A DNA stretch of 63,779 nt, counting the filler, from Deltaproteobacteria bacterium (GTDB lineage: Bacteria > JAUYMQ01): NCBI GenBank assembly GCA_030698575.1. It is 9 parts of 9 records of this genome, joined end to end, with 100 filler letters (N's around TTAATTAATTAA, not from the genome) between each part and the next. Parts side by side here need not be neighbours in the genome. Positions count along the whole stretch, not along the records: positions 14,754 to 28,527 come from JAUYMQ010000142.1; 8 more parts are not named here. The stretch is one strand, 5' to 3'. Under the pieces are notes generated by a model. It did no database searches, was not told where the DNA came from, and saw only the letters and a program-made list of their open reading frames with translations. Both the position numbers and the translations under genes were made by a program. Below, piece after piece: positions 1-63,779 of this stretch; position 1 is the first letter of the stretch; every line of letters begins with the position of its first letter.

Positions 1-228
1 GTCGTCATCGTGCTTCTGGCCAATCGAATCCACCCCATCGCCAGGAAATCCCGCTTCGCGTTCCGCCCGCGCGCACACGACATCGTGATGGAAGGGCTCG
101 GTTTCCCGCCGCCCCCGCGTGAGAAGCGGCCACAGGCCGGCGAGGCGGACGCCGGGCCGCAGGGGGGCGAGGCCGTGGCCGCCGCCCCGGACAACGGCGC
201 CGGTCCCTCCGGCGACTCCCGCCCGTGA
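1..228 (+). CDS. C-terminal fragment of a probable serine hydrolase (beta-lactamase family)
   Basis: Frame open from base 1: VVIVLLANRIHP...FRPRAHD resembles the C-terminal LLxNRxHP motif of this family; its TGA overlaps the GTG start of mpl. Confidence 0.55.
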   Translation, partial: VVIVLLANRIHPIARKSRFAFRPRAHDIVMEGLGFPPPPREKRPQAGEADAGPQGGEAVAAAPDNGAGPSGDSRP

Positions 229-1694
229 GCTTTCCCCCGTCCCGGACAGAAACGCCCGAAGAACACACGAAACGGCTTGCCGTGGTGCCGCGCGATCCGC
301 GGAGCGTGCACCTCATCGCCGTCGCCGGCACGGGCATGGGGGCGCTGGCTTGCATGCTCGCCGCCTCGGGGCGGGCGGTGACGGGGTCCGACCAGGCCGT
401 TTATCCCCCCATGAGCAACCAGCTCGAGCGCGCAGGTATTCGCATCATGGAAGGGTACCGGCTCGAGAACCTCTCGCACCGCCCCGATCTCGTCGTCGTG
501 GGGAACGCCATGAGCCGGGGGAACCCCGAGATCGAGGCGTTGCTCGAGAGCGGCATTCCGTACGTGAGCATGCCCGAGGCGCTTCGCCTCTATTTCTTCG
601 CCGGGAAGCACCCCGTCGTGGTGGCGGGCACGCACGGGAAGACCACGACCACCTCTCTGGCTGCATCGGTGCTTGCGCACGCGGGACGGGATCCGTCGCT
701 TCTGGTGGGCGGCATCGCGCGCGATTTCGACGGGGGTTTCCGGCTGGGGATGGGCGAGGCCTTCGTCCTCGAAGGCGATGAATACGACACGGCGTTCTTC
801 GACAAGGAGCCGAAGTTCCTGCACTACGCGCCACGCACCGCAATCCTCACCAGCGTCGAGTTCGATCATGCGGACATCTACCGCGATCTCGACCATGTCC
901 GCGAAGCCTTCCGGCGCTTCGTGGCGACCATCCCCGAGGCCGGTCTCCTGGCCGTCTGCGCCGACGATCCGGAAGCGCGGGCCATTGCGCAGGGGGCGAG
1001 CTGCAGGGTTCTTCCATATGGACTTTCAGAGGGTTCCGCGCTGCGCGGAAAGGTGCGCGAGATTGGTCCGGTGCTAACGCGCTTCGAAGCCGAGCGCGAG
1101 GGCACCCCTCTTGGCGAGTTCGCCATCCCGTTGCCCGGCGCTCACAACGTGCGCAATGCGCTGGGCGTCCTGGCGGCGTGCCTCGAACTGGGGCTCGGTG
1201 TGAATGAGATTCGCGCGGGCCTTGCGCGCTTCGGTGGCGTTGCCCGCCGCCAGGAGGTGCGCGGAGAGGCGGGCGGCGTGCTGGTGATCGACGACTTCGC
1301 CCACCACCCGACCGCGATACGCGAGACCGTTGCCGCCATCCGGGCTCGCTATCCCGCTCGCCGCCTCTGGGCGCTGTTCGAGCCGCGGTCGAACACGAGC
1401 CGGCGGAACGTTCACCAGAAGGAGTACGTGGATGCGCTCGAAGGGGCCGACGTGACCATCATCGCGGGCGTGGAGAATCCCGGGAAGATTCCGGATGCGG
1501 AACGCCTCAGCCCCGACCGGATAGCAGCGGACCTCCGGGATCGCGGGCGCGACGCGCACTACATCGGGCAGGTGGAGGAGATCGTGGCTTACGCATCAGA
1601 GAATGCGCGGAAGGGCGATGTGCTCCTCGTCATGTCGAACGGCGGCTTCGGCGGCATTCACCAGAAGCTGCTCGCCGCCCTGGGGTACTGGTAG
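225..1694 (+). CDS. mpl: UDP-N-acetylmuramate:L-alanyl-gamma-D-glutamyl-meso-diaminopimelate ligase (Mpl, MurC family)
   Basis: VAGTGMGALA, GSDQAVYPPMS, AGTHGKTTT P-loop, EGDEYDTAFFDK, DDFAHHPTAI, FEPRSNT, MSNGGFGG. Confidence 0.93.
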   Translation: MSFPPSRTETPEEHTKRLAVVPRDPRSVHLIAVAGTGMGALACMLAASGRAVTGSDQAVYPPMSNQLERAGIRIMEGYRLENLSHRPDLVVVGNAMSRGNPEIEALLESGIPYVSMPEALRLYFFAGKHPVVVAGTHGKTTTTSLAASVLAHAGRDPSLLVGGIARDFDGGFRLGMGEAFVLEGDEYDTAFFDKEPKFLHYAPRTAILTSVEFDHADIYRDLDHVREAFRRFVATIPEAGLLAVCADDPEARAIAQGASCRVLPYGLSEGSALRGKVREIGPVLTRFEAEREGTPLGEFAIPLPGAHNVRNALGVLAACLELGLGVNEIRAGLARFGGVARRQEVRGEAGGVLVIDDFAHHPTAIRETVAAIRARYPARRLWALFEPRSNTSRRNVHQKEYVDALEGADVTIIAGVENPGKIPDAERLSPDRIAADLRDRGRDAHYIGQVEEIVAYASENARKGDVLLVMSNGGFGGIHQKLLAALGYW

Positions 1695-1716
1695 AAAGAA
1701 TGGTGAACGTCCCCGA

Positions 1717-2508
1717 TCAGTAGGGGGCGCTGTAATCGAGTGTCCGCCTGCCCTTGCCGCGCTGCTCGCTCCGGGCGATGGCTTCCTGAAGATAGGCATG
1801 CGCCCGGCCCACGGCCTCGGGCACGGCTTGGCCCAGCGCGAGTCCCGCGGCGATGGCCGATGACAGCGCGCAGCCGGTGCCGTGAATCTCTCCCTCGAAG
1901 CGCTTTCCCCTGAATTCCCACCGACCCCCCCCGCCGAGCAGCAGATCGACCGGCTCTCCCACGAGGTGCCCCCCCTTCACCAGCGCCCAGGGTGCGCCCT
2001 GGGCGAGGATCCGGCGCCCAGCGGTTTCCGCCGCATCGAGCGTCGTGGGGGCGTCGGTTTCGGTCAGGATGGCGGCCTCGGAGAGATTGGGCGTGACCAG
2101 CGTCGTCATGGGGAGCAATTCGAAGCGGAGCATGTCCCATGCGCGCCGTTCGAGGAGATATGCGCCGCTCGAGGACTGCAGGACAGGATCGAGCACCGTG
2201 GGGATCGGGCCGTAGCGGTGCAGGAAGCGGCAGACCGAGCGCAGGATTTCATCGGTCGCGAGAGCCCCGATCTTCACGGCATCGGGCGGAGCATCCTCGA
2301 AGCACGCGAGCAGCTGCTTTTCGAAGATGGACGGGAAGACCGCGTGCACTCGCCGGACGCCGCGGCTGTCCTGCTCGATGAGGGCCGTGGGCACGGCCAT
2401 GGCGTGCACACCGCAATGGGCCAGCACCTGGAGATCGGCCTGGACGCCGGCCCCTCCCGTCGGATCCGTGCCCGCGATCGAGAGAACCGCCCTTCGCATC
2501 AGCTTCAC
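1717..2508 (-). CDS. thiD: Hydroxymethylpyrimidine/phosphomethylpyrimidine kinase
   Basis: LSIAGTDPTGGAGVQAD, VKIG, LDPVL, TPNLSEA, VKGGH, HGTGCALSSAIA. Confidence 0.93.
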   Translation of the reverse strand: MKLMRRAVLSIAGTDPTGGAGVQADLQVLAHCGVHAMAVPTALIEQDSRGVRRVHAVFPSIFEKQLLACFEDAPPDAVKIGALATDEILRSVCRFLHRYGPIPTVLDPVLQSSSGAYLLERRAWDMLRFELLPMTTLVTPNLSEAAILTETDAPTTLDAAETAGRRILAQGAPWALVKGGHLVGEPVDLLLGGGGRWEFRGKRFEGEIHGTGCALSSAIAAGLALGQAVPEAVGRAHAYLQEAIARSEQRGKGRRTLDYSAPY

Positions 2509-2530
2509 CGCCTTCCGATGCCCGCGCCCG

Positions 2531-3247
2531 TCAAAACAGCTTCAGGTAACGCCAGCGGCGCTTCTTCTTCGATACCGGTTTACCGTCGAAATCATAGACG
2601 GCGGCGAGCGGCGGCTCCGGGCGAGTTACCCTGATTCGATCGCCGTCGATGATCTCCGTTTTTCCGCCGAGGAGCCGGGCCTCCGTGTCCTGGACGACGC
2701 TCCGGAAGACCCTCGTATCCTCGGGCGAGGCGCCGCGGACGCGGCCGAGATCCACGAGCAGGAGGACTTCGTAGGAGTCCACGTCGGCGTCCGGCTCCGG
2801 CATGGCGTAGCGGTGCTGCAGGCAGGCCAGCCACCGGTCGTCGGCGGAGAAGCTCTCCCCGTAACCACGTATGCCGAGGAGGGGCCGTCCGGAGGCGGCG
2901 TCGAGAAGGATGAGTTTCGAACCGCCGAGCGACTCCCCGAAGGACAACACGAGATAGCGGCCGCCCTTCGAGAGCGAGACGCTCCGCACCAGGTCGGGCA
3001 TCGCGAGCAATTCGGGCTGCTCGCCCACCTCGCCCAGCCGCTGGAGCGCGCGCGTGAGCTGCGGAGTGTCGTTCGCCTGAAAAGCCGCCAGGGCCGCGCG
3101 TGCCTCGGCGTGGACGGCGATGAAACCCGTGTCCCGCTTCTTGTTGTCGTCGCCGCGGCACCCGGCGGCCACCGCTCCGAGAAGAATCAGGACGAGCGCC
3201 CAGCCCATGCCGTCGCGCACCATCGTTCTGCGGATCGCCATCGTCAT
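2531..3247 (-). CDS. Hypothetical lipoprotein (start uncertain, 3209-3271)
   Basis: Hydrophobic stretch WALVLILLGAVAAG followed by Cys (lipobox-like); lies co-directionally between thiE and thiD. Confidence 0.55.
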   Translation of the reverse strand: MTMAIRRTMVRDGMGWALVLILLGAVAAGCRGDDNKKRDTGFIAVHAEARAALAAFQANDTPQLTRALQRLGEVGEQPELLAMPDLVRSVSLSKGGRYLVLSFGESLGGSKLILLDAASGRPLLGIRGYGESFSADDRWLACLQHRYAMPEPDADVDSYEVLLLVDLGRVRGASPEDTRVFRSVVQDTEARLLGGKTEIIDGDRIRVTRPEPPLAAVYDFDGKPVSKKKRRWRYLKLF

Positions 3248-3287
3248 GATCAACCTTTCATTCACTTGCATTCGCCCGGTGTCGGCT

Positions 3288-3926
3288 TCAAACCGGGGTC
3301 GAGAAGATACCCACGAGCGCCCGCGCTGCGGCGGACATGTCAGGCGCTGCCGCAACCGCCGAGATGACGGCAACGCCCGCGGCGCCGGCGCGGCGGGCCG
3401 CGCGCGCGCCCTCGAGATCGATCCCCCCGATGGCGATGACCGGGATCGAGAGCGTCCGGCAGACCTCTGCGAGAACCTCGAGTCCCCGCGGCGGGAGCGG
3501 GTTGGCCTTGGAGCCGGTCTGGAAAATCGGACCGAAGCCCACGTAGGCGGCGCCGGCCTGCTCGGCCCGGCGGGCCTCGCCAATATCATGGGTCGAGATG
3601 CCGCAGGTGAGTCTGGCTCCGGACGCTTCGATCGCTTTCCGGGCGTCCGCAGCGGGCAGATCGTCCTGCCCCAGGTGAACGGCGTCCGCGCCGGCGGCCA
3701 GGGCGACATCAAACCGGTCGTTCACCACGAGGCGCCCGTCCTGGCAACTCCTCACCGCCGTGGCGACGGAAATCGCGGCCTCGAGCAGGTCACGCGAGGC
3801 CGCCCCCTTGGCGCGAACCTGGATGATACGAACCCCGCCTGCCAGCGCCGCGTTCGCGATATCGAGAGGGGAACGCGACGGCGAGGCACCCATGTCTGCG
3901 ATCACGTGCACGCCCGACCAGGTCAT
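3288..3926 (-). CDS. thiE: Thiamine phosphate synthase
   Basis: IQVRAK, VNDRFDVA, VHLGQDD, GISTH, GPIFQTGSK, AIGGI, VAVISAV. Confidence 0.93.
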   Translation of the reverse strand: MTWSGVHVIADMGASPSRSPLDIANAALAGGVRIIQVRAKGAASRDLLEAAISVATAVRSCQDGRLVVNDRFDVALAAGADAVHLGQDDLPAADARKAIEASGARLTCGISTHDIGEARRAEQAGAAYVGFGPIFQTGSKANPLPPRGLEVLAEVCRTLSIPVIAIGGIDLEGARAARRAGAAGVAVISAVAAAPDMSAAARALVGIFSTPV

Positions 3927-3936
3927 GGGATTCAGG

Positions 3937-4701
3937 CTACTCCGCGAGAAGCACAAGCGCCATCATGCCCAGCCCGCCGAGGAACGCCGCCAGGTTGCGA
4001 TTCCGGTTACCGAGGTGCTTGTGCACCTCCGGCAGGAGATCGGAGAGCGCGATGTGCAGGAACGTGCCGACCGAGATCGCCGTGGCGATGCCGATGGCCG
4101 TCGTATTCAGCAGCCTGAGGGACGAGAGCGTGATGGCCGCGCCGAGCGGCGTCATGAGGGCGAAAATGACGTTCAGAAGAACGATTCGCCGGGGCTCGCG
4201 CTTCTCCTCCTTCAGGATGCTGGCCAGGGCCAGCGCCGAAGGGCCCTTGTGGGCGAAGATGGCAAAAAAAACGATCGTCCCGAAGGCGCGGTGGGGCGTT
4301 GCGGCTTCCCCCGTCGAAAGCAGCACCGCAGAGCCGAGCGCCACGCCGTCCATGAGCGCGTGAACGGAGAGCCCGACGAACGCGGCCCATCCCAGAGCGC
4401 CGAATTCATGCACGTCGCAACCGCGCGCCTCACAGATGTGAACGGCGATGTACTTCTCGACAATGTAGAGACCGACGAAGCCGGCAAGAATGAATATTCC
4501 CGTGCTTTCGCCGATGAGATTGAATGCCTGGGGCGCCATGTGGAGAAAAGCCGCGCCAAGGAGCACGCCGGCCGCGAAGCCCAAAAGTAGGCGGAACTGG
4601 GCGTCGGTCCAGTTTCGCAGGAGCGGAATGGCGCTGCCGACGAGCGTCGCGGCGACGATCAACAAGCTGTAGATGCCAAGATCAATGGCGGCACTCGACA
4701 C
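3937..4701 (-). CDS. ZIP family metal transporter
   Basis: FAAGVLLGAAFLH, HALMDG, AHKGP, GTFLHIALSDLLPEVH; multiple TM segments. Confidence 0.9.
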   Translation of the reverse strand: MSSAAIDLGIYSLLIVAATLVGSAIPLLRNWTDAQFRLLLGFAAGVLLGAAFLHMAPQAFNLIGESTGIFILAGFVGLYIVEKYIAVHICEARGCDVHEFGALGWAAFVGLSVHALMDGVALGSAVLLSTGEAATPHRAFGTIVFFAIFAHKGPSALALASILKEEKREPRRIVLLNVIFALMTPLGAAITLSSLRLLNTTAIGIATAISVGTFLHIALSDLLPEVHKHLGNRNRNLAAFLGGLGMMALVLLAE

Positions 4702-4735
4702 GTCCTGCCTCCGGGGGTTGCCAGCTCGCTCTTTC

Positions 4736-5032
4736 CTACTTCTTCAGCTCGATTCCGAGTTCGATGATCCTCTTTCTCAACGTGTTGCGGTTGATGCCGA
4801 GCATAGCGGCCGCGCGGACCTGATTTCCGCCGGTCTTGTCGAGGACCAGCTCGAGAAGCGGTTTTTCGACCTGGCCCAGGAACGTCTGATGGAGCTTCCC
4901 CCGGTGATCGAGATCGATCCTTTCGAGGACGTCGGTGATGCGGGCGCGAATCAGTTCGTCGAAGCCCAGATCGCTCTGTAGCACGGCGGGGCCCGAAGGC
5001 GAGAGGACGGAGGATATGTCGGCGGGCAGAAG
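4736..5032 (-). CDS. C-terminal Fis-type HTH of a sigma54-dependent activator (NtrC-like), 5' truncated
   Basis: VEKPLLELVLDKTGGNQVRAAAMLGINRNTLRKRI. Confidence 0.85.
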   Translation of the reverse strand, partial: LLPADISSVLSPSGPAVLQSDLGFDELIRARITDVLERIDLDHRGKLHQTFLGQVEKPLLELVLDKTGGNQVRAAAMLGINRNTLRKRIIELGIELKK

Positions 5033-5033
5033 C

Positions 5034-5133
5034 NNNNNNNNNNNNNNNNNNNNNNNNNNNNNNNNNNNNNNNNNNNNTTAATTAATTAANNNNNNNNNNN
5101 NNNNNNNNNNNNNNNNNNNNNNNNNNNNNNNNN
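5034..5133. other. Artificial contig linker (first of eight; others at 11515-11614, 14654-14753, 28528-28627, 31791-31890, 36352-36451, 57114-57213, 60886-60985)
   Basis: Identical N44-TTAATTAATTAA-N44 blocks with stops in all six frames; ORFs are truncated on either side. Confidence 0.98.
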
Positions 5134-5553
5134 GCCCCGTGCCACCTGCAGCATGCGCAGCGCGTCCATGCGACGCCCATGCGGGTGCTCTCACAGCTCG
5201 AGGGGGCGGAGGTGCACGAAGGGCCCGACAGTGCGTGGTGCTGCGGCTCGGCTGGAACCTACAACCTGACCCACCCCGGGCTCTCGCGGCAGATGCTGGA
5301 CCGGAAGATGAAAACGATTCTTCCCCTGGCGCCGGACATCATCGCGAGCGGAAATCCCGGCTGCCTCATGCAGCTCCGCTGGGGCGTCCAGCGATGGAAA
5401 ATTGCAGCCGAGGTTCGCCATCCGGTCGAGCTTCTGGCGCGCGGATACCGGAAGCCGGCGGGACGGAACCTCCGGAGGCATCGGGACCTGAAGTGCCGCA
5501 ATGAAAATCCCCGGCGCCGGGCCGGGGATCGATCACACTCCGTCACCTCTTGA
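5134..5553 (+). CDS. CCG-domain Fe-S protein (GlcF-like), 5' truncated
   Basis: APCHLQHAQ, WCCGSAGTYNL, SGNPGCLMQL, HPVELL. Confidence 0.85.
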   Translation, partial: APCHLQHAQRVHATPMRVLSQLEGAEVHEGPDSAWCCGSAGTYNLTHPGLSRQMLDRKMKTILPLAPDIIASGNPGCLMQLRWGVQRWKIAAEVRHPVELLARGYRKPAGRNLRRHRDLKCRNENPRRRAGDRSHSVTS

Positions 5554-5889
5554 TCACTCCGGCAGCGCCAGATCCTCGGCCTCGTCACCGGTTTCCGCTT
5601 CGGGGACCGCTTCGGAAACGTTGATCTTGTGCTTCAGATCCTTGCCGACCTTGAAGTACGGCATGGACTTCGCAGGCACCTCGATCTGCTCGCCTGTCTT
5701 CGGATTGCGACCAACGTACGCCTTGTAGTGTTTGCTGACGAAGCTTCCGAATCCGCGGATCTCGATGCGCTCCTTCCGCCTGAGCGACTCCGCCATTGAA
5801 TCAAAGACAATGTTCACGACCGAATCCGCCTTGCGCTGATGAATCCCCCGCCGCTCGGCGATTATGCGGGCGAGGTCCGACTTGTTCAC
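5554..5889 (-). CDS. ihfB: Integration host factor beta subunit (HU/IHF family)
   Basis: GTG start after GGAGG; NKSDL, RIEIRGFGSF, GRNPKTGE, PYFKVGKDLK; acidic tail. Confidence 0.88.
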   Translation of the reverse strand: MNKSDLARIIAERRGIHQRKADSVVNIVFDSMAESLRRKERIEIRGFGSFVSKHYKAYVGRNPKTGEQIEVPAKSMPYFKVGKDLKHKINVSEAVPEAETGDEAEDLALPE

Positions 5890-6006
5890 GTGAGCCTCCG
5901 GGGGGTCACACGATCCTGTGGATCGCGAGGCGCGCGCAGAATTAACAAGCTCTGCTGGAAAGGAGCTTTCTAACCCAGCCCGTCGGAGGCTGTCAAGCGG
6001 GCCCAT

Positions 6007-6504
6007 TCAGTATCGCCAGTCCTTGGGAACACCGGCGACGGAGGCCTCGAACTCGAGCTCACGTAGCGACTGCTTGAGGCTTTCAAGGTTCTTCTCCCGC
6101 TCGTGGACCTCGCGTTCCAGGGGGTCGATGAATCGGGGCTCCTCCCCCTGCTTCTCGGTGTTAATCACGAATCCCTCGATCGCGAAGCGGCGGGGCTTCT
6201 TCTCCGTCTTGCCTTGTTCGATCATGTCGTAGAGTTCGGCGCGTTTGAGGCTCAGAAGACGCTCCTCGCGCTCTATGCGCCCTCGCAGGTTCTGGAAGCG
6301 TTTTCGCCAGGTGGCCTCATCGAGGCCGGCCACGCCGTCATCCTGGCCGGCGCCCTCCACCCCCCTTTCCACCGGAACGCGTGTGAGCGTGCCAAGATCG
6401 GGCAAGGCTTCGGCTGCCGGCGGCGGGGCTTCCGCGGCCGGAACTGGTTGCGGGATCAGAAAGAGAAGGGACAGGATCAGGGCTACAGCCGTCCGGCCGG
6501 GCAT
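6007..6504 (-). CDS. Hypothetical exported protein with coiled-coil segments
   Basis: Signal peptide (LILSLLFLIPQPVPA), charged heptad-like segments, GGAGG upstream. Confidence 0.65.
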   Translation of the reverse strand: MPGRTAVALILSLLFLIPQPVPAAEAPPPAAEALPDLGTLTRVPVERGVEGAGQDDGVAGLDEATWRKRFQNLRGRIEREERLLSLKRAELYDMIEQGKTEKKPRRFAIEGFVINTEKQGEEPRFIDPLEREVHEREKNLESLKQSLRELEFEASVAGVPKDWRY

Positions 6505-6571
6505 GAAAGGCGTCCTCCGATTGCCGGCGGCGGCCGATGGCCGCGGGAGGGAGTCGCCGGGATGTCCGGGT

Positions 6572-6937
6572 TCAGCGGCTCAGGGTGTCATGAAGCGCGT
6601 AGAGGGCCTGTCGAGTCACGATGCTCCGATGGTACCTGGCCTCGAAGCTTTCCGCCGTCCGACGGGCGACTACCTCGGCGCGGTTGTCGTATACCCGGGT
6701 ATGCGGCCTGAGCGCGATCCGGTAGGATCTGGCTGTCAGGTCCTCTTCGAGGATCACCGTCCGGACGAGATTTTCGAGCGGGTCCGATCGCGTCTCGATA
6801 ATCGTCGAGAAATCCTGCCCTGCCGCCGTCGGCGGAAGAAGGAAGGCGACAGGCGCCAGGATCAGCATGATGTAAAGAAAGCGTGACACACAGGCCTCGG
6901 TAATCGCGCGCAGGCCCACTCGCCGGACCGTACGCAT
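6572..6937 (-). CDS. Hypothetical exported protein
   Basis: Co-directional ORF with hydrophobic signal-like segment; no family recognised. Confidence 0.5.
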   Translation of the reverse strand: MRTVRRVGLRAITEACVSRFLYIMLILAPVAFLLPPTAAGQDFSTIIETRSDPLENLVRTVILEEDLTARSYRIALRPHTRVYDNRAEVVARRTAESFEARYHRSIVTRQALYALHDTLSR

Positions 6938-6949
6938 CCTTATTGTAGA

Positions 6950-8776
6950 CTACTCAGAACCCTCGGGGTCCGTCAACCGAGCAGTGCCGCCTGCCCGACG
7001 ACCGGCGCGGCCGCCCGCCCTTCCCAGCCGTTCGAGCGCCGGCGAGAAATCCGGCCGCGCCGCGAGAATGCGCCGCCATAGCGCCTCGGCCTCTGCTCGT
7101 CGCCCGAGGCGGGCGAGCAGATCGCCCCGCACCAGATCGATCCAGGCGGAAGTCGGTTCCTCGGGAAGCTTCGCGAGCGTCTCCTCCTCCCAGTGGTTCC
7201 GGGCAGCCAGCTCTCCCAGTTCAATGGCTGCTTGTTCATGATCACGCTTCAGCCGGAGCGTCGCGAGATAGCCGTCGAGGGCGCCGCGATCATCGTCCTG
7301 CGCCGCCCGGGCCCGCGCGACGCCGAGGTGGGCGTTCACGGCGTTTGGGGCAAGGCCCAGCTGCTGCCGGAATGCGCCCTCCGCCGTCACCGGATCGCCG
7401 GCATCGAGCGCAACGCGACCGAGCGTCTCCAGCCCCTCGAACCATCGGGTCTCGACGGCCACTGCGCGCTTTGCGTGAGGCAGCGCCGCCGCCGCGTCAC
7501 CCCCCGCCCAGAGCGTGTAGGCCAGCTTCTGCCTTGAATAGGGGTTGTCGGGCTGCACCTCGACGGCACGCTCCCATAGCCGGCGGCTTGAGTGCCAGTG
7601 GGATGCTTGCGATGCGGTCAGCAGCCCGAAGAGCACGGCCACGCCGGCCATGGCCGCCCCGAGGGCTCGCCTCGCGCGTGTGCCGGCGGCGCCGGCGACG
7701 ATGATGGCCATGAGCGGCCCGAGAAAAAGCAGCGGCAGGTAGAGATAGCGGTCCGCCATCGGCGTCGATATCGGCACGAGCACGCTCGACGAGGGAAGCC
7801 ACATCAGAAACGCGCCCGCCGCGAGGTAGCCGCCCGCCATCCTTCGCGTGAGCATCACGAGGCAGGCTACGGCCGCCAGCACCAGCGCGGCTCCTCCCAG
7901 CACCACCCCCGCCGTCGTCAGATCTTCCGCGCGGAGATCATAGTAGGGCGAGAGGCGCACCGGGAAAAGAAGCTTCGCGAGATAGTGCAGGAAAGAAACG
8001 GCGAGCACCTGCGCGTGGAGTGCGGCCGTTCCGCCAAACAAGCGGCCGGCCGCCTCCAGGGAGGTCTGGATCCGCACCGTGATCACCCCGCCCCAGAGCG
8101 CCAGAAGAAAGCAGAGAGAGATCAGCGCGACCCGGGCGCGGTTCCATGGGAGGCCCACACCGCGCTGAAGCACGAGCAACAGGAAGGGAAAGGGCGCGAT
8201 GGCGACCTTGCTCATCATCCCGAGGGCGAAGAGAGTCACCGAGAGTCCGGCCCATGCGGCGGCCCGCCTCCCCTCGGTTCGCAGGAAGCAAAGCGCCGAG
8301 CCGAGCATGAAGCAGGCCGCGAGAAGCGTCTTTCGCTCCGCGACCCAGGCCACGACCTCTACCCCCGCGGGGTGCAAGGCAAAGAGCAGCACTCCCGCCG
8401 TCGTCACCCAACGCGCGCCCCCGAGTCTTCGCAGAAATAGCCAGAGAAGCGCGGCCGCGAGTCCGTGCAGCAGCAGGTTCGTCAGGTGGTAGCCGAACGG
8501 GCGCATGCCCCAGATCGTGTAATCGGCGGCGTAGGACGCGAGATGGACCGGCGCCCGGTTTGCGAAGTAATCCTGCGAGATCCAGGCCGTGACGTGCTCT
8601 TTCGAGAAGCCCCGGATGCCGGGGTTCTCGGTCACGTACCCGGGATCGTCCCAGTTGGTGAAATCGGCGCGAAGCGTTCCGAGGTAGGGTAGAACGGCGG
8701 CCAGAAAGACGAACGCGATCCAGCGGCGATCGCGAATCCTGTGTGCGGGCGAAGGGGAGAGTACGGGCGCAGCCAT
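6950..8776 (-). CDS. TMTC-like GT-C membrane glycosyltransferase (putative protein O-mannosyltransferase) with C-terminal TPRs
   Basis: FTNWDD, GYHLTNLLLH, LFALHP-EVVAWVAERK, MADRYLYLP, multiple TMs, TPR tail. Confidence 0.85.
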   Translation of the reverse strand: MAAPVLSPSPAHRIRDRRWIAFVFLAAVLPYLGTLRADFTNWDDPGYVTENPGIRGFSKEHVTAWISQDYFANRAPVHLASYAADYTIWGMRPFGYHLTNLLLHGLAAALLWLFLRRLGGARWVTTAGVLLFALHPAGVEVVAWVAERKTLLAACFMLGSALCFLRTEGRRAAAWAGLSVTLFALGMMSKVAIAPFPFLLLVLQRGVGLPWNRARVALISLCFLLALWGGVITVRIQTSLEAAGRLFGGTAALHAQVLAVSFLHYLAKLLFPVRLSPYYDLRAEDLTTAGVVLGGAALVLAAVACLVMLTRRMAGGYLAAGAFLMWLPSSSVLVPISTPMADRYLYLPLLFLGPLMAIIVAGAAGTRARRALGAAMAGVAVLFGLLTASQASHWHSSRRLWERAVEVQPDNPYSRQKLAYTLWAGGDAAAALPHAKRAVAVETRWFEGLETLGRVALDAGDPVTAEGAFRQQLGLAPNAVNAHLGVARARAAQDDDRGALDGYLATLRLKRDHEQAAIELGELAARNHWEEETLAKLPEEPTSAWIDLVRGDLLARLGRRAEAEALWRRILAARPDFSPALERLGRAGGRAGRRAGGTARLTDPEGSE

Positions 8777-8832
8777 GGCGCCCTTATAGCATCGTCACCG
8801 TTCCGGGGTCACTGTTCCGGAGCGAAACCGAA

Positions 8833-9621
8833 TCAGCCGCGCCCACCGGCCGCACTTAGGAGCGCCACCCGTGGGGCGTCAACAGCATGCTTGTTAATCG
8901 AGAGGATTCCCAGCCGGCTGAGGCCGCGGCAGACGGCATAGCCCGGATCGGGCTCCCAGTTGCGATAGGAGAAGCGCGCCGAATCGGGATCGTGGTGGTG
9001 GTTGTTCTGGAGCCCCTCGCCCGAGACGAGCAGCGCGATGGGAAGGTTGTTTCGGGAGTCGTCCGGCGTGTCGAAGGTTCGGTACCCCGACGCATGGCCG
9101 AAGGAATTCACGAGCCAGCCCTGCACGGGATGAGCGAGCAGCCCCGCGTAGAAACAGGCCGCCAGCAGCCAGACATCAAAGGCAAACCCCAGCGCCAGAG
9201 CGACGCCGATCTGGACCACGTAAGGGAGGTACCAGAGCTGCCGCCGGTTTGCCCAGGAGATCGGGAAGTCGAGATCCTTGACCACTGCCGAATAACTGCG
9301 CTTGCCGCCGATGAGACCGGCCAGGATGCGCTCGTAGGCGCGCAACTGCGCCAAAAACACCCCGGCCACACCGACGTTCGCGGGGCTGTGGGGGTCGCGC
9401 GACTGGTCGGGATAGCGATGGTGCAGCCGGTGCATGCAGGCCCATGCCTTCGGGTCGATGCCGGTGATCCAGGGGCCTGCGAGAACCGCGAAGCGGCGCG
9501 TCCTCGCCCCGAGCGTAACCGAGCCGTGAGCGAAAGCACGGTGGTAGAAGACAGTGATATAGGAGCTGCTGAAAAAGAAGGCTCCGAGAAGCACGAGCAG
9601 ACAAAGAATGGCGTACGACAA
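8833..9621 (-). CDS. Membrane fatty acid (acyl-CoA/acyl-lipid) desaturase, delta-9-like
   Basis: His boxes HRAFAH, HRLHH, QNNHH; DPHSP, VNSFGH, DDSRNN. Confidence 0.88.
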   Translation of the reverse strand: MSYAILCLLVLLGAFFFSSSYITVFYHRAFAHGSVTLGARTRRFAVLAGPWITGIDPKAWACMHRLHHRYPDQSRDPHSPANVGVAGVFLAQLRAYERILAGLIGGKRSYSAVVKDLDFPISWANRRQLWYLPYVVQIGVALALGFAFDVWLLAACFYAGLLAHPVQGWLVNSFGHASGYRTFDTPDDSRNNLPIALLVSGEGLQNNHHHDPDSARFSYRNWEPDPGYAVCRGLSRLGILSINKHAVDAPRVALLSAAGGRG

Positions 9622-9854
9622 ACAATGCTCCCCGGCTAAAGCGGCCGATGGTGTGGGTACGCGCCTTTCGGGGCGCGAATCGTCAAAAAAAAGCGGCGTG
9701 GGGGGATTTTGGGTCGGGTTGGGTGAGTGCGGGCGCCGCAGCTACCCGCCCTTGATAGCCCAGCGGCGGCCGAATTGCACGAAATTTATATCGAACAAAC
9801 GGCGGCAAATTCCTCCGCGCATCTTGCGTCGCAAAGATCGCGCGCGGACAGAGT

Positions 9855-10211
9855 TTATTTGACCACCCATTCGCCTTCGCGCGGCATCACATGCTGCCCT
9901 GTGGCGGCCTGCTCGAGGAGTTTCGCGCCTGCAATCCGGCCGACCTGGCCCGTCGAGATCCCGTTGGTGCGCGCGATCTCCTCGTACTTCGCACGACGCT
10001 TGACGTTGGTCTCATGGGTCAGCACCCGGATGTCCTCCGACGCCTTCGGATCCACGACGCCGAGGTAGCCATCGTAGCGCTCCCCGATCTGGTTCGCGGC
10101 CTTCGCCGTGTCGATGACGTTCGCCTGCGCCGCGGCAAACCGGCTGGTAATAGGGAGAACCACCAGGAAAAACGAAAGCGCGATGGCAACCTTCAAATAG
10201 GATCGCTTCAT
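9855..10211 (-). CDS. ydbL: YdbL family protein
   Basis: AKAANQIGERYDGYLG, NVKRRAKYEEIA; third gene of a ydbH-ynbE-ydbL operon; ATGA overlap with ynbE. Confidence 0.85.
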   Translation of the reverse strand: MKRSYLKVAIALSFFLVVLPITSRFAAAQANVIDTAKAANQIGERYDGYLGVVDPKASEDIRVLTHETNVKRRAKYEEIARTNGISTGQVGRIAGAKLLEQAATGQHVMPREGEWVVK

Positions 10212-10405
10212 TTCACTTCTCCGAAAAGGTCCTCGTTGCCTTCGATGAGCTGGTCGACGTCCTTGTCTATCTTGATCCTGAGCTCGTGCTCGATGCGGAT
10301 GTTCATGTTGATGACGATTGGCTCCTTCGGCGCCTTCAACTCCACTTTGGGAGTGCAACCGGCGGCCAGAAGGAGCACAGCCGCCAAGGCGAAGATCTGT
10401 GTCAT
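10208..10405 (-). CDS. ynbE: YnbE family lipoprotein
   Basis: LAAGCTPKVELKAPKEPIVINMNIRIEHELRIKIDKDVD. Confidence 0.9.
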   Translation of the reverse strand: MTQIFALAAVLLLAAGCTPKVELKAPKEPIVINMNIRIEHELRIKIDKDVDQLIEGNEDLFGEVK

Positions 10406-10473
10406 CGCGTCTCTCCCATCCGGCCCAGCAAGGCGCTGCTCCACTCGAAAGCCCCGACGCCCCCATGGGCGTT

Positions 10474-11514
10474 CTATTCAGCCGGCGAAACGCCGCTCTT
10501 GCGCAGCCTCCGGCCGAGGCTTTCCGAAATCCGGGTCGTCGCCGTCGCGTTTCGGAACAGATCATACAGGTGCGTCGTCACGCTAAGGTTCAACTCAACT
10601 CGCTGGCCCTTCAGATGGGCCGGATTGAAGCCTTTCAGCTCGATTCTGACAGCCAATTCCTCAAGCAGCGGGCCATCTAGACTGAACACTAAACTGTCGT
10701 ACCGAAAATCCTCCAGGATCGCCAGCACTTCCGCGAGCTGTGGGTTCTCGGCGGGGAAGGCGGCGGGCCGCTCGCCCGGACGGTAGCGGATCCATCCACC
10801 CTGCCCCCCCCCTTCCAGCCGAGCACCGGTGACGAATGCGCGGCCGTCGTGGACGTCGATCGGGAATGTTCCTGACATCTGGCCCGAGCCCGTAAGCCCT
10901 TCCAAATTTATGGCCGCCGTCAGATCAGAAACCTGGATCCCTTCCAGGCGAAACCGCACACTACCGTTCTCACCTTTCTGCTCGACCCAGCCGCTCCCGG
11001 TAAATACACCCCCCAGCGTCCGGCCTTCGATCGTTTCGATATCGACACGCCGATTGCCGGTGATGCCAAAGACCGCCCGCCCCATCGTGATGGCAATGAG
11101 GGTGTTCAGGCGCTCGATCTTCAGTTCCTGACCCGGGGACGCCTCCGGCGGCAGGCTGCGCCGGAGTTGCAGATCACCCCGCAGGCCTTTCACGCCTAAA
11201 CCAACCATTTCGAAGGAGAGGCTCTTCATGCCCAGGCGCAGCGGCGTCTCGAAAACGCCCGGCCCCCAGCGAAAATTGCCAGAAGCGTCGATGCCGCCTG
11301 TCACGCCGTAAATGCGCCCGCCGAACGCGGGCACGATATCACGAGGACTGCGCCCGCCCGGTTCGAAGCGTAGGGGTGCCAGCGTGACCTGCGCGGACCC
11401 TTCCCCGCTTTCCAGATTGTGCTTTCCGGCCACCCTCAGGGATAGACTCCCCTTGCGGTTTCCGAGAGCGCTGGAGAATACGACTTCGCCATCAGCCATC
11501 TCGAGCGTTCCGCT
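10474..11514 (-). CDS. ydbH: YdbH-domain intermembrane protein, 5' truncated
   Basis: GSGQMSGTFPI, GGWIRY, LEDFRYDSL, LKGFNP; position upstream of ynbE-ydbL. Confidence 0.8.
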   Translation of the reverse strand, partial: SGTLEMADGEVVFSSALGNRKGSLSLRVAGKHNLESGEGSAQVTLAPLRFEPGGRSPRDIVPAFGGRIYGVTGGIDASGNFRWGPGVFETPLRLGMKSLSFEMVGLGVKGLRGDLQLRRSLPPEASPGQELKIERLNTLIAITMGRAVFGITGNRRVDIETIEGRTLGGVFTGSGWVEQKGENGSVRFRLEGIQVSDLTAAINLEGLTGSGQMSGTFPIDVHDGRAFVTGARLEGGGQGGWIRYRPGERPAAFPAENPQLAEVLAILEDFRYDSLVFSLDGPLLEELAVRIELKGFNPAHLKGQRVELNLSVTTHLYDLFRNATATTRISESLGRRLRKSGVSPAE

Positions 11515-11614
11515 NNNNNNNNNNNNNNNNNNNNNNNNNNNNNNNNNNNNNNNNNNNNTTAATTAATTAANNNNNNNNNNNNNNNNNNNNNNNNNNNNNN
11601 NNNNNNNNNNNNNN

Positions 11615-14600
11615 CCAAGGCTCCCGCCGAGCTTCCCGGCGAGGGCCGCATCGGCGCGCTCGTAGGTCTCGCGCACTTCGGGGAAGTAAAGGCTCAGATC
11701 GGCGCCCATGCCGGGGGCCTGGGAGCCCTGCCCAGGGAAGAGAAATGCGACACGACCTTCGCCCGCCAATGGACGGTCGTTGAAATAGATTCCCCGGGGA
11801 TCCCGAAGCGCGCCGCCATCCTCAATATGGAGGTGCGCGGCAGCCCTGCTGATCTTCTCCCGAAGATCGGCGATCGATTCCGCGATCACCGAGAGCGTGA
11901 GGCCTCCGCCTGCCCGCCCGTTTCCGGCGGAAAGTCGCGCGCGGCGCGCGCGGCTCACCGAATGGGCAAGGCCGGCCAGATCGGGCTCGGCGCCCGCTTC
12001 GAGATTGCGCGACAGCGCCTCGATCTGGGTGATCAGCGATTCCCGGTTCTCCGCGGTCCAGAGGAAGAGCTCGCAGGGCCACTGTCGCGCTGTGCGTGCC
12101 GCGGCGTCGGTGAAGTTGCCGGTGTACTCCTCGAGGACGACGTGGAAGTTCGTTCCACCGAAACCGAAGCTGCTCACGCCCGCACGGCGCGGGTGGTCGG
12201 GGTTCTTTAGCCAGGGCCGAGTCTCGGTGTTGACGTAGAGGGGGCCCGTGCCGAAGCCCGATTTGGGATTGGGCTTCTCCACATTGAGCGTGGGCGGGAG
12301 GATCTGGTTTCTGAGCGCCAGCGCGATCTTCGCCAGCCCCGCGACGCCCGCCGAGCACTTGGTGTGCCCTATCATCGACTTGACGGATCCGACGGCTGAA
12401 CTCGCCGGGGCGGCCCCGTGGGCTCCGAGAACGCGCGAGAGCGACTCGGCCTCGGCTTGATCACCGGCGACGGTGCCGGTTCCATGCGTTTCAAAGAGTT
12501 CGACGGTCGCAGGTGAGAAGCCGGCCTTTGCGTAAGCGCGCTCAAGGGCGCGCATCTGCCCCTCCGGCCTGGGGGCGGTGAGCCCGCGGTCCCGGCCGTC
12601 GCTGGAGCCCGCCACAGCCTTGATCACGCCATAAATGCGATCGCCGTCCCGCTCGGCGTCGGACAGGCGCTTGAGCACCATCGCGACGAGCCCCTCGCTG
12701 ATAACGATGCCGTCCGCGTCGGCATCGAAGGTCCGGCAGCGCCCCCGGGGCGAGAGCGCCTGTGTCTTGGCGAAGCAGAGGTAAGTGAAGGGATTCTGCA
12801 GTGTGTCCACACCGCCGGCGATCACGAGATCGCTGCTGCCCGTCTCCAGTTCGCGCACCGACTGGTAGATAGCCGCGAGCGACGACGCACAGGCGGCGTC
12901 GACCGTGAAGTTCACGCCGCCGAAATCGAAGCGGTTCGCAACCCTCCCCGCGATAACGTTCGGAAGGATCCCGGCGAAGGAGTCCTCAGTCCATTCCGGA
13001 AGCCGCTCCAGAATCTCCTCCGGGACGTGGTCGAGCATCATCGGGAGATGGGATCTCATGACGTAGCCGGCACCGAGGTCTGCCACCCCGCCTCCGGCGC
13101 CGAAGATCACCGAAGTCTTCTCGCGATTGAACTCACGGTCGGCGTAGCCCGCGTCGGAAAGGGCCTGGCGGGTGACCTCGAGGGCCAGGATCTGCGCCGG
13201 CTCGATCGACCCGAGCGAGCTCGGCGGCATTCCGTAGCGAAGCGGATCGAAGGGGATCTCCCCGATGAATCCGCCCCAGCGGCTGTAGACCTTGTCGCGG
13301 GCCTTCGGATCCTCGTCGAAGTACTTCCTCCAGTCCCAGCGATCGGGCGGGATCTCGGTAATGGCGTCTCGTTTCGCCAGGATGTTTTCCCAGAAGGTCG
13401 CCGTGTCGGCGGCCTGGGGAAGGATGCATCCGATCCCCACGATGGCCACGTCGCTCGGACTTGGGGCCGGATCCGGAACGGATTCAATGCGGAGGTCGCG
13501 AAGACGCGTCATTGCCTCATCGCTAACGCTCTGGTGAAGCGCGGCGATGTTCGTGAGCCCGTGGCGAAGCTCGGCCACCTGGCCGATCATGTACATGCCC
13601 CGCTGGCGCTGCTCGGCGTCGTCCGCGTTGCGGTAACTCGGGCCCTCCGCCGATCCGTTGCCTCCGCCCTCCCGCAGGATCCCCTTCGAGGCGATGCGCA
13701 GCCTGCCCAGATTGAGCTGCTCGAGCAGATCGCGAACCTCCTCGGGCGGGCGCTGCTCCTGCCGCAGGCGCCTCCGCTCACTCTCGAACTCGCGCGCGAA
13801 AGCAGTGTCGACGCAACGGGTCGCGTGCCCGGGGCCGGTCTCGAGAAGGACGGTTCTCGAGCACCGGTCGGCTTCGTCCTGGAAACCCGGCTGAATTGCC
13901 CCGGTCGAGACCGCCTCTTCTGTGAAGAGATAGGCCGTTCCCAGGAGCACCCCGATCTTGGCCCCGGCACGGGCGAGCGGCGCGGCGAGGGCTGCGACCA
14001 TCGAGGCGGAGCGCGCGTCGTGAATTCCACCGGCGAAAACCACGTGCAGCGTTTCGAATTCAGAGGGCGCAACCTGCTCGAGCAGAACGTCCACCATGGT
14101 CTGCCAGAGAACGAAACTCGTGCGCGGGCCGACGTGCCCGCCGCACTCGCGCCCCTCGAAGACGAACCTCCGGGCGCCGTCGTTCAGGAACATTTCCAGA
14201 AGCCCGGGCGAGGGAACGTGGAGATAGGTCGCGATGCCCTCTTTTTCGAGTTGCCGGGCCTGATCGGGACGGCCACCCGCGATCAGCGCGTAGGGGGGGC
14301 GGGCTTCCCGGATGGCTTCGAGCTGCTCCTTCCGGAGCTCGAGCGGCACGAAGCCGAGGATCCCGACGCCCCAGCTCCGGTCGCCGAGCAGTCGGGCCGT
14401 TTCGGTAAGCAGGCGCTTCACCTCCGGCCCGCGCATGAGCGCCAGCGCGAGGAAGGGAAGGCCGCCTCCGCCGGCCACGGCGCTGGCGAACGGCGCGACA
14501 TCGCTCACCCGCGTCATCGGGCCCTGCAGGACCGGGAACTCCGTGCCATGCGAGCGGGCCAGGGGCGAGTGCGCCGCAAGAGGACGGAGGTCGTGCGCAT

Positions 14601-14653
14601 CGGCGAGGTGGTCCCGGATCGATTTCCGGATTGCCTGAAGCACCCCCCCCACG
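11615..14653 (-). CDS. Type I polyketide synthase fragment: FabK/nitronate-monooxygenase-like domain, KS, start of AT (truncated at both ends)
   Basis: Flavoprotein motifs QGPMTRVSD, EGRECGGHVG, AGGIHD, LGTAYL; KS motifs DAACASS, HGTGT, KSMIGH, GFGGTNFH; AT start FLFPGQGSQ. Confidence 0.9.
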
Positions 14654-14753
14654 NNNNNNNNNNNNNNNNNNNNNNNNNNNNNNNNNNNNNNNNNNNNTTA
14701 ATTAATTAANNNNNNNNNNNNNNNNNNNNNNNNNNNNNNNNNNNNNNNNNNNN

Positions 14754-15036
14754 GAATGCCAATGACGATCATCTGCCCGCCGTGCCCGCCGGATGCGAAC
14801 ATCAGGTACTCGTCATGGCGGCCGCTGGGCGTGTAGGTCATCAGCGCCGCGACGATGTCATCGGGGGACAGCTTTCTTTCAGCGGCAACCTCCGAGGCGC
14901 GGCTCGACAGGCCGGCCATCTTCTCGGCCGTCGCCGATTCGGATTTGGGCTTCGGCGGCTCGCAGGCCGAGGCGATGAAGACGGCGCTCAGGATTGCGAG
15001 CGCGCTCATGAAGAAGCTTGGTCGTGGCTTGCGCAT
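14754..15036 (-). CDS. nosZ: Sec-dependent (clade II) nitrous-oxide reductase, N-terminal fragment
   Basis: ERKLSPDDIVAALMTYTPSGRHDEYLMFASGGHGGQMIVIGI matches the clade II NosZ N-terminus; no twin-arginine motif; lipobox-like ASAC. Confidence 0.82.
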
Positions 15037-15177
15037 GTTCTCCCTCCGGAAGAGTCACCTTCCGCCGTCACCCGTGCGGCGGGACGCCCCCCAGGGGGCA
15101 TCGGGTGCAGGAACTATCGTGCGGGCAAAAACCGGGAAACGGGTGATGGAACGAACCCCCAGTTCGCTCCCTCCCGG

Positions 15178-15194
15178 AGCAGGAACCATGCCCA
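15178..15194 (-). promoter_or_regulatory. Possible sigma54 promoter of nosZ
   Basis: Minus strand TGGGCATGGTTCCTGCT fits GG-N10-GC, about 140 bp upstream of the ATG. Confidence 0.4.
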
Positions 15195-15325
15195 TTGCAA
15201 ATAGCGCTTTCAGGACGCGCTTCATGAAAGGAACCCTGTGCAGTATTAGCATGATTACCCGAAGCCGCTCCTTTTGCCGCAAATACTGCGGGGCTCCGGA
15301 AATGGGAAATGGTGAACGTACCCAT

Positions 15326-16336
15326 TTATTCGCGGAGCAGCACGTCGAGAGCGAAGCGAAGGCGCTTCAGCTGCCGGCCGAGCCAGTTGTGGTGGATGTT
15401 GCGGCGGAGGACGACGAGCAGCTTGCGCTCGAGCCGGTAGCGGGTGAGCCGCGCGCGCCGCTCCGGGAGCGGCCGGCCCTGGAAAGCCGCGATTGCATCA
15501 TAGAGCCGCGCCTGCGGATAGCCCCAGACCTCGAGGTCGGCCGGGTCGAGCCGGTCGGTCATCCGCCGCACCTTCTCGAGCTTCGCCGCATCGCCCCCCA
15601 GTGTCTCCGCCCACTTTTCCACCGATGCCGTCATGGGCCGCGTGTGCCGCCCCACCGTGATCGGATCGCCCAGCCCGGCCACCTTCGGCCCCTCCGCCTC
15701 GCCCCCGTATTCGATCGTGCCTGCTTCGAAGGGAAGCCCGACGAAATCGAGTATCCGCTTCATCTCCGCCTCGGGCTCCGACACGAGCGTCTCGTAATTG
15801 AGGTGCACCAGCGGCGCGGGTTTCTCCCGGAGAAATTCCGCGATGGCCGGGACGTACCGCTCCAGGATGGGATTGTGCGCGTGTGCCACGTCGTAATCGT
15901 CGTCGAAGAACGACTCGGCGAAGGAAGCGAACACCGCCGCGGGGTGCCGTGTGAGCACGACGTAGCGCGCGTTCGGATAGAGCGCGGCGAGAAAGGGGAG
16001 CACCAGGGCGTTCGCCGGCGTCTTGTCGAGCAGGAACCGCTTGCCGCTCTTCGCCAGCATTCGCCCGTACAGGTGATCGGTGTAGGCGCGCAGGGCATCG
16101 AGGTAGTCGCGCTCGCCGGCGGGGAGGCCCTCGACGAGCGTGCGCGCGGCCTCGGCGACGATGAAGGGATCGTAGGGCGCCTTGTCCACGCGCCCGTGGT
16201 AGCCGAGGTGGGCGATCGGGGTGATGAGATGAGGCTCGGGGCCGCCGTGTACCGCGGAGTGCGCGCCCAGCATGCGAGCGAGCAGCGTGGTGCCGGATCG
16301 CGGCGCGCCGATGAGAAAAATGAGCCTGTCCTGCAT
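15326..16336 (-). CDS. PAPS-dependent sulfotransferase family protein
   Basis: IGAPRSGTTLL, LDKTP, LTRHPAAVFAS, YETLVSEPE. Confidence 0.9.
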   Translation of the reverse strand: MQDRLIFLIGAPRSGTTLLARMLGAHSAVHGGPEPHLITPIAHLGYHGRVDKAPYDPFIVAEAARTLVEGLPAGERDYLDALRAYTDHLYGRMLAKSGKRFLLDKTPANALVLPFLAALYPNARYVVLTRHPAAVFASFAESFFDDDYDVAHAHNPILERYVPAIAEFLREKPAPLVHLNYETLVSEPEAEMKRILDFVGLPFEAGTIEYGGEAEGPKVAGLGDPITVGRHTRPMTASVEKWAETLGGDAAKLEKVRRMTDRLDPADLEVWGYPQARLYDAIAAFQGRPLPERRARLTRYRLERKLLVVLRRNIHHNWLGRQLKRLRFALDVLLRE

Positions 16337-16399
16337 TCCGCGACCCCCGGGCAGCAGCCGGCGCCCTCTCCCGCCCGGGCGCCCGCAGGCAGGTTAACC

Positions 16400-16567
16400 A
16401 TGCCCGAAAGATTAGGCAATCCGGGCAAGCACGTGGCGGCAAGCGACTGGCTCTTCATCGGCGAGGATGTCACGCCGCCCCAGAACATCCCGGAGCCCGG
16501 CAGCCTGGCCCTGCTCGGGTCCGGCCTGGCCGCGGGCCTGGCCCGCCGCCGGAAGGCGCGCCGCTAG
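16400..16567 (+). CDS. Very short (55 aa) ORF ending in a PEP-CTERM sorting signal; possibly a remnant
   Basis: IPEPGSLALLGSGLAAGLARRRKARR-stop; no signal peptide. Confidence 0.6.
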   Translation: MPERLGNPGKHVAASDWLFIGEDVTPPQNIPEPGSLALLGSGLAAGLARRRKARR

Positions 16568-16764
16568 CGCTGGGCGACAACGTCACGCAAGGGTTCTTTC
16601 AGGAAGGCCGCCCCCACGGGCGGCCTTCCTGCGTTCGTGCGCCGCGACTCGCCCATCCTCGCCGATCTTCAGAATGACATGCGATGCCGGCTTGACCCGG
16701 CTTGACGAGAACGCAGGGCCCCGGTAGCGTGGCCCCGAATTCACAACAACGGGGAGGGGGATCC

Positions 16765-17280
16765 ATGGCGGCACGACGAAAGCGCGCGGCGAAGACCCAC
16801 GCGGGCGGCGCGAAGGCGCCCGCCAGCAAGCGCGGGGGGAACAAGGAGAGGATCATCGAGGCGCTGAACACCGTCCTCGAACTCGAGCTGGCCGGAGTGG
16901 TGCGCTACCTGCACTACTCGCTCATGGTGTTCGGCCACGCGCGCATTCCGATCGTGAAGTGGATGCGGGACGAGGCGACCCAGTCCGCCGATCACGCGGC
17001 GCAGGCAGGTGAGCACGTCACGGCGCTCGGAGGACATCCGTCGCTGAAGATCGGAAAGCTTCTCGAGACCCACAAGCACGATATCAGCCAGATCCTGCTC
17101 GAGGCCCTCGAGCACGAGCGCGAAGGGGTGGCGCAGTACAAGAAACTCCTGTCGCTCGTCCAGGGAAAGGACGTCTGCCTCGAGGAATACGCGCGCAGTC
17201 TCATCCACGAAGAGACCATGCACATCAGCGAGATCGAGAAGATGCTGCGCCGTCCGGGCGATCTCGAGCCCGCCCTCTGA
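16765..17280 (+). CDS. Ferritin-like protein (bacterioferritin family)
   Basis: Strong RBS; LELELAGVVRYLHY, EATQSADHA, LEHE, EETMH diiron-type ligand pattern. Confidence 0.85.
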   Translation: MAARRKRAAKTHAGGAKAPASKRGGNKERIIEALNTVLELELAGVVRYLHYSLMVFGHARIPIVKWMRDEATQSADHAAQAGEHVTALGGHPSLKIGKLLETHKHDISQILLEALEHEREGVAQYKKLLSLVQGKDVCLEEYARSLIHEETMHISEIEKMLRRPGDLEPAL

Positions 17281-17305
17281 CCGCTCGATAACAATCTTTC
17301 CCGGG

Positions 17306-17340
17306 AACCCCGCGTCCGCAGCGCGGGGTTTTTTCTTTTC
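17306..17340 (+). terminator. Rho-independent terminator
   Basis: AACCCCGCG-loop-CGCGGGGTT followed by TTTTCTTTT. Confidence 0.85.
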
Positions 17341-17555
17341 CCCGCTGCTCTGAGCGCGCGCCCCGGGGAAGGGGACACCGCCAGGGGCCGGGAGGGCGCC
17401 GATCACGATATCGTGCGAGGGGGAGCCGCAAACTGTGTCACTTCCGGGGGAACGGGGTGACGCATTCCGGCCCCCGAAGCCCGGCGGGTGAGATAATTCG
17501 CAGTAATTTGAACGCTTTTCCGACAGGGAGGAATAGCTGGGGAAACCCTACGGTT

Positions 17556-17571
17556 CGGCACGCCCCTTGCT
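17556..17571 (+). promoter_or_regulatory. sigma54 (-24/-12) promoter of the GGDEF gene
   Basis: CGGCAC-GCCCC-TTGCT; upstream AT-rich tract and an inverted repeat at 17434-17464. Confidence 0.7.
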
Positions 17572-17713
17572 TGGTCAAGAAGGGAGCACGACGCCCCCGA
17601 TCCGGCCGCGCACGGGACGGATGTCTTTTCTCAAGGCGGGCAGGCCAATCGGCCGAAAGGGCTAGGAGCAGCTTTCCGCAGCCGCAGGGCGGAAGACCAG
17701 CACAAGGCGGTTC

Positions 17714-19027
17714 ATGGAAGATCTCGGAAATCTTGTCGTCGGGCACCTGTCCGAACTCGGACTGCTCGCATTCGTCTCGCTGACGTTCGGTTACTTGCTC
17801 GGCCGGGGCTCGAGTTCGAAGCAGGCGGGCGGACGCATCCGCGATCTCGAGAAAATTGCGGCGCGCAGCGAGATGAGCTCGCAGGAGCACCAGCGCTCGG
17901 CGCAGGATCTTTACGAGCGCGCCGAGCGCGCCGAGCAGACGGTTCGCAAGCTCGAGCGCTCGCTCATCGAGCTGCCCGAGGTGGCCCAGCGACTCTCCTC
18001 CGTGCACGAGCTCCAGGAGATCCCGCACCGTGCCCTCGAGCTGGTCAAGGAACTGTTCGATCCGACCTATGCGGTGTTCTTCAAAACGCGCCGGGGAATG
18101 CTCGTGGCCCAGTCGGTGCTGGGCGCCTCTCCTTACAAGCTCGGGCAGAAGATCAGGCCGGGTGAGGGGATCGTGGGTCTGGCGGCCGTGAAGCAGCTCC
18201 CCTTCACGCCTGTGGATCTCCGGTTCGAAACGGCGCAGGTCAAGCATCAGATGGCCGCAAGCGGCGTGGGCGAGACCGACTTTTCCCTCTGCCTGCCGGT
18301 GGTGGCCGAGCATCTGACCATCGGCGTCATCATGGTGGGCCCCATGTTGCGGGAAATTCCGAACGCGCGCGACGTGGGACGCACGGTGGCGCTGCTCACC
18401 TCGGTGGCCATGATGAGCGCCGCCGTCCTGAAGCAGCAGAAGTTGCTCGCGAAGACCGACGGCCTCACCGGGCTCCTGAACCGGGTCCACATCGTGAAGC
18501 GCGCCTCGGAGATCATCGATGCCGAGGGCGACACGCCGAGGACGCTCTCCGTTTTCATTTTCGACATCGACCACTTCAAGCACTACAACGACACGAACGG
18601 CCATCTCCCCGGTGACGATCTTCTCAGACACCTTGCGGCCCTACTGAAGGAAACGGTGCGCGAGGGAGAGAGCGTGGGCCGGTACGGCGGAGAAGAGTTC
18701 TTGATGGTGATGCCCGATACCGACCGGGAGGCGGCGTTTCAGGCCGCCGAGAGAATCCGCCAGCTCATCGAAAAGCAGGACTTCGCCTTCGGCGACAAGC
18801 AGCCCGGCGGCCGCATCACGGTGAGCGGCGGCGTGGCCACCTGGCCGGCGGACGCGGAGGCGATCGAGCCGCTCCTCAAGCGCGCCGACGACGCGCTTTA
18901 CAAGGCGAAGCGGGCGGGCCGGAACCGCGTGTTCACCTACACCCCGCAGGCCCTCGGCAGCGACGATCCCTACGATCCCGCGACGGGGGAGTTCCACTCT
19001 CTTCTGGTCGAAGACGGCGACGAATAG
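17714..19027 (+). CDS. Membrane-anchored GAF + GGDEF diguanylate cyclase
   Basis: N-terminal TM, coiled coil, GEGIVG GAF motif, TDGLTGLLN, DIDHFKHYNDTNGH, RYGGEEF, ADDALYKAK. Confidence 0.92.
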   Translation: MEDLGNLVVGHLSELGLLAFVSLTFGYLLGRGSSSKQAGGRIRDLEKIAARSEMSSQEHQRSAQDLYERAERAEQTVRKLERSLIELPEVAQRLSSVHELQEIPHRALELVKELFDPTYAVFFKTRRGMLVAQSVLGASPYKLGQKIRPGEGIVGLAAVKQLPFTPVDLRFETAQVKHQMAASGVGETDFSLCLPVVAEHLTIGVIMVGPMLREIPNARDVGRTVALLTSVAMMSAAVLKQQKLLAKTDGLTGLLNRVHIVKRASEIIDAEGDTPRTLSVFIFDIDHFKHYNDTNGHLPGDDLLRHLAALLKETVREGESVGRYGGEEFLMVMPDTDREAAFQAAERIRQLIEKQDFAFGDKQPGGRITVSGGVATWPADAEAIEPLLKRADDALYKAKRAGRNRVFTYTPQALGSDDPYDPATGEFHSLLVEDGDE

Positions 19028-19180
19028 CCGCGCACGCGACCTTACTCCGACCCTTCAAGCCGGTAGAGCCAGATCACGTTCCCCACGCGGGCGATGGAAC
19101 GGCGGCGTTGCAGCCCGCGCCCTCCTCAGCCGTGCCTCTCCCACCGCTTCCCCCCAGGGTTCTCGGGCCAGGAGCGAATG

Positions 19181-19213
19181 CTTCAATAACGGGGTCTGAC
19201 CCCTTTATTTTAG
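19181..19213 (+). repeat. REP-like 33-bp palindrome, solo copy
   Basis: CTTCAATAACGGGGTC-T-GACCCCTTTATTTTAG; homologous to the copies at 25554 and 26656. Confidence 0.8.
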
Positions 19214-20397
19214 CGGGGCTGAGGCTGGGTGAGGCAGTGGAGCGAGCCGAGCCCCAGGATGAGATCCACCGAATGAACCCCGATCACTTCCCGCCCCGGG
19301 AACAGCCGCCCCAGCGTGTCGAGGGCGAGATGATCGCTGCGATCGTTGAAGGTGGGCACCAGGACGACCCGATTCCCGATGTAGAAGTTCGCGTAGCTCG
19401 CCGGCAGGCGGTAGTCCTCGAAGTGGATCGGCTCGGGCATCGGAAGCGTCACGACGCGGAAGGCCCGCCCCCGCCCATCCCGCGCCTCGCGCAGGCGCGC
19501 CAGGTTGTCGGCCAGCGGAGCGTGATTCTCGTCACGCCGGTTCCCCTCCCGCGCCACCACGATCGTCTCCGGATCGACGAACCGCGCGATGTCGTCCACG
19601 TGTCCATGCGTGTCGTCGCCCGCGACCCCCCGCCCCAGCCAGAGGATCTGCTTCACCCCCAGGTGCTCGCGGAAGACCTTCTCGAGATCGGCCCGTGAGA
19701 GATGGGGATTTCGCGCCTGCACCTTCGAGAGGTGACACTCCTCGGTGGTGATCATCGTGCCCTGCCCGTTCACCTCGATGCTTCCCCCCTCCAGCACGAC
19801 CGGCTTGCCGCCCGCCTCGGGGACGATGCGCTCCATCTCCAGCACGCGCGCGAGCTTCGCGTTCACCGCGTTGTCGAGGCGCCAGTTCGAGTACCTGGCC
19901 CATGCGTTGAACTTCCAGTCCGTCATGACGATCTCCCGGCCACGGCGAACGAAGATGGGGCCGAAATCGCGCATCCAGGAGCGGTTGGTCGGCACCACGT
20001 AGAAGCTGACCGCGCTCTCGTCGACCCGCGCCTTCGCGAGCATGCGCCGCACCCGCTTGCGCATGGCGGTGTCCTTCACCAGGATGCGCACCGGCTCGCT
20101 TCGCGCCAGGAGCCGCGCAATCTCGACGTAGACCCATTGGATGGCGGCGAGCTTCCCGGGCCAGTCGGCGGCGTGGTGGGGCCAGGCGATCCAGGTCGCC
20201 GCGTGGGGCTCGAACTCGGCGGGCATGCGGTAGCGGGGAGGCGCCTCTCGGGGGAGCGCGGGCTGTCGCGCGCCGGAGCGGGGACGCGACGGAGAGCCCG
20301 GCGATCGCTCCTTCGGTGCGGGCTTCTTCGCAGGGGCAGACTGCGGCGAGAACGCCCCGCGGGATTGGGCGCCACGCCGGGAGCGTCGTCGGCTCAC
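19210..20397 (-). CDS. aguA: Agmatine deiminase family protein
   Basis: RMPAEFEPH, WMRDFGP, LEGGSI, DDTHGHVD, PASYANFY, GSLHCLTQ; GTG start overlaps the aguB stop (alternative start 20226). Confidence 0.9.
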   Translation of the reverse strand: MSRRRSRRGAQSRGAFSPQSAPAKKPAPKERSPGSPSRPRSGARQPALPREAPPRYRMPAEFEPHAATWIAWPHHAADWPGKLAAIQWVYVEIARLLARSEPVRILVKDTAMRKRVRRMLAKARVDESAVSFYVVPTNRSWMRDFGPIFVRRGREIVMTDWKFNAWARYSNWRLDNAVNAKLARVLEMERIVPEAGGKPVVLEGGSIEVNGQGTMITTEECHLSKVQARNPHLSRADLEKVFREHLGVKQILWLGRGVAGDDTHGHVDDIARFVDPETIVVAREGNRRDENHAPLADNLARLREARDGRGRAFRVVTLPMPEPIHFEDYRLPASYANFYIGNRVVLVPTFNDRSDHLALDTLGRLFPGREVIGVHSVDLILGLGSLHCLTQPQPR

Positions 20398-21284
20398 GGG
20401 TCGATGAATCGCCGGGTAATGGGCGCGTAGGCGTCCACGCGCCGGTCTCGAAGGAAGGGCCAGTCGCGGCGCACGCTCTCCTGCAGCGCGGGATCGCACT
20501 CGGCGAGCAGCACCGTCTCGGACTCGGCGGCCGCCGCAATGAGCCGCCCGAAGGGATCCGCCACGAAGGAGTGGCCGAAGAATTCGATGCCGTCGCCGGC
20601 GCCGGGCTTCTCGTAGCCGACACGGTTCACGGCCGCGACGTACACGCCGTTCGCGATGGCGTGCCCCCGCTGCACCGTCTGCCAGGCGTCGACCTGGGCG
20701 CGACCCTCGGCCTCTTTCTCGGCCGGGTGCCAGCCGATGGCCGAGGGGTAGAGAAGCACGTGCGCTCCCTGTAGCGCCGTGAGCCGCGCCGCCTCGGGGT
20801 ACCACTGGTCCCAGCAGATGAGCAGCCCGATGCGCGCCACCCGGGTGTCGAAGCAGCGGAAACCCAGATCACCCGGCGTGAAGTAGAACTTCTCGTGGTA
20901 AAGCGGATCATCCGGGATGTGCATCTTCCGGTAGTGCCCGAGATAGCTCCCGTCGGTGTCGATCACCGCGGCGCTGTTGTGATAGATGCCCGGCGCCCGC
21001 CGCTCGAACAGTGGCGCTACAATCACCACCTCGAGCGACTTCGCCAGCTTTCCGAGCGCCTCAGTCGTCGGCCCGGGGACGGGCTCGGCAAGATCGAAGT
21101 GCGCGGGGTCCTCGCTCTGGCAGAAGTACGGAGCAAGGAACAGCTCCTGCATGCACACGATCTGCGCTCCCTCGCGGGCCGCCTCTTCGATGCGCGACGA
21201 CGCCAGGGCGAGGTTCTCCGCCGGATCGTTGGTGCAGGCCATCTGGACGAGGCCGAGGGTGAATTTGCTCGCGGGAACCGTCAT
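20394..21284 (-). CDS. aguB: N-carbamoylputrescine amidase (carbon-nitrogen hydrolase)
   Basis: QELF, YRKMHIPDDP, EKFYFTPGDLGF, ICWDQWYPE; paired with agmatine deiminase. Confidence 0.88.
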   Translation of the reverse strand: MTVPASKFTLGLVQMACTNDPAENLALASSRIEEAAREGAQIVCMQELFLAPYFCQSEDPAHFDLAEPVPGPTTEALGKLAKSLEVVIVAPLFERRAPGIYHNSAAVIDTDGSYLGHYRKMHIPDDPLYHEKFYFTPGDLGFRCFDTRVARIGLLICWDQWYPEAARLTALQGAHVLLYPSAIGWHPAEKEAEGRAQVDAWQTVQRGHAIANGVYVAAVNRVGYEKPGAGDGIEFFGHSFVADPFGRLIAAAAESETVLLAECDPALQESVRRDWPFLRDRRVDAYAPITRRFIDP

Positions 21285-21334
21285 GCGACGGGAGGGTAGA
21301 GAGGGGCCGGGGGGATGTCAATCGCGCAGCACAT

Positions 21335-22777
21335 CTAGATCCATTCGCGCTGCGCAACCGTCGGCTCTGCGCAGCAGTACCAGGGCTCGCTCATGCGCGG
21401 CGCGGGAGCGGCGCGGAACGCATCCGGACCCGGAGGAGGCGCATCATGAAGACCGGCCCGCGTGTGTGCGCGCTCCCAGATGCGCCCGAAGAGTTCCCGC
21501 CGCGGTGCATCCGGCGCGGCCTGCGCCAGCGCCTCCAGCTCGGCCTGCAGCGCATCGACGCGGGCGTCGGGGTTGCGCCAGGGGTGGCAGAGCGCCTGCG
21601 CGTCGAGCGGGCCGGCGAGGGACTTCACCTCGTCGAGATCGAGAAGCCGCGAGCCCGAAGGCAGGAGCAGCCTGATCGCGAGGTGCACCGGCGCGACGCG
21701 CTCGGCGATTCCGAGCGCCGCCACGTCCCGCAGGAGATCGAGGTAGCCCTCGAGCGTCGTCCAGGGCGTGAAGGGAACGAAGGTGGGCGCGAGCGGGAGC
21801 CCGGCCTCCTCGCAGATCGCCACCGCGTGGTGGAAGCCGGCGCGCGTGTGCCCCTTCAGGAGCCGCGCGAGCACACGGTCGTCGACCGACTCTGCCGCCG
21901 AGGTCACGAAGAGGCATCCGGTTTCCTTCAGGAGCGCGGGAGCGCCGGGCGTGTCGAGCAGATGCGAGATCTTGATGGTCACGTCGTAGGTGATGTCGGG
22001 AAAGGCGGCCTTGAGCGCCCGGATGATCGCGAAGGCGTGCTTCGGGCCGTTCAGAAAATCCGGATCGCCGAACGTGACGTGCCGCGCGCCGGCCGCCACC
22101 TGCTGGGCGACGTCCGCTATCACCACGTCGGGGGGCACCACGCGGAACCGCCCGTCGTAGACCGGCACCACGGGGCAGTGCCGGCAGCGATGCTTGCACC
22201 CGCGGCTTGCCTCCACGTAGCCCGCCAGGCGCTCCGTTCCATCCGGGAGCACGAGCTTCGCGTAGCGATCGAGCGGGGGGAGACCAGTGCGGTCGGGCAC
22301 GCGGAAGCGCTGCCGCGCCGTAGAGATGCGCGGCTCGGGTTGCGCTGACTCCAGTTCCGGCCCGCCGGTCGCCGGAGCCGGGCCGTTCCTCTCAAGACTC
22401 TGGGCAAGACGCTCGGCGAGCGCGAGGAGCCCCGCTTCGAACTCCCCGCCGAGGACCGTCCTGACGCCGAGCTGGCGCAGGTAGGGCTCGTTCATCGGGG
22501 CATAGAGGCCGTAGGCCGCGAGGTGCGCCGCGGGGTTCAGCGACCTGAGGCGCGGCAGCAGGCTGGCCGCCAGGCGGGTGGCGGTGTGCATGGGGAGATA
22601 GAGGGCCACGAGATCGGCGTCGCGAACGGCTGTCTCGTCGAGAGCGTCGATACTCAGATCGAGCAATTGAACGTCGTGCCTGTGGGGCGCTTCGGCGTCA
22701 CGGAGCCAGGCCGCGGGCTCGGCCAGGCCGAAGGGCGGCCGCCCCAGCTCGTATGTGGAGAGCAGCAGGATCTTCAA
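21335..22777 (-). CDS. Radical SAM protein with C-terminal CCAEP tail (CUAEP/CCAEP-tail family, Cys form)
   Basis: TTG start after GAGG; EASRGCKHRCRHC (CxxxCxxC); TFGDPDF; ends EPWYCCAEPT (TGC TGC codons). Confidence 0.85.
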   Translation of the reverse strand: MKILLLSTYELGRPPFGLAEPAAWLRDAEAPHRHDVQLLDLSIDALDETAVRDADLVALYLPMHTATRLAASLLPRLRSLNPAAHLAAYGLYAPMNEPYLRQLGVRTVLGGEFEAGLLALAERLAQSLERNGPAPATGGPELESAQPEPRISTARQRFRVPDRTGLPPLDRYAKLVLPDGTERLAGYVEASRGCKHRCRHCPVVPVYDGRFRVVPPDVVIADVAQQVAAGARHVTFGDPDFLNGPKHAFAIIRALKAAFPDITYDVTIKISHLLDTPGAPALLKETGCLFVTSAAESVDDRVLARLLKGHTRAGFHHAVAICEEAGLPLAPTFVPFTPWTTLEGYLDLLRDVAALGIAERVAPVHLAIRLLLPSGSRLLDLDEVKSLAGPLDAQALCHPWRNPDARVDALQAELEALAQAAPDAPRRELFGRIWERAHTRAGLHDAPPPGPDAFRAAPAPRMSEPWYCCAEPTVAQREWI

Positions 22778-22802
22778 GGACGCCTCACCGCGCGCGGGCT
22801 TC

Positions 22803-23516
22803 TCATCCGGGATGCGCGGCGCGCATCTCGTCGTACATCCCCTGCATCGCGCGATTGGCGGCGGAGGTTTGCTCGAGCGCCGCGACGAGCGTCGCCGCGC
22901 CCGCCGCAGGTACGACGCCCAGAAGCTTCGCGTCGTCGAGATCGGTGAAGGTGCGCATGCCGGCGCATCCGAACGAAAGCACGGGGCGTCCGTCGGCCAG
23001 CGCCACGGGGAGCGCGGCGCAGGAGGGGCGCCCGAAGGCCGGCATCGATGCCGGGCGGTCCCAGCGCGCATCACCCGAACCTTCCTGGAACAGCATGGCC
23101 TGCCGCGCGTCGAGCCAGAGCAGGATGAGATCGGGCGTGTCGGGGAAGGCAGCAAGGGGGCCGTAGAGCACGCCCGCCTTCGTCTTTCCCACGCGCGGGA
23201 TGCGCGCGGGTTCGGGCGGCGCGAGGTAGCCCGCCCCGGTCATGCGCGTGATGACGGCTTCGAGGTTCCGCTCTCCCTCGGCGCCGAGGGTGAAACCGCT
23301 GGTCAGCGCGCCGACCGGGCAGTTCATGTGATCCTCGGCGGAGGCGAAGAAGACGCTACTTTCGGCCCGCCGCCAGAAGGTGCAGGCAGAGGGGACGGGT
23401 CCGCCGTCCCAGCGGGGCGTGCCCGGCGGCGGCTCGTCGAGATAGGCGAGCGCCACGGGAGGCGACGCGAGGCCGAGGAGGTGGGTGAGCGAGCCGGCGA
23501 TCTGCTTCTGCGACAT
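22803..23516 (-). CDS. DUF169-like protein
   Basis: LGLASPPVALAY, SACTFW, CPVGA, PDLILL, GRPSCA, SFGCAGMRTFT; GGAGG RBS. Confidence 0.75.
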   Translation of the reverse strand: MSQKQIAGSLTHLLGLASPPVALAYLDEPPPGTPRWDGGPVPSACTFWRRAESSVFFASAEDHMNCPVGALTSGFTLGAEGERNLEAVITRMTGAGYLAPPEPARIPRVGKTKAGVLYGPLAAFPDTPDLILLWLDARQAMLFQEGSGDARWDRPASMPAFGRPSCAALPVALADGRPVLSFGCAGMRTFTDLDDAKLLGVVPAAGAATLVAALEQTSAANRAMQGMYDEMRAAHPG

Positions 23517-23600
23517 CGGTGGGCCTCCGTGATTGGCGCGGGGTCGTCCCCCGGTTTGATTCCGAGGTTGAACCGCCTATTCTTGCCTCGAGAGGCAAGG

Positions 23601-24839
23601 ATGAATCGGGTCTTACTGCTGCTTCCGACGACCACCTATCGCGCGCGGGATTTTCTCGATGCGGCGCGGCACCTGGGTGTCGAGGTGGTCGTCGGCACCG
23701 AGGGACATCAGGCGCTCGAGAAGGTCGCGCCGGGGGGCACGATCACGCTCGACTTCTCAGACACCGCCGCCGCCACCGCGGCCATCGTCGAATTCAGCAG
23801 GACGCACCCGCTAGAGGCCATCGTGGGGACCGACGACGAGACGGCCCTGCTTGCGACACAAGCTGCCACGGCGCTGGGGCTGCGCGCAAACCCGCTCGGG
23901 GCCGTGGCGCTCACGCGCAACAAGTACCGGCTGCGCCGGGCGCTGGCGGAAGCCGGCCTCCCCTCCCCGCCCTACAAACTCCTCACGATCACCGACGACC
24001 CCCGGGCTGCCGCCGGAGAGGTGCCTTTCCCCTGCGTGCTGAAGCCCACTTTCCTTTCGGCGAGCCGCGGGGTCATCCGGGCCGACGACGCCGACGCCTT
24101 CGATGCCGCCTTCTACTGCATCGCGGGTCTCCTTGCCGATCCCGACGTGCGGCGGCGAGGCGGCGACGCCTCCGGGGAGATCCTCGTCGAGGGATACATC
24201 CCGGGCGAGGAGTACGCCGTCGAGGGGATGCTCGAGAAGGGAGGGTTCCGGCTTCTCGCGTTGTTCGACAAGCCCGACCCCCTCGAGGGGCCCCACTTCG
24301 AGGAGACGATCTATGTGACGCCCTCGCGCGCGACGAAAGAGCGCCAGTCGATGATCCTCGAGAAGATGCGCATGGCGCTCGTGACGGTGGGCCTGCGCGA
24401 GGGCCCGGTGCACGCCGAGCTGCGCTGCAACGACGAGGGCGCCTTCATTCTGGAGATCGCGGCCCGTTCGATCGGCGGCCGCTGCGCGCGCGTGCTGCGG
24501 TTCGGGGCGGGGCTGTCGCTCGAGGAGCTGATCCTCCGCCACGCGATCGGCAAAGAGGTCGCGGACCTCGAGCGCCAACCCGGCGCGGCGGGGGTCATGA
24601 TGATCCCGATCCCGCAGGCGGGCATCCTGAAAGAGGTGAAAAACCTCACGGCTGCGCGGGCCGTCAGGGGGATCGAGGAAATCGACATCGCGATCGCGCG
24701 GGGGAAGCCGCTCACGCCGCTCCCCGAGGGCAATCGCTACCTCGGGTTCATCTTCGCCCGCGGCGCCGCGCCCGAGGAGGTCGAGGCCGCGTTGCGGGAG
24801 GCGCACCGTCGGCTCGAGATCGTCGTGGCGCCGGCCTGA
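23601..24839 (+). CDS. ATP-grasp domain ligase
   Basis: RNKYRLR, PCVLKP, SASRGVIR, VEGYIPGEEYAVEG, HAELR, LEIAARSIGG. Confidence 0.88.
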   Translation: MNRVLLLLPTTTYRARDFLDAARHLGVEVVVGTEGHQALEKVAPGGTITLDFSDTAAATAAIVEFSRTHPLEAIVGTDDETALLATQAATALGLRANPLGAVALTRNKYRLRRALAEAGLPSPPYKLLTITDDPRAAAGEVPFPCVLKPTFLSASRGVIRADDADAFDAAFYCIAGLLADPDVRRRGGDASGEILVEGYIPGEEYAVEGMLEKGGFRLLALFDKPDPLEGPHFEETIYVTPSRATKERQSMILEKMRMALVTVGLREGPVHAELRCNDEGAFILEIAARSIGGRCARVLRFGAGLSLEELILRHAIGKEVADLERQPGAAGVMMIPIPQAGILKEVKNLTAARAVRGIEEIDIAIARGKPLTPLPEGNRYLGFIFARGAAPEEVEAALREAHRRLEIVVAPA

Positions 24840-24867
24840 GCCGGGTCTCGCTTCGCCCGGAAATGCG

Positions 24868-24890
24868 AACGCCCCCGGAAGGGGGCGTTT
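24868..24890. terminator. Hairpin between convergent genes (probable terminator)
   Basis: AACGCCCCC-GGAA-GGGGGCGTT(T). Confidence 0.65.
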
Positions 24891-24911
24891 CTGCGGGCGG
24901 GCGCGCGGCGC

Positions 24912-25514
24912 CTACTTCCCGGCCTGGTAGTAAGGATTGGAGCCTGACCCGTGGTCGGTGCTGTCGAGCACGGCGATGATCTCGGGTATCTCGGCCTTGA
25001 GTGTTTCCTCGATCCCCTGCTTCAACGTGACGTCGGCCATGCCGCAGCCCTGGCAGCCGCCGCCCATCCGGATGTACACGTTCCCATCCTTGACGCCGAG
25101 CAGCGTGATGCTCCCGCCGTGGCTTGCGACGCCGGGGTTGATGCGATCTTCGATGACCTTCTGCACGCGCATGACGAGGGGATCGGAAGCGGCGGGCGGC
25201 TGATTGGGGTTCTCGAACTTGAAGCCGCTGCTCGACATGCCGCTGACGAAGTCGAGCGTGGCGCCTTGTAGGCGCGGGACGGTTTCCTTGTCGAGATAGA
25301 CCATCACGCCGGCGGCATCGACGACCTCGTCGTCTTCGCTCTTCTCGTCCTGGCTCACCAGGCGAAGATCGTACTTCCAGGCGGCCACACCCTCTTCGGT
25401 GACCGTCACGCGCACCGCCGTATCGAGCCGGTTCTGTGACTCCTGGATCTCCGTGATCTTTTCCCGGGCTCCATCCGTCAGCGTCAGAATTTCTCCGTCG
25501 ATTTCGTCTGCCAT
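24912..25514 (-). CDS. nfuA: Fe-S biogenesis protein NfuA (IscA-like + NifU domains)
   Basis: LTLTDGA, GATLDF, GFKFENPN, INPGVASHGG, GGGCQGCG, DSTDH. Confidence 0.92.
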   Translation of the reverse strand: MADEIDGEILTLTDGAREKITEIQESQNRLDTAVRVTVTEEGVAAWKYDLRLVSQDEKSEDDEVVDAAGVMVYLDKETVPRLQGATLDFVSGMSSSGFKFENPNQPPAASDPLVMRVQKVIEDRINPGVASHGGSITLLGVKDGNVYIRMGGGCQGCGMADVTLKQGIEETLKAEIPEIIAVLDSTDHGSGSNPYYQAGK

Positions 25515-25553
25515 GGCCCCATTGTAACCGATCTCCTTCCTATGGCCAGAGGC

Positions 25554-25586
25554 CTTAAATAATGGGGTCAGACCCCTTTATTTAAG
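25554..25586 (-). repeat. REP-like 33-bp palindrome at the 3' end of the RAYT gene
   Basis: CTTAAATAATGGGGTC-A-GACCCCTTTATTTAAG; 16-bp arms with 1 mismatch; contains the RAYT stop codon. Confidence 0.85.
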
Positions 25587-26506
25587 CCCATGCATTGAAG
25601 AATTCGCGCGCCCTCGCCGCTCCTGGCAAGCTTTCCGTGAATTTGCGACACGCGCGGTTGAGACACCCCGCACCGCTCGGCGATCTCGGCGAGTGGCAGC
25701 TTCGCCCAATGCCGCAGAAGGAAAACGGCCGCCTGAAATGCATCCCTGTTCGATCGATCGAGCACCGACGCGGCATCCAGTTCGAACGCGCTTGCAACCG
25801 CACCGAGAACATCGCCCGCGTCGGGCGGCTCGCCTTCGGTCCAGGGAATCAGGGGCGCAAGTCGCTGTTCGCGCGCGGCCGATCCGGGCATTATCATTGT
25901 CGAACGCCTGCCACCCAGTCGCGCCGTTTTCCGTAGCTCCTTCAGCGGCGATCTCGCGCCGATCCCGCCCACGACTAAACGCTCGTAGGCCTCACTGCCG
26001 TTCTCGCCCGGCCCTTCGAATTGACCAAGAACCCAATCCGTAGTCAGCCATGAAGGCCGTCGCGCCTTCCCGACCGTCGCCCTGTAGCTGCTCCATGCCC
26101 ACCGTGCCGGGAACTCCGCCAACCCCGCCCGGACCGGGTTGAGAACGATATAGCGGCTCAGTTCCAGCAGATAAGCGTCCCGATCAACGAGCTTGCCCTT
26201 GAATCGACCCTGGAACAAATGCCCCACGCGCTGGTGGCGCCAATTGAACCACTGCGTATACAGCCCGTTCAATTGCTGCATGCCTTTGGAAAGATTCGCC
26301 AACGGCGTTTCCAGAAGAAGGTGAAAGTGATTGGGCATCAGGCAGTAGGCATGGCAAAGCCAATCCTGGTCGCGGACTGCATCGCCGAGATGTTTCAGGA
26401 AGCGCCGGTAATCCCCGCTGGAAAGGAACGTCTTCTGACGTGCGTTTCCGCGTGAAGTAACGTGGTAGATCGCTCCGTCGAACTGCACCCGCGGTTTTCT
26501 TGGCAT
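25568..26506 (-). CDS. REP-associated tyrosine (HUH/Y1) transposase with C-terminal HTH
   Basis: YHVTSRGN, YCLMPNHFHLL (HUH), GHLFQGRFK, RYIVLNPVRAGL, WSSY; C-terminal LAEIAERCGVSQPRVSQ. Confidence 0.9.
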   Translation of the reverse strand: MPRKPRVQFDGAIYHVTSRGNARQKTFLSSGDYRRFLKHLGDAVRDQDWLCHAYCLMPNHFHLLLETPLANLSKGMQQLNGLYTQWFNWRHQRVGHLFQGRFKGKLVDRDAYLLELSRYIVLNPVRAGLAEFPARWAWSSYRATVGKARRPSWLTTDWVLGQFEGPGENGSEAYERLVVGGIGARSPLKELRKTARLGGRRSTMIMPGSAAREQRLAPLIPWTEGEPPDAGDVLGAVASAFELDAASVLDRSNRDAFQAAVFLLRHWAKLPLAEIAERCGVSQPRVSQIHGKLARSGEGARILQCMGLNKGV

Positions 26507-26655
26507 TGTTGCCTCCATGCAAGAACGGGCGAAGCAAGCCGGTGCCCTCCGTGCACGGGCACGGACCGGTGCGAGATTCGCCCGGTTGTCCTCATTCGAC
26601 AGGGAGAACGACGGTGAAACAGGGAGTTGCGGCTTGGGGAAATCCGTCCCGGGAG

Positions 26656-26688
26656 CTTAAGTAAAGGGGTCTGACCCCACTATTTTAG
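26656..26688 (+). repeat. REP-like 33-bp palindrome upstream of the RAYT gene
   Basis: CTTAAGTAAAGGGGTC-T-GACCCCACTATTTTAG. Confidence 0.85.
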
Positions 26689-27836
26689 CGGCCGGGGAGG
26701 CCGGGGGAGAGGGCCTTGAAGCGGTAGAGGGGGTGGGGGGCGGTCTTGGCGACGTCGGATTTCGATTTGAACATGATGCGGTTCAGCTGGCTGTCGGTCA
26801 CGTAGATCCAGCCGTCGGGGCCAAACGAAAGGCCGTCGGGCCAGACGAGCCGCTCGTCGCGGATGAGCGTCTCGCCCTCGCGGTTCGGCCGCAGCACCGC
26901 GATCGCGCGGTCCTCGATCGCAGTCAGGTAGAGGTTCCCCTCGCGGTCGATCGTGAGCCCGTCGGAAAGCGGTTTGGGCGCGAACGCCTCGATCTCGAGC
27001 CCCAGCTGCGTGTCGTCCATGTCCTCGTCGAGCAGCGCCGACGTCGGTATCCGGTACATCGTCGTGCCCGACATCGGCCCGTAGTAAAGCGTCTCGCCGT
27101 CGAGCGACAGCACGATCGAGTCGACGGCCACGCGCAGCGGCATCACGCCGAAAAGCGTCACCTTCTCGCCCTCCACGATCATGTCGACCGGCTCCTCCTT
27201 CACCGAATGGTGATCCTGCAGCACGCGGCGCACGCGCCCTTCTCCAATGTCGTAAACGATGATCGCCGGATTGAAATTGAAGTTCGCCGTGTCGGCGATG
27301 TAGGCAACGCCGCGATCGGCGTCGACCGAGAGATCGTTCAGGTAGGAGCCCCAGCCCGCCTCGTCGCGCCTGAAGTTATGGCGGTGCGCCAGCTTGCCCG
27401 TCGCGATGTCGAAGGCGATGAGCGCGGGCGTGCCGAAGCCGTTCTTCCCGTGATCGAGCACCCAGAGCCGTCCCCGGCTGTCGAGCACGATGCCCTGGGG
27501 TGTCTGGAAGCCGTCGTCCTTCGACTGCCATGCTTCATCGGGGTAGGGGACCGACGTGCCGTCCGGCAGGATCTCGGCGACCTTCACCTTCGGGCCGGCG
27601 AGCGGGTGGTAGGTGATGAAGATGCGCCCATCGGCCGACACGGCCACATTGCCAAGCGGGGCGTCGAGGGCGGCGACCAGCTCGAGGGCCTCGGGGCCCT
27701 CCGCGAGGGGCGCACCCAGACGGTAGTCGGGCCGGGGCGCGACATCGGCGCCGCAGCCGGCGAGCAGAGCCAGGCCGGCCAGCGCGGCGGTGAGCAAGAG
27801 CGCTGGTAGAAAGGGGGACTGTCCCGCTTTCCCCAT
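26685..27836 (-). CDS. Major royal jelly/yellow-like (SMP-30-like beta-propeller) lipoprotein
   Basis: Lipobox LLAGC; GNVAVSADGRIF, GRLWVLDHG, LNDLSVD, AYIAD, SDGL, WPDGL. Confidence 0.8.
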   Translation of the reverse strand: MGKAGQSPFLPALLLTAALAGLALLAGCGADVAPRPDYRLGAPLAEGPEALELVAALDAPLGNVAVSADGRIFITYHPLAGPKVKVAEILPDGTSVPYPDEAWQSKDDGFQTPQGIVLDSRGRLWVLDHGKNGFGTPALIAFDIATGKLAHRHNFRRDEAGWGSYLNDLSVDADRGVAYIADTANFNFNPAIIVYDIGEGRVRRVLQDHHSVKEEPVDMIVEGEKVTLFGVMPLRVAVDSIVLSLDGETLYYGPMSGTTMYRIPTSALLDEDMDDTQLGLEIEAFAPKPLSDGLTIDREGNLYLTAIEDRAIAVLRPNREGETLIRDERLVWPDGLSFGPDGWIYVTDSQLNRIMFKSKSDVAKTAPHPLYRFKALSPGLPGR

Positions 27837-27895
27837 CAGGTTCCCCCCTCCGGTCGCGTGTTCGGCCCCCCGGAAAGGGGGACCGTCCCACCTAT
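27809..27895. repeat. Two copies of a second short palindrome family GAAAGGGGGAC-N-GTCCC
   Basis: 27809-27831 GAAAGGGGGAC-T-GTCCCGCTTTC and 27873-27895 GAAAGGGGGAC-C-GTCCCACCTAT. Confidence 0.65.
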
Positions 27896-28485
27896 TTCAC
27901 TTGTCGCTTCGCGGATTTCGGGCGCCGGGCCTTGGCGCCGTCGGGCTTCTTCTTACGCGGCTTGTCGAGCGCGGCCAGGATATCGGCGGTGTCGGCGTGG
28001 TCGCCGGCCTCTTTACTCCTCTGCGTGAAGAGCACCTTGCCCGCGGGCGTGATGACGAATACCCCACCCTGCTGCCACGGATCGCCCTTCACCGAGGTCT
28101 GCACGTTCCCACTGCTGAGCGCGCGCAGCCCATGCAGCATCGACCGCGGCCCGAGCGAGCTGATGAGCCCGCGCCGCAGCCCCGCCGCCCGATAGGCCTC
28201 GAGGGCCGGGTCGGTGAGCAGGGGGAATGTGATCTTCTGCTTCTCCTTGAAATCGCGGGCCTGCTCGGGCCGCCCGTTGCCGACGACCACCAGCTCCGCG
28301 CCGCGGTCGTGTATCTGTTTCAACTCGCCCCGCAGATCGGCCACCTGCTCCCGGCAGAAGAGGCAGCCGAAGTGCCGGATGAACGCCAGGACAACCGGCT
28401 TCTCCCCCCACATGTCCCCCAGCCGCACTTTCTTGCCCGACGGGTCGAGGAGATCGATGCCCGCCAGCTTGGTCGCAACGCTCAT
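27892..28485 (-). CDS. Peroxiredoxin-like protein (AhpC/TSA-2, PRXL2-like)
   Basis: LAFIRHFGCLFCRE, LLTDP, GDPWQQGGVFV, AGDHA. Confidence 0.85.
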   Translation of the reverse strand: MSVATKLAGIDLLDPSGKKVRLGDMWGEKPVVLAFIRHFGCLFCREQVADLRGELKQIHDRGAELVVVGNGRPEQARDFKEKQKITFPLLTDPALEAYRAAGLRRGLISSLGPRSMLHGLRALSSGNVQTSVKGDPWQQGGVFVITPAGKVLFTQRSKEAGDHADTADILAALDKPRKKKPDGAKARRPKSAKRQVK

Positions 28486-28627
28486 GGTCCATCCTCCCGG
28501 CCCCAGTATAGACCATAAGCCCCCACGNNNNNNNNNNNNNNNNNNNNNNNNNNNNNNNNNNNNNNNNNNNNTTAATTAATTAANNNNNNNNNNNNNNNNN
28601 NNNNNNNNNNNNNNNNNNNNNNNNNNN

Positions 28628-29517
<890 letters not shown>

Positions 29518-29838
29518 GACCCCATCCTCTCAAGCAATGGAGTCTCCGGCAATCCCGGGGCGGTTCAGACAGAAAATAGGATCTAGTGAGGCTCACGAAG
29601 CGGGACTGTATTGGGACCGGGCGAAGACTGCAACCCAACGGTCAGCCGCAGGATTGGTCCCTTACTGGGATTCCTTGGTTAACAGAAGTCCGAGTAGTGA
29701 AGTATTGTATGCCCCTAGCTTAATCAGCTTCCATCTAGTTCGAACGCCTCACGAAGTTCCGGACCAGGTTTATGAGCGTGGCGGTTGATACGAGTAGGCC
29801 GAAGGAATCGCCCGAATCATGCTCTGTTAAAGCCCTAG

Positions 29839-31178
29839 CAGGCTGCTGAAAAATGGTGTTGAAGCACGGATTTCATCCTCCCGCGAGTGGTGAACACCTT
29901 GGCGAGAGTCGGATGAACTGGAGCTGATGTCGTGTTTTTCGGTCCTCTCGGTGTGCAACTGCTAGGCGACAGGAATTCTCGAGGCCCGTGCGCGGTCTCC
30001 TTACCCCGTGTCCGCCAGGAGCGTGCGCATCCGGACGAGGTTGTAAGCCGCGGCGGCGAAGGTAAACATCCAGCCCACGCGGGCGACACCCCGGTGCCGC
30101 GTCTTGCGCATGAGGCCGACGGTCTTCAGCCACCCGAACACCTCTTCGATCCGCTTCCGTTTCCTCTGGCTCTCGGCGTATCCGGCGTGACGCGTCGTCC
30201 GCCCGTCGATCGCGCTCCGGCGGCCCGTCGTATGCTGGGCCACATGGGGTGTTGCGTTCATTTGGCGAAGGTTGTGGACGAAGTCCCGCGTATCAAACCC
30301 CTTGTCGGCTCCCACCGTCACCCGGGCCGCACCCCCGAGGCTCCCGACCAGCGTCAGCGCCGCTTCCCGCTCCGCAAAGCCCGTGGCCTGCGTGACCCAG
30401 CTGTCCTGCACCAGCCCGTGCCGGTTCTCCATGAGCAGGTGGCCGAGGTAGCAGAGCTTGGCCTCGCGGGAGTGCCCCTTTCGATACAGGCGCGAGTCGG
30501 GATCGGTCGTGGAGGCGTGGGTTTTGTTGCTTCGTTTCTGCCCGTGAAAATTCACCGTCGGGTTGCCCGGATCGTCCGGCGGAGGAGAGCCCGCGCCGCT
30601 CTTCTTCTTGAAGCTCTTCACCCCTGCCCAGGCCTCGATGAGCGTGCCGTCCACGGTGAAATGCTCGTCCGACAGGAGCCCCCGCTCGCGCCCCTGGGCC
30701 AGCACCTGCTCGAAGAAGGCCTGAGCTATTTCCCCGGCCAGGAGCCGCTCGCGGTTCTTGGTGAACACCGTGGGGTCCCACACGGCATCATCCATACTGA
30801 GTCCCACGAACCACCGGAACAGCAGGTTGTAGTCGAGCTCTTCCATCAGAAGGCGCTCGCTGCGCACCGTGTACAGCACCTGCAGGAGGAGCGCCCGGAG
30901 CAGCTTCTCCGGAGCGATGGAGGGGCGGCCGACGCGGGCATACAATCCCTCCAATCGGGGCGAAAGCTCCACGAGCGCCGCGTCCACCATCGACCGGATG
31001 GCGCGCAGCGGGTGGTCCTGGGGAACACGGGCTTCCGGCGAGAGGTAGCTGAACATCCCGGACTGCTGACGATCGTCGCCCCGCATACGATGAACCTCCT
31101 TCGGCAAAATGTGGAAGCTCATCCTATGCGAACTGATTCCGTGATGGCCAGCAAAAACTCGAGTTTTTCAGCAGCCTG
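29839..31178 (-). mobile_element. Complete IS5 family element (1340 bp) flanked by CTAG on both sides
   Basis: Perfect 15-bp IRs CAGGCTGCTGAAAAA (29839) and TTTTTCAGCAGCCTG (31164-31178); CTAG at 29835-29838 and 31179-31182. Confidence 0.9.
30001..31086 (-). CDS. IS5 family DDE transposase
   Basis: GRPSIAPEKLLRALLLQ, LLFRWFVGL, FTVDGTLIEA, GADKGFD, RKRIEEVFGWLK. Confidence 0.92.
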   Translation of the reverse strand: MRGDDRQQSGMFSYLSPEARVPQDHPLRAIRSMVDAALVELSPRLEGLYARVGRPSIAPEKLLRALLLQVLYTVRSERLLMEELDYNLLFRWFVGLSMDDAVWDPTVFTKNRERLLAGEIAQAFFEQVLAQGRERGLLSDEHFTVDGTLIEAWAGVKSFKKKSGAGSPPPDDPGNPTVNFHGQKRSNKTHASTTDPDSRLYRKGHSREAKLCYLGHLLMENRHGLVQDSWVTQATGFAEREAALTLVGSLGGAARVTVGADKGFDTRDFVHNLRQMNATPHVAQHTTGRRSAIDGRTTRHAGYAESQRKRKRIEEVFGWLKTVGLMRKTRHRGVARVGWMFTFAAAAYNLVRMRTLLADTG

Positions 31179-31790
31179 CTAGTTCCCCAGGAGCTTCCCG
31201 ATCGGGGAGCGGTAGAGCAAGTTCACTGCGCGGCGAACCAGATTCATCTTGCCCTTCGTGTAGGGGTACCAGAAGAGCTCGGACTTGGTTCCGAAGCGAT
31301 CGATGAGCACGCCCTGCACGTGGCAGTAGCTCTTGAGCCCCATCTCGCCGTTCACCCGCCCGATCCCGCTCTCCTTCACCCCGCCGAAGGGGTTTTCCGC
31401 CACGCCGTAGTTGATCACGCAGTCGTTGACCGTCGAGCATCCGGAATTGATCCGGTTTGCCAGCGCCTTCCCCTTTCGCTTGTCCCGGGTCCAGACGTTG
31501 GAGTTCAGCCCGTAGGTCGTGTCGTTCGCGAGCTGGAGCGCCTCCTCGTCGTCGCGGACGACCTGGATCGGCAGGATGGGCCCGAAGGTCTCCTCGCGCA
31601 TGATCTGCATGCCATGGTTCACGTCCGTCAGCACGGTGGGCTCGTAGAAATTCCCCTTGAACTTCGGGTTCCGCCTGCCGCCGGTGAGCACCTTTGCCCC
31701 TTTGTCGACGGCGTCCTTCATGTGTTCCTCGATGATGTCGAGCTGCGGCCCGAAGCAGATCGCGCCGACATCCACCTCGCCCTCCGAGTT
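31179..31790 (-). CDS. Aldehyde dehydrogenase, 5' truncated
   Basis: YEPTVL, REETFGP, LANDTTYGL, PFGGVKESGIGR. Confidence 0.92.
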   Translation of the reverse strand, partial: NSEGEVDVGAICFGPQLDIIEEHMKDAVDKGAKVLTGGRRNPKFKGNFYEPTVLTDVNHGMQIMREETFGPILPIQVVRDDEEALQLANDTTYGLNSNVWTRDKRKGKALANRINSGCSTVNDCVINYGVAENPFGGVKESGIGRVNGEMGLKSYCHVQGVLIDRFGTKSELFWYPYTKGKMNLVRRAVNLLYRSPIGKLLGN

Positions 31791-31892
31791 NNNNNNNNNN
31801 NNNNNNNNNNNNNNNNNNNNNNNNNNNNNNNNNNTTAATTAATTAANNNNNNNNNNNNNNNNNNNNNNNNNNNNNNNNNNNNNNNNNNNNGC

Positions 31893-32249
31893 TTCTCCGT
31901 GCGGCGGGAGGCGAGGAAGGGGATCTTCGACGAGGAAACCCTGCGTGAGTACACGGGATGGATGACGGCGGACGCCGCGGGGCCGGCCTTCCTGTTGCGC
32001 TTCTATGCGGACTACCGCGTAGCGCCGCGCCGGGAGCTGGCGAAGGCGCTTGCGAACATACGTCGCCCGGTGGCTGTCATCTGGGGGGAACGCGACATTT
32101 TTCTGCCCGTACGAACCGCGCTTGAGCTGGCAGCGGCGATGCCCGACGCGGAACTATCGCTCATCGAGGGTGCCGGCCACTTCATCATGGAGGAGCGTCC
32201 CGCGGATGTCCTTCGGGCCCTCGAGAAACTCCTCGCCCGCCCGGCCTGA
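31893..32249 (+). CDS. Alpha/beta hydrolase, 5' truncated
   Basis: PVAVIWGERD, IEGAGHFIMEERP. Confidence 0.85.
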   Translation, partial: FSVRREARKGIFDEETLREYTGWMTADAAGPAFLLRFYADYRVAPRRELAKALANIRRPVAVIWGERDIFLPVRTALELAAAMPDAELSLIEGAGHFIMEERPADVLRALEKLLARPA

Positions 32250-32279
32250 TGCGGCAGGGCATGTAGTGCGAGAAGGAGA

Positions 32280-32774
32280 TTGATGATGCACTCGAGCAGC
32301 AGCCATTCCGATGAAACCGGCGAAGCAGCCATCTCTTCACAGGCAGAGCGTTTCGTCGAAGGATTCCGCGCCGCCTGGGCGGCGCCGCGTATCGAGCAGT
32401 TGACCGCGCTTCTTCACCCGAAGGTTCGTCTCTATCAGCCCGTCACCCCGCCGGCCATCGGCTTCGAGGCGGCGGCGCAAAGCCTGCAGCAGGTCCTCGA
32501 GCTGATGCCGGACATCCGAGGAGAAGTGCATCGCTGGAGCGCGCAGGGCGATGCGGTCTATATCGAATTCACGTTCACAGCAACGATCGGCGGCCGTCCG
32601 TTCCGCTGGAAGCTTGTTGATCGGTTCACCCTCGAGGGCGGCCTCGCCATCGAGCGCGTTTCCTTCTTCGACCCGCTGCCCCTCCTCGCCGCCGTTCTGA
32701 CCCGTCCCTCCGCCTGGAAGCGCTGGTGGCGGATGGGATTATCCGCCTTCCGGAGCCCATCAGGGGCCGCCTGA
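32280..32774 (+). CDS. SnoaL/NTF2-like protein
   Basis: FRAAW, LLHPKV, VYIEF, VDRFTL, ERVSFFDP; AGGAG RBS. Confidence 0.78.
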   Translation: MMMHSSSSHSDETGEAAISSQAERFVEGFRAAWAAPRIEQLTALLHPKVRLYQPVTPPAIGFEAAAQSLQQVLELMPDIRGEVHRWSAQGDAVYIEFTFTATIGGRPFRWKLVDRFTLEGGLAIERVSFFDPLPLLAAVLTRPSAWKRWWRMGLSAFRSPSGAA

Positions 32775-32991
32775 AGCACACCCGCCCGGCCGGCCGGGCC
32801 ACCCTCCCGGGCGTGGTACCGGGGCTGCGGAAAAACCCCTGCCCCGGGCTGATCTCACTCGTTTTCCGTGGTAATGTAGGGACGAAATTTTCGGGATCGA
32901 GCGCGCCAGCCTTGAGATCCCTGCGCGAGCGTTTTCGCGAAAACACCGCGGGCTGCCGCGCATGGCACGGTGCAGGCGCAGCGGGGAGACG

Positions 32992-34785
32992 ATGAATACC
33001 TCTCATAAGAAACTCCTGGCCTGGGTCGACGAAACCGCGAAGCTCTGCACACCGGAGCGAGTCGTGTGGTGTGACGGCTCGGAGCGCGAGTACGACGAAC
33101 TTTGCGAATTGATGGTCGCGAACGGCATGGCGCGCCGCCTCGACGGCAAGAAACGGCCGAACAGCTTTCTCTTCTGGTCAGACCCGGCTGACGTCGCCCG
33201 CGTCGAGGACCGCACGCTCATCTGCAGTGAAAAGCAGGAAGACGCGGGCCCTACCAACAACTGGCGCGATCCGAAGGAGATGCGGGAGATCCTCAAGAAG
33301 CACTTCTCGGGGTGCATGCAGGGGAGGACGATGTACGTCATCCCCTACTCCATGGGCCCGGTAGGTTCACCGCAAGCGCGAATCGGGATCGAAATCACCG
33401 ACTCTCCGTACGTCGTGGTCAACATGCGAATCATGTCCCGAATGGGAACGAAGGTGCTCGAGGTCCTCGGGAGTGATGGCGAGTTCATTCCGGGAACGCA
33501 CTCGGTCGGAGCCCCGCTCGCACCCGGCGAAAAGGACGTGCCCTGGCCCTGCAATGCCGACAACAAGTGGATCGTTCACTTCCCGGAGACCCGCGAAATC
33601 TGGTCCTACGGATCGGGATACGGCGGCAACGCCTTGCTTGGCAAGAAGTGCCTCGCGCTGCGCATCGCTTCGGCCATCGCCCGCGACGAAGGCTGGATGG
33701 CCGAGCACATGCTCATCCTGAAGCTGACTTCCCCCGAAAAGCAGGTACGCTACATCTGCGCGGCCTTCCCCAGCGCCTCGGGCAAGACGAACCTCGCGAT
33801 GCTGAACCCCACCCTCGAGGGGTGGAAGGCCGAGACGGTGGGGGACGACATCGCCTGGCTCCAGTTCAAGGAGGACGGCCGGCTTTACGCCATCAACCCG
33901 GAAGCGGGTTTCTTCGGAGTGGCTCCGGGCACCAACGTCGAGACCAATCCGAATGCCATGGGCACCTTGCACGAGAACTGCCTCTTCACGAACTGCGCGC
34001 TGACCCCGGATGGAGACGTCTGGTGGGAAGGGATGACGCGGACCGTCCCCGCGAATCTGAAGAACTGGCACGGCAAGCCCTGGAAAGCCGAGAGCGCCAT
34101 TCATGCCGCCCATCCTAACGCCCGATTCACCGCGCCCGCCGCGCAATGCCCCATCATCGCGCCGGAATGGGAGGATCCCGCCGGCGTGCCGATCAGCGCC
34201 ATCCTCTTCGGGGGGCGGCGCGCCACGGTGGTCCCGCTCGCCACGGAAGCGCGAAGCTGGCAGCACGGGACGTTCCTCGGATCGATCGTCAGCTCCGAGA
34301 AGACCGCCGCGGCCGAGGGGCGCGTGGGTGAGCTGCGGCACGACCCGATGGCCATGCTCCCCTTCTGCGGATACAACATGGCCGACTACTGGAGCCACTG
34401 GCTGGCCATCGGCAAGAAGTCCGGCGCCCGGCTCCCGAAGATCTTCTTGGTGAACTGGTTTCGGAAGTGTCCGGAGGGCGAGTTCCTCTGGCCCGGATTC
34501 GGCGAGAACACCCGCGTGCTCAAGTGGATCTTCGGCCGCTGCGACGGGACCGCCGGGGCCGCCGATACCCCCCTCGGTCACATTCCACGGCCCGAGGACC
34601 TCGATCTGTCCGGCCTCTCGATCGAAGATCAAGAGCTGGGGCAGTTGCTCTCGCCGGATATCGAGGGTGCACTCGGCGAGATCGAAGGCACGCGCGAGTT
34701 CTACGCAAAGTTCGGCAACCGTCTTCCCGACGAGATGAGCCAGGAGCTGGATGCCCTCGAGAAGCGCCTCAAGGAAGCGCTCTAG
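32992..34785 (+). CDS. pckG: Phosphoenolpyruvate carboxykinase (GTP)
   Basis: [59 protein letters not shown]. Confidence 0.96.
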
Positions 34786-35419
34786 CGGGCGCCTCCGGCA
34801 GAAGCGGCGATGCGGCTGGGCGGCGGGCAGCGACCTGATGGTCCGCTACCACGACGAGGAATGGGGCGTCCCGTCCCACGACGACCGCCATCTCTTCGAA
34901 ATGCTCATCCTCGAAGGCGCGCAGGCCGGTCTCAGCTGGCGCACCATTCTCGAGAAGCGGGCCGGCTATCGCCGGGCGTTCTCGCGCTTCAACCCCCGGC
35001 TCATCGCACGATACGGTCCCTCGGACCGCGCCCGTCTTCTCCGGGATCCGGGGATCGTCCGGAACCGCCTCAAGATCGCGTCTACGATCACAAACGCCCG
35101 CGCCTTCCTCGACGTCACCCGCGAGTTCGGTTCCTTCGACGCCTACATCTGGCGGTTCACCGCCGGCCGTCCCATCCGCAAAGTCCGCCGCATGCTCAGG
35201 CAGGTACCCGCGAAAACCCCCGAGGCGGAGGCCATGAGCCAGGATCTCAAGGCCCGGAGTTTCCGCTTCGTGGGCCCGACGATCTGCTACGCCTTCATGC
35301 AGGCCGTGGGGATGGCCGACGATCACCTGACCGACTGCTTCCGGCACAGGCCGATCGCCGGCCGGAAGGCGCCCCGCCGCAACCGGAAGCCGTCAAAGAA
35401 GTTCCTCTTGAAAAGATAG
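34751..35419 (+). CDS. tag: DNA-3-methyladenine glycosylase I (start uncertain)
   Basis: [51 protein letters not shown]. Confidence 0.93.
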
Positions 35420-35428
35420 GAGGCCCCC

Positions 35429-35668
35429 GTGGGAGCGAAATCCTACTGCCTGGTCAGCGCCGTGGTGTTCGGGCTCGTGGCGATCGCACATCTTCTGAGA
35501 GTGATCTATCGCTGGCCGATTGCCGTGGAGGCATGGTCGATACCGCTTTGGATCTCCTGGGTGGCCGTTCCCGTCGCGGTGGCGCTCTCGATCTGGGGCA
35601 TCTGGATGTGGAACGTTGAGGGAGGGCCCCGGGAGGGGCCTGGCGGGGGAATCCCGAGGCTCGACTAA
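35429..35668 (+). CDS. Small two-TM membrane protein
   Basis: AGGAGG RBS; VFGLVAIAHLLR and WISWVAV hydrophobic segments. Confidence 0.65.
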   Translation: MGAKSYCLVSAVVFGLVAIAHLLRVIYRWPIAVEAWSIPLWISWVAVPVAVALSIWGIWMWNVEGGPREGPGGGIPRLD

Positions 35669-35678
35669 GGATGAAAAA

Positions 35679-35951
35679 ATGGATCTCAAGCTCTTCGCTA
35701 CGGTTTTCCTGACCATCTTCGTCGCCGAAATCGGCGACAAGACGCAACTGGCGACCCTGCTCTACGCCGCCGAGGCCCGGAATCCGAAGCTCACGGTTTT
35801 CGCCGCCGCGGCCGCCGCGCTCATCGTCGCCTCCGCCCTGGGGGTGCTCGGCGGAGCAGTCGTCTCGAGGTACGTGGACCCGCGGGTGCTGAGGTGGGTT
35901 GCAGGCGCGGGCTTCATCGCCGTGGGGCTCTGGACGATCCTCCGATCCTGA
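35679..35951 (+). CDS. TMEM165/GDT1 (UPF0016) family half-size protein
   Basis: AEIGDKTQLA signature; 90 aa, 3 TMs. Confidence 0.88.
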   Translation: MDLKLFATVFLTIFVAEIGDKTQLATLLYAAEARNPKLTVFAAAAAALIVASALGVLGGAVVSRYVDPRVLRWVAGAGFIAVGLWTILRS

Positions 35952-36351
35952 TCGGATAGCGACGCTCGCCCAGACGAAAATCATAGCCTCCGGCGCTCGG
36001 GCTCTCCTCGATACAGCGCGCCATCTCGTAATAGGCATTCCGGTTGAAGCGCGCCTCGTGGGCGCCTCCCTTCACCCGGCAGTGGAGGTATCTCCCCTCC
36101 ACAAGTTCCAGCGTCTCCGCATCGAGCACCTCCTCGGATCCGTCCGACAACCCGATCCGCACGCCCCCAGCTTCGATCTCCACGCGCCGCACGAAATATG
36201 GCGTGGCATGGAGCAGCACGGGGCATTCCTCCTTCCCCATCCGCAGCAGATAATTCCCCTGTGCGTTGCGCGCGAGTGATTGCCAGAAGAGTTCGACCGT
36301 CCGCGCGTGCGTGATCTCGGCCCCGTCGTTCAGCCAGCGCCCCTCGCCGTC
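35914..36351 (-). CDS. DUF1285-like protein, 5' truncated
   Basis: DGEGRWLNDGAEITH, TPYFV, HCRVK, ARFNRNAYY. Confidence 0.65.
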   Translation of the reverse strand, partial: DGEGRWLNDGAEITHARTVELFWQSLARNAQGNYLLRMGKEECPVLLHATPYFVRRVEIEAGGVRIGLSDGSEEVLDAETLELVEGRYLHCRVKGGAHEARFNRNAYYEMARCIEESPSAGGYDFRLGERRYPIRIGGSSRAPRR

Positions 36352-36453
36352 NNNNNNNNNNNNNNNNNNNNNNNNNNNNNNNNNNNNNNNNNNNNTTAAT
36401 TAATTAANNNNNNNNNNNNNNNNNNNNNNNNNNNNNNNNNNNNNNNNNNNNAG

Positions 36454-37104
36454 TACGCCATCCGTCTGCCTGGACCGGACCGCGACCCGGCGGCCTGCAT
36501 CTGGCTGCCCATCGATTCCAAGTTTCCCCAGGAAGACTATCTCCGGCTCTCGGAGGCCGCCGAGAAGGGTGATCAGGAGGGGGTTCAGCGAGCCAGCGCG
36601 GAGCTTGCCCGATCGATCCGCAAGGCCGCGAAGGACGTCTCGGAGAAGTACCTCGACCCACCCCGCACCACCGATTTCGCCCTCTTGTTCCTGCCGACCG
36701 AGGGCCTGTACGCGGAGGTGCTCAGGTATCCGGGGCTGATCGAGGAACTGCAGGGGGCACACCGCGTGGTCCTCTCGGGACCCACGACGCTGGCCGCGAT
36801 CCTCAACAGCCTGCATATGGGATTCAGGACGCTCGCGATCGAGAAGCGCGCCAGCGAGGTCTGGAAGGTGCTGGCCGCGGTGAAGACCGAGTTCGGGAAG
36901 TTCGGCGGGGTGCTCGACAAGGTCAAGAAGCAGCTCAATAGCGCGAGCCGGACGATCGAGGAGACCGGCGTGCGAACCCGCGCCATGGAGAAAAGATTGA
37001 GAGAGGTCGAGCAGCTCCCCGGCGAGGAGGCCGAGAAAGTGCTCGAACTTTCCGGGGCCGACGAAGATCCCGACGACGAAGACGAAACCGAGGAAGAGAT
37101 CTGA
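36454..37104 (+). CDS. rmuC: DNA recombination protein RmuC, 5' truncated
   Basis: LPIDSKFPQEDY, TTDFALLFLPTEGLYAE, GPTTLAAILNSLHMGFRTL. Confidence 0.92.
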   Translation, partial: YAIRLPGPDRDPAACIWLPIDSKFPQEDYLRLSEAAEKGDQEGVQRASAELARSIRKAAKDVSEKYLDPPRTTDFALLFLPTEGLYAEVLRYPGLIEELQGAHRVVLSGPTTLAAILNSLHMGFRTLAIEKRASEVWKVLAAVKTEFGKFGGVLDKVKKQLNSASRTIEETGVRTRAMEKRLREVEQLPGEEAEKVLELSGADEDPDDEDETEEEI

Positions 37105-37114
37105 CGCACGGATC

Positions 37115-39115
37115 TCAGCCCGGCGCCTCCCCCCCCCTTCCCTCGTCCATCCACTGGTAGCGATCGTAAAGGCGATCTCGCTCGCCCTTGAGCGCCTGGT
37201 ACTCGCTCAGCGTGGCCTCGAAGCCCGCCGGATCTTCGTAGAGGCCGGGATCGGCGAGGCGGGCCTCGATCTCCGCAAGGCGTTTCTCGGCCTGGCCGAT
37301 CCTACCCTCGAGCTTCTCCAGATCACGGTTGTGGCGCGCTTCTTTGCGCGCCTCGGCTTTCTCGGACTCGCGCGCGCGTATCCGCGCCTCTTTCGCGGTG
37401 CCGCCGGCTGGCGCCGCCCCACCGGTAGTCGCCTCCCCCGCGTCCTCCTTCTTCACCTTCTTTCGCGCCGCCTTCCCCGCACGTGCCGGTGAGGACCCCT
37501 CCGCCGCGGCGTCCCGCGCCTTCCGCTCCAGGAAGTCCTCGTAGTTACCCGGGTAGTGATGAATCTCGCCCTGGCCGACCTCGAATACGTGCTGTGAGAG
37601 CCGGTTCAGGAAATGGCGATCGTGGGAGACGAACAGGACCGTACCGGAATAGGTCAGCAGCGCCTCGAGCAGGACGTCCTTGGCCTCGAGATCGAGATGG
37701 TTTGTGGGCTCGTCCAGCAAGAGGACATTGGCGGGCCGAAGCAGCATGAGCGCAAGGGCAAGGCGGTTGCGCTCACCGCCGGAAAGCACGGCCACCCGCT
37801 TGTTGACATCGTCACCCCGGAAGAGAAAGGAGCCGAGGATCGTCCTGAGCTGCGGGACGATATCGAGCGGCGCGCCCTCGGTCATCGTCTCGAGCACCGT
37901 GCGATCCGGATCAAGTGTGCGAGATTGATCCTGGGCAAAATAGTCGATCTCGACGATGTGCCCCAACTTGTGCACGCCGTCCGTCAGCGGCTCCACTCCC
38001 GCCAGCATCTTGAGCAGGGTAGATTTTCCGGCGCCGTTCGGGCCAACAAGCGCCGCCTTGATCCCGCGCTCGAGCATGAAATCAACCTGCCGGTAGACCT
38101 CGAGATCGCCGTAACGCTTCGAGGCCCCTTCGAGCGTGAGCACCGTGCGGCCGGACTTCTTCGGCTGAGGAAACCGAAAATGGATCTGCTCCCGCCCTTC
38201 CGGCGGTTCCACGCGTTCGAGCTTCTCGAGATACTTGACCCGGCTCTGCACGAGAGCCGCCTTCGAGGCCTGGTAACGAAAACGGTTGATGAACATCTGG
38301 ATGCGCTCGATCTCCTCGCGCTGCTTCCGGTAGGCTTCCCAGGCCACGAGCCGTCGGTTCTCGCGCTCCTGCTCGAAACGCGAGTAGTCGGTGTGATAGA
38401 CGGAGAGCTTTCCGCCGGATATCTCCACGATGTGATCGATCGTGACATCCATGAAGTAACGATCGTGCGAAACGACGACGACCGCGCCCGGATAGTCCGC
38501 AAGAAACGCCTCCAGCCAGTTCCGCGCTTCGAGATCGAGGTGGTTCGTAGGCTCGTCGAGCAGGAGGACCGTGGGTCGGAGCAGAAGAAGCTTCGCCAGG
38601 GCTATGCGCATCTGCCAGCCGCCGGAGTAGGTCCGGGTGTCGCGCTCGAAATCTCCGGACGCGAACCCGAGGCCGAGCAGGATCGCCTGGGCGCGCGCCT
38701 CGAGATCGTAGCCCCCCAGGCGCTGGAACTCGGCCTGATGATCGCCGTACCGGCGCAAAAGATCCTCGTGGCCCGGGTCGCCGGCCGCGCCTCCCTCCAG
38801 CTTGCCCTCGATGTCGCGTACGGCGGCCTCACAGGCGCGCACCTGCGGGCAGGCATCGGTTACCTCGCGCAGCAGCGTTCGCCCGCCGGCTTCGAGCCCG
38901 TCCTGGGGGAGGTATCCGGCGGTCTCGCTCCGGCCGATCGAGCGATCCCCGTCGTCCGGCGCGACGATGCCGGCCATGATCTTCATCAGCGTGCTCTTGC
39001 CAGAGCCATTCATGCCCACGAGGCCCAGACGGTCGCGTCCCTGCACCATCAGGGAAACCTCGTCGAGGACCTTGCGGGAGCCGAATTGCTTGGAGAGTCG
39101 TGTCAGCTGAAGCAT
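37115..39115 (-). CDS. ABC-F family ATPase
   Basis: Two ABC cassettes (GMNGSGKS / GPNGAGKS, SGGWQMR / LSGGE, LDEPTNHLD twice), no TMs, C-terminal coiled coil. Confidence 0.93.
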   Translation of the reverse strand: MLQLTRLSKQFGSRKVLDEVSLMVQGRDRLGLVGMNGSGKSTLMKIMAGIVAPDDGDRSIGRSETAGYLPQDGLEAGGRTLLREVTDACPQVRACEAAVRDIEGKLEGGAAGDPGHEDLLRRYGDHQAEFQRLGGYDLEARAQAILLGLGFASGDFERDTRTYSGGWQMRIALAKLLLLRPTVLLLDEPTNHLDLEARNWLEAFLADYPGAVVVVSHDRYFMDVTIDHIVEISGGKLSVYHTDYSRFEQERENRRLVAWEAYRKQREEIERIQMFINRFRYQASKAALVQSRVKYLEKLERVEPPEGREQIHFRFPQPKKSGRTVLTLEGASKRYGDLEVYRQVDFMLERGIKAALVGPNGAGKSTLLKMLAGVEPLTDGVHKLGHIVEIDYFAQDQSRTLDPDRTVLETMTEGAPLDIVPQLRTILGSFLFRGDDVNKRVAVLSGGERNRLALALMLLRPANVLLLDEPTNHLDLEAKDVLLEALLTYSGTVLFVSHDRHFLNRLSQHVFEVGQGEIHHYPGNYEDFLERKARDAAAEGSSPARAGKAARKKVKKEDAGEATTGGAAPAGGTAKEARIRARESEKAEARKEARHNRDLEKLEGRIGQAEKRLAEIEARLADPGLYEDPAGFEATLSEYQALKGERDRLYDRYQWMDEGRGGEAPG

Positions 39116-39332
39116 GTCGCGATTCCTTTTGAGCGCGAGATGATAGCGCAGCACCCCGGTCGCGACCAGCAAGCGCCGCATGCAGTGACGCCAACGGCCG
39201 CGGCCGGCCCAGAGCAGGCCGGCCGGCGGAGGCTTCCACCCGGACGAAACCGGCTCCCGTTCCGGCACGGCCTGGCAGCGGCCTGCCGCGCGTGAAGGAG
39301 CCGATCCCTTCGGGTGATTGATGCGGTGAGGA

Positions 39333-39614
39333 TTACTTCTTCTTGCGTCCTTTCCCGGACTTCGCGGCCCTTGCCTTCGCCCAGCGCTTGCGCTGCGCGG
39401 CCGCGATCCTCGCCCTGCCCGCGGCGCTGAGGCGCCGCTTGCCGCCGCGCTTCTTGGCGCCGCCGCGAGCGCCCTTCTTTCCTATGCCGGTCGTCGCCTG
39501 GAGAATCCTCTCGATGCGCTCCATCTGAGCAGCGATCTGCTTCGCTTCCTTCTGCAGTTCCTTCTTCGCCTTGCTGAGCGCCGCGCTCAGGCTCTTGCCG
39601 ATGCTCGTGGCCAT
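39333..39614 (-). CDS. Small highly basic, putative nucleoid-associated protein (93 aa)
   Basis: GGAGGA RBS; coiled coil, then KKRGGKRRLSAAGRARIAAAQRKRWAKARAAK. Confidence 0.75.
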   Translation of the reverse strand: MATSIGKSLSAALSKAKKELQKEAKQIAAQMERIERILQATTGIGKKGARGGAKKRGGKRRLSAAGRARIAAAQRKRWAKARAAKSGKGRKKK

Positions 39615-39899
39615 GGGTCTTCCTCCCCGTAAGATTCGCCTGTAAGATTGTGCTTGCTGGATTCGGATCGCAAGGATTGTCTTGTAATGGTTGGCCTGTA
39701 GTGTACACGCCATCCGGGCAGTGGCAATGGGAGAGAAGCCTGGAATGATCAAATTCTTGGAAAAGTTAGTGACGAAGGCGGGATTTTACAAAGTATTTGT
39801 ACAAGTCGCCGTGCACTCAAACAGCCAGTTATCAGGAACTCACCGTGATCGCGAGTCGGATAGTGAACTCGCCCCGGATTCAGCCCCCAAGCGGCGCTC

Positions 39900-40859
39900 T
39901 TACCGGCCTAACTTCACGTCCAGCTCGCCTTTCAACTCCGGAGGCAGGGCAAAGGTGACGTCCTCTCGCACAAGCTCCATCTCGCGCACACCGGTTCCCC
40001 CCAGTTCGAACAGACGTTCGACGACCCTCGAGACGAGACTTTCCGGCGCGCTGGCGCCCGCCGTCAGCCCGACTCGCTTCGCGTCCGAGAGCCAGGCCGG
40101 ATCGATGTCCTCGGCCGACTCGACAAGGTAAGCGTCGACGCCCCGCGCCCGAGCCACCTCCACCAATCGGTTCGAGTTCGACGACTCCGGAGCACCGACG
40201 ACCAGGATCACGTCGGCTTCGAGCGCGATGGCCTTGACGGCGTTCTGCCGGTTGGTGGTGGCGTAGCAAATGTCATCCTTGCGCGGCCCCCGGATCTCCG
40301 GGAAGCGGCGTTTCAGCGCCTCGACTACGGCCTGGGTGTCGTCGACAGAGAGCGTCGTCTGGGTGAGATAGGCGGCCTTGCCGGCGCTCGGCAGATCGAG
40401 CGACGCAACCTCCTCGGGCGTCGAGACCAACCACATTCCTCCCGGCACCTCCCCCATGGTCCCCTCGACTTCCACGTGGCCGCGGTGGCCGATGAGAACG
40501 ATGGAGTACCCTTCCCGGGCGTAGCGAATCGCTTCGAGGTGAACCTTGGTGACGAGCGGGCAGGTGGCGTCGATGGCCCGGAGATTCCGCTCGCTGGCCT
40601 CGCGGCGCACGGCGGGAGAAACGCCGTGGGCGGAGAAGATGACGACGCTTCCGGAGGGAACGTTTTCGAGCTCGTCGACAAAACGCGCGCCGATCGCGCG
40701 CAGTCCTTCGACGACATGGCGGTTGTGCACTATCTCGTGGCGGACGTAAACGGGGGGGCCGAACACCTCGAGGGCCAGCTTGACGATCTCGATCGCCCGA
40801 TCGACGCCGGCGCAGAACCCGCGCGGTTTCGCGAGAAGAATCTCCATAGGACCGTTCAA
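39900..40859 (-). CDS. ispH: 4-hydroxy-3-methylbut-2-enyl diphosphate reductase
   Basis: PRGFCAGVDRA, EIVHN, FSAHG, DATCPLV, HVEVEG, DICYATTNRQ, SSNS, TAGASAP. Confidence 0.96.
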   Translation of the reverse strand: MNGPMEILLAKPRGFCAGVDRAIEIVKLALEVFGPPVYVRHEIVHNRHVVEGLRAIGARFVDELENVPSGSVVIFSAHGVSPAVRREASERNLRAIDATCPLVTKVHLEAIRYAREGYSIVLIGHRGHVEVEGTMGEVPGGMWLVSTPEEVASLDLPSAGKAAYLTQTTLSVDDTQAVVEALKRRFPEIRGPRKDDICYATTNRQNAVKAIALEADVILVVGAPESSNSNRLVEVARARGVDAYLVESAEDIDPAWLSDAKRVGLTAGASAPESLVSRVVERLFELGGTGVREMELVREDVTFALPPELKGELDVKLGR

Positions 40860-40892
40860 GTTAGCGTCGGGGTGATCGGGCCGCCAGGGCTA

Positions 40893-41990
40893 TCAAAAGA
40901 CGATGACGCCCCGCGCATTGACTCCGGATTGCATGTCCGAGAAGGCCTCGTTGATCTCCCCGATCTTGTAGGTCCTGGTCACAAGTTCGTCGAGCAGCAG
41001 CTTTCCCGCGCGGTAGAGCGCGAGCAGGTTTGGAATGTCGCGATGGGGATTGGCGCCACCGTACCACGACCCGACAATGCTCTTCTCGAGAAGGGGAATA
41101 AGAAAGGCATTCAGGTTGACCGAGGCACCGAACGGACCCACGCCAACCACGACGCAGGTGCCGCCCTTCCGGCAAGCGGCATAGGCCTGCTCGATCACCT
41201 CGGGGATCCCGATGGCTTCGAAGGCAAAATCGGAGCCGCGCCCGTCCGTGATCTCCTTGATGGCCGTAACCGCATCGTCCTTGGAGGAATCAATGGTGTG
41301 GGTGGCGCCGAAGGTCTTTGCGAGCGCGAGCTTCTTCGGCTGAACGTCGACCGCAATTATCTTTTCCGCGCCGGCGATAGCGGCGCCCTGGATGACGTTC
41401 AGGCCCACGCCCCCCGCGCCGAACACCGCGACAGAGCTTCCCGGCGGCACCTTCGCCGTGTTGAACACCGCGCCCACGCCGGTCATGACGGCGCACCCGA
41501 GAAGGGCGGCTTTGTCCAGGGGCGCGTCGTCCGGCACCTTCACCGCCGAGCTCGCGTGGGCGATGACCGTTTCCGCCATCGTCGCGATGCCCGAGAAGGA
41601 GAACAGATCCTTTCCGTCCTTGTGAAGGCGGCTGGTGCCGTCCGGAAGCATGCTCATCCGGTTGACCTTCTCCCCGAGCTCGCAGAGGTTCTGCTTTCCG
41701 ATGCGGCAGAAGTAGCAGGTCCCGCAGGTGGCCACCCAGGAGAAGACCACGCGATCTCCGGGCTTCACGTGCGTCACGCCTTCGCCCACCTCCTCCACGA
41801 CACCCGCGCCCTCATGGCCCAGCACGCAGGGGAGCATGAGCGGCATCACCCCCGTGACCACCGAGAGATCGGAATGGCACACCCCCGAGGCCGCCATGCG
41901 GACACACACTTCGTCGCGGCCGGGCGCATCGTGCTCGATCTCTTCCACGACGACCGGCTTGTCTCGCTCGTAGCAGATAACCGCCTTCAT
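40893..41990 (-). CDS. Zn-dependent alcohol dehydrogenase (class III-like)
   Basis: GVCHSD, GHEGAG, CGTCYFC...C, GCAVMTG, GAGGVG. Confidence 0.92.
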   Translation of the reverse strand: MKAVICYERDKPVVVEEIEHDAPGRDEVCVRMAASGVCHSDLSVVTGVMPLMLPCVLGHEGAGVVEEVGEGVTHVKPGDRVVFSWVATCGTCYFCRIGKQNLCELGEKVNRMSMLPDGTSRLHKDGKDLFSFSGIATMAETVIAHASSAVKVPDDAPLDKAALLGCAVMTGVGAVFNTAKVPPGSSVAVFGAGGVGLNVIQGAAIAGAEKIIAVDVQPKKLALAKTFGATHTIDSSKDDAVTAIKEITDGRGSDFAFEAIGIPEVIEQAYAACRKGGTCVVVGVGPFGASVNLNAFLIPLLEKSIVGSWYGGANPHRDIPNLLALYRAGKLLLDELVTRTYKIGEINEAFSDMQSGVNARGVIVF

Positions 41991-42116
41991 CCCGAAGATC
42001 CTCCTGATGCGTTGGCTCGAAAATGGGCGCGAAAGATCGCCTCGATGGACATGGGCGCGAAAAGCATCATCCCCCGCACCTGCCAGAAAAGCAACCGAAG
42101 GCGCATGCAGCGACGC

Positions 42117-43913
42117 TCAACGGGCCGCGGGGCTGCCGTTGCGCGGGGGAGGAAGCGCATCGGTGCCCCGAAGCGCGCGCAGCCTGTCCCGCTCTCGCCT
42201 GAGTTCACCGTCGAAAGGCGCCTCCCGCAGCATCTCTTCCAGCATGCGCGAGGCCTCGGCCTCCCTGCCCTGTCTGGCGCGCAGCCGCGCGAGCGCGAGC
42301 TTCAGGCTCCTGCGCTCGGGCGCCCATTCCGCCGCCGCTTCCAGCGCGCTCTCGGCGGTTTCGAGGTCGCCCGCCTCGATCGCCATCCCGCCGCGCACCT
42401 CGAGTCCCAGCGCGCTGTCCGGATGCGCGGCGAGCCCTTCTGCCACGAGCGCTTCCGCCTCCTCGAACCGCCCCTCCTCGATCAACGTGATGGACACGTT
42501 GAAGAGCGGCCATTCATAGACCTCGGGATAGCGCCCCCGCTTCGTCACGAGCACGGCAAGCAGGATCAATATCAGAGCGGCGGCGAGCTTGACGAAGGCG
42601 CGCCGGCGGACCAGATGGACGAGTCCCCCAAGGCCGACCCCCGCGAACACCGCAAACAGCGGCAGCGCGACAATGCGGTAACGACCGAGGATGAAGAAGA
42701 CGATCACCGAGCCGGCATGCCCCAGAAACAGGAGCAGCTCCGCCGAGCGGGCGCGCCAGAGCGGGATCGACAGCACCAGCCCGAGAACGCTCAGCGCCGC
42801 GATCGGACCCATCCCCGGCAGGGGAAGCCGGAGCGGCGCGAAGCGGGGACGGAAGAAGAGGTAGGGGTGTGTGTCGGGCTGCTCGAACTCCGAGAAGTAG
42901 AGCAGCCCTTTTCTCACGAGATTCTTGAAGGCTGCGGCGGGCGAGTCGCGCCAGTAGGTGAGCCCCTCCCCCAGCCAGAAGGCGGAAGTCGACGAGCGGC
43001 TCATCAGCCGCCCCGTCCGGCGCTCCGCTTCGGCCCTCCAGTCCATCTCCTCGAATCGCAGATCATCACGCAGCCAGGGCTGCGGCATGAAAGTGCCCGT
43101 CTGGTTCTCCGGGTTGTTCCCGATGAAGAAGTTCGGCCCCGACTGGCCGGGGGTGATGGTCCAGTCTCCGAAGACGGCCCGGTTGCGAAGCGCCGTGGCG
43201 CCGAAGACCAGCATGATGCCGGCGAGGAGAAGCGCTATTGCGGCCCCCGCGCGCACTCCGCGCGGCCGGGCGAGAAGCGGAACTGCCAGCGCCAGCGGCA
43301 GGACGAGAAGAACGTTCCCGCGGAGGAGAACGGCCGCGGCCAGCGCGGCGCCCGCGCCGGCCACGCGGCCCTTGCGCCCCTCGGCAACGCCTGACGCCAG
43401 CAGCCATGCGCCCAGCGTGAACAGGAACATGCAGAGCGGCGATTTCTCGAGAAGGCCATCGTAGAAAACAGCCACGGGAGAGAGCGCCACGAGCGCGGCC
43501 GCCGCCACGCCCGCCACGGGACCCGCCATGCGGCGGGCCAGCGCCCAGGCCAGAAGCGCGGAGAGCAGCCCCAGGATCGATTGCGCCACCAGCGGCGCCG
43601 CGGGCGACATGACGGTGAGCTTCATCACGCCGGCCACAAAGAGCGCGTAGAGCGGATCCTGAAACGAAACGCGGATCCCCCAGGGACTTCCCGCGAGTAT
43701 CTCCTGGGCGGCGCGGTAATAGACGTGGCCGTCCCCACCCAGGATGAGCTCGCGCCAGTAGGGCCAGCCAAGGAGCGCCTGGAAGTAGGCCGTTCGTAGC
43801 GCAGCGCCCGCGAGTAGTACGAGCCCGAGCGCCAACATCTCGCCGCCGCGCGCCCGCTGCACGGCAGGAATCGCGACCGCCGCGGGGCGGCGCGCCTTAG
43901 CGGGCGTGCTCAT
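42117..43913 (-). CDS. GT-C (ArnT/PMT-like) membrane glycosyltransferase with C-terminal TPRs
   Basis: DGHVY, QDPLY, LRGN, LRN, NFFIGNNP, GRYRI; many TMs. Confidence 0.8.
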   Translation of the reverse strand: MSTPAKARRPAAVAIPAVQRARGGEMLALGLVLLAGAALRTAYFQALLGWPYWRELILGGDGHVYYRAAQEILAGSPWGIRVSFQDPLYALFVAGVMKLTVMSPAAPLVAQSILGLLSALLAWALARRMAGPVAGVAAAALVALSPVAVFYDGLLEKSPLCMFLFTLGAWLLASGVAEGRKGRVAGAGAALAAAVLLRGNVLLVLPLALAVPLLARPRGVRAGAAIALLLAGIMLVFGATALRNRAVFGDWTITPGQSGPNFFIGNNPENQTGTFMPQPWLRDDLRFEEMDWRAEAERRTGRLMSRSSTSAFWLGEGLTYWRDSPAAAFKNLVRKGLLYFSEFEQPDTHPYLFFRPRFAPLRLPLPGMGPIAALSVLGLVLSIPLWRARSAELLLFLGHAGSVIVFFILGRYRIVALPLFAVFAGVGLGGLVHLVRRRAFVKLAAALILILLAVLVTKRGRYPEVYEWPLFNVSITLIEEGRFEEAEALVAEGLAAHPDSALGLEVRGGMAIEAGDLETAESALEAAAEWAPERRSLKLALARLRARQGREAEASRMLEEMLREAPFDGELRRERDRLRALRGTDALPPPRNGSPAAR

Positions 43914-44538
43914 CGAGATAAGCCTGCACCGAATACCAGATTCGCGCCTCCACTTCGGCGGGTGTACCGGAGGCGTCCAGGCGCCGGATGGCGGGGTCGT
44001 CGAAGCTGTCGAAAAGCGCGGCCACGCGGGTCAGATATTCCGTTGACTCATAAGAAGCCTCTACCCCCTCCGGGCGCCCGCGCGCGATGCGTTCGAGACT
44101 CGTGGCGGGATCGATGCGCAGCAGAAGGACAAGATCGGGACGCGGGAAGAGCGCCTCGTTCATCTCGCGGATCCGGACCGGATCGAGGCCGAGGGCGCCC
44201 TGGTAAGCCATCGTCGAAAAATAGTATCTGTCGGTGACAACAATTTTCCCCGCGTTCAGCGCGGGACGGATGGTGCGCTCCACGTCTTCCATCCGATCGC
44301 GGAGAAACCAGTCCAGTTCGTCCTCCGGCGGAACATCCCGTCGCCCCTGCCTGGCCAGCCGCCGGATGCGCTTGCCCCACTCGCCCTCGGTGGGCTCGCG
44401 GGTCGACGCTACCGGCCAGCCCGCGGCCTCGAGGCCCGCCGCCAGGTTACGCGCCTGGGTGCTCTTCCCCGTGCCGTCGATGCCCTCGAGGGCCACGAGG
44501 ACGCCCTTCTCGAGCCTCCCCGGCTTCGCGACGCCCAT
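43897..44538 (-). CDS. tmk: Thymidylate kinase
   Basis: LEGIDGTGKSTQ, TREP, TDRYYFSTMAYQG, PDL. Confidence 0.94.
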   Translation of the reverse strand: MGVAKPGRLEKGVLVALEGIDGTGKSTQARNLAAGLEAAGWPVASTREPTEGEWGKRIRRLARQGRRDVPPEDELDWFLRDRMEDVERTIRPALNAGKIVVTDRYYFSTMAYQGALGLDPVRIREMNEALFPRPDLVLLLRIDPATSLERIARGRPEGVEASYESTEYLTRVAALFDSFDDPAIRRLDASGTPAEVEARIWYSVQAYLDEHAR

Positions 44539-44679
44539 GCCTCTTACCGCCTCTGCGTGTAGTCGCATCCTGAGCGGCGCGATCTCTGGGGATAGGAGCG
44601 CCGCCGGAGCGGCGAACAGTCTAGCACGGGGGACCGGGAGCGACGGAACGGGCCCGCGCGCACGGGCGTTGCGGGCGCG

Positions 44680-44708
44680 TTGACAAAGGAAGGGCTGATT
44701 CCTATACT
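44680..44708 (+). promoter_or_regulatory. Near-consensus sigma70 promoter
   Basis: TTGACA (44680-44685), 17 bp spacer, TATACT (44703-44708). Confidence 0.85.
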
Positions 44709-44760
44709 CCGGCGGCCTCGGATGCCCGAGAGCACCCACCAGGACCCCAGGAGAATCTCA

Positions 44761-44856
44761 TTGGGAAGCGTAGTTAAGAAGCGGCGGAAGAAGATTCGCA
44801 AGCACAAGCAGAAGAAGCTCCGCCGGAAGATGCGCCACCAGCGCCGCAAGCGCTAG
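44761..44856 (+). CDS. bS22/mS38 (AURKAIP1/COX24-type) small ribosomal protein, 31 aa
   Basis: AGGAGA RBS, TTG start, MGSVVKKRRKKIRKHKQKKLRRKMRHQRRKR-TAG; resembles actinobacterial bS22 (MGSVIKKRRK...). Confidence 0.85.
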   Translation: MGSVVKKRRKKIRKHKQKKLRRKMRHQRRKR

Positions 44857-47800
44857 GGCGCCGCCTCGACGGTATCCAGATATATCTCCTCCGAGATGAA
44901 CGCCAGAAGCCCCCGCGCTGCGCGGGAGGCCGCCAGCGCTGCGCTGATCGAATCGCGATCGGGATCGATCTCGGACAATCCCTGTTCGCGTGACGCGACG
45001 CCGAAGAGCGCTCCGCCGGGATCCCGGCCTGCGATGAGCGCCGCGCGATCGGCCGTCCGCGCGTGCGCGGCTGCCAGGCAGGCCAGCGCTTCATCATCAA
45101 GAGATTCCAGTTCAGCGAGGACCTTTCGCACCCGCCGACGGTTTTTCCAGGTGACCGCCGTCCCGGCCACGCCGGCGCCGGTCTCCCTCTTCATACCCTG
45201 CGGACCCCTATCGAGCCCCGCGGCCTTCCTGAGCGCCGCAAGCGCGACGCGTAGCGAAGGCGCGCCGCAACCGGCCGGCCCTTGCTCCAGCGCGATGCGG
45301 GCCGCCACACGGTGGCAGAGATATCTCCAGACAGACCCGGCCAGCCGGCTGATCTCTTCCTCGCGGGCGCCGATGGCGATGCGTTCTCCGCCAAGAACGA
45401 CGAGCGGCTCGCCCGGTGAGGGGAGTGCGAGGACAGGAAGCTCGAGAAGCCCCCATTGCCTCAGAACTTCGCCGAGCGTCTGCGCTCGTTCGCCGAGGGC
45501 GGCGGGGCCAGCCCCGGCCGGGGCATCCGGCAGAAGAAGGCTCCATCCGCCCTGGAGCGCCTCGATGAGGGGTGCGAGATCAAGGGGCGCATCGAGGGCT
45601 TCGCGAAACGGGCCGCGCTGCTGGAAGCGATCCCGCCACGGCAGGAAGTCTCGCTCCGCCGGCGCCTCTGAGGCCGGGCTCTCCCAGACCGGGCTGGTCT
45701 CTCCGCCAAGGAGGCGATGGATCGCAGCCACGTCGCGGCAGCCCCCCGTTCGCCGCTGGAACCAGTAGATTCCTCCCAGGCCGCGCCATGCGGAAGCGCG
45801 TAGCGGCTCCTGCTCAATCAGGCTCCGGTAGACCACCGCAGCCTCGCCGTAAGTATCGGCGCTCCCCGAGAGGATCTCCGCGAGCCGCTCCTTCAGCTTC
45901 GCGTTACCGGGCTCGAGCGCCATGAGCGCGCGCAGGCTTCGCGCAGCCCCCTCGGGCTCGTAGAGCCTGTCGGCGTAGACGTCAGCAAGCCGCGAGAGGA
46001 GCGGCAGGTGGGCCTCGCATGGCTCCACCCGCTCGAAGTAAGCCTCGATGAAGCCCGCCAGCCGCGGCCAGTTCTCCCGCGCCTCGCAGATGGCCACGGC
46101 CAGTTCCACGGCCGCCAGCCCGTCTCCAGGCAACTCGATTGAGCGGCGCAGGCAACCGAGAGCGTTCTGCTCTTCGCCGAATCCTTCCCACCACACGCGA
46201 CCAAGGTCGCTCTGGTCGCGGGCGTCCTCACGGAGGCCGGCGAGTGATTCGAGATAGGCGCCCGCCTCGCGCCATGAACTCGAAGCGAGCGCGTGATCTG
46301 CCAGGCGGCGGAGACTGTCAGTGTGATCGGGGTGGGCCGAGAGCGCTTCGCGAAGCCAACCGTAGGCGCGGGGCTTCTGGCCGTCGATGGCATCGAGGAT
46401 CTCGGCGCCGTGATAGAGAGCCTCGGCGCGCAGCTCATCGCTCGGCGCCGCCATGGCGGCTTCCCGCCAGGCGGTCGCGGCTTCCACGCCACGGCCGAGA
46501 GACGTCATCAACTCTGCCCGGAGCAGCCGGAGGTCGTACCGATCGGGCTCTGCGCCGAGGGCGCCCTCGGCTGCCACGAGCCCCGTTTCGGGCCGACCGA
46601 GCGCCTGCTCGGCCCTCGCGATGCCGTGGAGCGCAGCGGTTCGCTCATCGCTTGCGATCCCTTGCGCATTGGCCACCCGGGTGTGCGCATCCCTTGCGCT
46701 CGCCCACTCCCCGGCCTGCAGATAGAGACCGCCGAGCGCCTGCCATGCGTCGGTCAGCGCGGGCGCAAGCCTCACGGCCTTCGTGAGCGCGCGAACTGCT
46801 GCGTCGCTCTCGCCGAGCTGGCTATGCGAAAGGCCGAGCATCAGGGCAAGGCCGGCCGTCCGCCGACGCCCCCGCCCATCGCCGTCAAGCGCGAGCGCGC
46901 GGGAAAGATGGGCGCAGGCCGATTCATGATCGCCGCGCTGGTGTTTGATCTCGCCGAATCGCGCGAGTGCCTCGTTGCATCCGCTGTCGAGCGCAATCGC
47001 GCGCTCGTAGCAGGCCTCTGCCCGCTCCAGGTCGTGCAGCTTGTCCTGACAGATCACCCCGAGATCGGCCGCGAGCGCCGCCGCGCCACGGCCCACAGGC
47101 ATGCCGTTCAGGAGCCGCTCGAGGGATGCAGCCGCGCCCTCGAAGTCCCCCTCGCCCTCGTACAAGCGGCGGAGAGAGGCAAGGCCGGCCGCCATGCCCG
47201 GATTGATCGACACCGCATCTTCGAGAAACGCGATGGCGCGCGCCGGATCTCCGGCCTGCTCGCAGGCCCCGGCCATGCGCGCCAGCACCTCGCTCCGCGC
47301 GTTGGCGTCGGAAGTGATTTCAGCCAGGCGCCCCAGGGCGTTCAGATGGTCTTCGAGCCTCCCCAGGCGCGCGTGCAGGGCGGCGAGTTCATCGAGTACG
47401 GGTGCGGCGTCGGTGCCAGGCACGACGGCCCGCTCGTAGCTCTGGATTGCGTCCTCGGGTCGTCCGACGGGCCCCGCTTCAAGGCGCGCGCGCTCGAGAC
47501 AGATCTCCCCTTCGCGCGCTTGTGACGGATCGAGCGATAGCTCGCGCCCGAGAGAGCGATGGAGCGCCTCGTGGTCTTCGAGAGCCCGGTAGAGATCCTG
47601 CTGTTTCCGGAGAGCCCCGAGGTGATCGGGCACGAGGGCGAGCGCTCGCTCATACTCGGCGGCGGCGGCGGCCAATGCGCCGAGATGCTCCTCTTCGATC
47701 ACCGCGAGATCCAGAGAAAGCGAGAGCAGCCTCTCGTCGTCGACGGGGGTTTCGCGTTCGCAGCGGAGCATCGCGGCCAGGTCGTGCCAACGCGCGAGCC

Positions 47801-50800
47801 TTCGGTAGAGCGACTGAAGGCGGTGCATGCACTCCACCGCCGCCGGCTCGCGGCTGAGCCAGGCCTGGTAGGCCGCCACGGCCTCGTCGAACCGCCAGAG
47901 ACGCGCCTCCGCCAGTTCTCCGAGCGCCGCGTAGAGCGACGGCTTTTCGTCCTCGGCAGCAATCTCGATCATCTCCTCGAGGAGCCGGCGGGCTTCCTCG
48001 AAACGCCCTTCCCTTTCGAGCAGTTCCAGAAGCGCCGGCCGGGCGTTCGCGCCCTGCTCCGGCGTGGCGCCCTCATCCAGCAGCGCGTAAAGGTGCTCGA
48101 TGGCGCGCGGCCGCTCGGCGGGATGCGGCGCGAGGAGATCGGCCTGGCGCTGCCGCAACCGGACTCGCCGCGCCGGATCGGGCGTGCCCGCGATGAGCCG
48201 CTCGATCGCCGCCGCGCCGTCGCGCCAGCGCCCGAGTGCGGGCGCGCTTTCCGCCACCGCGTTGAGCGCGTCCGGGGTGTCGGGTTCGATGGCCAGGATG
48301 CGCATCCAGGCGCCCAGGGCGCGATGGGGGTCCTTGAGGCGCGTCTCGCAAAGGCGCGCGAGCACCCGCAGTCGCGCCGTGACGCCGGCGCCGCGGCCGG
48401 AGACCCGCGTTTCGATCAGATCGGTCAGCGACCGCCATTCACTCCGCGCTTCCAGCAACCGCTCGAGGCGATCCTTCGCGTCGCCCGAGCCGGGATCTGC
48501 TTCGATCCACATCTTGCAGTACTCCGCCGCGCGGCCCGTCCGGCCCAGCGATTCCTCCCAGAGACGGGCCAGCGTCGAGAGGACGAACGTGAGTTCATCC
48601 CGCGGCGGCGGGAGCTCCAGGTAGATCTCCAGCGCCTCCACCGCGCCCGCCCCGTCCCCTTTCAGGAGCGAAAGATCCGCAATTGCGCGCAGCAATTCAG
48701 CCTCAGGCGCGCCGAGATCGAGCGCCCGCCGGTAGTGCGCCAGTGCTCGCGCGCTGCGCCCGGGCAGTTCCCTCAGCGCGCCGGCCGCTTGCAGACGCAG
48801 CGACCGTTCCTCGTCGAGCGAGGTAGCTAATAAGATTCGGCGCTCGCAGAGCGCGGCCAGATCTTCCTTCCGGCCCTGCAAATTAAGAATTCGAGCGAGC
48901 GCGGCATGCGCGGCGTGCCCGCCAGGGGCGCCGGCGCCGTCGTCGAGAGCCCGGCGATAGGCCTGCTCGGCAAGATCGATTCGATCGGTCGCCTCCCAGG
49001 CTGCGCCGGCGGCGGCCCGGAGATCGACGGCTTCCACGCCCGATCGGATGCGAGCGGCGCGATTCTCGAGGTGCGCCCCCAGAGCATCGTGGGCGCCCAT
49101 GCGCTCCAGCAAGTGCCGGCGCTCTTTGAAGCGCAGAGCGCCTTCGGGATCGAGGTCGCAGGCGCGGCCGTAGGCTTCGGCCGCTGCGGCGTTGTGCCCC
49201 CCGGAATCCGGCTCGGCCGAGAGATAATCGCCATAGCGCGCCCATATGCCGGCGGCTTCGCGGCACCCCATCGGATCAGAGGGTTCGCCGACATCCTTCA
49301 ACAGGTCCGGGTAGAGATCCGCGAGCGAGCGTCGATCGCCGAGCCGCGTCCAGAGCGCCTCGAGCTTCAACGCGACACGGCAGCGGGATGCGACCCCTTC
49401 CGAAGCCGCCAGCGCCTGACGGTAGGCGTCTGCCGCTTCGGCCGACTCCTTCAGATGATCAGCCAGCAGATCCCCCAGACGCTCGCAGTCAGCGGCGCGC
49501 CGTCCGCCCTCCTCGGGGACCGGCAGCACCTCGATCCGCTCGCGCAGGATTCGCGCCAGGGTGCGGTGGCGGTGATGGGTTACTGCGAGGCGCTCAAGCA
49601 GGTCGCGGGCATCCTCATTCGAGGGATCGAGCTCGAGTGCGCGCTCCAGCTCGCCCATTGCGTCGTGATCACGGCCGAACTTCGTGTGGAGAATGACGGC
49701 GGCGCGGTAAGTGGCCGCCGCCCGCAGGTGCTGCCCGGATTCCTCCCTTGCAAGCGTTTCGAGGACGCCCAGCAGTTCCTCCCACCTTCGCTCGTCTTCA
49801 CATAGCCGCGCCATCGCCCTGAGCGACGGAAGCGAAGCCGGATCGATCTGGCGGGCCTGGCGGTAAAGGATCAACGCCTGGTCAGGCCGGTGAAAACGCT
49901 CTTCCCAGAGGGTGGCGAGCTGGAGCGTGACGTCCATCTGCGCTTCCGTTCCCTCGGCGAGGGAAAGGCGGCGCGAGAGGGCATCGAGCAGCTCATTGTA
50001 GCGCCCGGCTGCCTCGAGGCGCGTTCCCATGACAGCCAGGACGTCGTCACTCTCGGCGCCGAGATCCACTATCTGCTTGCAGACGTCGATCGTGCGAGCA
50101 TGGCCGGCGGCTTCCGCGCCTTCACTGGCCAGCGCAACGCGGAAGGCCTCGCGGGCAAGGGCGATTCTCTGTTCGGGCTCCTCGGCGACAGCGAGCGACG
50201 ATTCGATGAGACCAGACAGCCCCTCGAGATCGCCGCGCGCCTCCAGGCGCCGGAACAGGCGCGCCTGGGCTTCGGTATGCTCGGGCACTGCTGCGATTAC
50301 CTCGCGAAGCGTCGACTCCGCCCCGGCCGCCTCATCGAGGGCGGTTTCCTGAATGTGCGCAATTTCGACCAGGGCATCTCCCCAGGTGTACGGAGCGACC
50401 TCGCGCTGCCGATCGGCCTCCTCACGCAGGAGCCCGACGAGTTCATCCCATGCCTCGCTTTTGGCCAGCGCGCGGTGCAACTGCTGTTGCACGGCTGGAT
50501 CCCCGGGACGGGCAACTGCGACGGCGCGGTAGTGAGTGAGCGCCCTGGCGCCCTGTCCGAGTCTTTCCTCCAGGATTTCCCCGAGCGAGAGGTGGAGTGC
50601 CAGCGCGCGCCGGGGTTCCGGCGAGCACGCGAGCTCGTCCTCGACGAGCCTCGCGACCTCCGCCCAGCGCCCGGCCCTTTCATAGTGATCACGGAGTCGC
50701 TCCCGGGCCATGTCGTTCCCTGGCGAGGCAGCGAGCGCTTCCTCCCACAGCGAGACGGCACGGTCGGCATTGTCCAGCGGCCCTTCCCAGAGGGCGGCTC

Positions 50801-53042
50801 GCGCCCCGGCGATCTCGCCCCGGCGGGCACCCTCTCCCGAAAGATCCGCCTCGCGGGCCAGCAGCCCGTCGAGCGCCTCCCAGCGCTCAAGTTTGCGATA
50901 AAGATCGCCGAGTGCCCGCAGGGTGTCCGGACACGCCGGTGCGAGGACGAGCGCCTCTTCCAGGCTCACCGTGGCGCCCGCGAGATCTGAAAGCCGGCTT
51001 TCGAGGACGTGCGCCCGCTCGATCAGGATCTCGGCCTTCTCGTCGTCCGCCGCGATCTCCGCGCGCCGGCCCAGCAGCTCCGCCAGCGCTTCCCACCTGC
51101 CGAGCGCCGGGTAGAGCCGCTGGAGCCCCTCGAGCGCCGGCGGGGTGGTGGAATCGATCACCAGCGCCCGCTCGTAGGCGGCCACTGCCTCTTCCGGATC
51201 GTCGCAAGCCGTTTCGTAGAGCTTGCCCGCGCGCACGAGCAGGACCAGCCTGGTCGCCGGCGCCTCCTCGATCTGGGAAGCCTTCATCACGACTGCCAGG
51301 AGCCCCTCGTCGTCGCCCAGCTTTTCGTAGAGTGCGGCCAGAGCTCTGAGCGCTCCCCGGTGTGCGGGATCGCGGGAAAGCAACGCTTCCCAGCAAGCCA
51401 GCGCCTCATCGGCCCGCGATAGCGCCGTGGCGTCCAGCGCCACGCGCTCGAGAAGAATCATTTCGCGCTCGGGATCGCGCCCCGGATTTTCGAGCGTCTC
51501 TTCACAGAGCAAGCTGAGCTCGGTCGCCGCGGCTTCCCGCTCCTCGGCGATCTCGCCACGGGCCTCGTGGATGGCCTGGAGGCGGGCGAGGACGAAGAGG
51601 TCATCTGGAAGCAGCTGGCGGGCGCTCCTGTAGGCGTCGATGGCCGTGCTTTCCTGGCCGACCGCCTCGAGGGCCTGCCCGGCCTCGCGCCAGGCCTCTC
51701 CCCGCTCGGCGTCGGGCGTGCCGGAAGGGAGCGCCCCTGCCAGCCGCAAGAGCTTTCGCGCACGATCGTGCGGGCGGCCCATCCGGTCGTAGAGATCGCA
51801 TAGCCGTTCGAGCGCGGGCGCCTGTATCGGATCGCGGGCAAGGACAGCCTCGAGTGCGGCCGCCGCCTCCTCGTCGCGGCCTCCGAGGTTCTCGAGGATC
51901 CGGGAGCGTTCGTCGCAGATCGCAATCGCCTCGGCGTCGGTCTCGAAAAATCCGGCGCGCTCCCGCAGGCCGAGAATGTGCGCCAGCGCGGAGCTCTCAC
52001 CGGCCGCTCGCGCGAGCCGCTCCGCAGCGGCGAGTGCGGCGGAATCACCGACGTGATGATCGAGGATCGATCGCCAGGCTTCCAGTGCGCGAACCGGATC
52101 GCGAAGTTGCTGCTCGAGCAGTTCCGCCCGCTCGCGGAGCGCGGCGTCGGACCCGGCCCCCCCCTCCGTGGCCGCCGCCTGAAGCGCCTCGACCAGCGAT
52201 TCCCAGCGCTCGCCCTGGCGGTAGAGGCCGATGAGCGCCACCCGACTGCGGGCGGCAAGATCGTCGGGCGGAGAAAGCGTGAAAATCCGTTCATGACAGG
52301 CGATGGCGCGTTCGATCACGCCCGGCTCACCCGCCAGGTCGTTCGCGTAAAGCGCTGCCGCGCGCTCGAGAAGCTCCGGACCTTCCGGCGAGTGCCCCGC
52401 CTCTGCTTCAAGAAGCTCCGCCAACCGCGCATGTCGCCCGAGGCGTTCGAGCAGCGCGTAGAGCGCCTGGAACGTTTCGCCACGTTGCGGATCCGTCTCG
52501 AGAGCGTGCTCGTATACGGCAACGGCCGCTTCGGTGCGGCCGAGCTGCTCCTCCAGCACCTCGGCGTGGCGGATCTGAACGGAGAGGCGATCGGCGGCGT
52601 TGTTCATCCTGGGAGCGATTTCCTCGAGTAGCGTCGCGACCTCCTCCCAGCATCCGGAGGCCTCGAGAATCCGCTCGAGCCGGTGACGCGCATCGGTGTC
52701 GCCCGCATGCTCGTTGAGAGCCTGCCGGTAAGCTCGGGCGGCATCTTCCGGCCTGGAAAGTCGCGATTCAAAAATGTGGCCCATGCGTCCGAAGATCAGC
52801 GCGCGCTCGGCCCGGTTCACGATGGCCTCGGTTCGCTGCTGATAGACGTCGAGCAATGCCTCCCAGGCTCCGGTCTTCTTCAGGCGTACTTCCACCGAGC
52901 GAAAGGCCGGCAGGCCGGCCGGGTCTTCCTGGAACAGCCGGAGGCAGCGCCGGGTTGCCTCGTCCAGCGCCGCTTCCCCGGCTGCGGCGCCTTCCCGAAC
53001 TTCCGCCGGGTCGGCCGGTTGCTTCTCGTCAAGAACGCTCAT
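44853..53042 (-). CDS. Giant TPR-repeat protein (~2730 aa), myxobacterial AgmK-like
   Basis: Uninterrupted 8.2-kb ORF with many A..Y.RAL..DP...AL..L..LY....RW..L repeats; AGGAG RBS; no signal peptide. Confidence 0.85.
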   Translation of the reverse strand: MSVLDEKQPADPAEVREGAAAGEAALDEATRRCLRLFQEDPAGLPAFRSVEVRLKKTGAWEALLDVYQQRTEAIVNRAERALIFGRMGHIFESRLSRPEDAARAYRQALNEHAGDTDARHRLERILEASGCWEEVATLLEEIAPRMNNAADRLSVQIRHAEVLEEQLGRTEAAVAVYEHALETDPQRGETFQALYALLERLGRHARLAELLEAEAGHSPEGPELLERAAALYANDLAGEPGVIERAIACHERIFTLSPPDDLAARSRVALIGLYRQGERWESLVEALQAAATEGGAGSDAALRERAELLEQQLRDPVRALEAWRSILDHHVGDSAALAAAERLARAAGESSALAHILGLRERAGFFETDAEAIAICDERSRILENLGGRDEEAAAALEAVLARDPIQAPALERLCDLYDRMGRPHDRARKLLRLAGALPSGTPDAERGEAWREAGQALEAVGQESTAIDAYRSARQLLPDDLFVLARLQAIHEARGEIAEEREAAATELSLLCEETLENPGRDPEREMILLERVALDATALSRADEALACWEALLSRDPAHRGALRALAALYEKLGDDEGLLAVVMKASQIEEAPATRLVLLVRAGKLYETACDDPEEAVAAYERALVIDSTTPPALEGLQRLYPALGRWEALAELLGRRAEIAADDEKAEILIERAHVLESRLSDLAGATVSLEEALVLAPACPDTLRALGDLYRKLERWEALDGLLAREADLSGEGARRGEIAGARAALWEGPLDNADRAVSLWEEALAASPGNDMARERLRDHYERAGRWAEVARLVEDELACSPEPRRALALHLSLGEILEERLGQGARALTHYRAVAVARPGDPAVQQQLHRALAKSEAWDELVGLLREEADRQREVAPYTWGDALVEIAHIQETALDEAAGAESTLREVIAAVPEHTEAQARLFRRLEARGDLEGLSGLIESSLAVAEEPEQRIALAREAFRVALASEGAEAAGHARTIDVCKQIVDLGAESDDVLAVMGTRLEAAGRYNELLDALSRRLSLAEGTEAQMDVTLQLATLWEERFHRPDQALILYRQARQIDPASLPSLRAMARLCEDERRWEELLGVLETLAREESGQHLRAAATYRAAVILHTKFGRDHDAMGELERALELDPSNEDARDLLERLAVTHHRHRTLARILRERIEVLPVPEEGGRRAADCERLGDLLADHLKESAEAADAYRQALAASEGVASRCRVALKLEALWTRLGDRRSLADLYPDLLKDVGEPSDPMGCREAAGIWARYGDYLSAEPDSGGHNAAAAEAYGRACDLDPEGALRFKERRHLLERMGAHDALGAHLENRAARIRSGVEAVDLRAAAGAAWEATDRIDLAEQAYRRALDDGAGAPGGHAAHAALARILNLQGRKEDLAALCERRILLATSLDEERSLRLQAAGALRELPGRSARALAHYRRALDLGAPEAELLRAIADLSLLKGDGAGAVEALEIYLELPPPRDELTFVLSTLARLWEESLGRTGRAAEYCKMWIEADPGSGDAKDRLERLLEARSEWRSLTDLIETRVSGRGAGVTARLRVLARLCETRLKDPHRALGAWMRILAIEPDTPDALNAVAESAPALGRWRDGAAAIERLIAGTPDPARRVRLRQRQADLLAPHPAERPRAIEHLYALLDEGATPEQGANARPALLELLEREGRFEEARRLLEEMIEIAAEDEKPSLYAALGELAEARLWRFDEAVAAYQAWLSREPAAVECMHRLQSLYRRLARWHDLAAMLRCERETPVDDERLLSLSLDLAVIEEEHLGALAAAAAEYERALALVPDHLGALRKQQDLYRALEDHEALHRSLGRELSLDPSQAREGEICLERARLEAGPVGRPEDAIQSYERAVVPGTDAAPVLDELAALHARLGRLEDHLNALGRLAEITSDANARSEVLARMAGACEQAGDPARAIAFLEDAVSINPGMAAGLASLRRLYEGEGDFEGAAASLERLLNGMPVGRGAAALAADLGVICQDKLHDLERAEACYERAIALDSGCNEALARFGEIKHQRGDHESACAHLSRALALDGDGRGRRRTAGLALMLGLSHSQLGESDAAVRALTKAVRLAPALTDAWQALGGLYLQAGEWASARDAHTRVANAQGIASDERTAALHGIARAEQALGRPETGLVAAEGALGAEPDRYDLRLLRAELMTSLGRGVEAATAWREAAMAAPSDELRAEALYHGAEILDAIDGQKPRAYGWLREALSAHPDHTDSLRRLADHALASSSWREAGAYLESLAGLREDARDQSDLGRVWWEGFGEEQNALGCLRRSIELPGDGLAAVELAVAICEARENWPRLAGFIEAYFERVEPCEAHLPLLSRLADVYADRLYEPEGAARSLRALMALEPGNAKLKERLAEILSGSADTYGEAAVVYRSLIEQEPLRASAWRGLGGIYWFQRRTGGCRDVAAIHRLLGGETSPVWESPASEAPAERDFLPWRDRFQQRGPFREALDAPLDLAPLIEALQGGWSLLLPDAPAGAGPAALGERAQTLGEVLRQWGLLELPVLALPSPGEPLVVLGGERIAIGAREEEISRLAGSVWRYLCHRVAARIALEQGPAGCGAPSLRVALAALRKAAGLDRGPQGMKRETGAGVAGTAVTWKNRRRVRKVLAELESLDDEALACLAAAHARTADRAALIAGRDPGGALFGVASREQGLSEIDPDRDSISAALAASRAARGLLAFISEEIYLDTVEAAP

Positions 53043-53402
53043 GCATGCTCCTGGCCCGGGCCCGCCCACGTGTCGACCTGGTGCTGGTCCGGTATGTCTT
53101 CAATCGACGAAGGGGAAAGATGGCCGCCCGCCGGCGCGGGGTTGCCGCGCCGCGGGTCAAGGGTTGCGCTGGACCTATCGCTGGTTGGAGCGGTGCCCGC
53201 GTCCAGGTCGAATTTCACCCGGGGCGAAGCCCCCCCCGTCGAAGGCCCATCCATCTGATCTTTTCGGCACAGCGCGGGGACGCTTTAAGGGAAAAGGGGT
53301 GGAGCGCGGAGGAGGGGCGCGGAAAGGGGGCCGCGCCCCCTGATTCACTGGAGAGGGCAGCGCCGGGGGGCGCGGGGAGGCCACCACCCGCGGGAATGAG
53401 GG

Positions 53403-53418
53403 AGCAAGAAACGTGCCG
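53403..53418 (-). promoter_or_regulatory. sigma54 promoter candidate facing the giant TPR gene
   Basis: Minus strand CGGCAC-GTTTC-TTGCT. Confidence 0.6.
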
Positions 53419-53537
53419 TGAGGGCGGGGCGCGGGAAGCCCGCGGCAGCCGCCAGGCGTCGAAACTCAGTGGCGGAGATCGCCCGAAAGGACGGACGCTC
53501 GGAATGCCGGAACCTGTGGACGGTGGGCGCCGCGGAT

Positions 53538-54341
53538 CTAGCTACACTCCCAGGTATCGCTGCTGCGCTCGTAGTTGCAGTTGATGTAGCTCGCCGCCTC
53601 GAAGCTCACCGCAAACTGCCTGGTCCCCTTCTTGGTGTAGATGTAGTCCTCCCGATCACTCCATCCCTCCGGCACATCCGTCTCCGGAATAGCTCGGAAG
53701 TAGCCGGGCACGAGATCCTGGAGCGTCTCGGGGAGCATCTTGTTCTCGGTCTGGTAATGCTTGATGGCATAGACCACTTCACGCCCGCGGTCGAGTGAGC
53801 GTTGCACCTCGGCGTCGCTCTTGAGAGTGCCCGTGGAGAGGCTCAGCATGAGCAGCGCGACCGCCACGCCGAAATAGGCCATAAGCCGATCGCGGCTGGT
53901 CCACGACTGATCCCGGCGAATGATCGCATGCCGAATGCAGAGGTAGAGCAGCACGGGAGAGGCCAGCCAGAAAGCACTCAGCGAGAGGCCCCCGAAGAGC
54001 GAGAGGTGCTGCCGGGTCATGCTCCAGAATATGAGGCAGGGGATCGCGACGAGCAGGAGAAACAGTCCGATGGCAGGGAGCTGCCCTCGCAGCCGGCCCG
54101 CTCGAGAGAGCGCAATCAGTAAACCGAGGGCGAAGAGGAGACCCAGAACGGTGCTGGAGTGCCAGAGGGCGAGCAGGGTGCCAACCGCGGAGACGAAGAC
54201 CGTCCCGAGAATCTCGGCGGCATCAAGCTTGTGTAAGTAATAGCGGAAGCCGCCCTCCTCCCGGAGGATATTGAGCACGACCGCAATCCCGAAGATCGAG
54301 GAAACCACTGCGATGAACCAGCGGGCTTCCACCTTCTTCAT
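53538..54341 (-). CDS. Hypothetical multi-pass membrane protein with a C-terminal pseudopilin-like segment
   Basis: 5-6 TMs, then AIKHYQTENKMLPETLQDLVPGY. Confidence 0.6.
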   Translation of the reverse strand: MKKVEARWFIAVVSSIFGIAVVLNILREEGGFRYYLHKLDAAEILGTVFVSAVGTLLALWHSSTVLGLLFALGLLIALSRAGRLRGQLPAIGLFLLLVAIPCLIFWSMTRQHLSLFGGLSLSAFWLASPVLLYLCIRHAIIRRDQSWTSRDRLMAYFGVAVALLMLSLSTGTLKSDAEVQRSLDRGREVVYAIKHYQTENKMLPETLQDLVPGYFRAIPETDVPEGWSDREDYIYTKKGTRQFAVSFEAASYINCNYERSSDTWECS

Positions 54342-54451
54342 CTCAATCCTTTCCGGGCTCCCGGCCCTGCAAATCCCCAGCCTGACCGCATTTCGAGTTT
54401 ATCCGAACCGACGCTGGATAGAAAGATCGTGAAAGGAGACCGACCGCCCGG

Positions 54452-55783
54452 TCAGGAAGCCTGTCCGGCACGGAGCGGGCTTCGCGCGCACCGCCCGTCT
54501 TCGAGCAGGCGAAATCCGCGAAGCCCCTCGCCGGCAGCAAGCCTCCTCAGGCGGTCGCGAACCCAATCCCGCATCGCGAAGGGGCTCACGGGATGGATGT
54601 AGAGATCCGTCCCCCCTTCGAAACCGGACGGGTTGTTGATGCGCCAGCGGACGAGCACGCGCCAGGGGATCGGCGCGTCGCAGTCCCGCGGCGCATAGAA
54701 CCAGTCCTCGTTTGAGGGAACTTCGCTGCCGCGTGCGCGGTGAGCCGCGTGAATAAGGTCGGACATCCCCCGGACTTCCTCCTCGCTCTGCTCCCAGGGG
54801 CGCATCGTCGCGCTTCTGGAATAGATGCCGAGGGTGGGATGCCGGTGTCCGATGTCGACCAGCAAGACCGCGTGGTCGTTCTCCGCCAGTACGAGCCCAT
54901 GCCCGGAAGCCTGGTCGATGATCGCCTCGTTGTAGATCCCGGGGCGGCTTCGCGCGAGCCGGGCCTCCCGCTCGAGAATCACGCCCCAGCCGTCGAACCC
55001 CACCAGCTGCTTGTGCAGGTGATCGAAGGAAGCGCCGCCGGCGTGGAGCCAGTTCTGGAAAGTCATCACGTACCGGACGTTCGGATTCTGGACGTGGAGA
55101 TCCTCGATGGCCCTGATGGCGAAGCCGACGTAGGCCGCGTGCTCAGCTTGCGAGAGATCGCCCGCCCCGAGCGGCGCTGCGCCGGCCGCCGATCCCTCCG
55201 CGAAATGGCGCCCCGTTATGACGAGATCGTGGCTTCCCCCGAAAAGCCCCTCGGTCAGCAGCGCACGCTCTTCTACCGGGAGGCGCGCCAGGTCCTCCTC
55301 CGGGCGCCCCTCTCTGGCGAGTTTCGCCGCGAGGAGCGCGTCGACATGGGCCTTCCCCGCGGAGTCGGAAAGGTAGGCGCGCATCCGTGCGCCGTCCCGC
55401 TCCGAGATCCTGTAGCCGTGGTTCGCCACCCAGTAGTCGTAAGGAACCACCTCGAACAGGTTGGCCACACGCCGGAAGGCGGCCCGGCTTTCCCCGAGCG
55501 CCGGCGCGCCCACGCCCTCCACCAGGCGGAAGCCATCCCCCGCGGCCACGAGCCGCTCCTTCTCCGGCGGCGTGCGCAGGTTATTGGCCTCGCAGAACTC
55601 GCAGCGCATCTCGACTTCGCGCCGATCCACCGCCTGCTGCGGGCGCCCGGGGGCGTTGGTGATGGGGCGGGACGCGCGTGCGGGAATGAACCAGCTTCCG
55701 AGCCCGCTCACCGGGTTCGTCATGCGGATCGTGCCGTCGCGCATAACCCGCAGGAACCCATCCGATCGATCAGGCTGTTCCAT
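54452..55783 (-). CDS. DUF4921-like protein (GalT/HIT-like fold)
   Basis: DGTIRMTNP, CEFC, TPPEK, NLFE, FQNW...GASFDHLHKQ, GFEGGT. Confidence 0.75.
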   Translation of the reverse strand: MEQPDRSDGFLRVMRDGTIRMTNPVSGLGSWFIPARASRPITNAPGRPQQAVDRREVEMRCEFCEANNLRTPPEKERLVAAGDGFRLVEGVGAPALGESRAAFRRVANLFEVVPYDYWVANHGYRISERDGARMRAYLSDSAGKAHVDALLAAKLAREGRPEEDLARLPVEERALLTEGLFGGSHDLVITGRHFAEGSAAGAAPLGAGDLSQAEHAAYVGFAIRAIEDLHVQNPNVRYVMTFQNWLHAGGASFDHLHKQLVGFDGWGVILEREARLARSRPGIYNEAIIDQASGHGLVLAENDHAVLLVDIGHRHPTLGIYSRSATMRPWEQSEEEVRGMSDLIHAAHRARGSEVPSNEDWFYAPRDCDAPIPWRVLVRWRINNPSGFEGGTDLYIHPVSPFAMRDWVRDRLRRLAAGEGLRGFRLLEDGRCARSPLRAGQAS

Positions 55784-55819
55784 TCTCCCCCGCCCTCCCC
55801 AAATCACCGCCGCCGCGCA

Positions 55820-57112
55820 TCAGCCGAGCAGAATGATGGCCAGATCCATCACGTTCGTCATGGTGGGCCCGGTTACGAGGAGCCCCCCCGCGCGCTCGAA
55901 GAAGCTGTAACTGTCGTTCTCGTCGAGAAAGGCGCGCGGGTCAACCCCCAGCCTCCGCGCGCGCGCCGCTGTCTCGCCAGTCACGATGGCGCCCGCCGCG
56001 TCGGTGGCACCGTCGGTGCCGTCGGTCCCGGCGAAGAGCCCGACCGCACCCGGCAGGCCCTCGATCCCCAGCGCGAAGGCCAGGGCGAACTCGGTGTTGC
56101 GCCCTCCCCTGCCGTTTCCCCGGACCGTCACCGTCGTCTCGCCTCCCAGGATGAAACCCAGGGGCTCCGCACCGGACGGCCGGCCCTGACTGACGTCGCG
56201 CACCTCCCGCGCAAGGACGGCGGCCGTATCCCGCGCCTCCCCCTCCAGAGCACCGTTACGGATCCACGCTTCGTAGCCGCGCACCCGCGCCGCGGCTTCC
56301 ACCGCTTCGAGCGCATCGCGGTTGCTTCCCACGATGAAATTCTGAACGCCGTCGAGATCGCGATCGCCCGGCTTCGGTGTTTCCGGATGCCGGCCGGCCG
56401 CGCCGGCTTCGAGGTAAGCGCGAGGGCCCCGGGGCAGACGTCCCTCGGGGTCGTAGCGGGACAGCAGCGACAGCGCCTCGTCGTAGGTCGATGGATCGGC
56501 CGCCGTGGGCCCCGAGGCGATGACGTCCAGGGGATCCCCCACGACGTCCGAGAGAATGAGCGCAAGCACCCGCGCAGGCGCGGCCGCCTGCGCGAGCCGT
56601 CCCCCCTTGATGGCGGAAAGGTGCTTTCTGACGCTGTTCAAATCTTGTATGGGCGCCCCTGCGCGCAGAAGGTGGTTGGTCACTGCGCGCTTCTCCTCCA
56701 GCGTGACCCCTCCGGCCGGCAGCGCGAGCAGCGCCGATGCACCGCCTGAGAGCAGGACAATCAGGAGATCGTCCGACCCGGCCGACTGCGCGATGGCGAG
56801 AACTTCGCGCGCCGCGGCCTCACCCCGTGCGTCCGGCACGGGGTGCCCGGCCTCGCGCACCTCGATCTTCCGCGTCGGAACGGTGTGCCGATCCTTCACC
56901 ACGACCAGACCCCGGCTGACGCGATCCCCGAGCAAGCCCTCGAGCGCCGCCGCCATGGGCGCCGCGGCCTTGCCGCCGCCCACGACAAAGGTGCTTCCGC
57001 CGCCGAGCGAATACGCATTCCCGCCGGCCCGCAATACGCCTCCTTCGAAATGGACATGACGCCGCAACGCCTCGCCCGCATCGACTGCAGCCAGACCGGC
57101 CTGAAACAGCGC
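55820..57112 (-). CDS. Glycerate kinase type 2 (MOFRL family), 5' truncated
   Basis: GGGKAA, AGHPVPD, SGGASAL, KGGRL, SDVVGD, IASGP, GGET, GGRN, TDGTDG, TNVMD. Confidence 0.93.
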   Translation of the reverse strand, partial: ALFQAGLAAVDAGEALRRHVHFEGGVLRAGGNAYSLGGGSTFVVGGGKAAAPMAAALEGLLGDRVSRGLVVVKDRHTVPTRKIEVREAGHPVPDARGEAAAREVLAIAQSAGSDDLLIVLLSGGASALLALPAGGVTLEEKRAVTNHLLRAGAPIQDLNSVRKHLSAIKGGRLAQAAAPARVLALILSDVVGDPLDVIASGPTAADPSTYDEALSLLSRYDPEGRLPRGPRAYLEAGAAGRHPETPKPGDRDLDGVQNFIVGSNRDALEAVEAAARVRGYEAWIRNGALEGEARDTAAVLAREVRDVSQGRPSGAEPLGFILGGETTVTVRGNGRGGRNTEFALAFALGIEGLPGAVGLFAGTDGTDGATDAAGAIVTGETAARARRLGVDPRAFLDENDSYSFFERAGGLLVTGPTMTNVMDLAIILLG

Positions 57113-57214
57113 CNNNNNNNNNNNNNNNNNNNNNNNNNNNNNNNNNNNNNNNNNNNNTTAATTAATTAANNNNNNNNNNNNNNNNNNNNNNNNNNNNNNN
57201 NNNNNNNNNNNNNC

Positions 57215-57346
57215 TCCACCAGCGTCCACTACCTGGTAGCGGCCGCAGCGTATTTTGCTAGCGGCCAGTGGGGGATGGGGACCGCGTTCCTGGGCTACAT
57301 GGCGGCCAACTTCGGCTTCATCTACGCCGCGTACGAGATCCGATGA
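57215..57346 (+). CDS. Small hydrophobic phage protein, 5' truncated
   Basis: ...YLVAAAAYFASGQWGMGTAFLGYMAANFGFIYAAYEIR-TGA; overlaps the next ATG. Confidence 0.55.
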   Translation, partial: STSVHYLVAAAAYFASGQWGMGTAFLGYMAANFGFIYAAYEIR

Positions 57347-57675
57347 AACGGCCCGCACGCATCCGGGTTCTCGGCAAGCAGTTCGTCGTCTCCTTCGTTA
57401 CGAGCGATGCGGCGGGATTGCGCGACAGCCCCGACGACAACGACCCCGGCATGGGGCGCTGCGACCCCGAGACGCAATCAATCTTCATCCGGGAGGGGCA
57501 GCCGATCGAGTCGGAGCAGGACACCGTACTCCACGAAGTCCTACACGCTGTCGAGAATGCGATGGGGCTAGAGGTGGATGAGGAACGCGTCACCCGTCTC
57601 GCTACCGGGCTGCTGGCGGTCATCCGCGACAACCCGGGTTTCGTACGCTACCTCGCAACCAAAGGAAAGAAATAA
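57343..57675 (+). CDS. Phage HExxH (zincin-like) protein
   Basis: MKRPARIRVLGK...GRCD...DTVLHEVLHA. Confidence 0.75.
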   Translation: MKRPARIRVLGKQFVVSFVTSDAAGLRDSPDDNDPGMGRCDPETQSIFIREGQPIESEQDTVLHEVLHAVENAMGLEVDEERVTRLATGLLAVIRDNPGFVRYLATKGKK

Positions 57676-58896
57676 ATGTCGGCACCCAAACTCAGCAACA
57701 TCCTTGCGCAGCAGGCGGTCGACGCGGTCGCGCAATTCGGCTCATCCGGCAAGGCGGCCGAGGTGCTCAGGGTACCGGCGGAGACGGTACGTGCCCGGCG
57801 GCGCGAGGGCGCGGCACGCGGCCTGAAGCCGAGCGGCAACCGCATTATCTCGCCGGAGGACTCGCTCAAGCGCCAGGTCACGAGGCTCGAGAGCGACCTC
57901 CGGTCCGCGACACAGAAGTCGATCGACGAGGAGTCGATCCGGCGCCACATCATCAAGCTCGCCGACAGCGCGACGCGGCTAGAGACCCCGGAGTGGGTGA
58001 TCGAGCCGGCCGGGCGCGCCTCCTCGCCGGGTGTGCCGACGCTCTTTTTCTCAGACCTGCATTGGGGTGAGGTCGTGCAGCCCTCCCAGATCAACGGCGT
58101 CAACCAGTACAACCTCAAGATCGCGAAGACTCGCCTGCACAATTGCTTCGGGTCTGCCGTGAAGCTGCTGCGCATCATCAGCCCGAAGATGGACTACCCC
58201 GGCCTGGTGATGCCTCTCGGCGGGGATCTTGTGAGCGGTAACATTCACGACGAGCTTACCGCAACGAACGAGTTGAACACTATGCCTACGGTGCTCGACC
58301 TGTACGGCGAGCTCGTGGCGCTGATCACTGCGGCCGCAGACACCTTCGGGCGCGTGTTCGTGCCTGCGGTGAGCGGCAACCACGGCCGCGACACGCACAA
58401 GATTTGGAGCAAAGACCGGCACGCGACTAGCTTCGACTGGCTGCTCTGCTGCCTCCTTGCGAAGCGCTTCGAGGGCGACAAGCGCGTTACCTTCCACATC
58501 CCGGACGGGCCCGACGCCTACTACCGCATCTACAACCACCGGTACCTACTCACACACGGAGACCAGTTCAGAGGGGGAGACGGGTTAATAGGGGCGCTCG
58601 GGCCGATCGTACGCGGCGACCACAAAAAGCGGTCGCGCAACGCGCAGATTGACATGGAATACGACACGATGATTTGCGGTCACTGGCACCAGTATGTCCA
58701 TCTGACCAGACTGATCGTGAACGGGAGTTTGAAAGGTCTGGATGAGTACGCGTACTCGAACAATTTTCCGTTCGAACAGCCGCAGCAGGCGCTCTGGCTC
58801 ACGCATCAAAAATACGGAATAACGTACCGGATGCCTGTTTTGGTTGAGCGGCAGCGGCCCGCGGCGAAGACGTCTTGGGTTGCAATCGCAGCATGA
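57676..58896 (+). CDS. Calcineurin-like metallophosphoesterase with N-terminal HTH (phage type)
   Basis: SDLHWGE, GGDLVSG, SGNHGR, THGD, GHWH; N-terminal AAEVLRVPAETVRAR. Confidence 0.85.
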   Translation: MSAPKLSNILAQQAVDAVAQFGSSGKAAEVLRVPAETVRARRREGAARGLKPSGNRIISPEDSLKRQVTRLESDLRSATQKSIDEESIRRHIIKLADSATRLETPEWVIEPAGRASSPGVPTLFFSDLHWGEVVQPSQINGVNQYNLKIAKTRLHNCFGSAVKLLRIISPKMDYPGLVMPLGGDLVSGNIHDELTATNELNTMPTVLDLYGELVALITAAADTFGRVFVPAVSGNHGRDTHKIWSKDRHATSFDWLLCCLLAKRFEGDKRVTFHIPDGPDAYYRIYNHRYLLTHGDQFRGGDGLIGALGPIVRGDHKKRSRNAQIDMEYDTMICGHWHQYVHLTRLIVNGSLKGLDEYAYSNNFPFEQPQQALWLTHQKYGITYRMPVLVERQRPAAKTSWVAIAA

Positions 58897-59477
58897 AGAC
58901 GTGCTGCGAATGCGGGATCGCTAAACCCTTCAGCGAATTTAGGGTGCGCACCAAGACATACGCGCCGACAGGTGCGGTTTCGCAGTACTACAGTTCGGAA
59001 TGTAAGGCGTGCGCGCTAGCAACGCTTCTGGACTGGAAGAAGCGCAACCCGGTCGATAAATCAGGGGCTGAACGAACACGTCGCTATCGCGTACGGGTTG
59101 GAGGGGACGAGATGCGACGCAGAGCGCGAGCAGCGTACGCCGCAAAACCAGAAATACACAGAACGAAATCCCTCCGGTTCAATACAGACAACCCGGAAAA
59201 ACACGCGGCCGCAGCTGCCCGCTATCGCAGCGCTGTTACGCGCGGAGCGCCGGCCTGGGCCAACTCTTTTTTCATCGAGGAGATCTACGACCTCGCCCGC
59301 CGGCGTACAGAGGCAACCGGGTACGAGTGGCACGTCGACCACATCGTCCCGCTCCGGTCGAAGACCGTCTGTGGGTTGCACGTCGAGCACAACCTGCGGG
59401 TGATCCCGAAGGCGGTCAATCTTTCTAAAGGCAACCGGCACTGGCCCGATATGCCCGACCAGGCGGTGGCGGCATGA
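58893..59477 (+). CDS. HNH endonuclease
   Basis: N-terminal CCEC/ECKAC; WHVDHIVPL, VCGLHVEHNL, NLSKGN. Confidence 0.9.
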   Translation: MKTCCECGIAKPFSEFRVRTKTYAPTGAVSQYYSSECKACALATLLDWKKRNPVDKSGAERTRRYRVRVGGDEMRRRARAAYAAKPEIHRTKSLRFNTDNPEKHAAAAARYRSAVTRGAPAWANSFFIEEIYDLARRRTEATGYEWHVDHIVPLRSKTVCGLHVEHNLRVIPKAVNLSKGNRHWPDMPDQAVAA

Positions 59478-59794
59478 AAAAGATCCCGCTCACGCCGTAC
59501 CACAGCCACGTAATCCTGACGCGGACGGTGCGCGAGGCGAAGCGCGTCTACAGGCGCCTCTACAAGAGCGAGCTTGAACTCCCCCACAACGCGAGAGGGT
59601 ACACCGTCACTCTCGAACGGAAGGGGTGCGCGGACTCCTACTTCGTGTACGCGGGGTCGGTGAGCGACCTGGCACACGAGTTCGGGCACGTTCTCTTGTG
59701 GCTCTTCAAGGCGATAGGCTCTGACCCCGCCGAAGGCGGCGGAGAGCCCTTCTGCTATATGATGTCCTACCTCATGGAGGAGGCGAGAGGCTGA
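59474..59794 (+). CDS. Second phage HExxH protein
   Basis: LAHEFGH, EPFCYMM; ATGA overlap. Confidence 0.7.
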   Translation: MKKIPLTPYHSHVILTRTVREAKRVYRRLYKSELELPHNARGYTVTLERKGCADSYFVYAGSVSDLAHEFGHVLLWLFKAIGSDPAEGGGEPFCYMMSYLMEEARG

Positions 59795-60130
59795 GAGGAC
59801 GCGGGCGGGCGCCGCGTCGATTTTGTTACGTCACCAGCACCGCATCTATCTCCCTCACAAGATCCGCATCCGCGGCGGCCGCAGTCTCAAGGTCCATCTC
59901 CCACTCCGCATCCTCCCAATCGAGGGCGCTCCGACACCTCTTCAGTAGCGCCCGCATCGCGCCCCCGGGCGTCTCTCTCACTCTCTCAACAGTCGATACC
60001 CGCATCCCCCACCACTCTCTTTCCCCGCACTCTTGTGCGGATTGGGCCACTCTGGGCTAGAAATCACTTTAACACCGTCGCGTATCTGCTTCAGTGGCAT
60101 GCGTCACAAACATTGACAAAAACCCCCAGG

Positions 60131-60883
60131 CTAATCGAGCTTGAGGGCAATGCTCGCCGCGCTCTCGTTGTAGTAGACCATCAGGATCTTGAGGTCGGTG
60201 ATGCCAGCCATGCGCGCGAGCTCTAGGTGGTTGAGCCGCTTCGCGAGCCGCGTGATCGCGGTGTGCCGGGTGTCGTGGAAGTGAAGCCGCGCCACGGGCA
60301 CATGCTGAGCCGCGGCGCGCCTACGCAGGTCACGCCAGTGCGCGTCGCGCGTCTCGTCAGTGAGCCCCCAGACGCCGTTCAGCCCCTCCGCGGCCGCCTC
60401 GTTCCACAGGCGGATCGCCTCGAGCGAGAGGCCGACGTCACGCGCATTCCCGTTCTTCGTGTCCGGCAGATGGGCTACCCGGATGGTCGTGTCGACGCGC
60501 TCCGGGTTACGTCCCAGGAAGATGACCTCGCCCGAGCGCATGGCGGTCTCGATCGCGAAGCGGGCCGCCCGCATGACCTGCCGGTAGATCGGGGTGCTGT
60601 GCTTGTCGGCCACGGCCTGTAGGGCCGCGAGATCGGTCTCCAGGATCAGCTCGTCCCGGTGGGGTGAATTCTTCGGGCGCTTCGCGCCGGCCGCCTTCGA
60701 GAAAGGGTTGAGCCGGAGCCATTTCCACTCCCCGATGGCAACCGAGCAGGCGGCCGAGCAGAGGTTCCACTCCCGCCGGACGGAGGCCCCCTTGACAGGG
60801 CCTGAGACGCCCGCCACGCCCTCCAGGCGGCGGTCGCGCCATTCGGCCACGTGGGCGCTCGTGAGGTCAGCCAGGGGCACCAG
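60131..60883 (-). CDS. Tyrosine recombinase/phage integrase, 5' truncated
   Basis: AIETAMRSGE, LPDTKNG, HFHDTRH, VYYN. Confidence 0.9.
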   Translation of the reverse strand: MVPLADLTSAHVAEWRDRRLEGVAGVSGPVKGASVRREWNLCSAACSVAIGEWKWLRLNPFSKAAGAKRPKNSPHRDELILETDLAALQAVADKHSTPIYRQVMRAARFAIETAMRSGEVIFLGRNPERVDTTIRVAHLPDTKNGNARDVGLSLEAIRLWNEAAAEGLNGVWGLTDETRDAHWRDLRRRAAAQHVPVARLHFHDTRHTAITRLAKRLNHLELARMAGITDLKILMVYYNESAASIALKLD

Positions 60884-60985
60884 GGNNNNNNNNNNNNNNN
60901 NNNNNNNNNNNNNNNNNNNNNNNNNNNNNTTAATTAATTAANNNNNNNNNNNNNNNNNNNNNNNNNNNNNNNNNNNNNNNNNNNN

Positions 60986-61735
60986 GGCTCGCTTCGCGAT
61001 CCATTCGGATCGCCGTTTGGCCTGTTCCCACTGCTCCATGCTCCCCCAGGGCGGAACCTGGATGAGCAGGTGCTGTACGTCGACGGACTCCGGGACAATG
61101 AATTTTCCGGTGTTGTCTTCGTAGTAAGTCTTCAGGTCGGCGTCGGTGACCTGCGCCTGCGCCACAATGTCTTTCAGCACCCGGGCGTGGAGAATCTCCA
61201 CCAGGAGCGCTTTCTTCGCCTGGCCGCGAAAGTCCTCCCGCGACAAACCATTCGCTTCGAGCGCTTCCTCGAAAACATCCTCGGAACCCGCCCGCGCGAT
61301 GGACGCCTTCTCTCTCTCGTCGATCAGGTCTTTGTCGATCTTGATGCCCCGCTTCACAGCTTCCTGGTAGGCCAGCTCGCTCTGAACGGCGTTCTCGATG
61401 GCGCGATCGACCACGCGCTGCCACGATTCCGTCGCGATGCTACCGTGATAGCTCGCGGCGGGAAGAAGCTTTTCTATTTCGGACTTTACCGCGAGGGGGG
61501 TGAGGGGGACGCCGTTGACCCGCGCCACGACGGGTTCCGGCTGCCCCGCCAATGCTGCTGGGGGGAAACAAACGAGCACGGCCGCTGCGATCACCGTGCA
61601 CGTGTATGCAATTATCCACGGTCGGGCAGAAAAATACCAGACGCATGTGAAACGGGTGGCCGGGGAGGCGACCGCCCCCCCGGTCGAATGGACGCCAGCC
61701 GGCCCCCTCCAGGTTGATCCGCCCGGCCGCCACAT
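60986..61735 (-). CDS. SurA/PpiC-type peptidyl-prolyl isomerase, 3' truncated (start uncertain)
   Basis: Signal-like segment, VVARVNG, YQEA, VTDADLKTYYE, PESVDVQHLLI. Confidence 0.8.
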
Positions 61736-61744
61736 CGTGGGTCC

Positions 61745-62113
61745 TTACGGTGCAAAGGTGCGAATGTAGGCGACGAGGGCCGTGATCTCCTCTGCCGTCA
61801 GCATGTTCTTTCCCTTGCCGTAGGAAGGCATGGGCTTCTTCCCTTCCGTGATTGACTTCACCAGATCTTCATCGGTGAGCTCGCTCATTTTCGCCTTGTC
61901 GGTGTAGTCCCGCGGCTTCTTCTTGAGCGTTTTCGCCTTCTTGCCGTCCCCCTTTCCGGTATCGCCATGGCACTTCGCGCACTTGTCCAAGTAGACGGCT
62001 TTCGTTGCCTCCGAAACCTCCGCAGCGGCCGACGTTGCCAGCGACGGCGCCAGGAAGACCCCCACGGAGAAGAGCACCGCTACCAGGATCGTACCCAACT
62101 TCAAGCTTCGCAT
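61745..62113 (-). CDS. Monoheme class I cytochrome c
   Basis: AAGGAG RBS, signal peptide, CAKCH, axial Met in KPMPSY; Lys-rich. Confidence 0.92.
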   Translation of the reverse strand: MRSLKLGTILVAVLFSVGVFLAPSLATSAAAEVSEATKAVYLDKCAKCHGDTGKGDGKKAKTLKKKPRDYTDKAKMSELTDEDLVKSITEGKKPMPSYGKGKNMLTAEEITALVAYIRTFAP

Positions 62114-62192
62114 TATGAACTCCTTTCTTGCCTGCAAGCAGGCCACAGCCAGATATTTCCGGCTGAAATGCTATAACGAAAACAACCACCTT

Positions 62193-62279
62193 TTATTCTT
62201 CCTCCGATTCGACCAGCGGTATTACGATGGCCGCGAAGATGACAAACAAGCCTCCGAACGCACACCCCGCAGGTGAGAA
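62193..62279 (-). pseudogene. Remnant of a second NrfD-like C-terminus
   Basis: Diverged copy of 62414-62502; reads CAFGGLFVIFAAIVIPLVESEEE-TAA. Confidence 0.7.
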
Positions 62280-62285
62280 TTGCCT

Positions 62286-62383
62286 CTCCTTCAAGGGCCC
62301 TTTATCTCCCTTCACCGAGGTTTTATCTCACTCCAGCGAGGGGTCTTTATGTCCTCGATCTCCGTCCATCGAGGCCCCTCTAT
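62286..62383. repeat. Four degenerate 20-24 bp tandem repeats spanning the NrfD stop
   Basis: Units begin CTC and end TTTAT or CTAT: 62286-62305, 62306-62326, 62327-62350, 62360-62383. Confidence 0.5.
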
Positions 62384-63778
62384 CGCTGACACGTCAGGCG
62401 CTGGAGGCGGCGCTTCATCCTCCTCGGACTCCACCAGCGGTAACAACATGGCCGCGAAGATGAAGAACAAGCCTCCGAACGCGTATACCCCGCAGGTGAG
62501 AACGGCCTCGGTCAGCGTGGGAAAGTAGCCGACCGGTCCGGGCACCATGAAGGGATGCCCCACGAGCGACGGGACGACGATGTTCCAGCGCTCCGCGAGA
62601 ATACCCAGAACCACGAGAAACCCCGCAATTCCAATCCCGATGTCTTCCTTGATATGCCCCCCGCCGAAGAGTGCGAGCAATACAAAGGTCGCCATGCATC
62701 CGGCGCCGTAGACCGAATAGGCGGGGAACCTTTCCAGGGGCGACACAATCTGGAAATACCAGGCCGCCCCGGTGGCGGTGAGCGTCACCACCAGCCCGAC
62801 GCCGAGCACGAGGCCGCGCGGCAGGGCTCCGAGCACCGTCAGGAGCAAGAGCATCGGTAAGAGCAGGCCCAGGACCAGATGGCCCCAGAAGAACGACGCG
62901 TATGTCCCGTACATCATACTATGAAAAATCTGCAGCACCGAAGGTTCCGCGCTGTAGAAGGCGGTGAGCAGCTCAGCGAAAAGGAAGTAGCCGAGCACGG
63001 GGACGGAGAAAGCCAGCATCACGCCCAGCCGCCTGATCACCTGGTCCTCGATCTTCGGATGTTCGATGAGCCTTCGAATTGTGACGACCGAAAAGGTGAG
63101 CAGGGCCAGGCCCGAGACCGTCGCCGACACGATGAACAGGGGCGCCATGATGGAGGCGAACCAGCCCGGCTGGGCCTTCTGGAGTCCGAAGATCCAGGCG
63201 GTCACGCTGTGAAGCGCGACGGCCGCGATGAGTCCCAGACACGCCAGAACCTTCAAAATCCGCTGCTCGCGCTCCAGGGTCCGGGGCGAGAGGTCGGTAT
63301 GGCCGAGCGCCAGAAGCCGGTAGAACCAGGCAACATGGGGCTTGGCGTGCATGACGCGCACGAGATCCGCCCGTGTGCCGAGGTAACCGTAGACGAGGCT
63401 GATGACCAGATAGACGTTCACGGCCGTCACGTCCCAGAAGAGCGGAGAGCCGGGATGCGGATAAAGCATGATGTAGAGCAGCCGGTCCGGCCGTCCGAGG
63501 TCGAGCACGATGAAACAGATGGCGAGCAGCAGGCAGCTGATCGCCATCAACTCCGCGATGCGCGCCACCGAGCGGAAGTGCGCGAACCCGAACGCGTGAA
63601 CCAGAGAAGCGATCATGATCCCGCCGGCGCTCACGCCGATGAAGAAAACGAAATTGACGATGTACACCCCCCAGTAACCCGGACGGTTGAGGCCCGTGAC
63701 GCCGAGTCCGGTCGCGAACTGCCTGAAATAGACCGAGGCCGCGAACAGAACGACCAGGGCGAGCAGGAGCGCCAGCGC
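62312..63778 (-). CDS. NrfD/PsrC-family membrane anchor subunit, 5' truncated
   Basis: WGVYIVNFVFFIGVS, DLGRPDR, SPLFWD, LHSVTAWIFG, APLFIVSA, ERWNIVVP. Confidence 0.9.
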   Translation of the reverse strand, partial: ALALLLALVVLFAASVYFRQFATGLGVTGLNRPGYWGVYIVNFVFFIGVSAGGIMIASLVHAFGFAHFRSVARIAELMAISCLLLAICFIVLDLGRPDRLLYIMLYPHPGSPLFWDVTAVNVYLVISLVYGYLGTRADLVRVMHAKPHVAWFYRLLALGHTDLSPRTLEREQRILKVLACLGLIAAVALHSVTAWIFGLQKAQPGWFASIMAPLFIVSATVSGLALLTFSVVTIRRLIEHPKIEDQVIRRLGVMLAFSVPVLGYFLFAELLTAFYSAEPSVLQIFHSMMYGTYASFFWGHLVLGLLLPMLLLLTVLGALPRGLVLGVGLVVTLTATGAAWYFQIVSPLERFPAYSVYGAGCMATFVLLALFGGGHIKEDIGIGIAGFLVVLGILAERWNIVVPSLVGHPFMVPGPVGYFPTLTEAVLTCGVYAFGGLFFIFAAMLLPLVESEEDEAPPPAPDVSAIEGPRWTEIEDIKTPRWSEIKPR

Positions 63779-63779
63779 G

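Follow-up and report, generated by a model that had tools for sequence, protein, structure and literature searches.

We tentatively propose that the genes described here are the Cys-Cys-tail radical SAM (rSAM) version of a widespread module, with a core of ligase and Fe–S carrier and a swappable front-end, which carries out the chemistry set out below. No published description of such a module was found in the literature. The core, as comparative genomics shows, is an ATP-grasp enzyme of the L-amino-acid-ligase type kept beside an iron or Fe–S trafficking protein. This ligase pairs with one of three front-ends: an rSAM with a CC or CU tail, an rSAM resembling PflA and AmrS, or a fusion of a PLP enzyme and an Nfu domain. 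The module very probably exists as a functionally linked unit, and it probably marks a pathway in sulfur or selenium chemistry.

Organization of the locus

In the window, that is the whole 63,779-nt stretch of DNA analyzed, the genes of interest and the gap between them are disposed as follows.

19210-20235, minus strand: aguA-like gene, agmatine deiminase family (PF04371, 390 bits; TIGR03380, 278.9, below the cut-off of 381.8)
20394-21284, minus strand: aguB-like carbon-nitrogen hydrolase (CN_hydrolase, 207.9; TIGR03381, 317.5, below the cut-off of 410.25)
21335-22756, minus strand: CCAEP-tail radical SAM enzyme, TTG start, 473 aa (NF040546, 578.9 bits against a cut-off of 500)
22803-23516, minus strand: DUF169 protein, 237 aa (PF02596, 64 bits)
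23517-23600, between the strands: divergent intergenic region of 84 bp (sequence read directly)
23601-24839, plus strand: ATP-grasp enzyme of the L-amino-acid-ligase type, 412 aa (ATP-grasp_4, LAL_C2, ATPgrasp_N)
24912-25514, minus strand: NfuA-type Fe–S carrier, with Fe-S_biosyn and NifU domains (TIGR03341, 136.3, below the cut-off of 269.35)

An ad hoc gene caller together with Pfam and NCBIfam profiles places all six genes where a first-pass annotation of this DNA had put them. That annotation also gave 84 bp for the divergent gap between the ATP-grasp and DUF169 genes, which is exact, and had nfuA converging on the ATP-grasp gene, which it does, with 72 nt between the stop codons. It described the minus-strand genes as separated by short gaps or overlaps; gaps are present (46 nt between DUF169 and rSAM, 50 nt between rSAM and aguB, ~158 nt between aguB and aguA), and no overlaps are seen. 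This goes beyond a chance arrangement, since the linkage of rSAM, ATP-grasp enzyme and Fe–S carrier recurs across many lineages.

The same cannot be said of aguA and aguB. Both products fall within their Pfam families, so that family membership holds, and both miss the equivalog cut-offs, leaving the exact function unproven. Homologues of the two are found at none of 80 related loci, and there is therefore no evidence for the suggested role in supplying putrescine; they are co-directional neighbors that are not conserved with the module. The genes identified over 14754-28527 encode, besides the six above, a sulfotransferase, a ferritin-like protein, a GGDEF protein, a Y1 transposase, an MRJP-like protein and AhpC, so that the ferritin-like and AhpC genes lie near the module.

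The radical SAM enzyme and its relation to ArsL

The rSAM of the window is the Cys form of the uncharacterized CUAEP/CCAEP (seleno)protein family, which is already catalogued without an assigned reaction. The alignment covers positions 6-465 of the 468 in NF040546, bearing out the family named in the first-pass annotation. The protein is built from an N-terminal Rossmann part resembling a B12 domain, a radical SAM core and a C-terminal tail, and its C-terminal end reads ...SEPWYCCAEPTVAQREWI. The CxxxCxxC motif is CKHRCRHC (residues 187-194), and the tail motif is WYCCAEP (459-465). Across 41 sequences the invariant positions are C187, C191 and C194, together with C281, C461 and C/U462, these last being the three conserved non-cluster Cys/Sec of the family. 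The tail dipeptide is CU in 50 and CC in 38 of 89 relatives, with the remaining one cut by a contig end. The conserved tail runs on as AEPTxxQ(L/F)xx and a hydrophobic C-terminus. The AF2 model (pLDDT 90.2) finds its nearest solved folds in AprD4, TsrM, MgmA, OxsB and MiaB, and RimO and LipA are also among the matches. Two adjacent cysteines and one in the core would serve as well to hold a cluster as a metal or a metalloid. Apart from this family, the Cys-Sec dipeptide is seen in proteins that carry out organometallic chemistry.

ArsL is by far the closest characterized relative, as had been suggested. Its family model (NF040542) is the second best for this protein, aligning over residues 2-406 with 256.8 bits (E 4e-76), and the third best scores 33.8. 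ArsL, an enzyme of arsinothricin biosynthesis, moves the aminocarboxypropyl group from SAM onto As(III) bound by three cysteines of its tail. The two enzymes share the CxxxCxxC core, a C-terminal tail with vicinal cysteines and three conserved non-cluster cysteines. However, the score lies under the ArsL cut-off of 450. The tail of ArsL is RCCLKC (CCxxC), whereas that of the present family is WYC(C/U)AEP with no third tail cysteine; here the third conserved cysteine lies in the core, as C281, and in ArsL it lies in the tail. The genetic contexts also differ. The genes identified in 14754-28527 include neither arsM nor any other ars gene, and the partners here are an ATP-grasp ligase and an Fe–S carrier.

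The ligase and its linkage to the rSAM

By its domains and its closest structure the ATP-grasp enzyme is of the L-amino-acid-ligase type, and ligation is its predicted activity. The ATP-grasp_4 (104.4 bits), LAL_C2 (57.3 bits) and ATPgrasp_N (42.3 bits) domains each score above the Pfam cut-off. The closest solved chain is the L-amino acid ligase BL00235 (3vot, E 6.4e-34), BacD also matches (3vmm and others, E 1.7e-17), and both share all three domains with the window ligase. No curated NCBIfam family covers it; the top hit, PRK02186, reaches 120 bits where the cut-off is 625. At E ≤ 1e-40 the family of this ligase counts at least 7997 members, named at source only as 'ATP-grasp domain-containing protein' or 'biotin carboxylase'. 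To our knowledge Fe–S carriers have not been reported as constant neighbors of the known ligases of the BL00235/BacD type.

How general is the pairing of rSAM and ligase? Of the 80 related loci, 63 have an ATP-grasp homologue close to the rSAM. In the 78 loci with a gene-called rSAM, this homologue is immediately adjacent and co-directional in 55 and lies no more than three genes away in 7 others. Taken as raw genome counts that ignore phylogeny, and with most genomes being metagenome bins, the ligase is present in 22 of 23 rSAM-positive Acidobacteriota genomes compared with 5 of 128 rSAM-negative ones (n = 151), and in the gamma-class sample (n = 300) in 11 of 13 compared with 43 of 287. Thus the co-occurrence in unrelated genomes that the first-pass annotation expected of three genes stands, across phyla, for the rSAM and the ATP-grasp enzyme, and fails for DUF169. 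Where the rSAM locus has no ligase, the ligase is found elsewhere in the genome in 6 of 10 cases. In the genomes of loci L001-L003 the rSAM occurs without a ligase, beside an Ldi-like protein and an O-methyltransferase, and in 8 gamma-class genomes it is solitary, with no conserved neighbor.

The 43 rSAM-negative gamma-class genomes with a ligase show that the ligase does not depend on the CCAEP-tail rSAM. Indeed, it is more widespread than the rSAM, being carried by 27 of the 151 Acidobacteriota and 54 of the 300 gamma-class genomes, and no other enzyme of the module is conserved so widely. The surroundings of the module in related genomes are housekeeping genes, such as those for aconitase, glucose-6-phosphate dehydrogenase and thiamine or haem metabolism, and not secondary-metabolite clusters.

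Iron–sulfur carriers and alternative front-ends

An iron or Fe–S carrier is a consistent partner of the module, and mainly of the ligase. A carrier gene is found no more than three genes from the rSAM in 54 of 78 loci; it adjoins 5 of the 6 ATP-grasp genes that lie far from the rSAM, and 19 of 20 in genomes without an rSAM of the CCAEP-tail type. NfuA, which might at first have been taken for a mere neighbor, is therefore no bystander. The window protein combines a degenerate A-type domain with a NifU domain bearing CxxC (GGGCQGCG). The pairing of ATP-grasp enzyme with NfuA also occurs at L082, L087, L089, L091, L094 and L096, where the rSAM is elsewhere or was not found. At other loci the carrier is IscA/ErpA-like, Nfu or YggX, these identities being confirmed with Pfam and NCBIfam. 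One locus has a Grx-HesB-rhodanese fusion protein. Lipoyl synthase is another radical SAM enzyme tied to NfuA, which rebuilds the sacrificial auxiliary cluster that is consumed in turnover. Unlike the window enzyme, lipoyl synthase has a complete auxiliary cluster site and lacks a tail with vicinal cysteines, and the two are related in sequence only at the level of the superfamily.

Two further front-ends accompany the same ligase. The first is a PflA/AmrS-like rSAM with a C-terminal Cys-Cys motif, in which GCDC and KCxxxCCG are invariant near the C-terminus. The ATP-grasp enzyme is present in all 35 genomes that carry it, and the two rSAM types occur together in none of the 54 ATP-grasp-positive gamma-class genomes. 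The second joins an Nfu domain to a PLP enzyme resembling cystathionine gamma-synthase. It is found in one sampled genome, which lacks both types of rSAM. Among 22 metagenome loci with the fusion, 11 have it abutting the ATP-grasp gene; of 58 loci in which the PLP enzyme stands alone, none shows such contact. The fusion scores under all equivalog cut-offs (at best 377.1 against 513). Its family, PF01053, includes enzymes named by NCBI as O-acetylhomoserine aminocarboxypropyltransferase and moves the aminocarboxypropyl skeleton to S or Se nucleophiles. The Nfu-fused member replaces the rSAM beside ligases of the window type, but the chemistry is that of PLP and not of radicals, and the family is absent from the window. 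In a tree of 110 ATP-grasp sequences the ligases of the three front-ends interleave, and that of the window falls within a clade linked to Nfu and NfuA. None of the three front-ends accompanies the ligase in 8 of the 54 gamma-class genomes and in 5 Acidobacteriota genomes; these assemblies may be incomplete.

A possible chemistry and its alternatives

What reaction might such a module perform? In our best reading the rSAM is a candidate for making a non-standard amino acid that the ATP-grasp enzyme ligates, as the first-pass annotation had supposed, and the PLP-Nfu alternative supports this indirectly: the aminocarboxypropyl transfer of the PLP family is the same group transfer as that of ArsL, but onto sulfur. 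The linkage within the module narrows the likely chemistry to gamma-substituted aminobutyrates bearing S or Se. By analogy with ArsL, the rSAM would cleave SAM to generate a 3-amino-3-carboxypropyl radical. The flexible tail (EPWYC-C/U-AEP) and the invariant Cys281 would present a soft atom, most plausibly sulfur or selenium, handed over by the Fe–S carrier or taken from it. The product would be a gamma-substituted 2-aminobutyrate, an amino acid resembling homocysteine or selenohomocysteine, which the ligase would then join to a second amino acid or an amine. NfuA would keep the cluster of the rSAM, or its sulfur source, supplied. We regard this specific chemistry of gamma-S or gamma-Se substitution and subsequent ligation as possible, and as doubtful. 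The PflA-like group normally makes a 5′-deoxyadenosyl radical; if the two types of rSAM are truly equivalent then ArsL-style chemistry becomes less certain.

The pyrrolysine pathway offers a precedent for the order of events, with PylB as the rSAM that makes a non-proteinogenic amino acid and PylC as the ATP-grasp ligase that joins it to another amino acid. PylC is of the D-Ala-D-Ala-ligase type and lacks the LAL_C2 domain present in the window ligase. PylB is only a generic radical SAM fold match (rank 39) with no specific sequence relation to the window rSAM, and the module has no equivalent of PylD.

If the chemistry proposed here is true, it extends the non-canonical radical SAM chemistry of the ArsL type and accounts for the retention of a Cys-Sec tail by Acidobacteriota of soil, and it could reveal a new small thiol or selenol tied to iron–sulfur homeostasis in common soil, groundwater and sulfur-oxidizing bacteria. 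The association of rSAM, ligase and Fe–S carriers in one module with interchangeable front-ends makes several orphan families into one testable pathway. In the most unified form, a single unnamed pathway would lead to an S- or Se-bearing amino acid, or to a small dipeptide-like thiol or selenol, acting together with Fe–S trafficking proteins, the C–S or C–Se bond being made by any of three unrelated and interchangeable front-ends. As a whole we consider this unlikely. If it is true, the CUAEP/CCAEP proteins are the second canonical radical SAM family, after ArsL, to use the aminocarboxypropyl radical, and the first to form C–S or C–Se bonds with it.

The consistent linkage to the carriers also matches the relation of NfuA to LipA, and the module might instead insert sulfur. 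The rSAM would then generate a 5′-deoxyadenosyl radical and provide an amino acid or dipeptide with sulfur from a sacrificial Fe–S cluster bound at Cys281 and the tail, as in LipA, BioB or MiaB, with NfuA, IscA or YggX rebuilding the cluster at each turnover. The ATP-grasp enzyme would act first to make a dipeptide substrate, an order that fits the wider distribution of the ligase compared with either rSAM. The five extra C-terminal cysteines of the PflA-like rSAM would suffice for an auxiliary cluster, and the fold matches of the CCAEP-tail rSAM to MiaB, RimO and LipA agree with such a role. Yet the CUAEP family offers only its three conserved non-cluster residues, of which two are adjacent; this would be an unusual cluster site, and Sec is rare as a ligand. 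The PLP-Nfu front-end does not suit radical sulfur insertion, and the tail of ArsL, by far the closest relative, was shown not to bind a cluster. This too we think unlikely to be right.

Quite unlikely, in our view, is a module for supply or repair of Fe–S clusters, in which the front-ends would draw on SAM, methionine, homocysteine or cysteine for sulfur, with Nfu or IscA as scaffold and YggX bringing in iron, and the ATP-grasp enzyme would contribute a step that depends on ATP or a cluster-ligating peptide. The IscA-like, Nfu and YggX genes are the most constant neighbors of the ligase, the PLP-Nfu fusion looks like a sulfur donor coupled to a scaffold, and the Grx-HesB-rhodanese protein and the nearby ferritin-like and AhpC genes are in keeping with it. 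However, the ATP-grasp enzyme is a typical L-amino-acid ligase by domains and closest structure, we know of no ATP-grasp enzyme in Fe–S assembly, and SAM would be a costly source of sulfur. The patchy distribution of the module (27/151 and 54/300 genomes) means that it is not a general housekeeping system.

Could the substrate be a protein? ATP-grasp enzymes are known that attach amino acids to the C-termini of proteins, the PflA/AmrS-like rSAM belongs to an activase-like group that acts on proteins, and the CCAEP-tail rSAM itself ends in the conserved AEPTxxQ(L/F)xx and hydrophobic C-terminus. The rSAM and ligase might thus modify an Fe–S carrier or the rSAM's own tail, in the manner of PflA-type activases and RimK/LysX-type protein ligases. 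But the ligase has the LAL C-terminal domain of the enzymes that act on free amino acids, and no conserved small open reading frame was found beside the rSAM/ATP-grasp pair. With carriers that vary by lineage (YggX, IscA-like, NfuA, Nfu), a shared protein target is not apparent. We judge modification of a protein improbable.

Dipeptide antibiotics such as bacilysin are built by ligases of the L-amino-acid-ligase type, and BacD matches the ATP-grasp enzyme in sequence. This would suit the metalloid role first envisaged, in which the Cys-Cys tail would bind a metalloid such as arsenite or selenite. From the rSAM would come an amino acid resembling arsinothricin, for the ligase to couple to a peptide or to AguAB-derived putrescine, giving an antimetabolite of the Trojan-horse type. 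The As(III)-binding tail of ArsL and the organometallic associations of the Cys-Sec dipeptide also favor this; it is nevertheless highly improbable, given the unlinked aguAB genes, the missed ArsL cut-off and tail motif, the housekeeping surroundings of related modules, and the finding of no arsenic (ars), selenium (sel) or resistance gene among those identified in the surrounding 14 kb (14754-28527, excluding the short ORF at 14754-15009).

DUF169 and the divergent intergenic region

The DUF169 protein matches PF02596 over profile positions 2-207 of 209, exceeding the gathering score of 27. The four spaced cysteines remarked on earlier, C45, C66, C166 and C184, are invariant in an alignment of 40 sequences, as is H63. 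The AF2 model has a pLDDT of 94.2, and no relative of solved fold was detected. The gene is directly upstream of the rSAM in the window. It is beside the rSAM in 4 of 80 loci and is present in 8 of 23 rSAM-positive Acidobacteriota genomes, where it is mostly unlinked. Loci with the two genes side by side are L021, L040, L041, L051 and L098. DUF169 is thus an occasional accessory and not the core member it was first taken to be. Fusions of Fer4 to DUF169 exist, and the protein is probably an optional redox or metal-binding helper.

The divergent region itself contains a perfect 18-nt palindrome (23582-23599) that overlaps the ribosome-binding site of the ATP-grasp gene, and the predicted RNA fold of 23540-23620 has z = -2.0.

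The gene cluster

Six genes occupy positions 19210-25514 of the window, all within the unbroken block 14754-28527. They are arranged as follows.

19210-20235, minus strand: aguA-like deiminase
20394-21284, minus strand: aguB-like hydrolase
21335-22756, minus strand: radical SAM protein, 473 aa, TTG start
22803-23516, minus strand: DUF169 protein, the first of the four minus-strand genes in order
23517-23600: divergent gap of 84 bp between the DUF169 and ATP-grasp genes
23601-24839, plus strand: ATP-grasp gene
24912-25514, minus strand: NfuA gene, convergent with the ATP-grasp gene at a spacing of 72 nt

The minus-strand genes are separated by 46 nt (DUF169 to radical SAM), 50 nt (radical SAM to aguB) and ~158 nt (aguB to aguA). 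The first-pass annotation had described the same six genes with short gaps or overlaps between those on the minus strand; no overlap was seen, but otherwise the gene layout, the family scores and the ATP-grasp domains confirm its observation.

The radical SAM protein

The radical SAM protein has a CKHRCRHC motif and the C-terminal end WYCCAEPTVAQREWI. It scores 578.9 bits against the NCBIfam model for the CUAEP/CCAEP-tail family (NF040546; cut-off 500) and is thus a member. The second-best family is ArsL, at 256.8 bits under a cut-off of 450, and all the remaining families score <34 bits. The invariant cysteines of the family are the three cluster ligands, C281 in the core, and C461 in the tail, which is followed by cysteine or selenocysteine at 462. 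Beyond this motif the chain continues as AEPTxxQ(L/F)xx and closes with a hydrophobic residue. Among 89 relatives the tail is Cys-Sec (CU) in 50 and Cys-Cys (CC) in 38, and is cut off in one. The Cys form has several origins in the tree, where the window protein groups with proteobacterial sequences in a clade of that form. The AF2 model has a pLDDT of 90.2, falling to 78-79 in the tail, and its fold matches are the methylthiotransferases and those radical SAM enzymes whose N-terminal domain is of the B12 type (AprD4, TsrM, MgmA and OxsB); the structures compared included none of ArsL.

The sole relevant paper found to contain the term CUAEP is a preprint, which calls the family uncharacterised and the Cys-Sec dipeptide rare. 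Two preprints on ArsL show that this enzyme splits SAM to give an aminocarboxypropyl radical, and that its three tail cysteines hold As(III) and not a cluster. Six conserved cysteines are common to ArsL and the present family; the three extra cysteines of ArsL are all in its tail, whereas those of the present family include C281 in the core.

Linkage of the radical SAM protein and the ligase

All three domains typical of L-amino-acid ligases are present in the ATP-grasp protein, and its nearest solved relative is the ligase BL00235 (E 6.4e-34). How general is its association with the radical SAM protein? At least 490 relatives of the latter were confirmed in species genomes, and we used the best 80 of these (53-61% identity). 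As labelled, the 80 come from Acidobacteriota, several Pseudomonadota classes, Dormibacterota, Methylomirabilota, Chloroflexota and Latescibacterota. Searching their loci by tblastn gave an ATP-grasp orthologue (38-57% identity) in 63/80, an Nfu-domain gene in 5/80, DUF169 in 4/80, and neither aguA nor aguB in any (0/80 each). Of the co-occurrence of radical SAM, ATP-grasp and DUF169 proposed earlier, the ATP-grasp part therefore holds and the DUF169 part largely falls away. A codon-usage gene caller of our own for G+C-rich DNA called the radical SAM gene in 78 of the 80 loci. In 55 of them the ATP-grasp gene follows directly, on the same strand; it lies within three genes in seven more, and is not nearby in 16. 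These linkage counts reject chance adjacency of the module genes. Four loci labelled as other phyla (L014, L023, L056 and L063) share the gene order of the Acidobacteriota or cluster with loci of that phylum in the trees, and were left out as independent cases because of possible mis-binning.

The same association is evident in whole genomes. Most of these are metagenome bins, so that absences are weak evidence, and orthologues were called at gaps in E-value and identity that we set ourselves, with taxa as labelled. Among 151 Acidobacteriota genomes the radical SAM gene is found in 23, with an in-frame TGA (the Sec form) in 20/23 matches, and the ligase in 27 (E <= 1e-80). The ligase is present in 22/23 radical SAM-positive genomes versus 5/128 negative ones, one of the five being an unpublished genome (Fisher p = 1e-20, shared ancestry ignored). 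In 300 scored gamma-class genomes there are 13 with the radical SAM gene, all of the Cys form (11 above the cut-off, two cut by contig ends), and 54 with the ligase, which is found in 11/13 radical SAM-positive versus 43/287 negative genomes (p = 1.5e-7, shared ancestry ignored). Ten genomes lack a ligase at the radical SAM locus; six have one elsewhere and in four, including those of loci L001-L003, it is absent. Thus the ligase is nearly always present where the radical SAM protein is, while the converse is not true. Ligase loci run to thousands in all, and Sulfuricaulis is among the genera named in the matches. The neighbours of lone radical SAM genes in eight gamma-class genomes include none that is conserved.

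The radical SAM proteins of L001-L003 are the closest relatives of that of the window (60-61% identity, among the best 80 of 490). They lie in the order linalool-dehydratase-like gene, radical SAM, small protein, O-methyltransferase (e.g. L002:8211-13035), and no ATP-grasp gene was found anywhere in the three genomes. In this context the enzyme may serve another purpose, and the arrangement recalls by analogy the pairing of ArsL with ArsM.

In many Acidobacteriota loci (e.g. L010, L024 and L028) the radical SAM-ligase pair has a divergent aconitase gene on one side and YggX on the other, after which come genes for a HAD-like protein, glucose-6-phosphate dehydrogenase and a glucokinase-like protein; apart from YggX, these four flanking genes were named from the sequence and not from a family search. 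This gene order is kept within the Acidobacteriota lineage.

The ligase and iron-sulfur carriers

A gene for iron or Fe-S trafficking, encoding YggX (PF04362), an IscA-like protein, Nfu or NfuA, lies within three genes of the radical SAM gene in 54/78 loci, and Pfam and NCBIfam models bore out what these carriers are. The ligase keeps this company without the radical SAM protein. Where the Acidobacteriota ligase is unlinked from the radical SAM gene, NfuA adjoins it in six of the fetched loci, either divergently or in the convergent form that is the arrangement of the window. Of six more ligase genes remote from the radical SAM gene, five have YggX and/or an IscA-like gene beside them. In 20 gamma-class genomes that have no radical SAM gene of this family, 19 ligases are flanked by a gene for an IscA-like or Nfu-domain protein and/or have YggX nearby; the twentieth is at a contig end. 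In the ligase tree one clade goes with YggX and another with Nfu/NfuA/IscA, and the ligase of the window falls in the latter. The adjacency of ligase and carrier away from the radical SAM gene, and the division of the tree, indicate that NfuA is a partner, as the first-pass annotation had allowed, and make ligase plus carrier the firmest pair in the module.

One locus, L004, has a second copy of the radical SAM gene with its own YggX and IscA-like genes and no ligase. About 1.4 kb downstream of that copy lies a monothiol glutaredoxin-HesB-like-rhodanese fusion (L004:12738-13742, plus strand).

Alternative enzymes paired with the ligase

A distinct radical SAM protein of ~350 aa adjoins the ligase in 9/29 gene-called loci of gamma type, and is directly downstream of it in seven.

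L121, 3533-4597, plus strand: second radical SAM type, next to IscA-like and ATP-grasp genes; also in L105, L108, L109, L111, L112, L114, L115 and L120

This protein narrowly passes the AmmeMemoRadiSam radical SAM model (232.3 bits, cut-off 220) and has a likeness to PflA-type activases; the name AmmeMemoRadiSam occurs in no title or abstract among the matching literature. Its C-terminal extension has invariant GCDC and KCxxxCCG motifs, so that the second type also bears a vicinal Cys-Cys near its C-terminus. A genome search was bimodal. Full-length orthologues (62-100% identity) occur in 35 of 301 gamma-class genomes, and many others have ordinary AmrS only (33-39% identity). The 35 genomes have the ligase in 35/35 cases and the CUAEP-type radical SAM protein in 0/35, and 8/54 ligase-positive genomes have neither type. 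The two types are mutually exclusive in the 54 ligase-positive genomes (one-sided p = 8e-7, shared ancestry ignored), and the distribution of both is nested within that of the ligase. The second type was not found in the 151 Acidobacteriota genomes, where the best match (43% identity) ranks with ordinary AmrS.

In one of the eight genomes with neither type, the start of the ligase gene is overlapped by a gene for a PLP enzyme of Cys/Met metabolism fused to a NifU domain.

L106, 6386-8131, minus strand: PLP-Nfu fusion, NifU domain C-terminal; also in L133-L152, L155 and L159

Cystathionine gamma-synthase is the family nearest to the PLP part (377.1 bits; cut-off 513). Among 80 loci from a scan of metagenomes, the match extends into the Nfu domain in 22. 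The ligase is directly adjacent in 11/22, two of the other eleven ending too soon to tell, versus 0/58 loci with a stand-alone PLP enzyme. Only stand-alone PLP enzymes turned up in 13 other genomes with either the ligase or the radical SAM protein but not both. In L106 a gamma-glutamyltranspeptidase gene is convergent on the ligase.

The ligases linked to these three front-end enzymes interleave in a tree of 110 sequences, and those of L005-L007, which are linked to the CUAEP-type radical SAM protein, fall within the clade that accompanies the second type (local supports 0.95-1.0). Our interpretation is that a single step of the pathway has undergone non-orthologous replacement.

The DUF169 protein

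The DUF169 protein is predicted with a pLDDT of 94.2 in an AF2 model. Foldseek against the PDB (best E 0.63), a PDB sequence search (nothing at E <= 1) and a wide VIA-align comparison (best Z 4.9, from helical stretches only) detected no solved relative; this is no proof that the fold is new. Its subfamily conserves C45, H63, C66, C166 and C184. Fusions of DUF169 with a 4Fe-4S ferredoxin occur in Bacillota and Actinomycetota (ESM Atlas clusters of 61 and 58 members), which hints that this orphan family has a redox function; the literature gave no functional data on it. In Acidobacteriota DUF169 is present in 10/151 genomes, eight of which have the radical SAM protein (p = 3e-6, shared ancestry ignored), and the two genes are adjacent in just one. 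A predicted complex of the radical SAM and DUF169 proteins gave an ipSAE of 0.00, which is no answer and has no bearing on binding either way. DUF169 is probably an optional helper in redox or metal binding.

A possible function

What might the module make? The front-end enzyme could generate a gamma-substituted 2-aminobutyrate. The radical SAM protein would do so by passing an aminocarboxypropyl radical, as ArsL does, to a soft atom bound by C281 and the Cys-Cys/Sec tail, and the PLP enzyme by gamma-replacement. The soft atom may be sulfur or selenium, coming via the Nfu or IscA partner, and the ligase would join the product to a second substrate. A literature search, with supplementary neighbourhood tables outside its scope, found nothing joining the radical SAM protein, the ligase and Fe-S carriers. 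Nothing was found on an ATP-grasp protein with YggX, or on a radical SAM selenoprotein with an ATP-grasp protein, and radical SAM with ATP-grasp and 3-amino-3-carboxypropyl gave an unrelated match only.

Four main rivals stand beside this aminobutyrate scheme. The first is insertion of sulfur in the manner of LipA, from a sacrificial cluster rebuilt by NfuA; NfuA is known to rebuild the auxiliary cluster of LipA. Alternatively the whole module could serve Fe-S supply or repair, or it could carry out a protein modification. The fourth, the original suggestion of metalloid chemistry coupled to putrescine from AguAB, is not supported by the genomic contexts, aguA and aguB being absent from all 80 loci.

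Other features of the window

A perfect 18-nt palindrome, CTTGCCTCGAGAGGCAAG, at 23582-23599 ends two bases 5′ of the ATP-grasp start codon and spans the likely ribosome-binding site of that gene. For 23540-23620 the RNA fold gives z = -2.0. The palindrome might act as an operator or as a hairpin in translation.

A second palindrome, GGGGTCWGACCCC, has three copies in the window (19191-19203, 25564-25576 and 26666-26678), each followed by a T-rich run; the chance mean is 0.14, and no shuffle reached three. A gene with an IS200-like Y1 transposase domain (25568-26518, minus strand) has one copy on either side, an arrangement that resembles a REP element and its REP-associated transposase. The remaining copy is just past aguA, so that the six-gene cluster is bracketed by the repeats.

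The layout of two 44-N runs with 12 bases between them, which resembles masked or scaffold-like sequence, is found at 5034-5133, 11515-11614, 14654-14753, 28528-28627, 31791-31890, 36352-36451, 57114-57213 and 60886-60985.

On opposite sides of the cluster, each <3 kb away, are a ferritin-like (Dps-type) gene (16765-17280, plus strand) and an AhpC/TSA peroxiredoxin gene (27892-28485, minus strand). These fit a theme of iron and oxidative stress, but their position may be coincidence.
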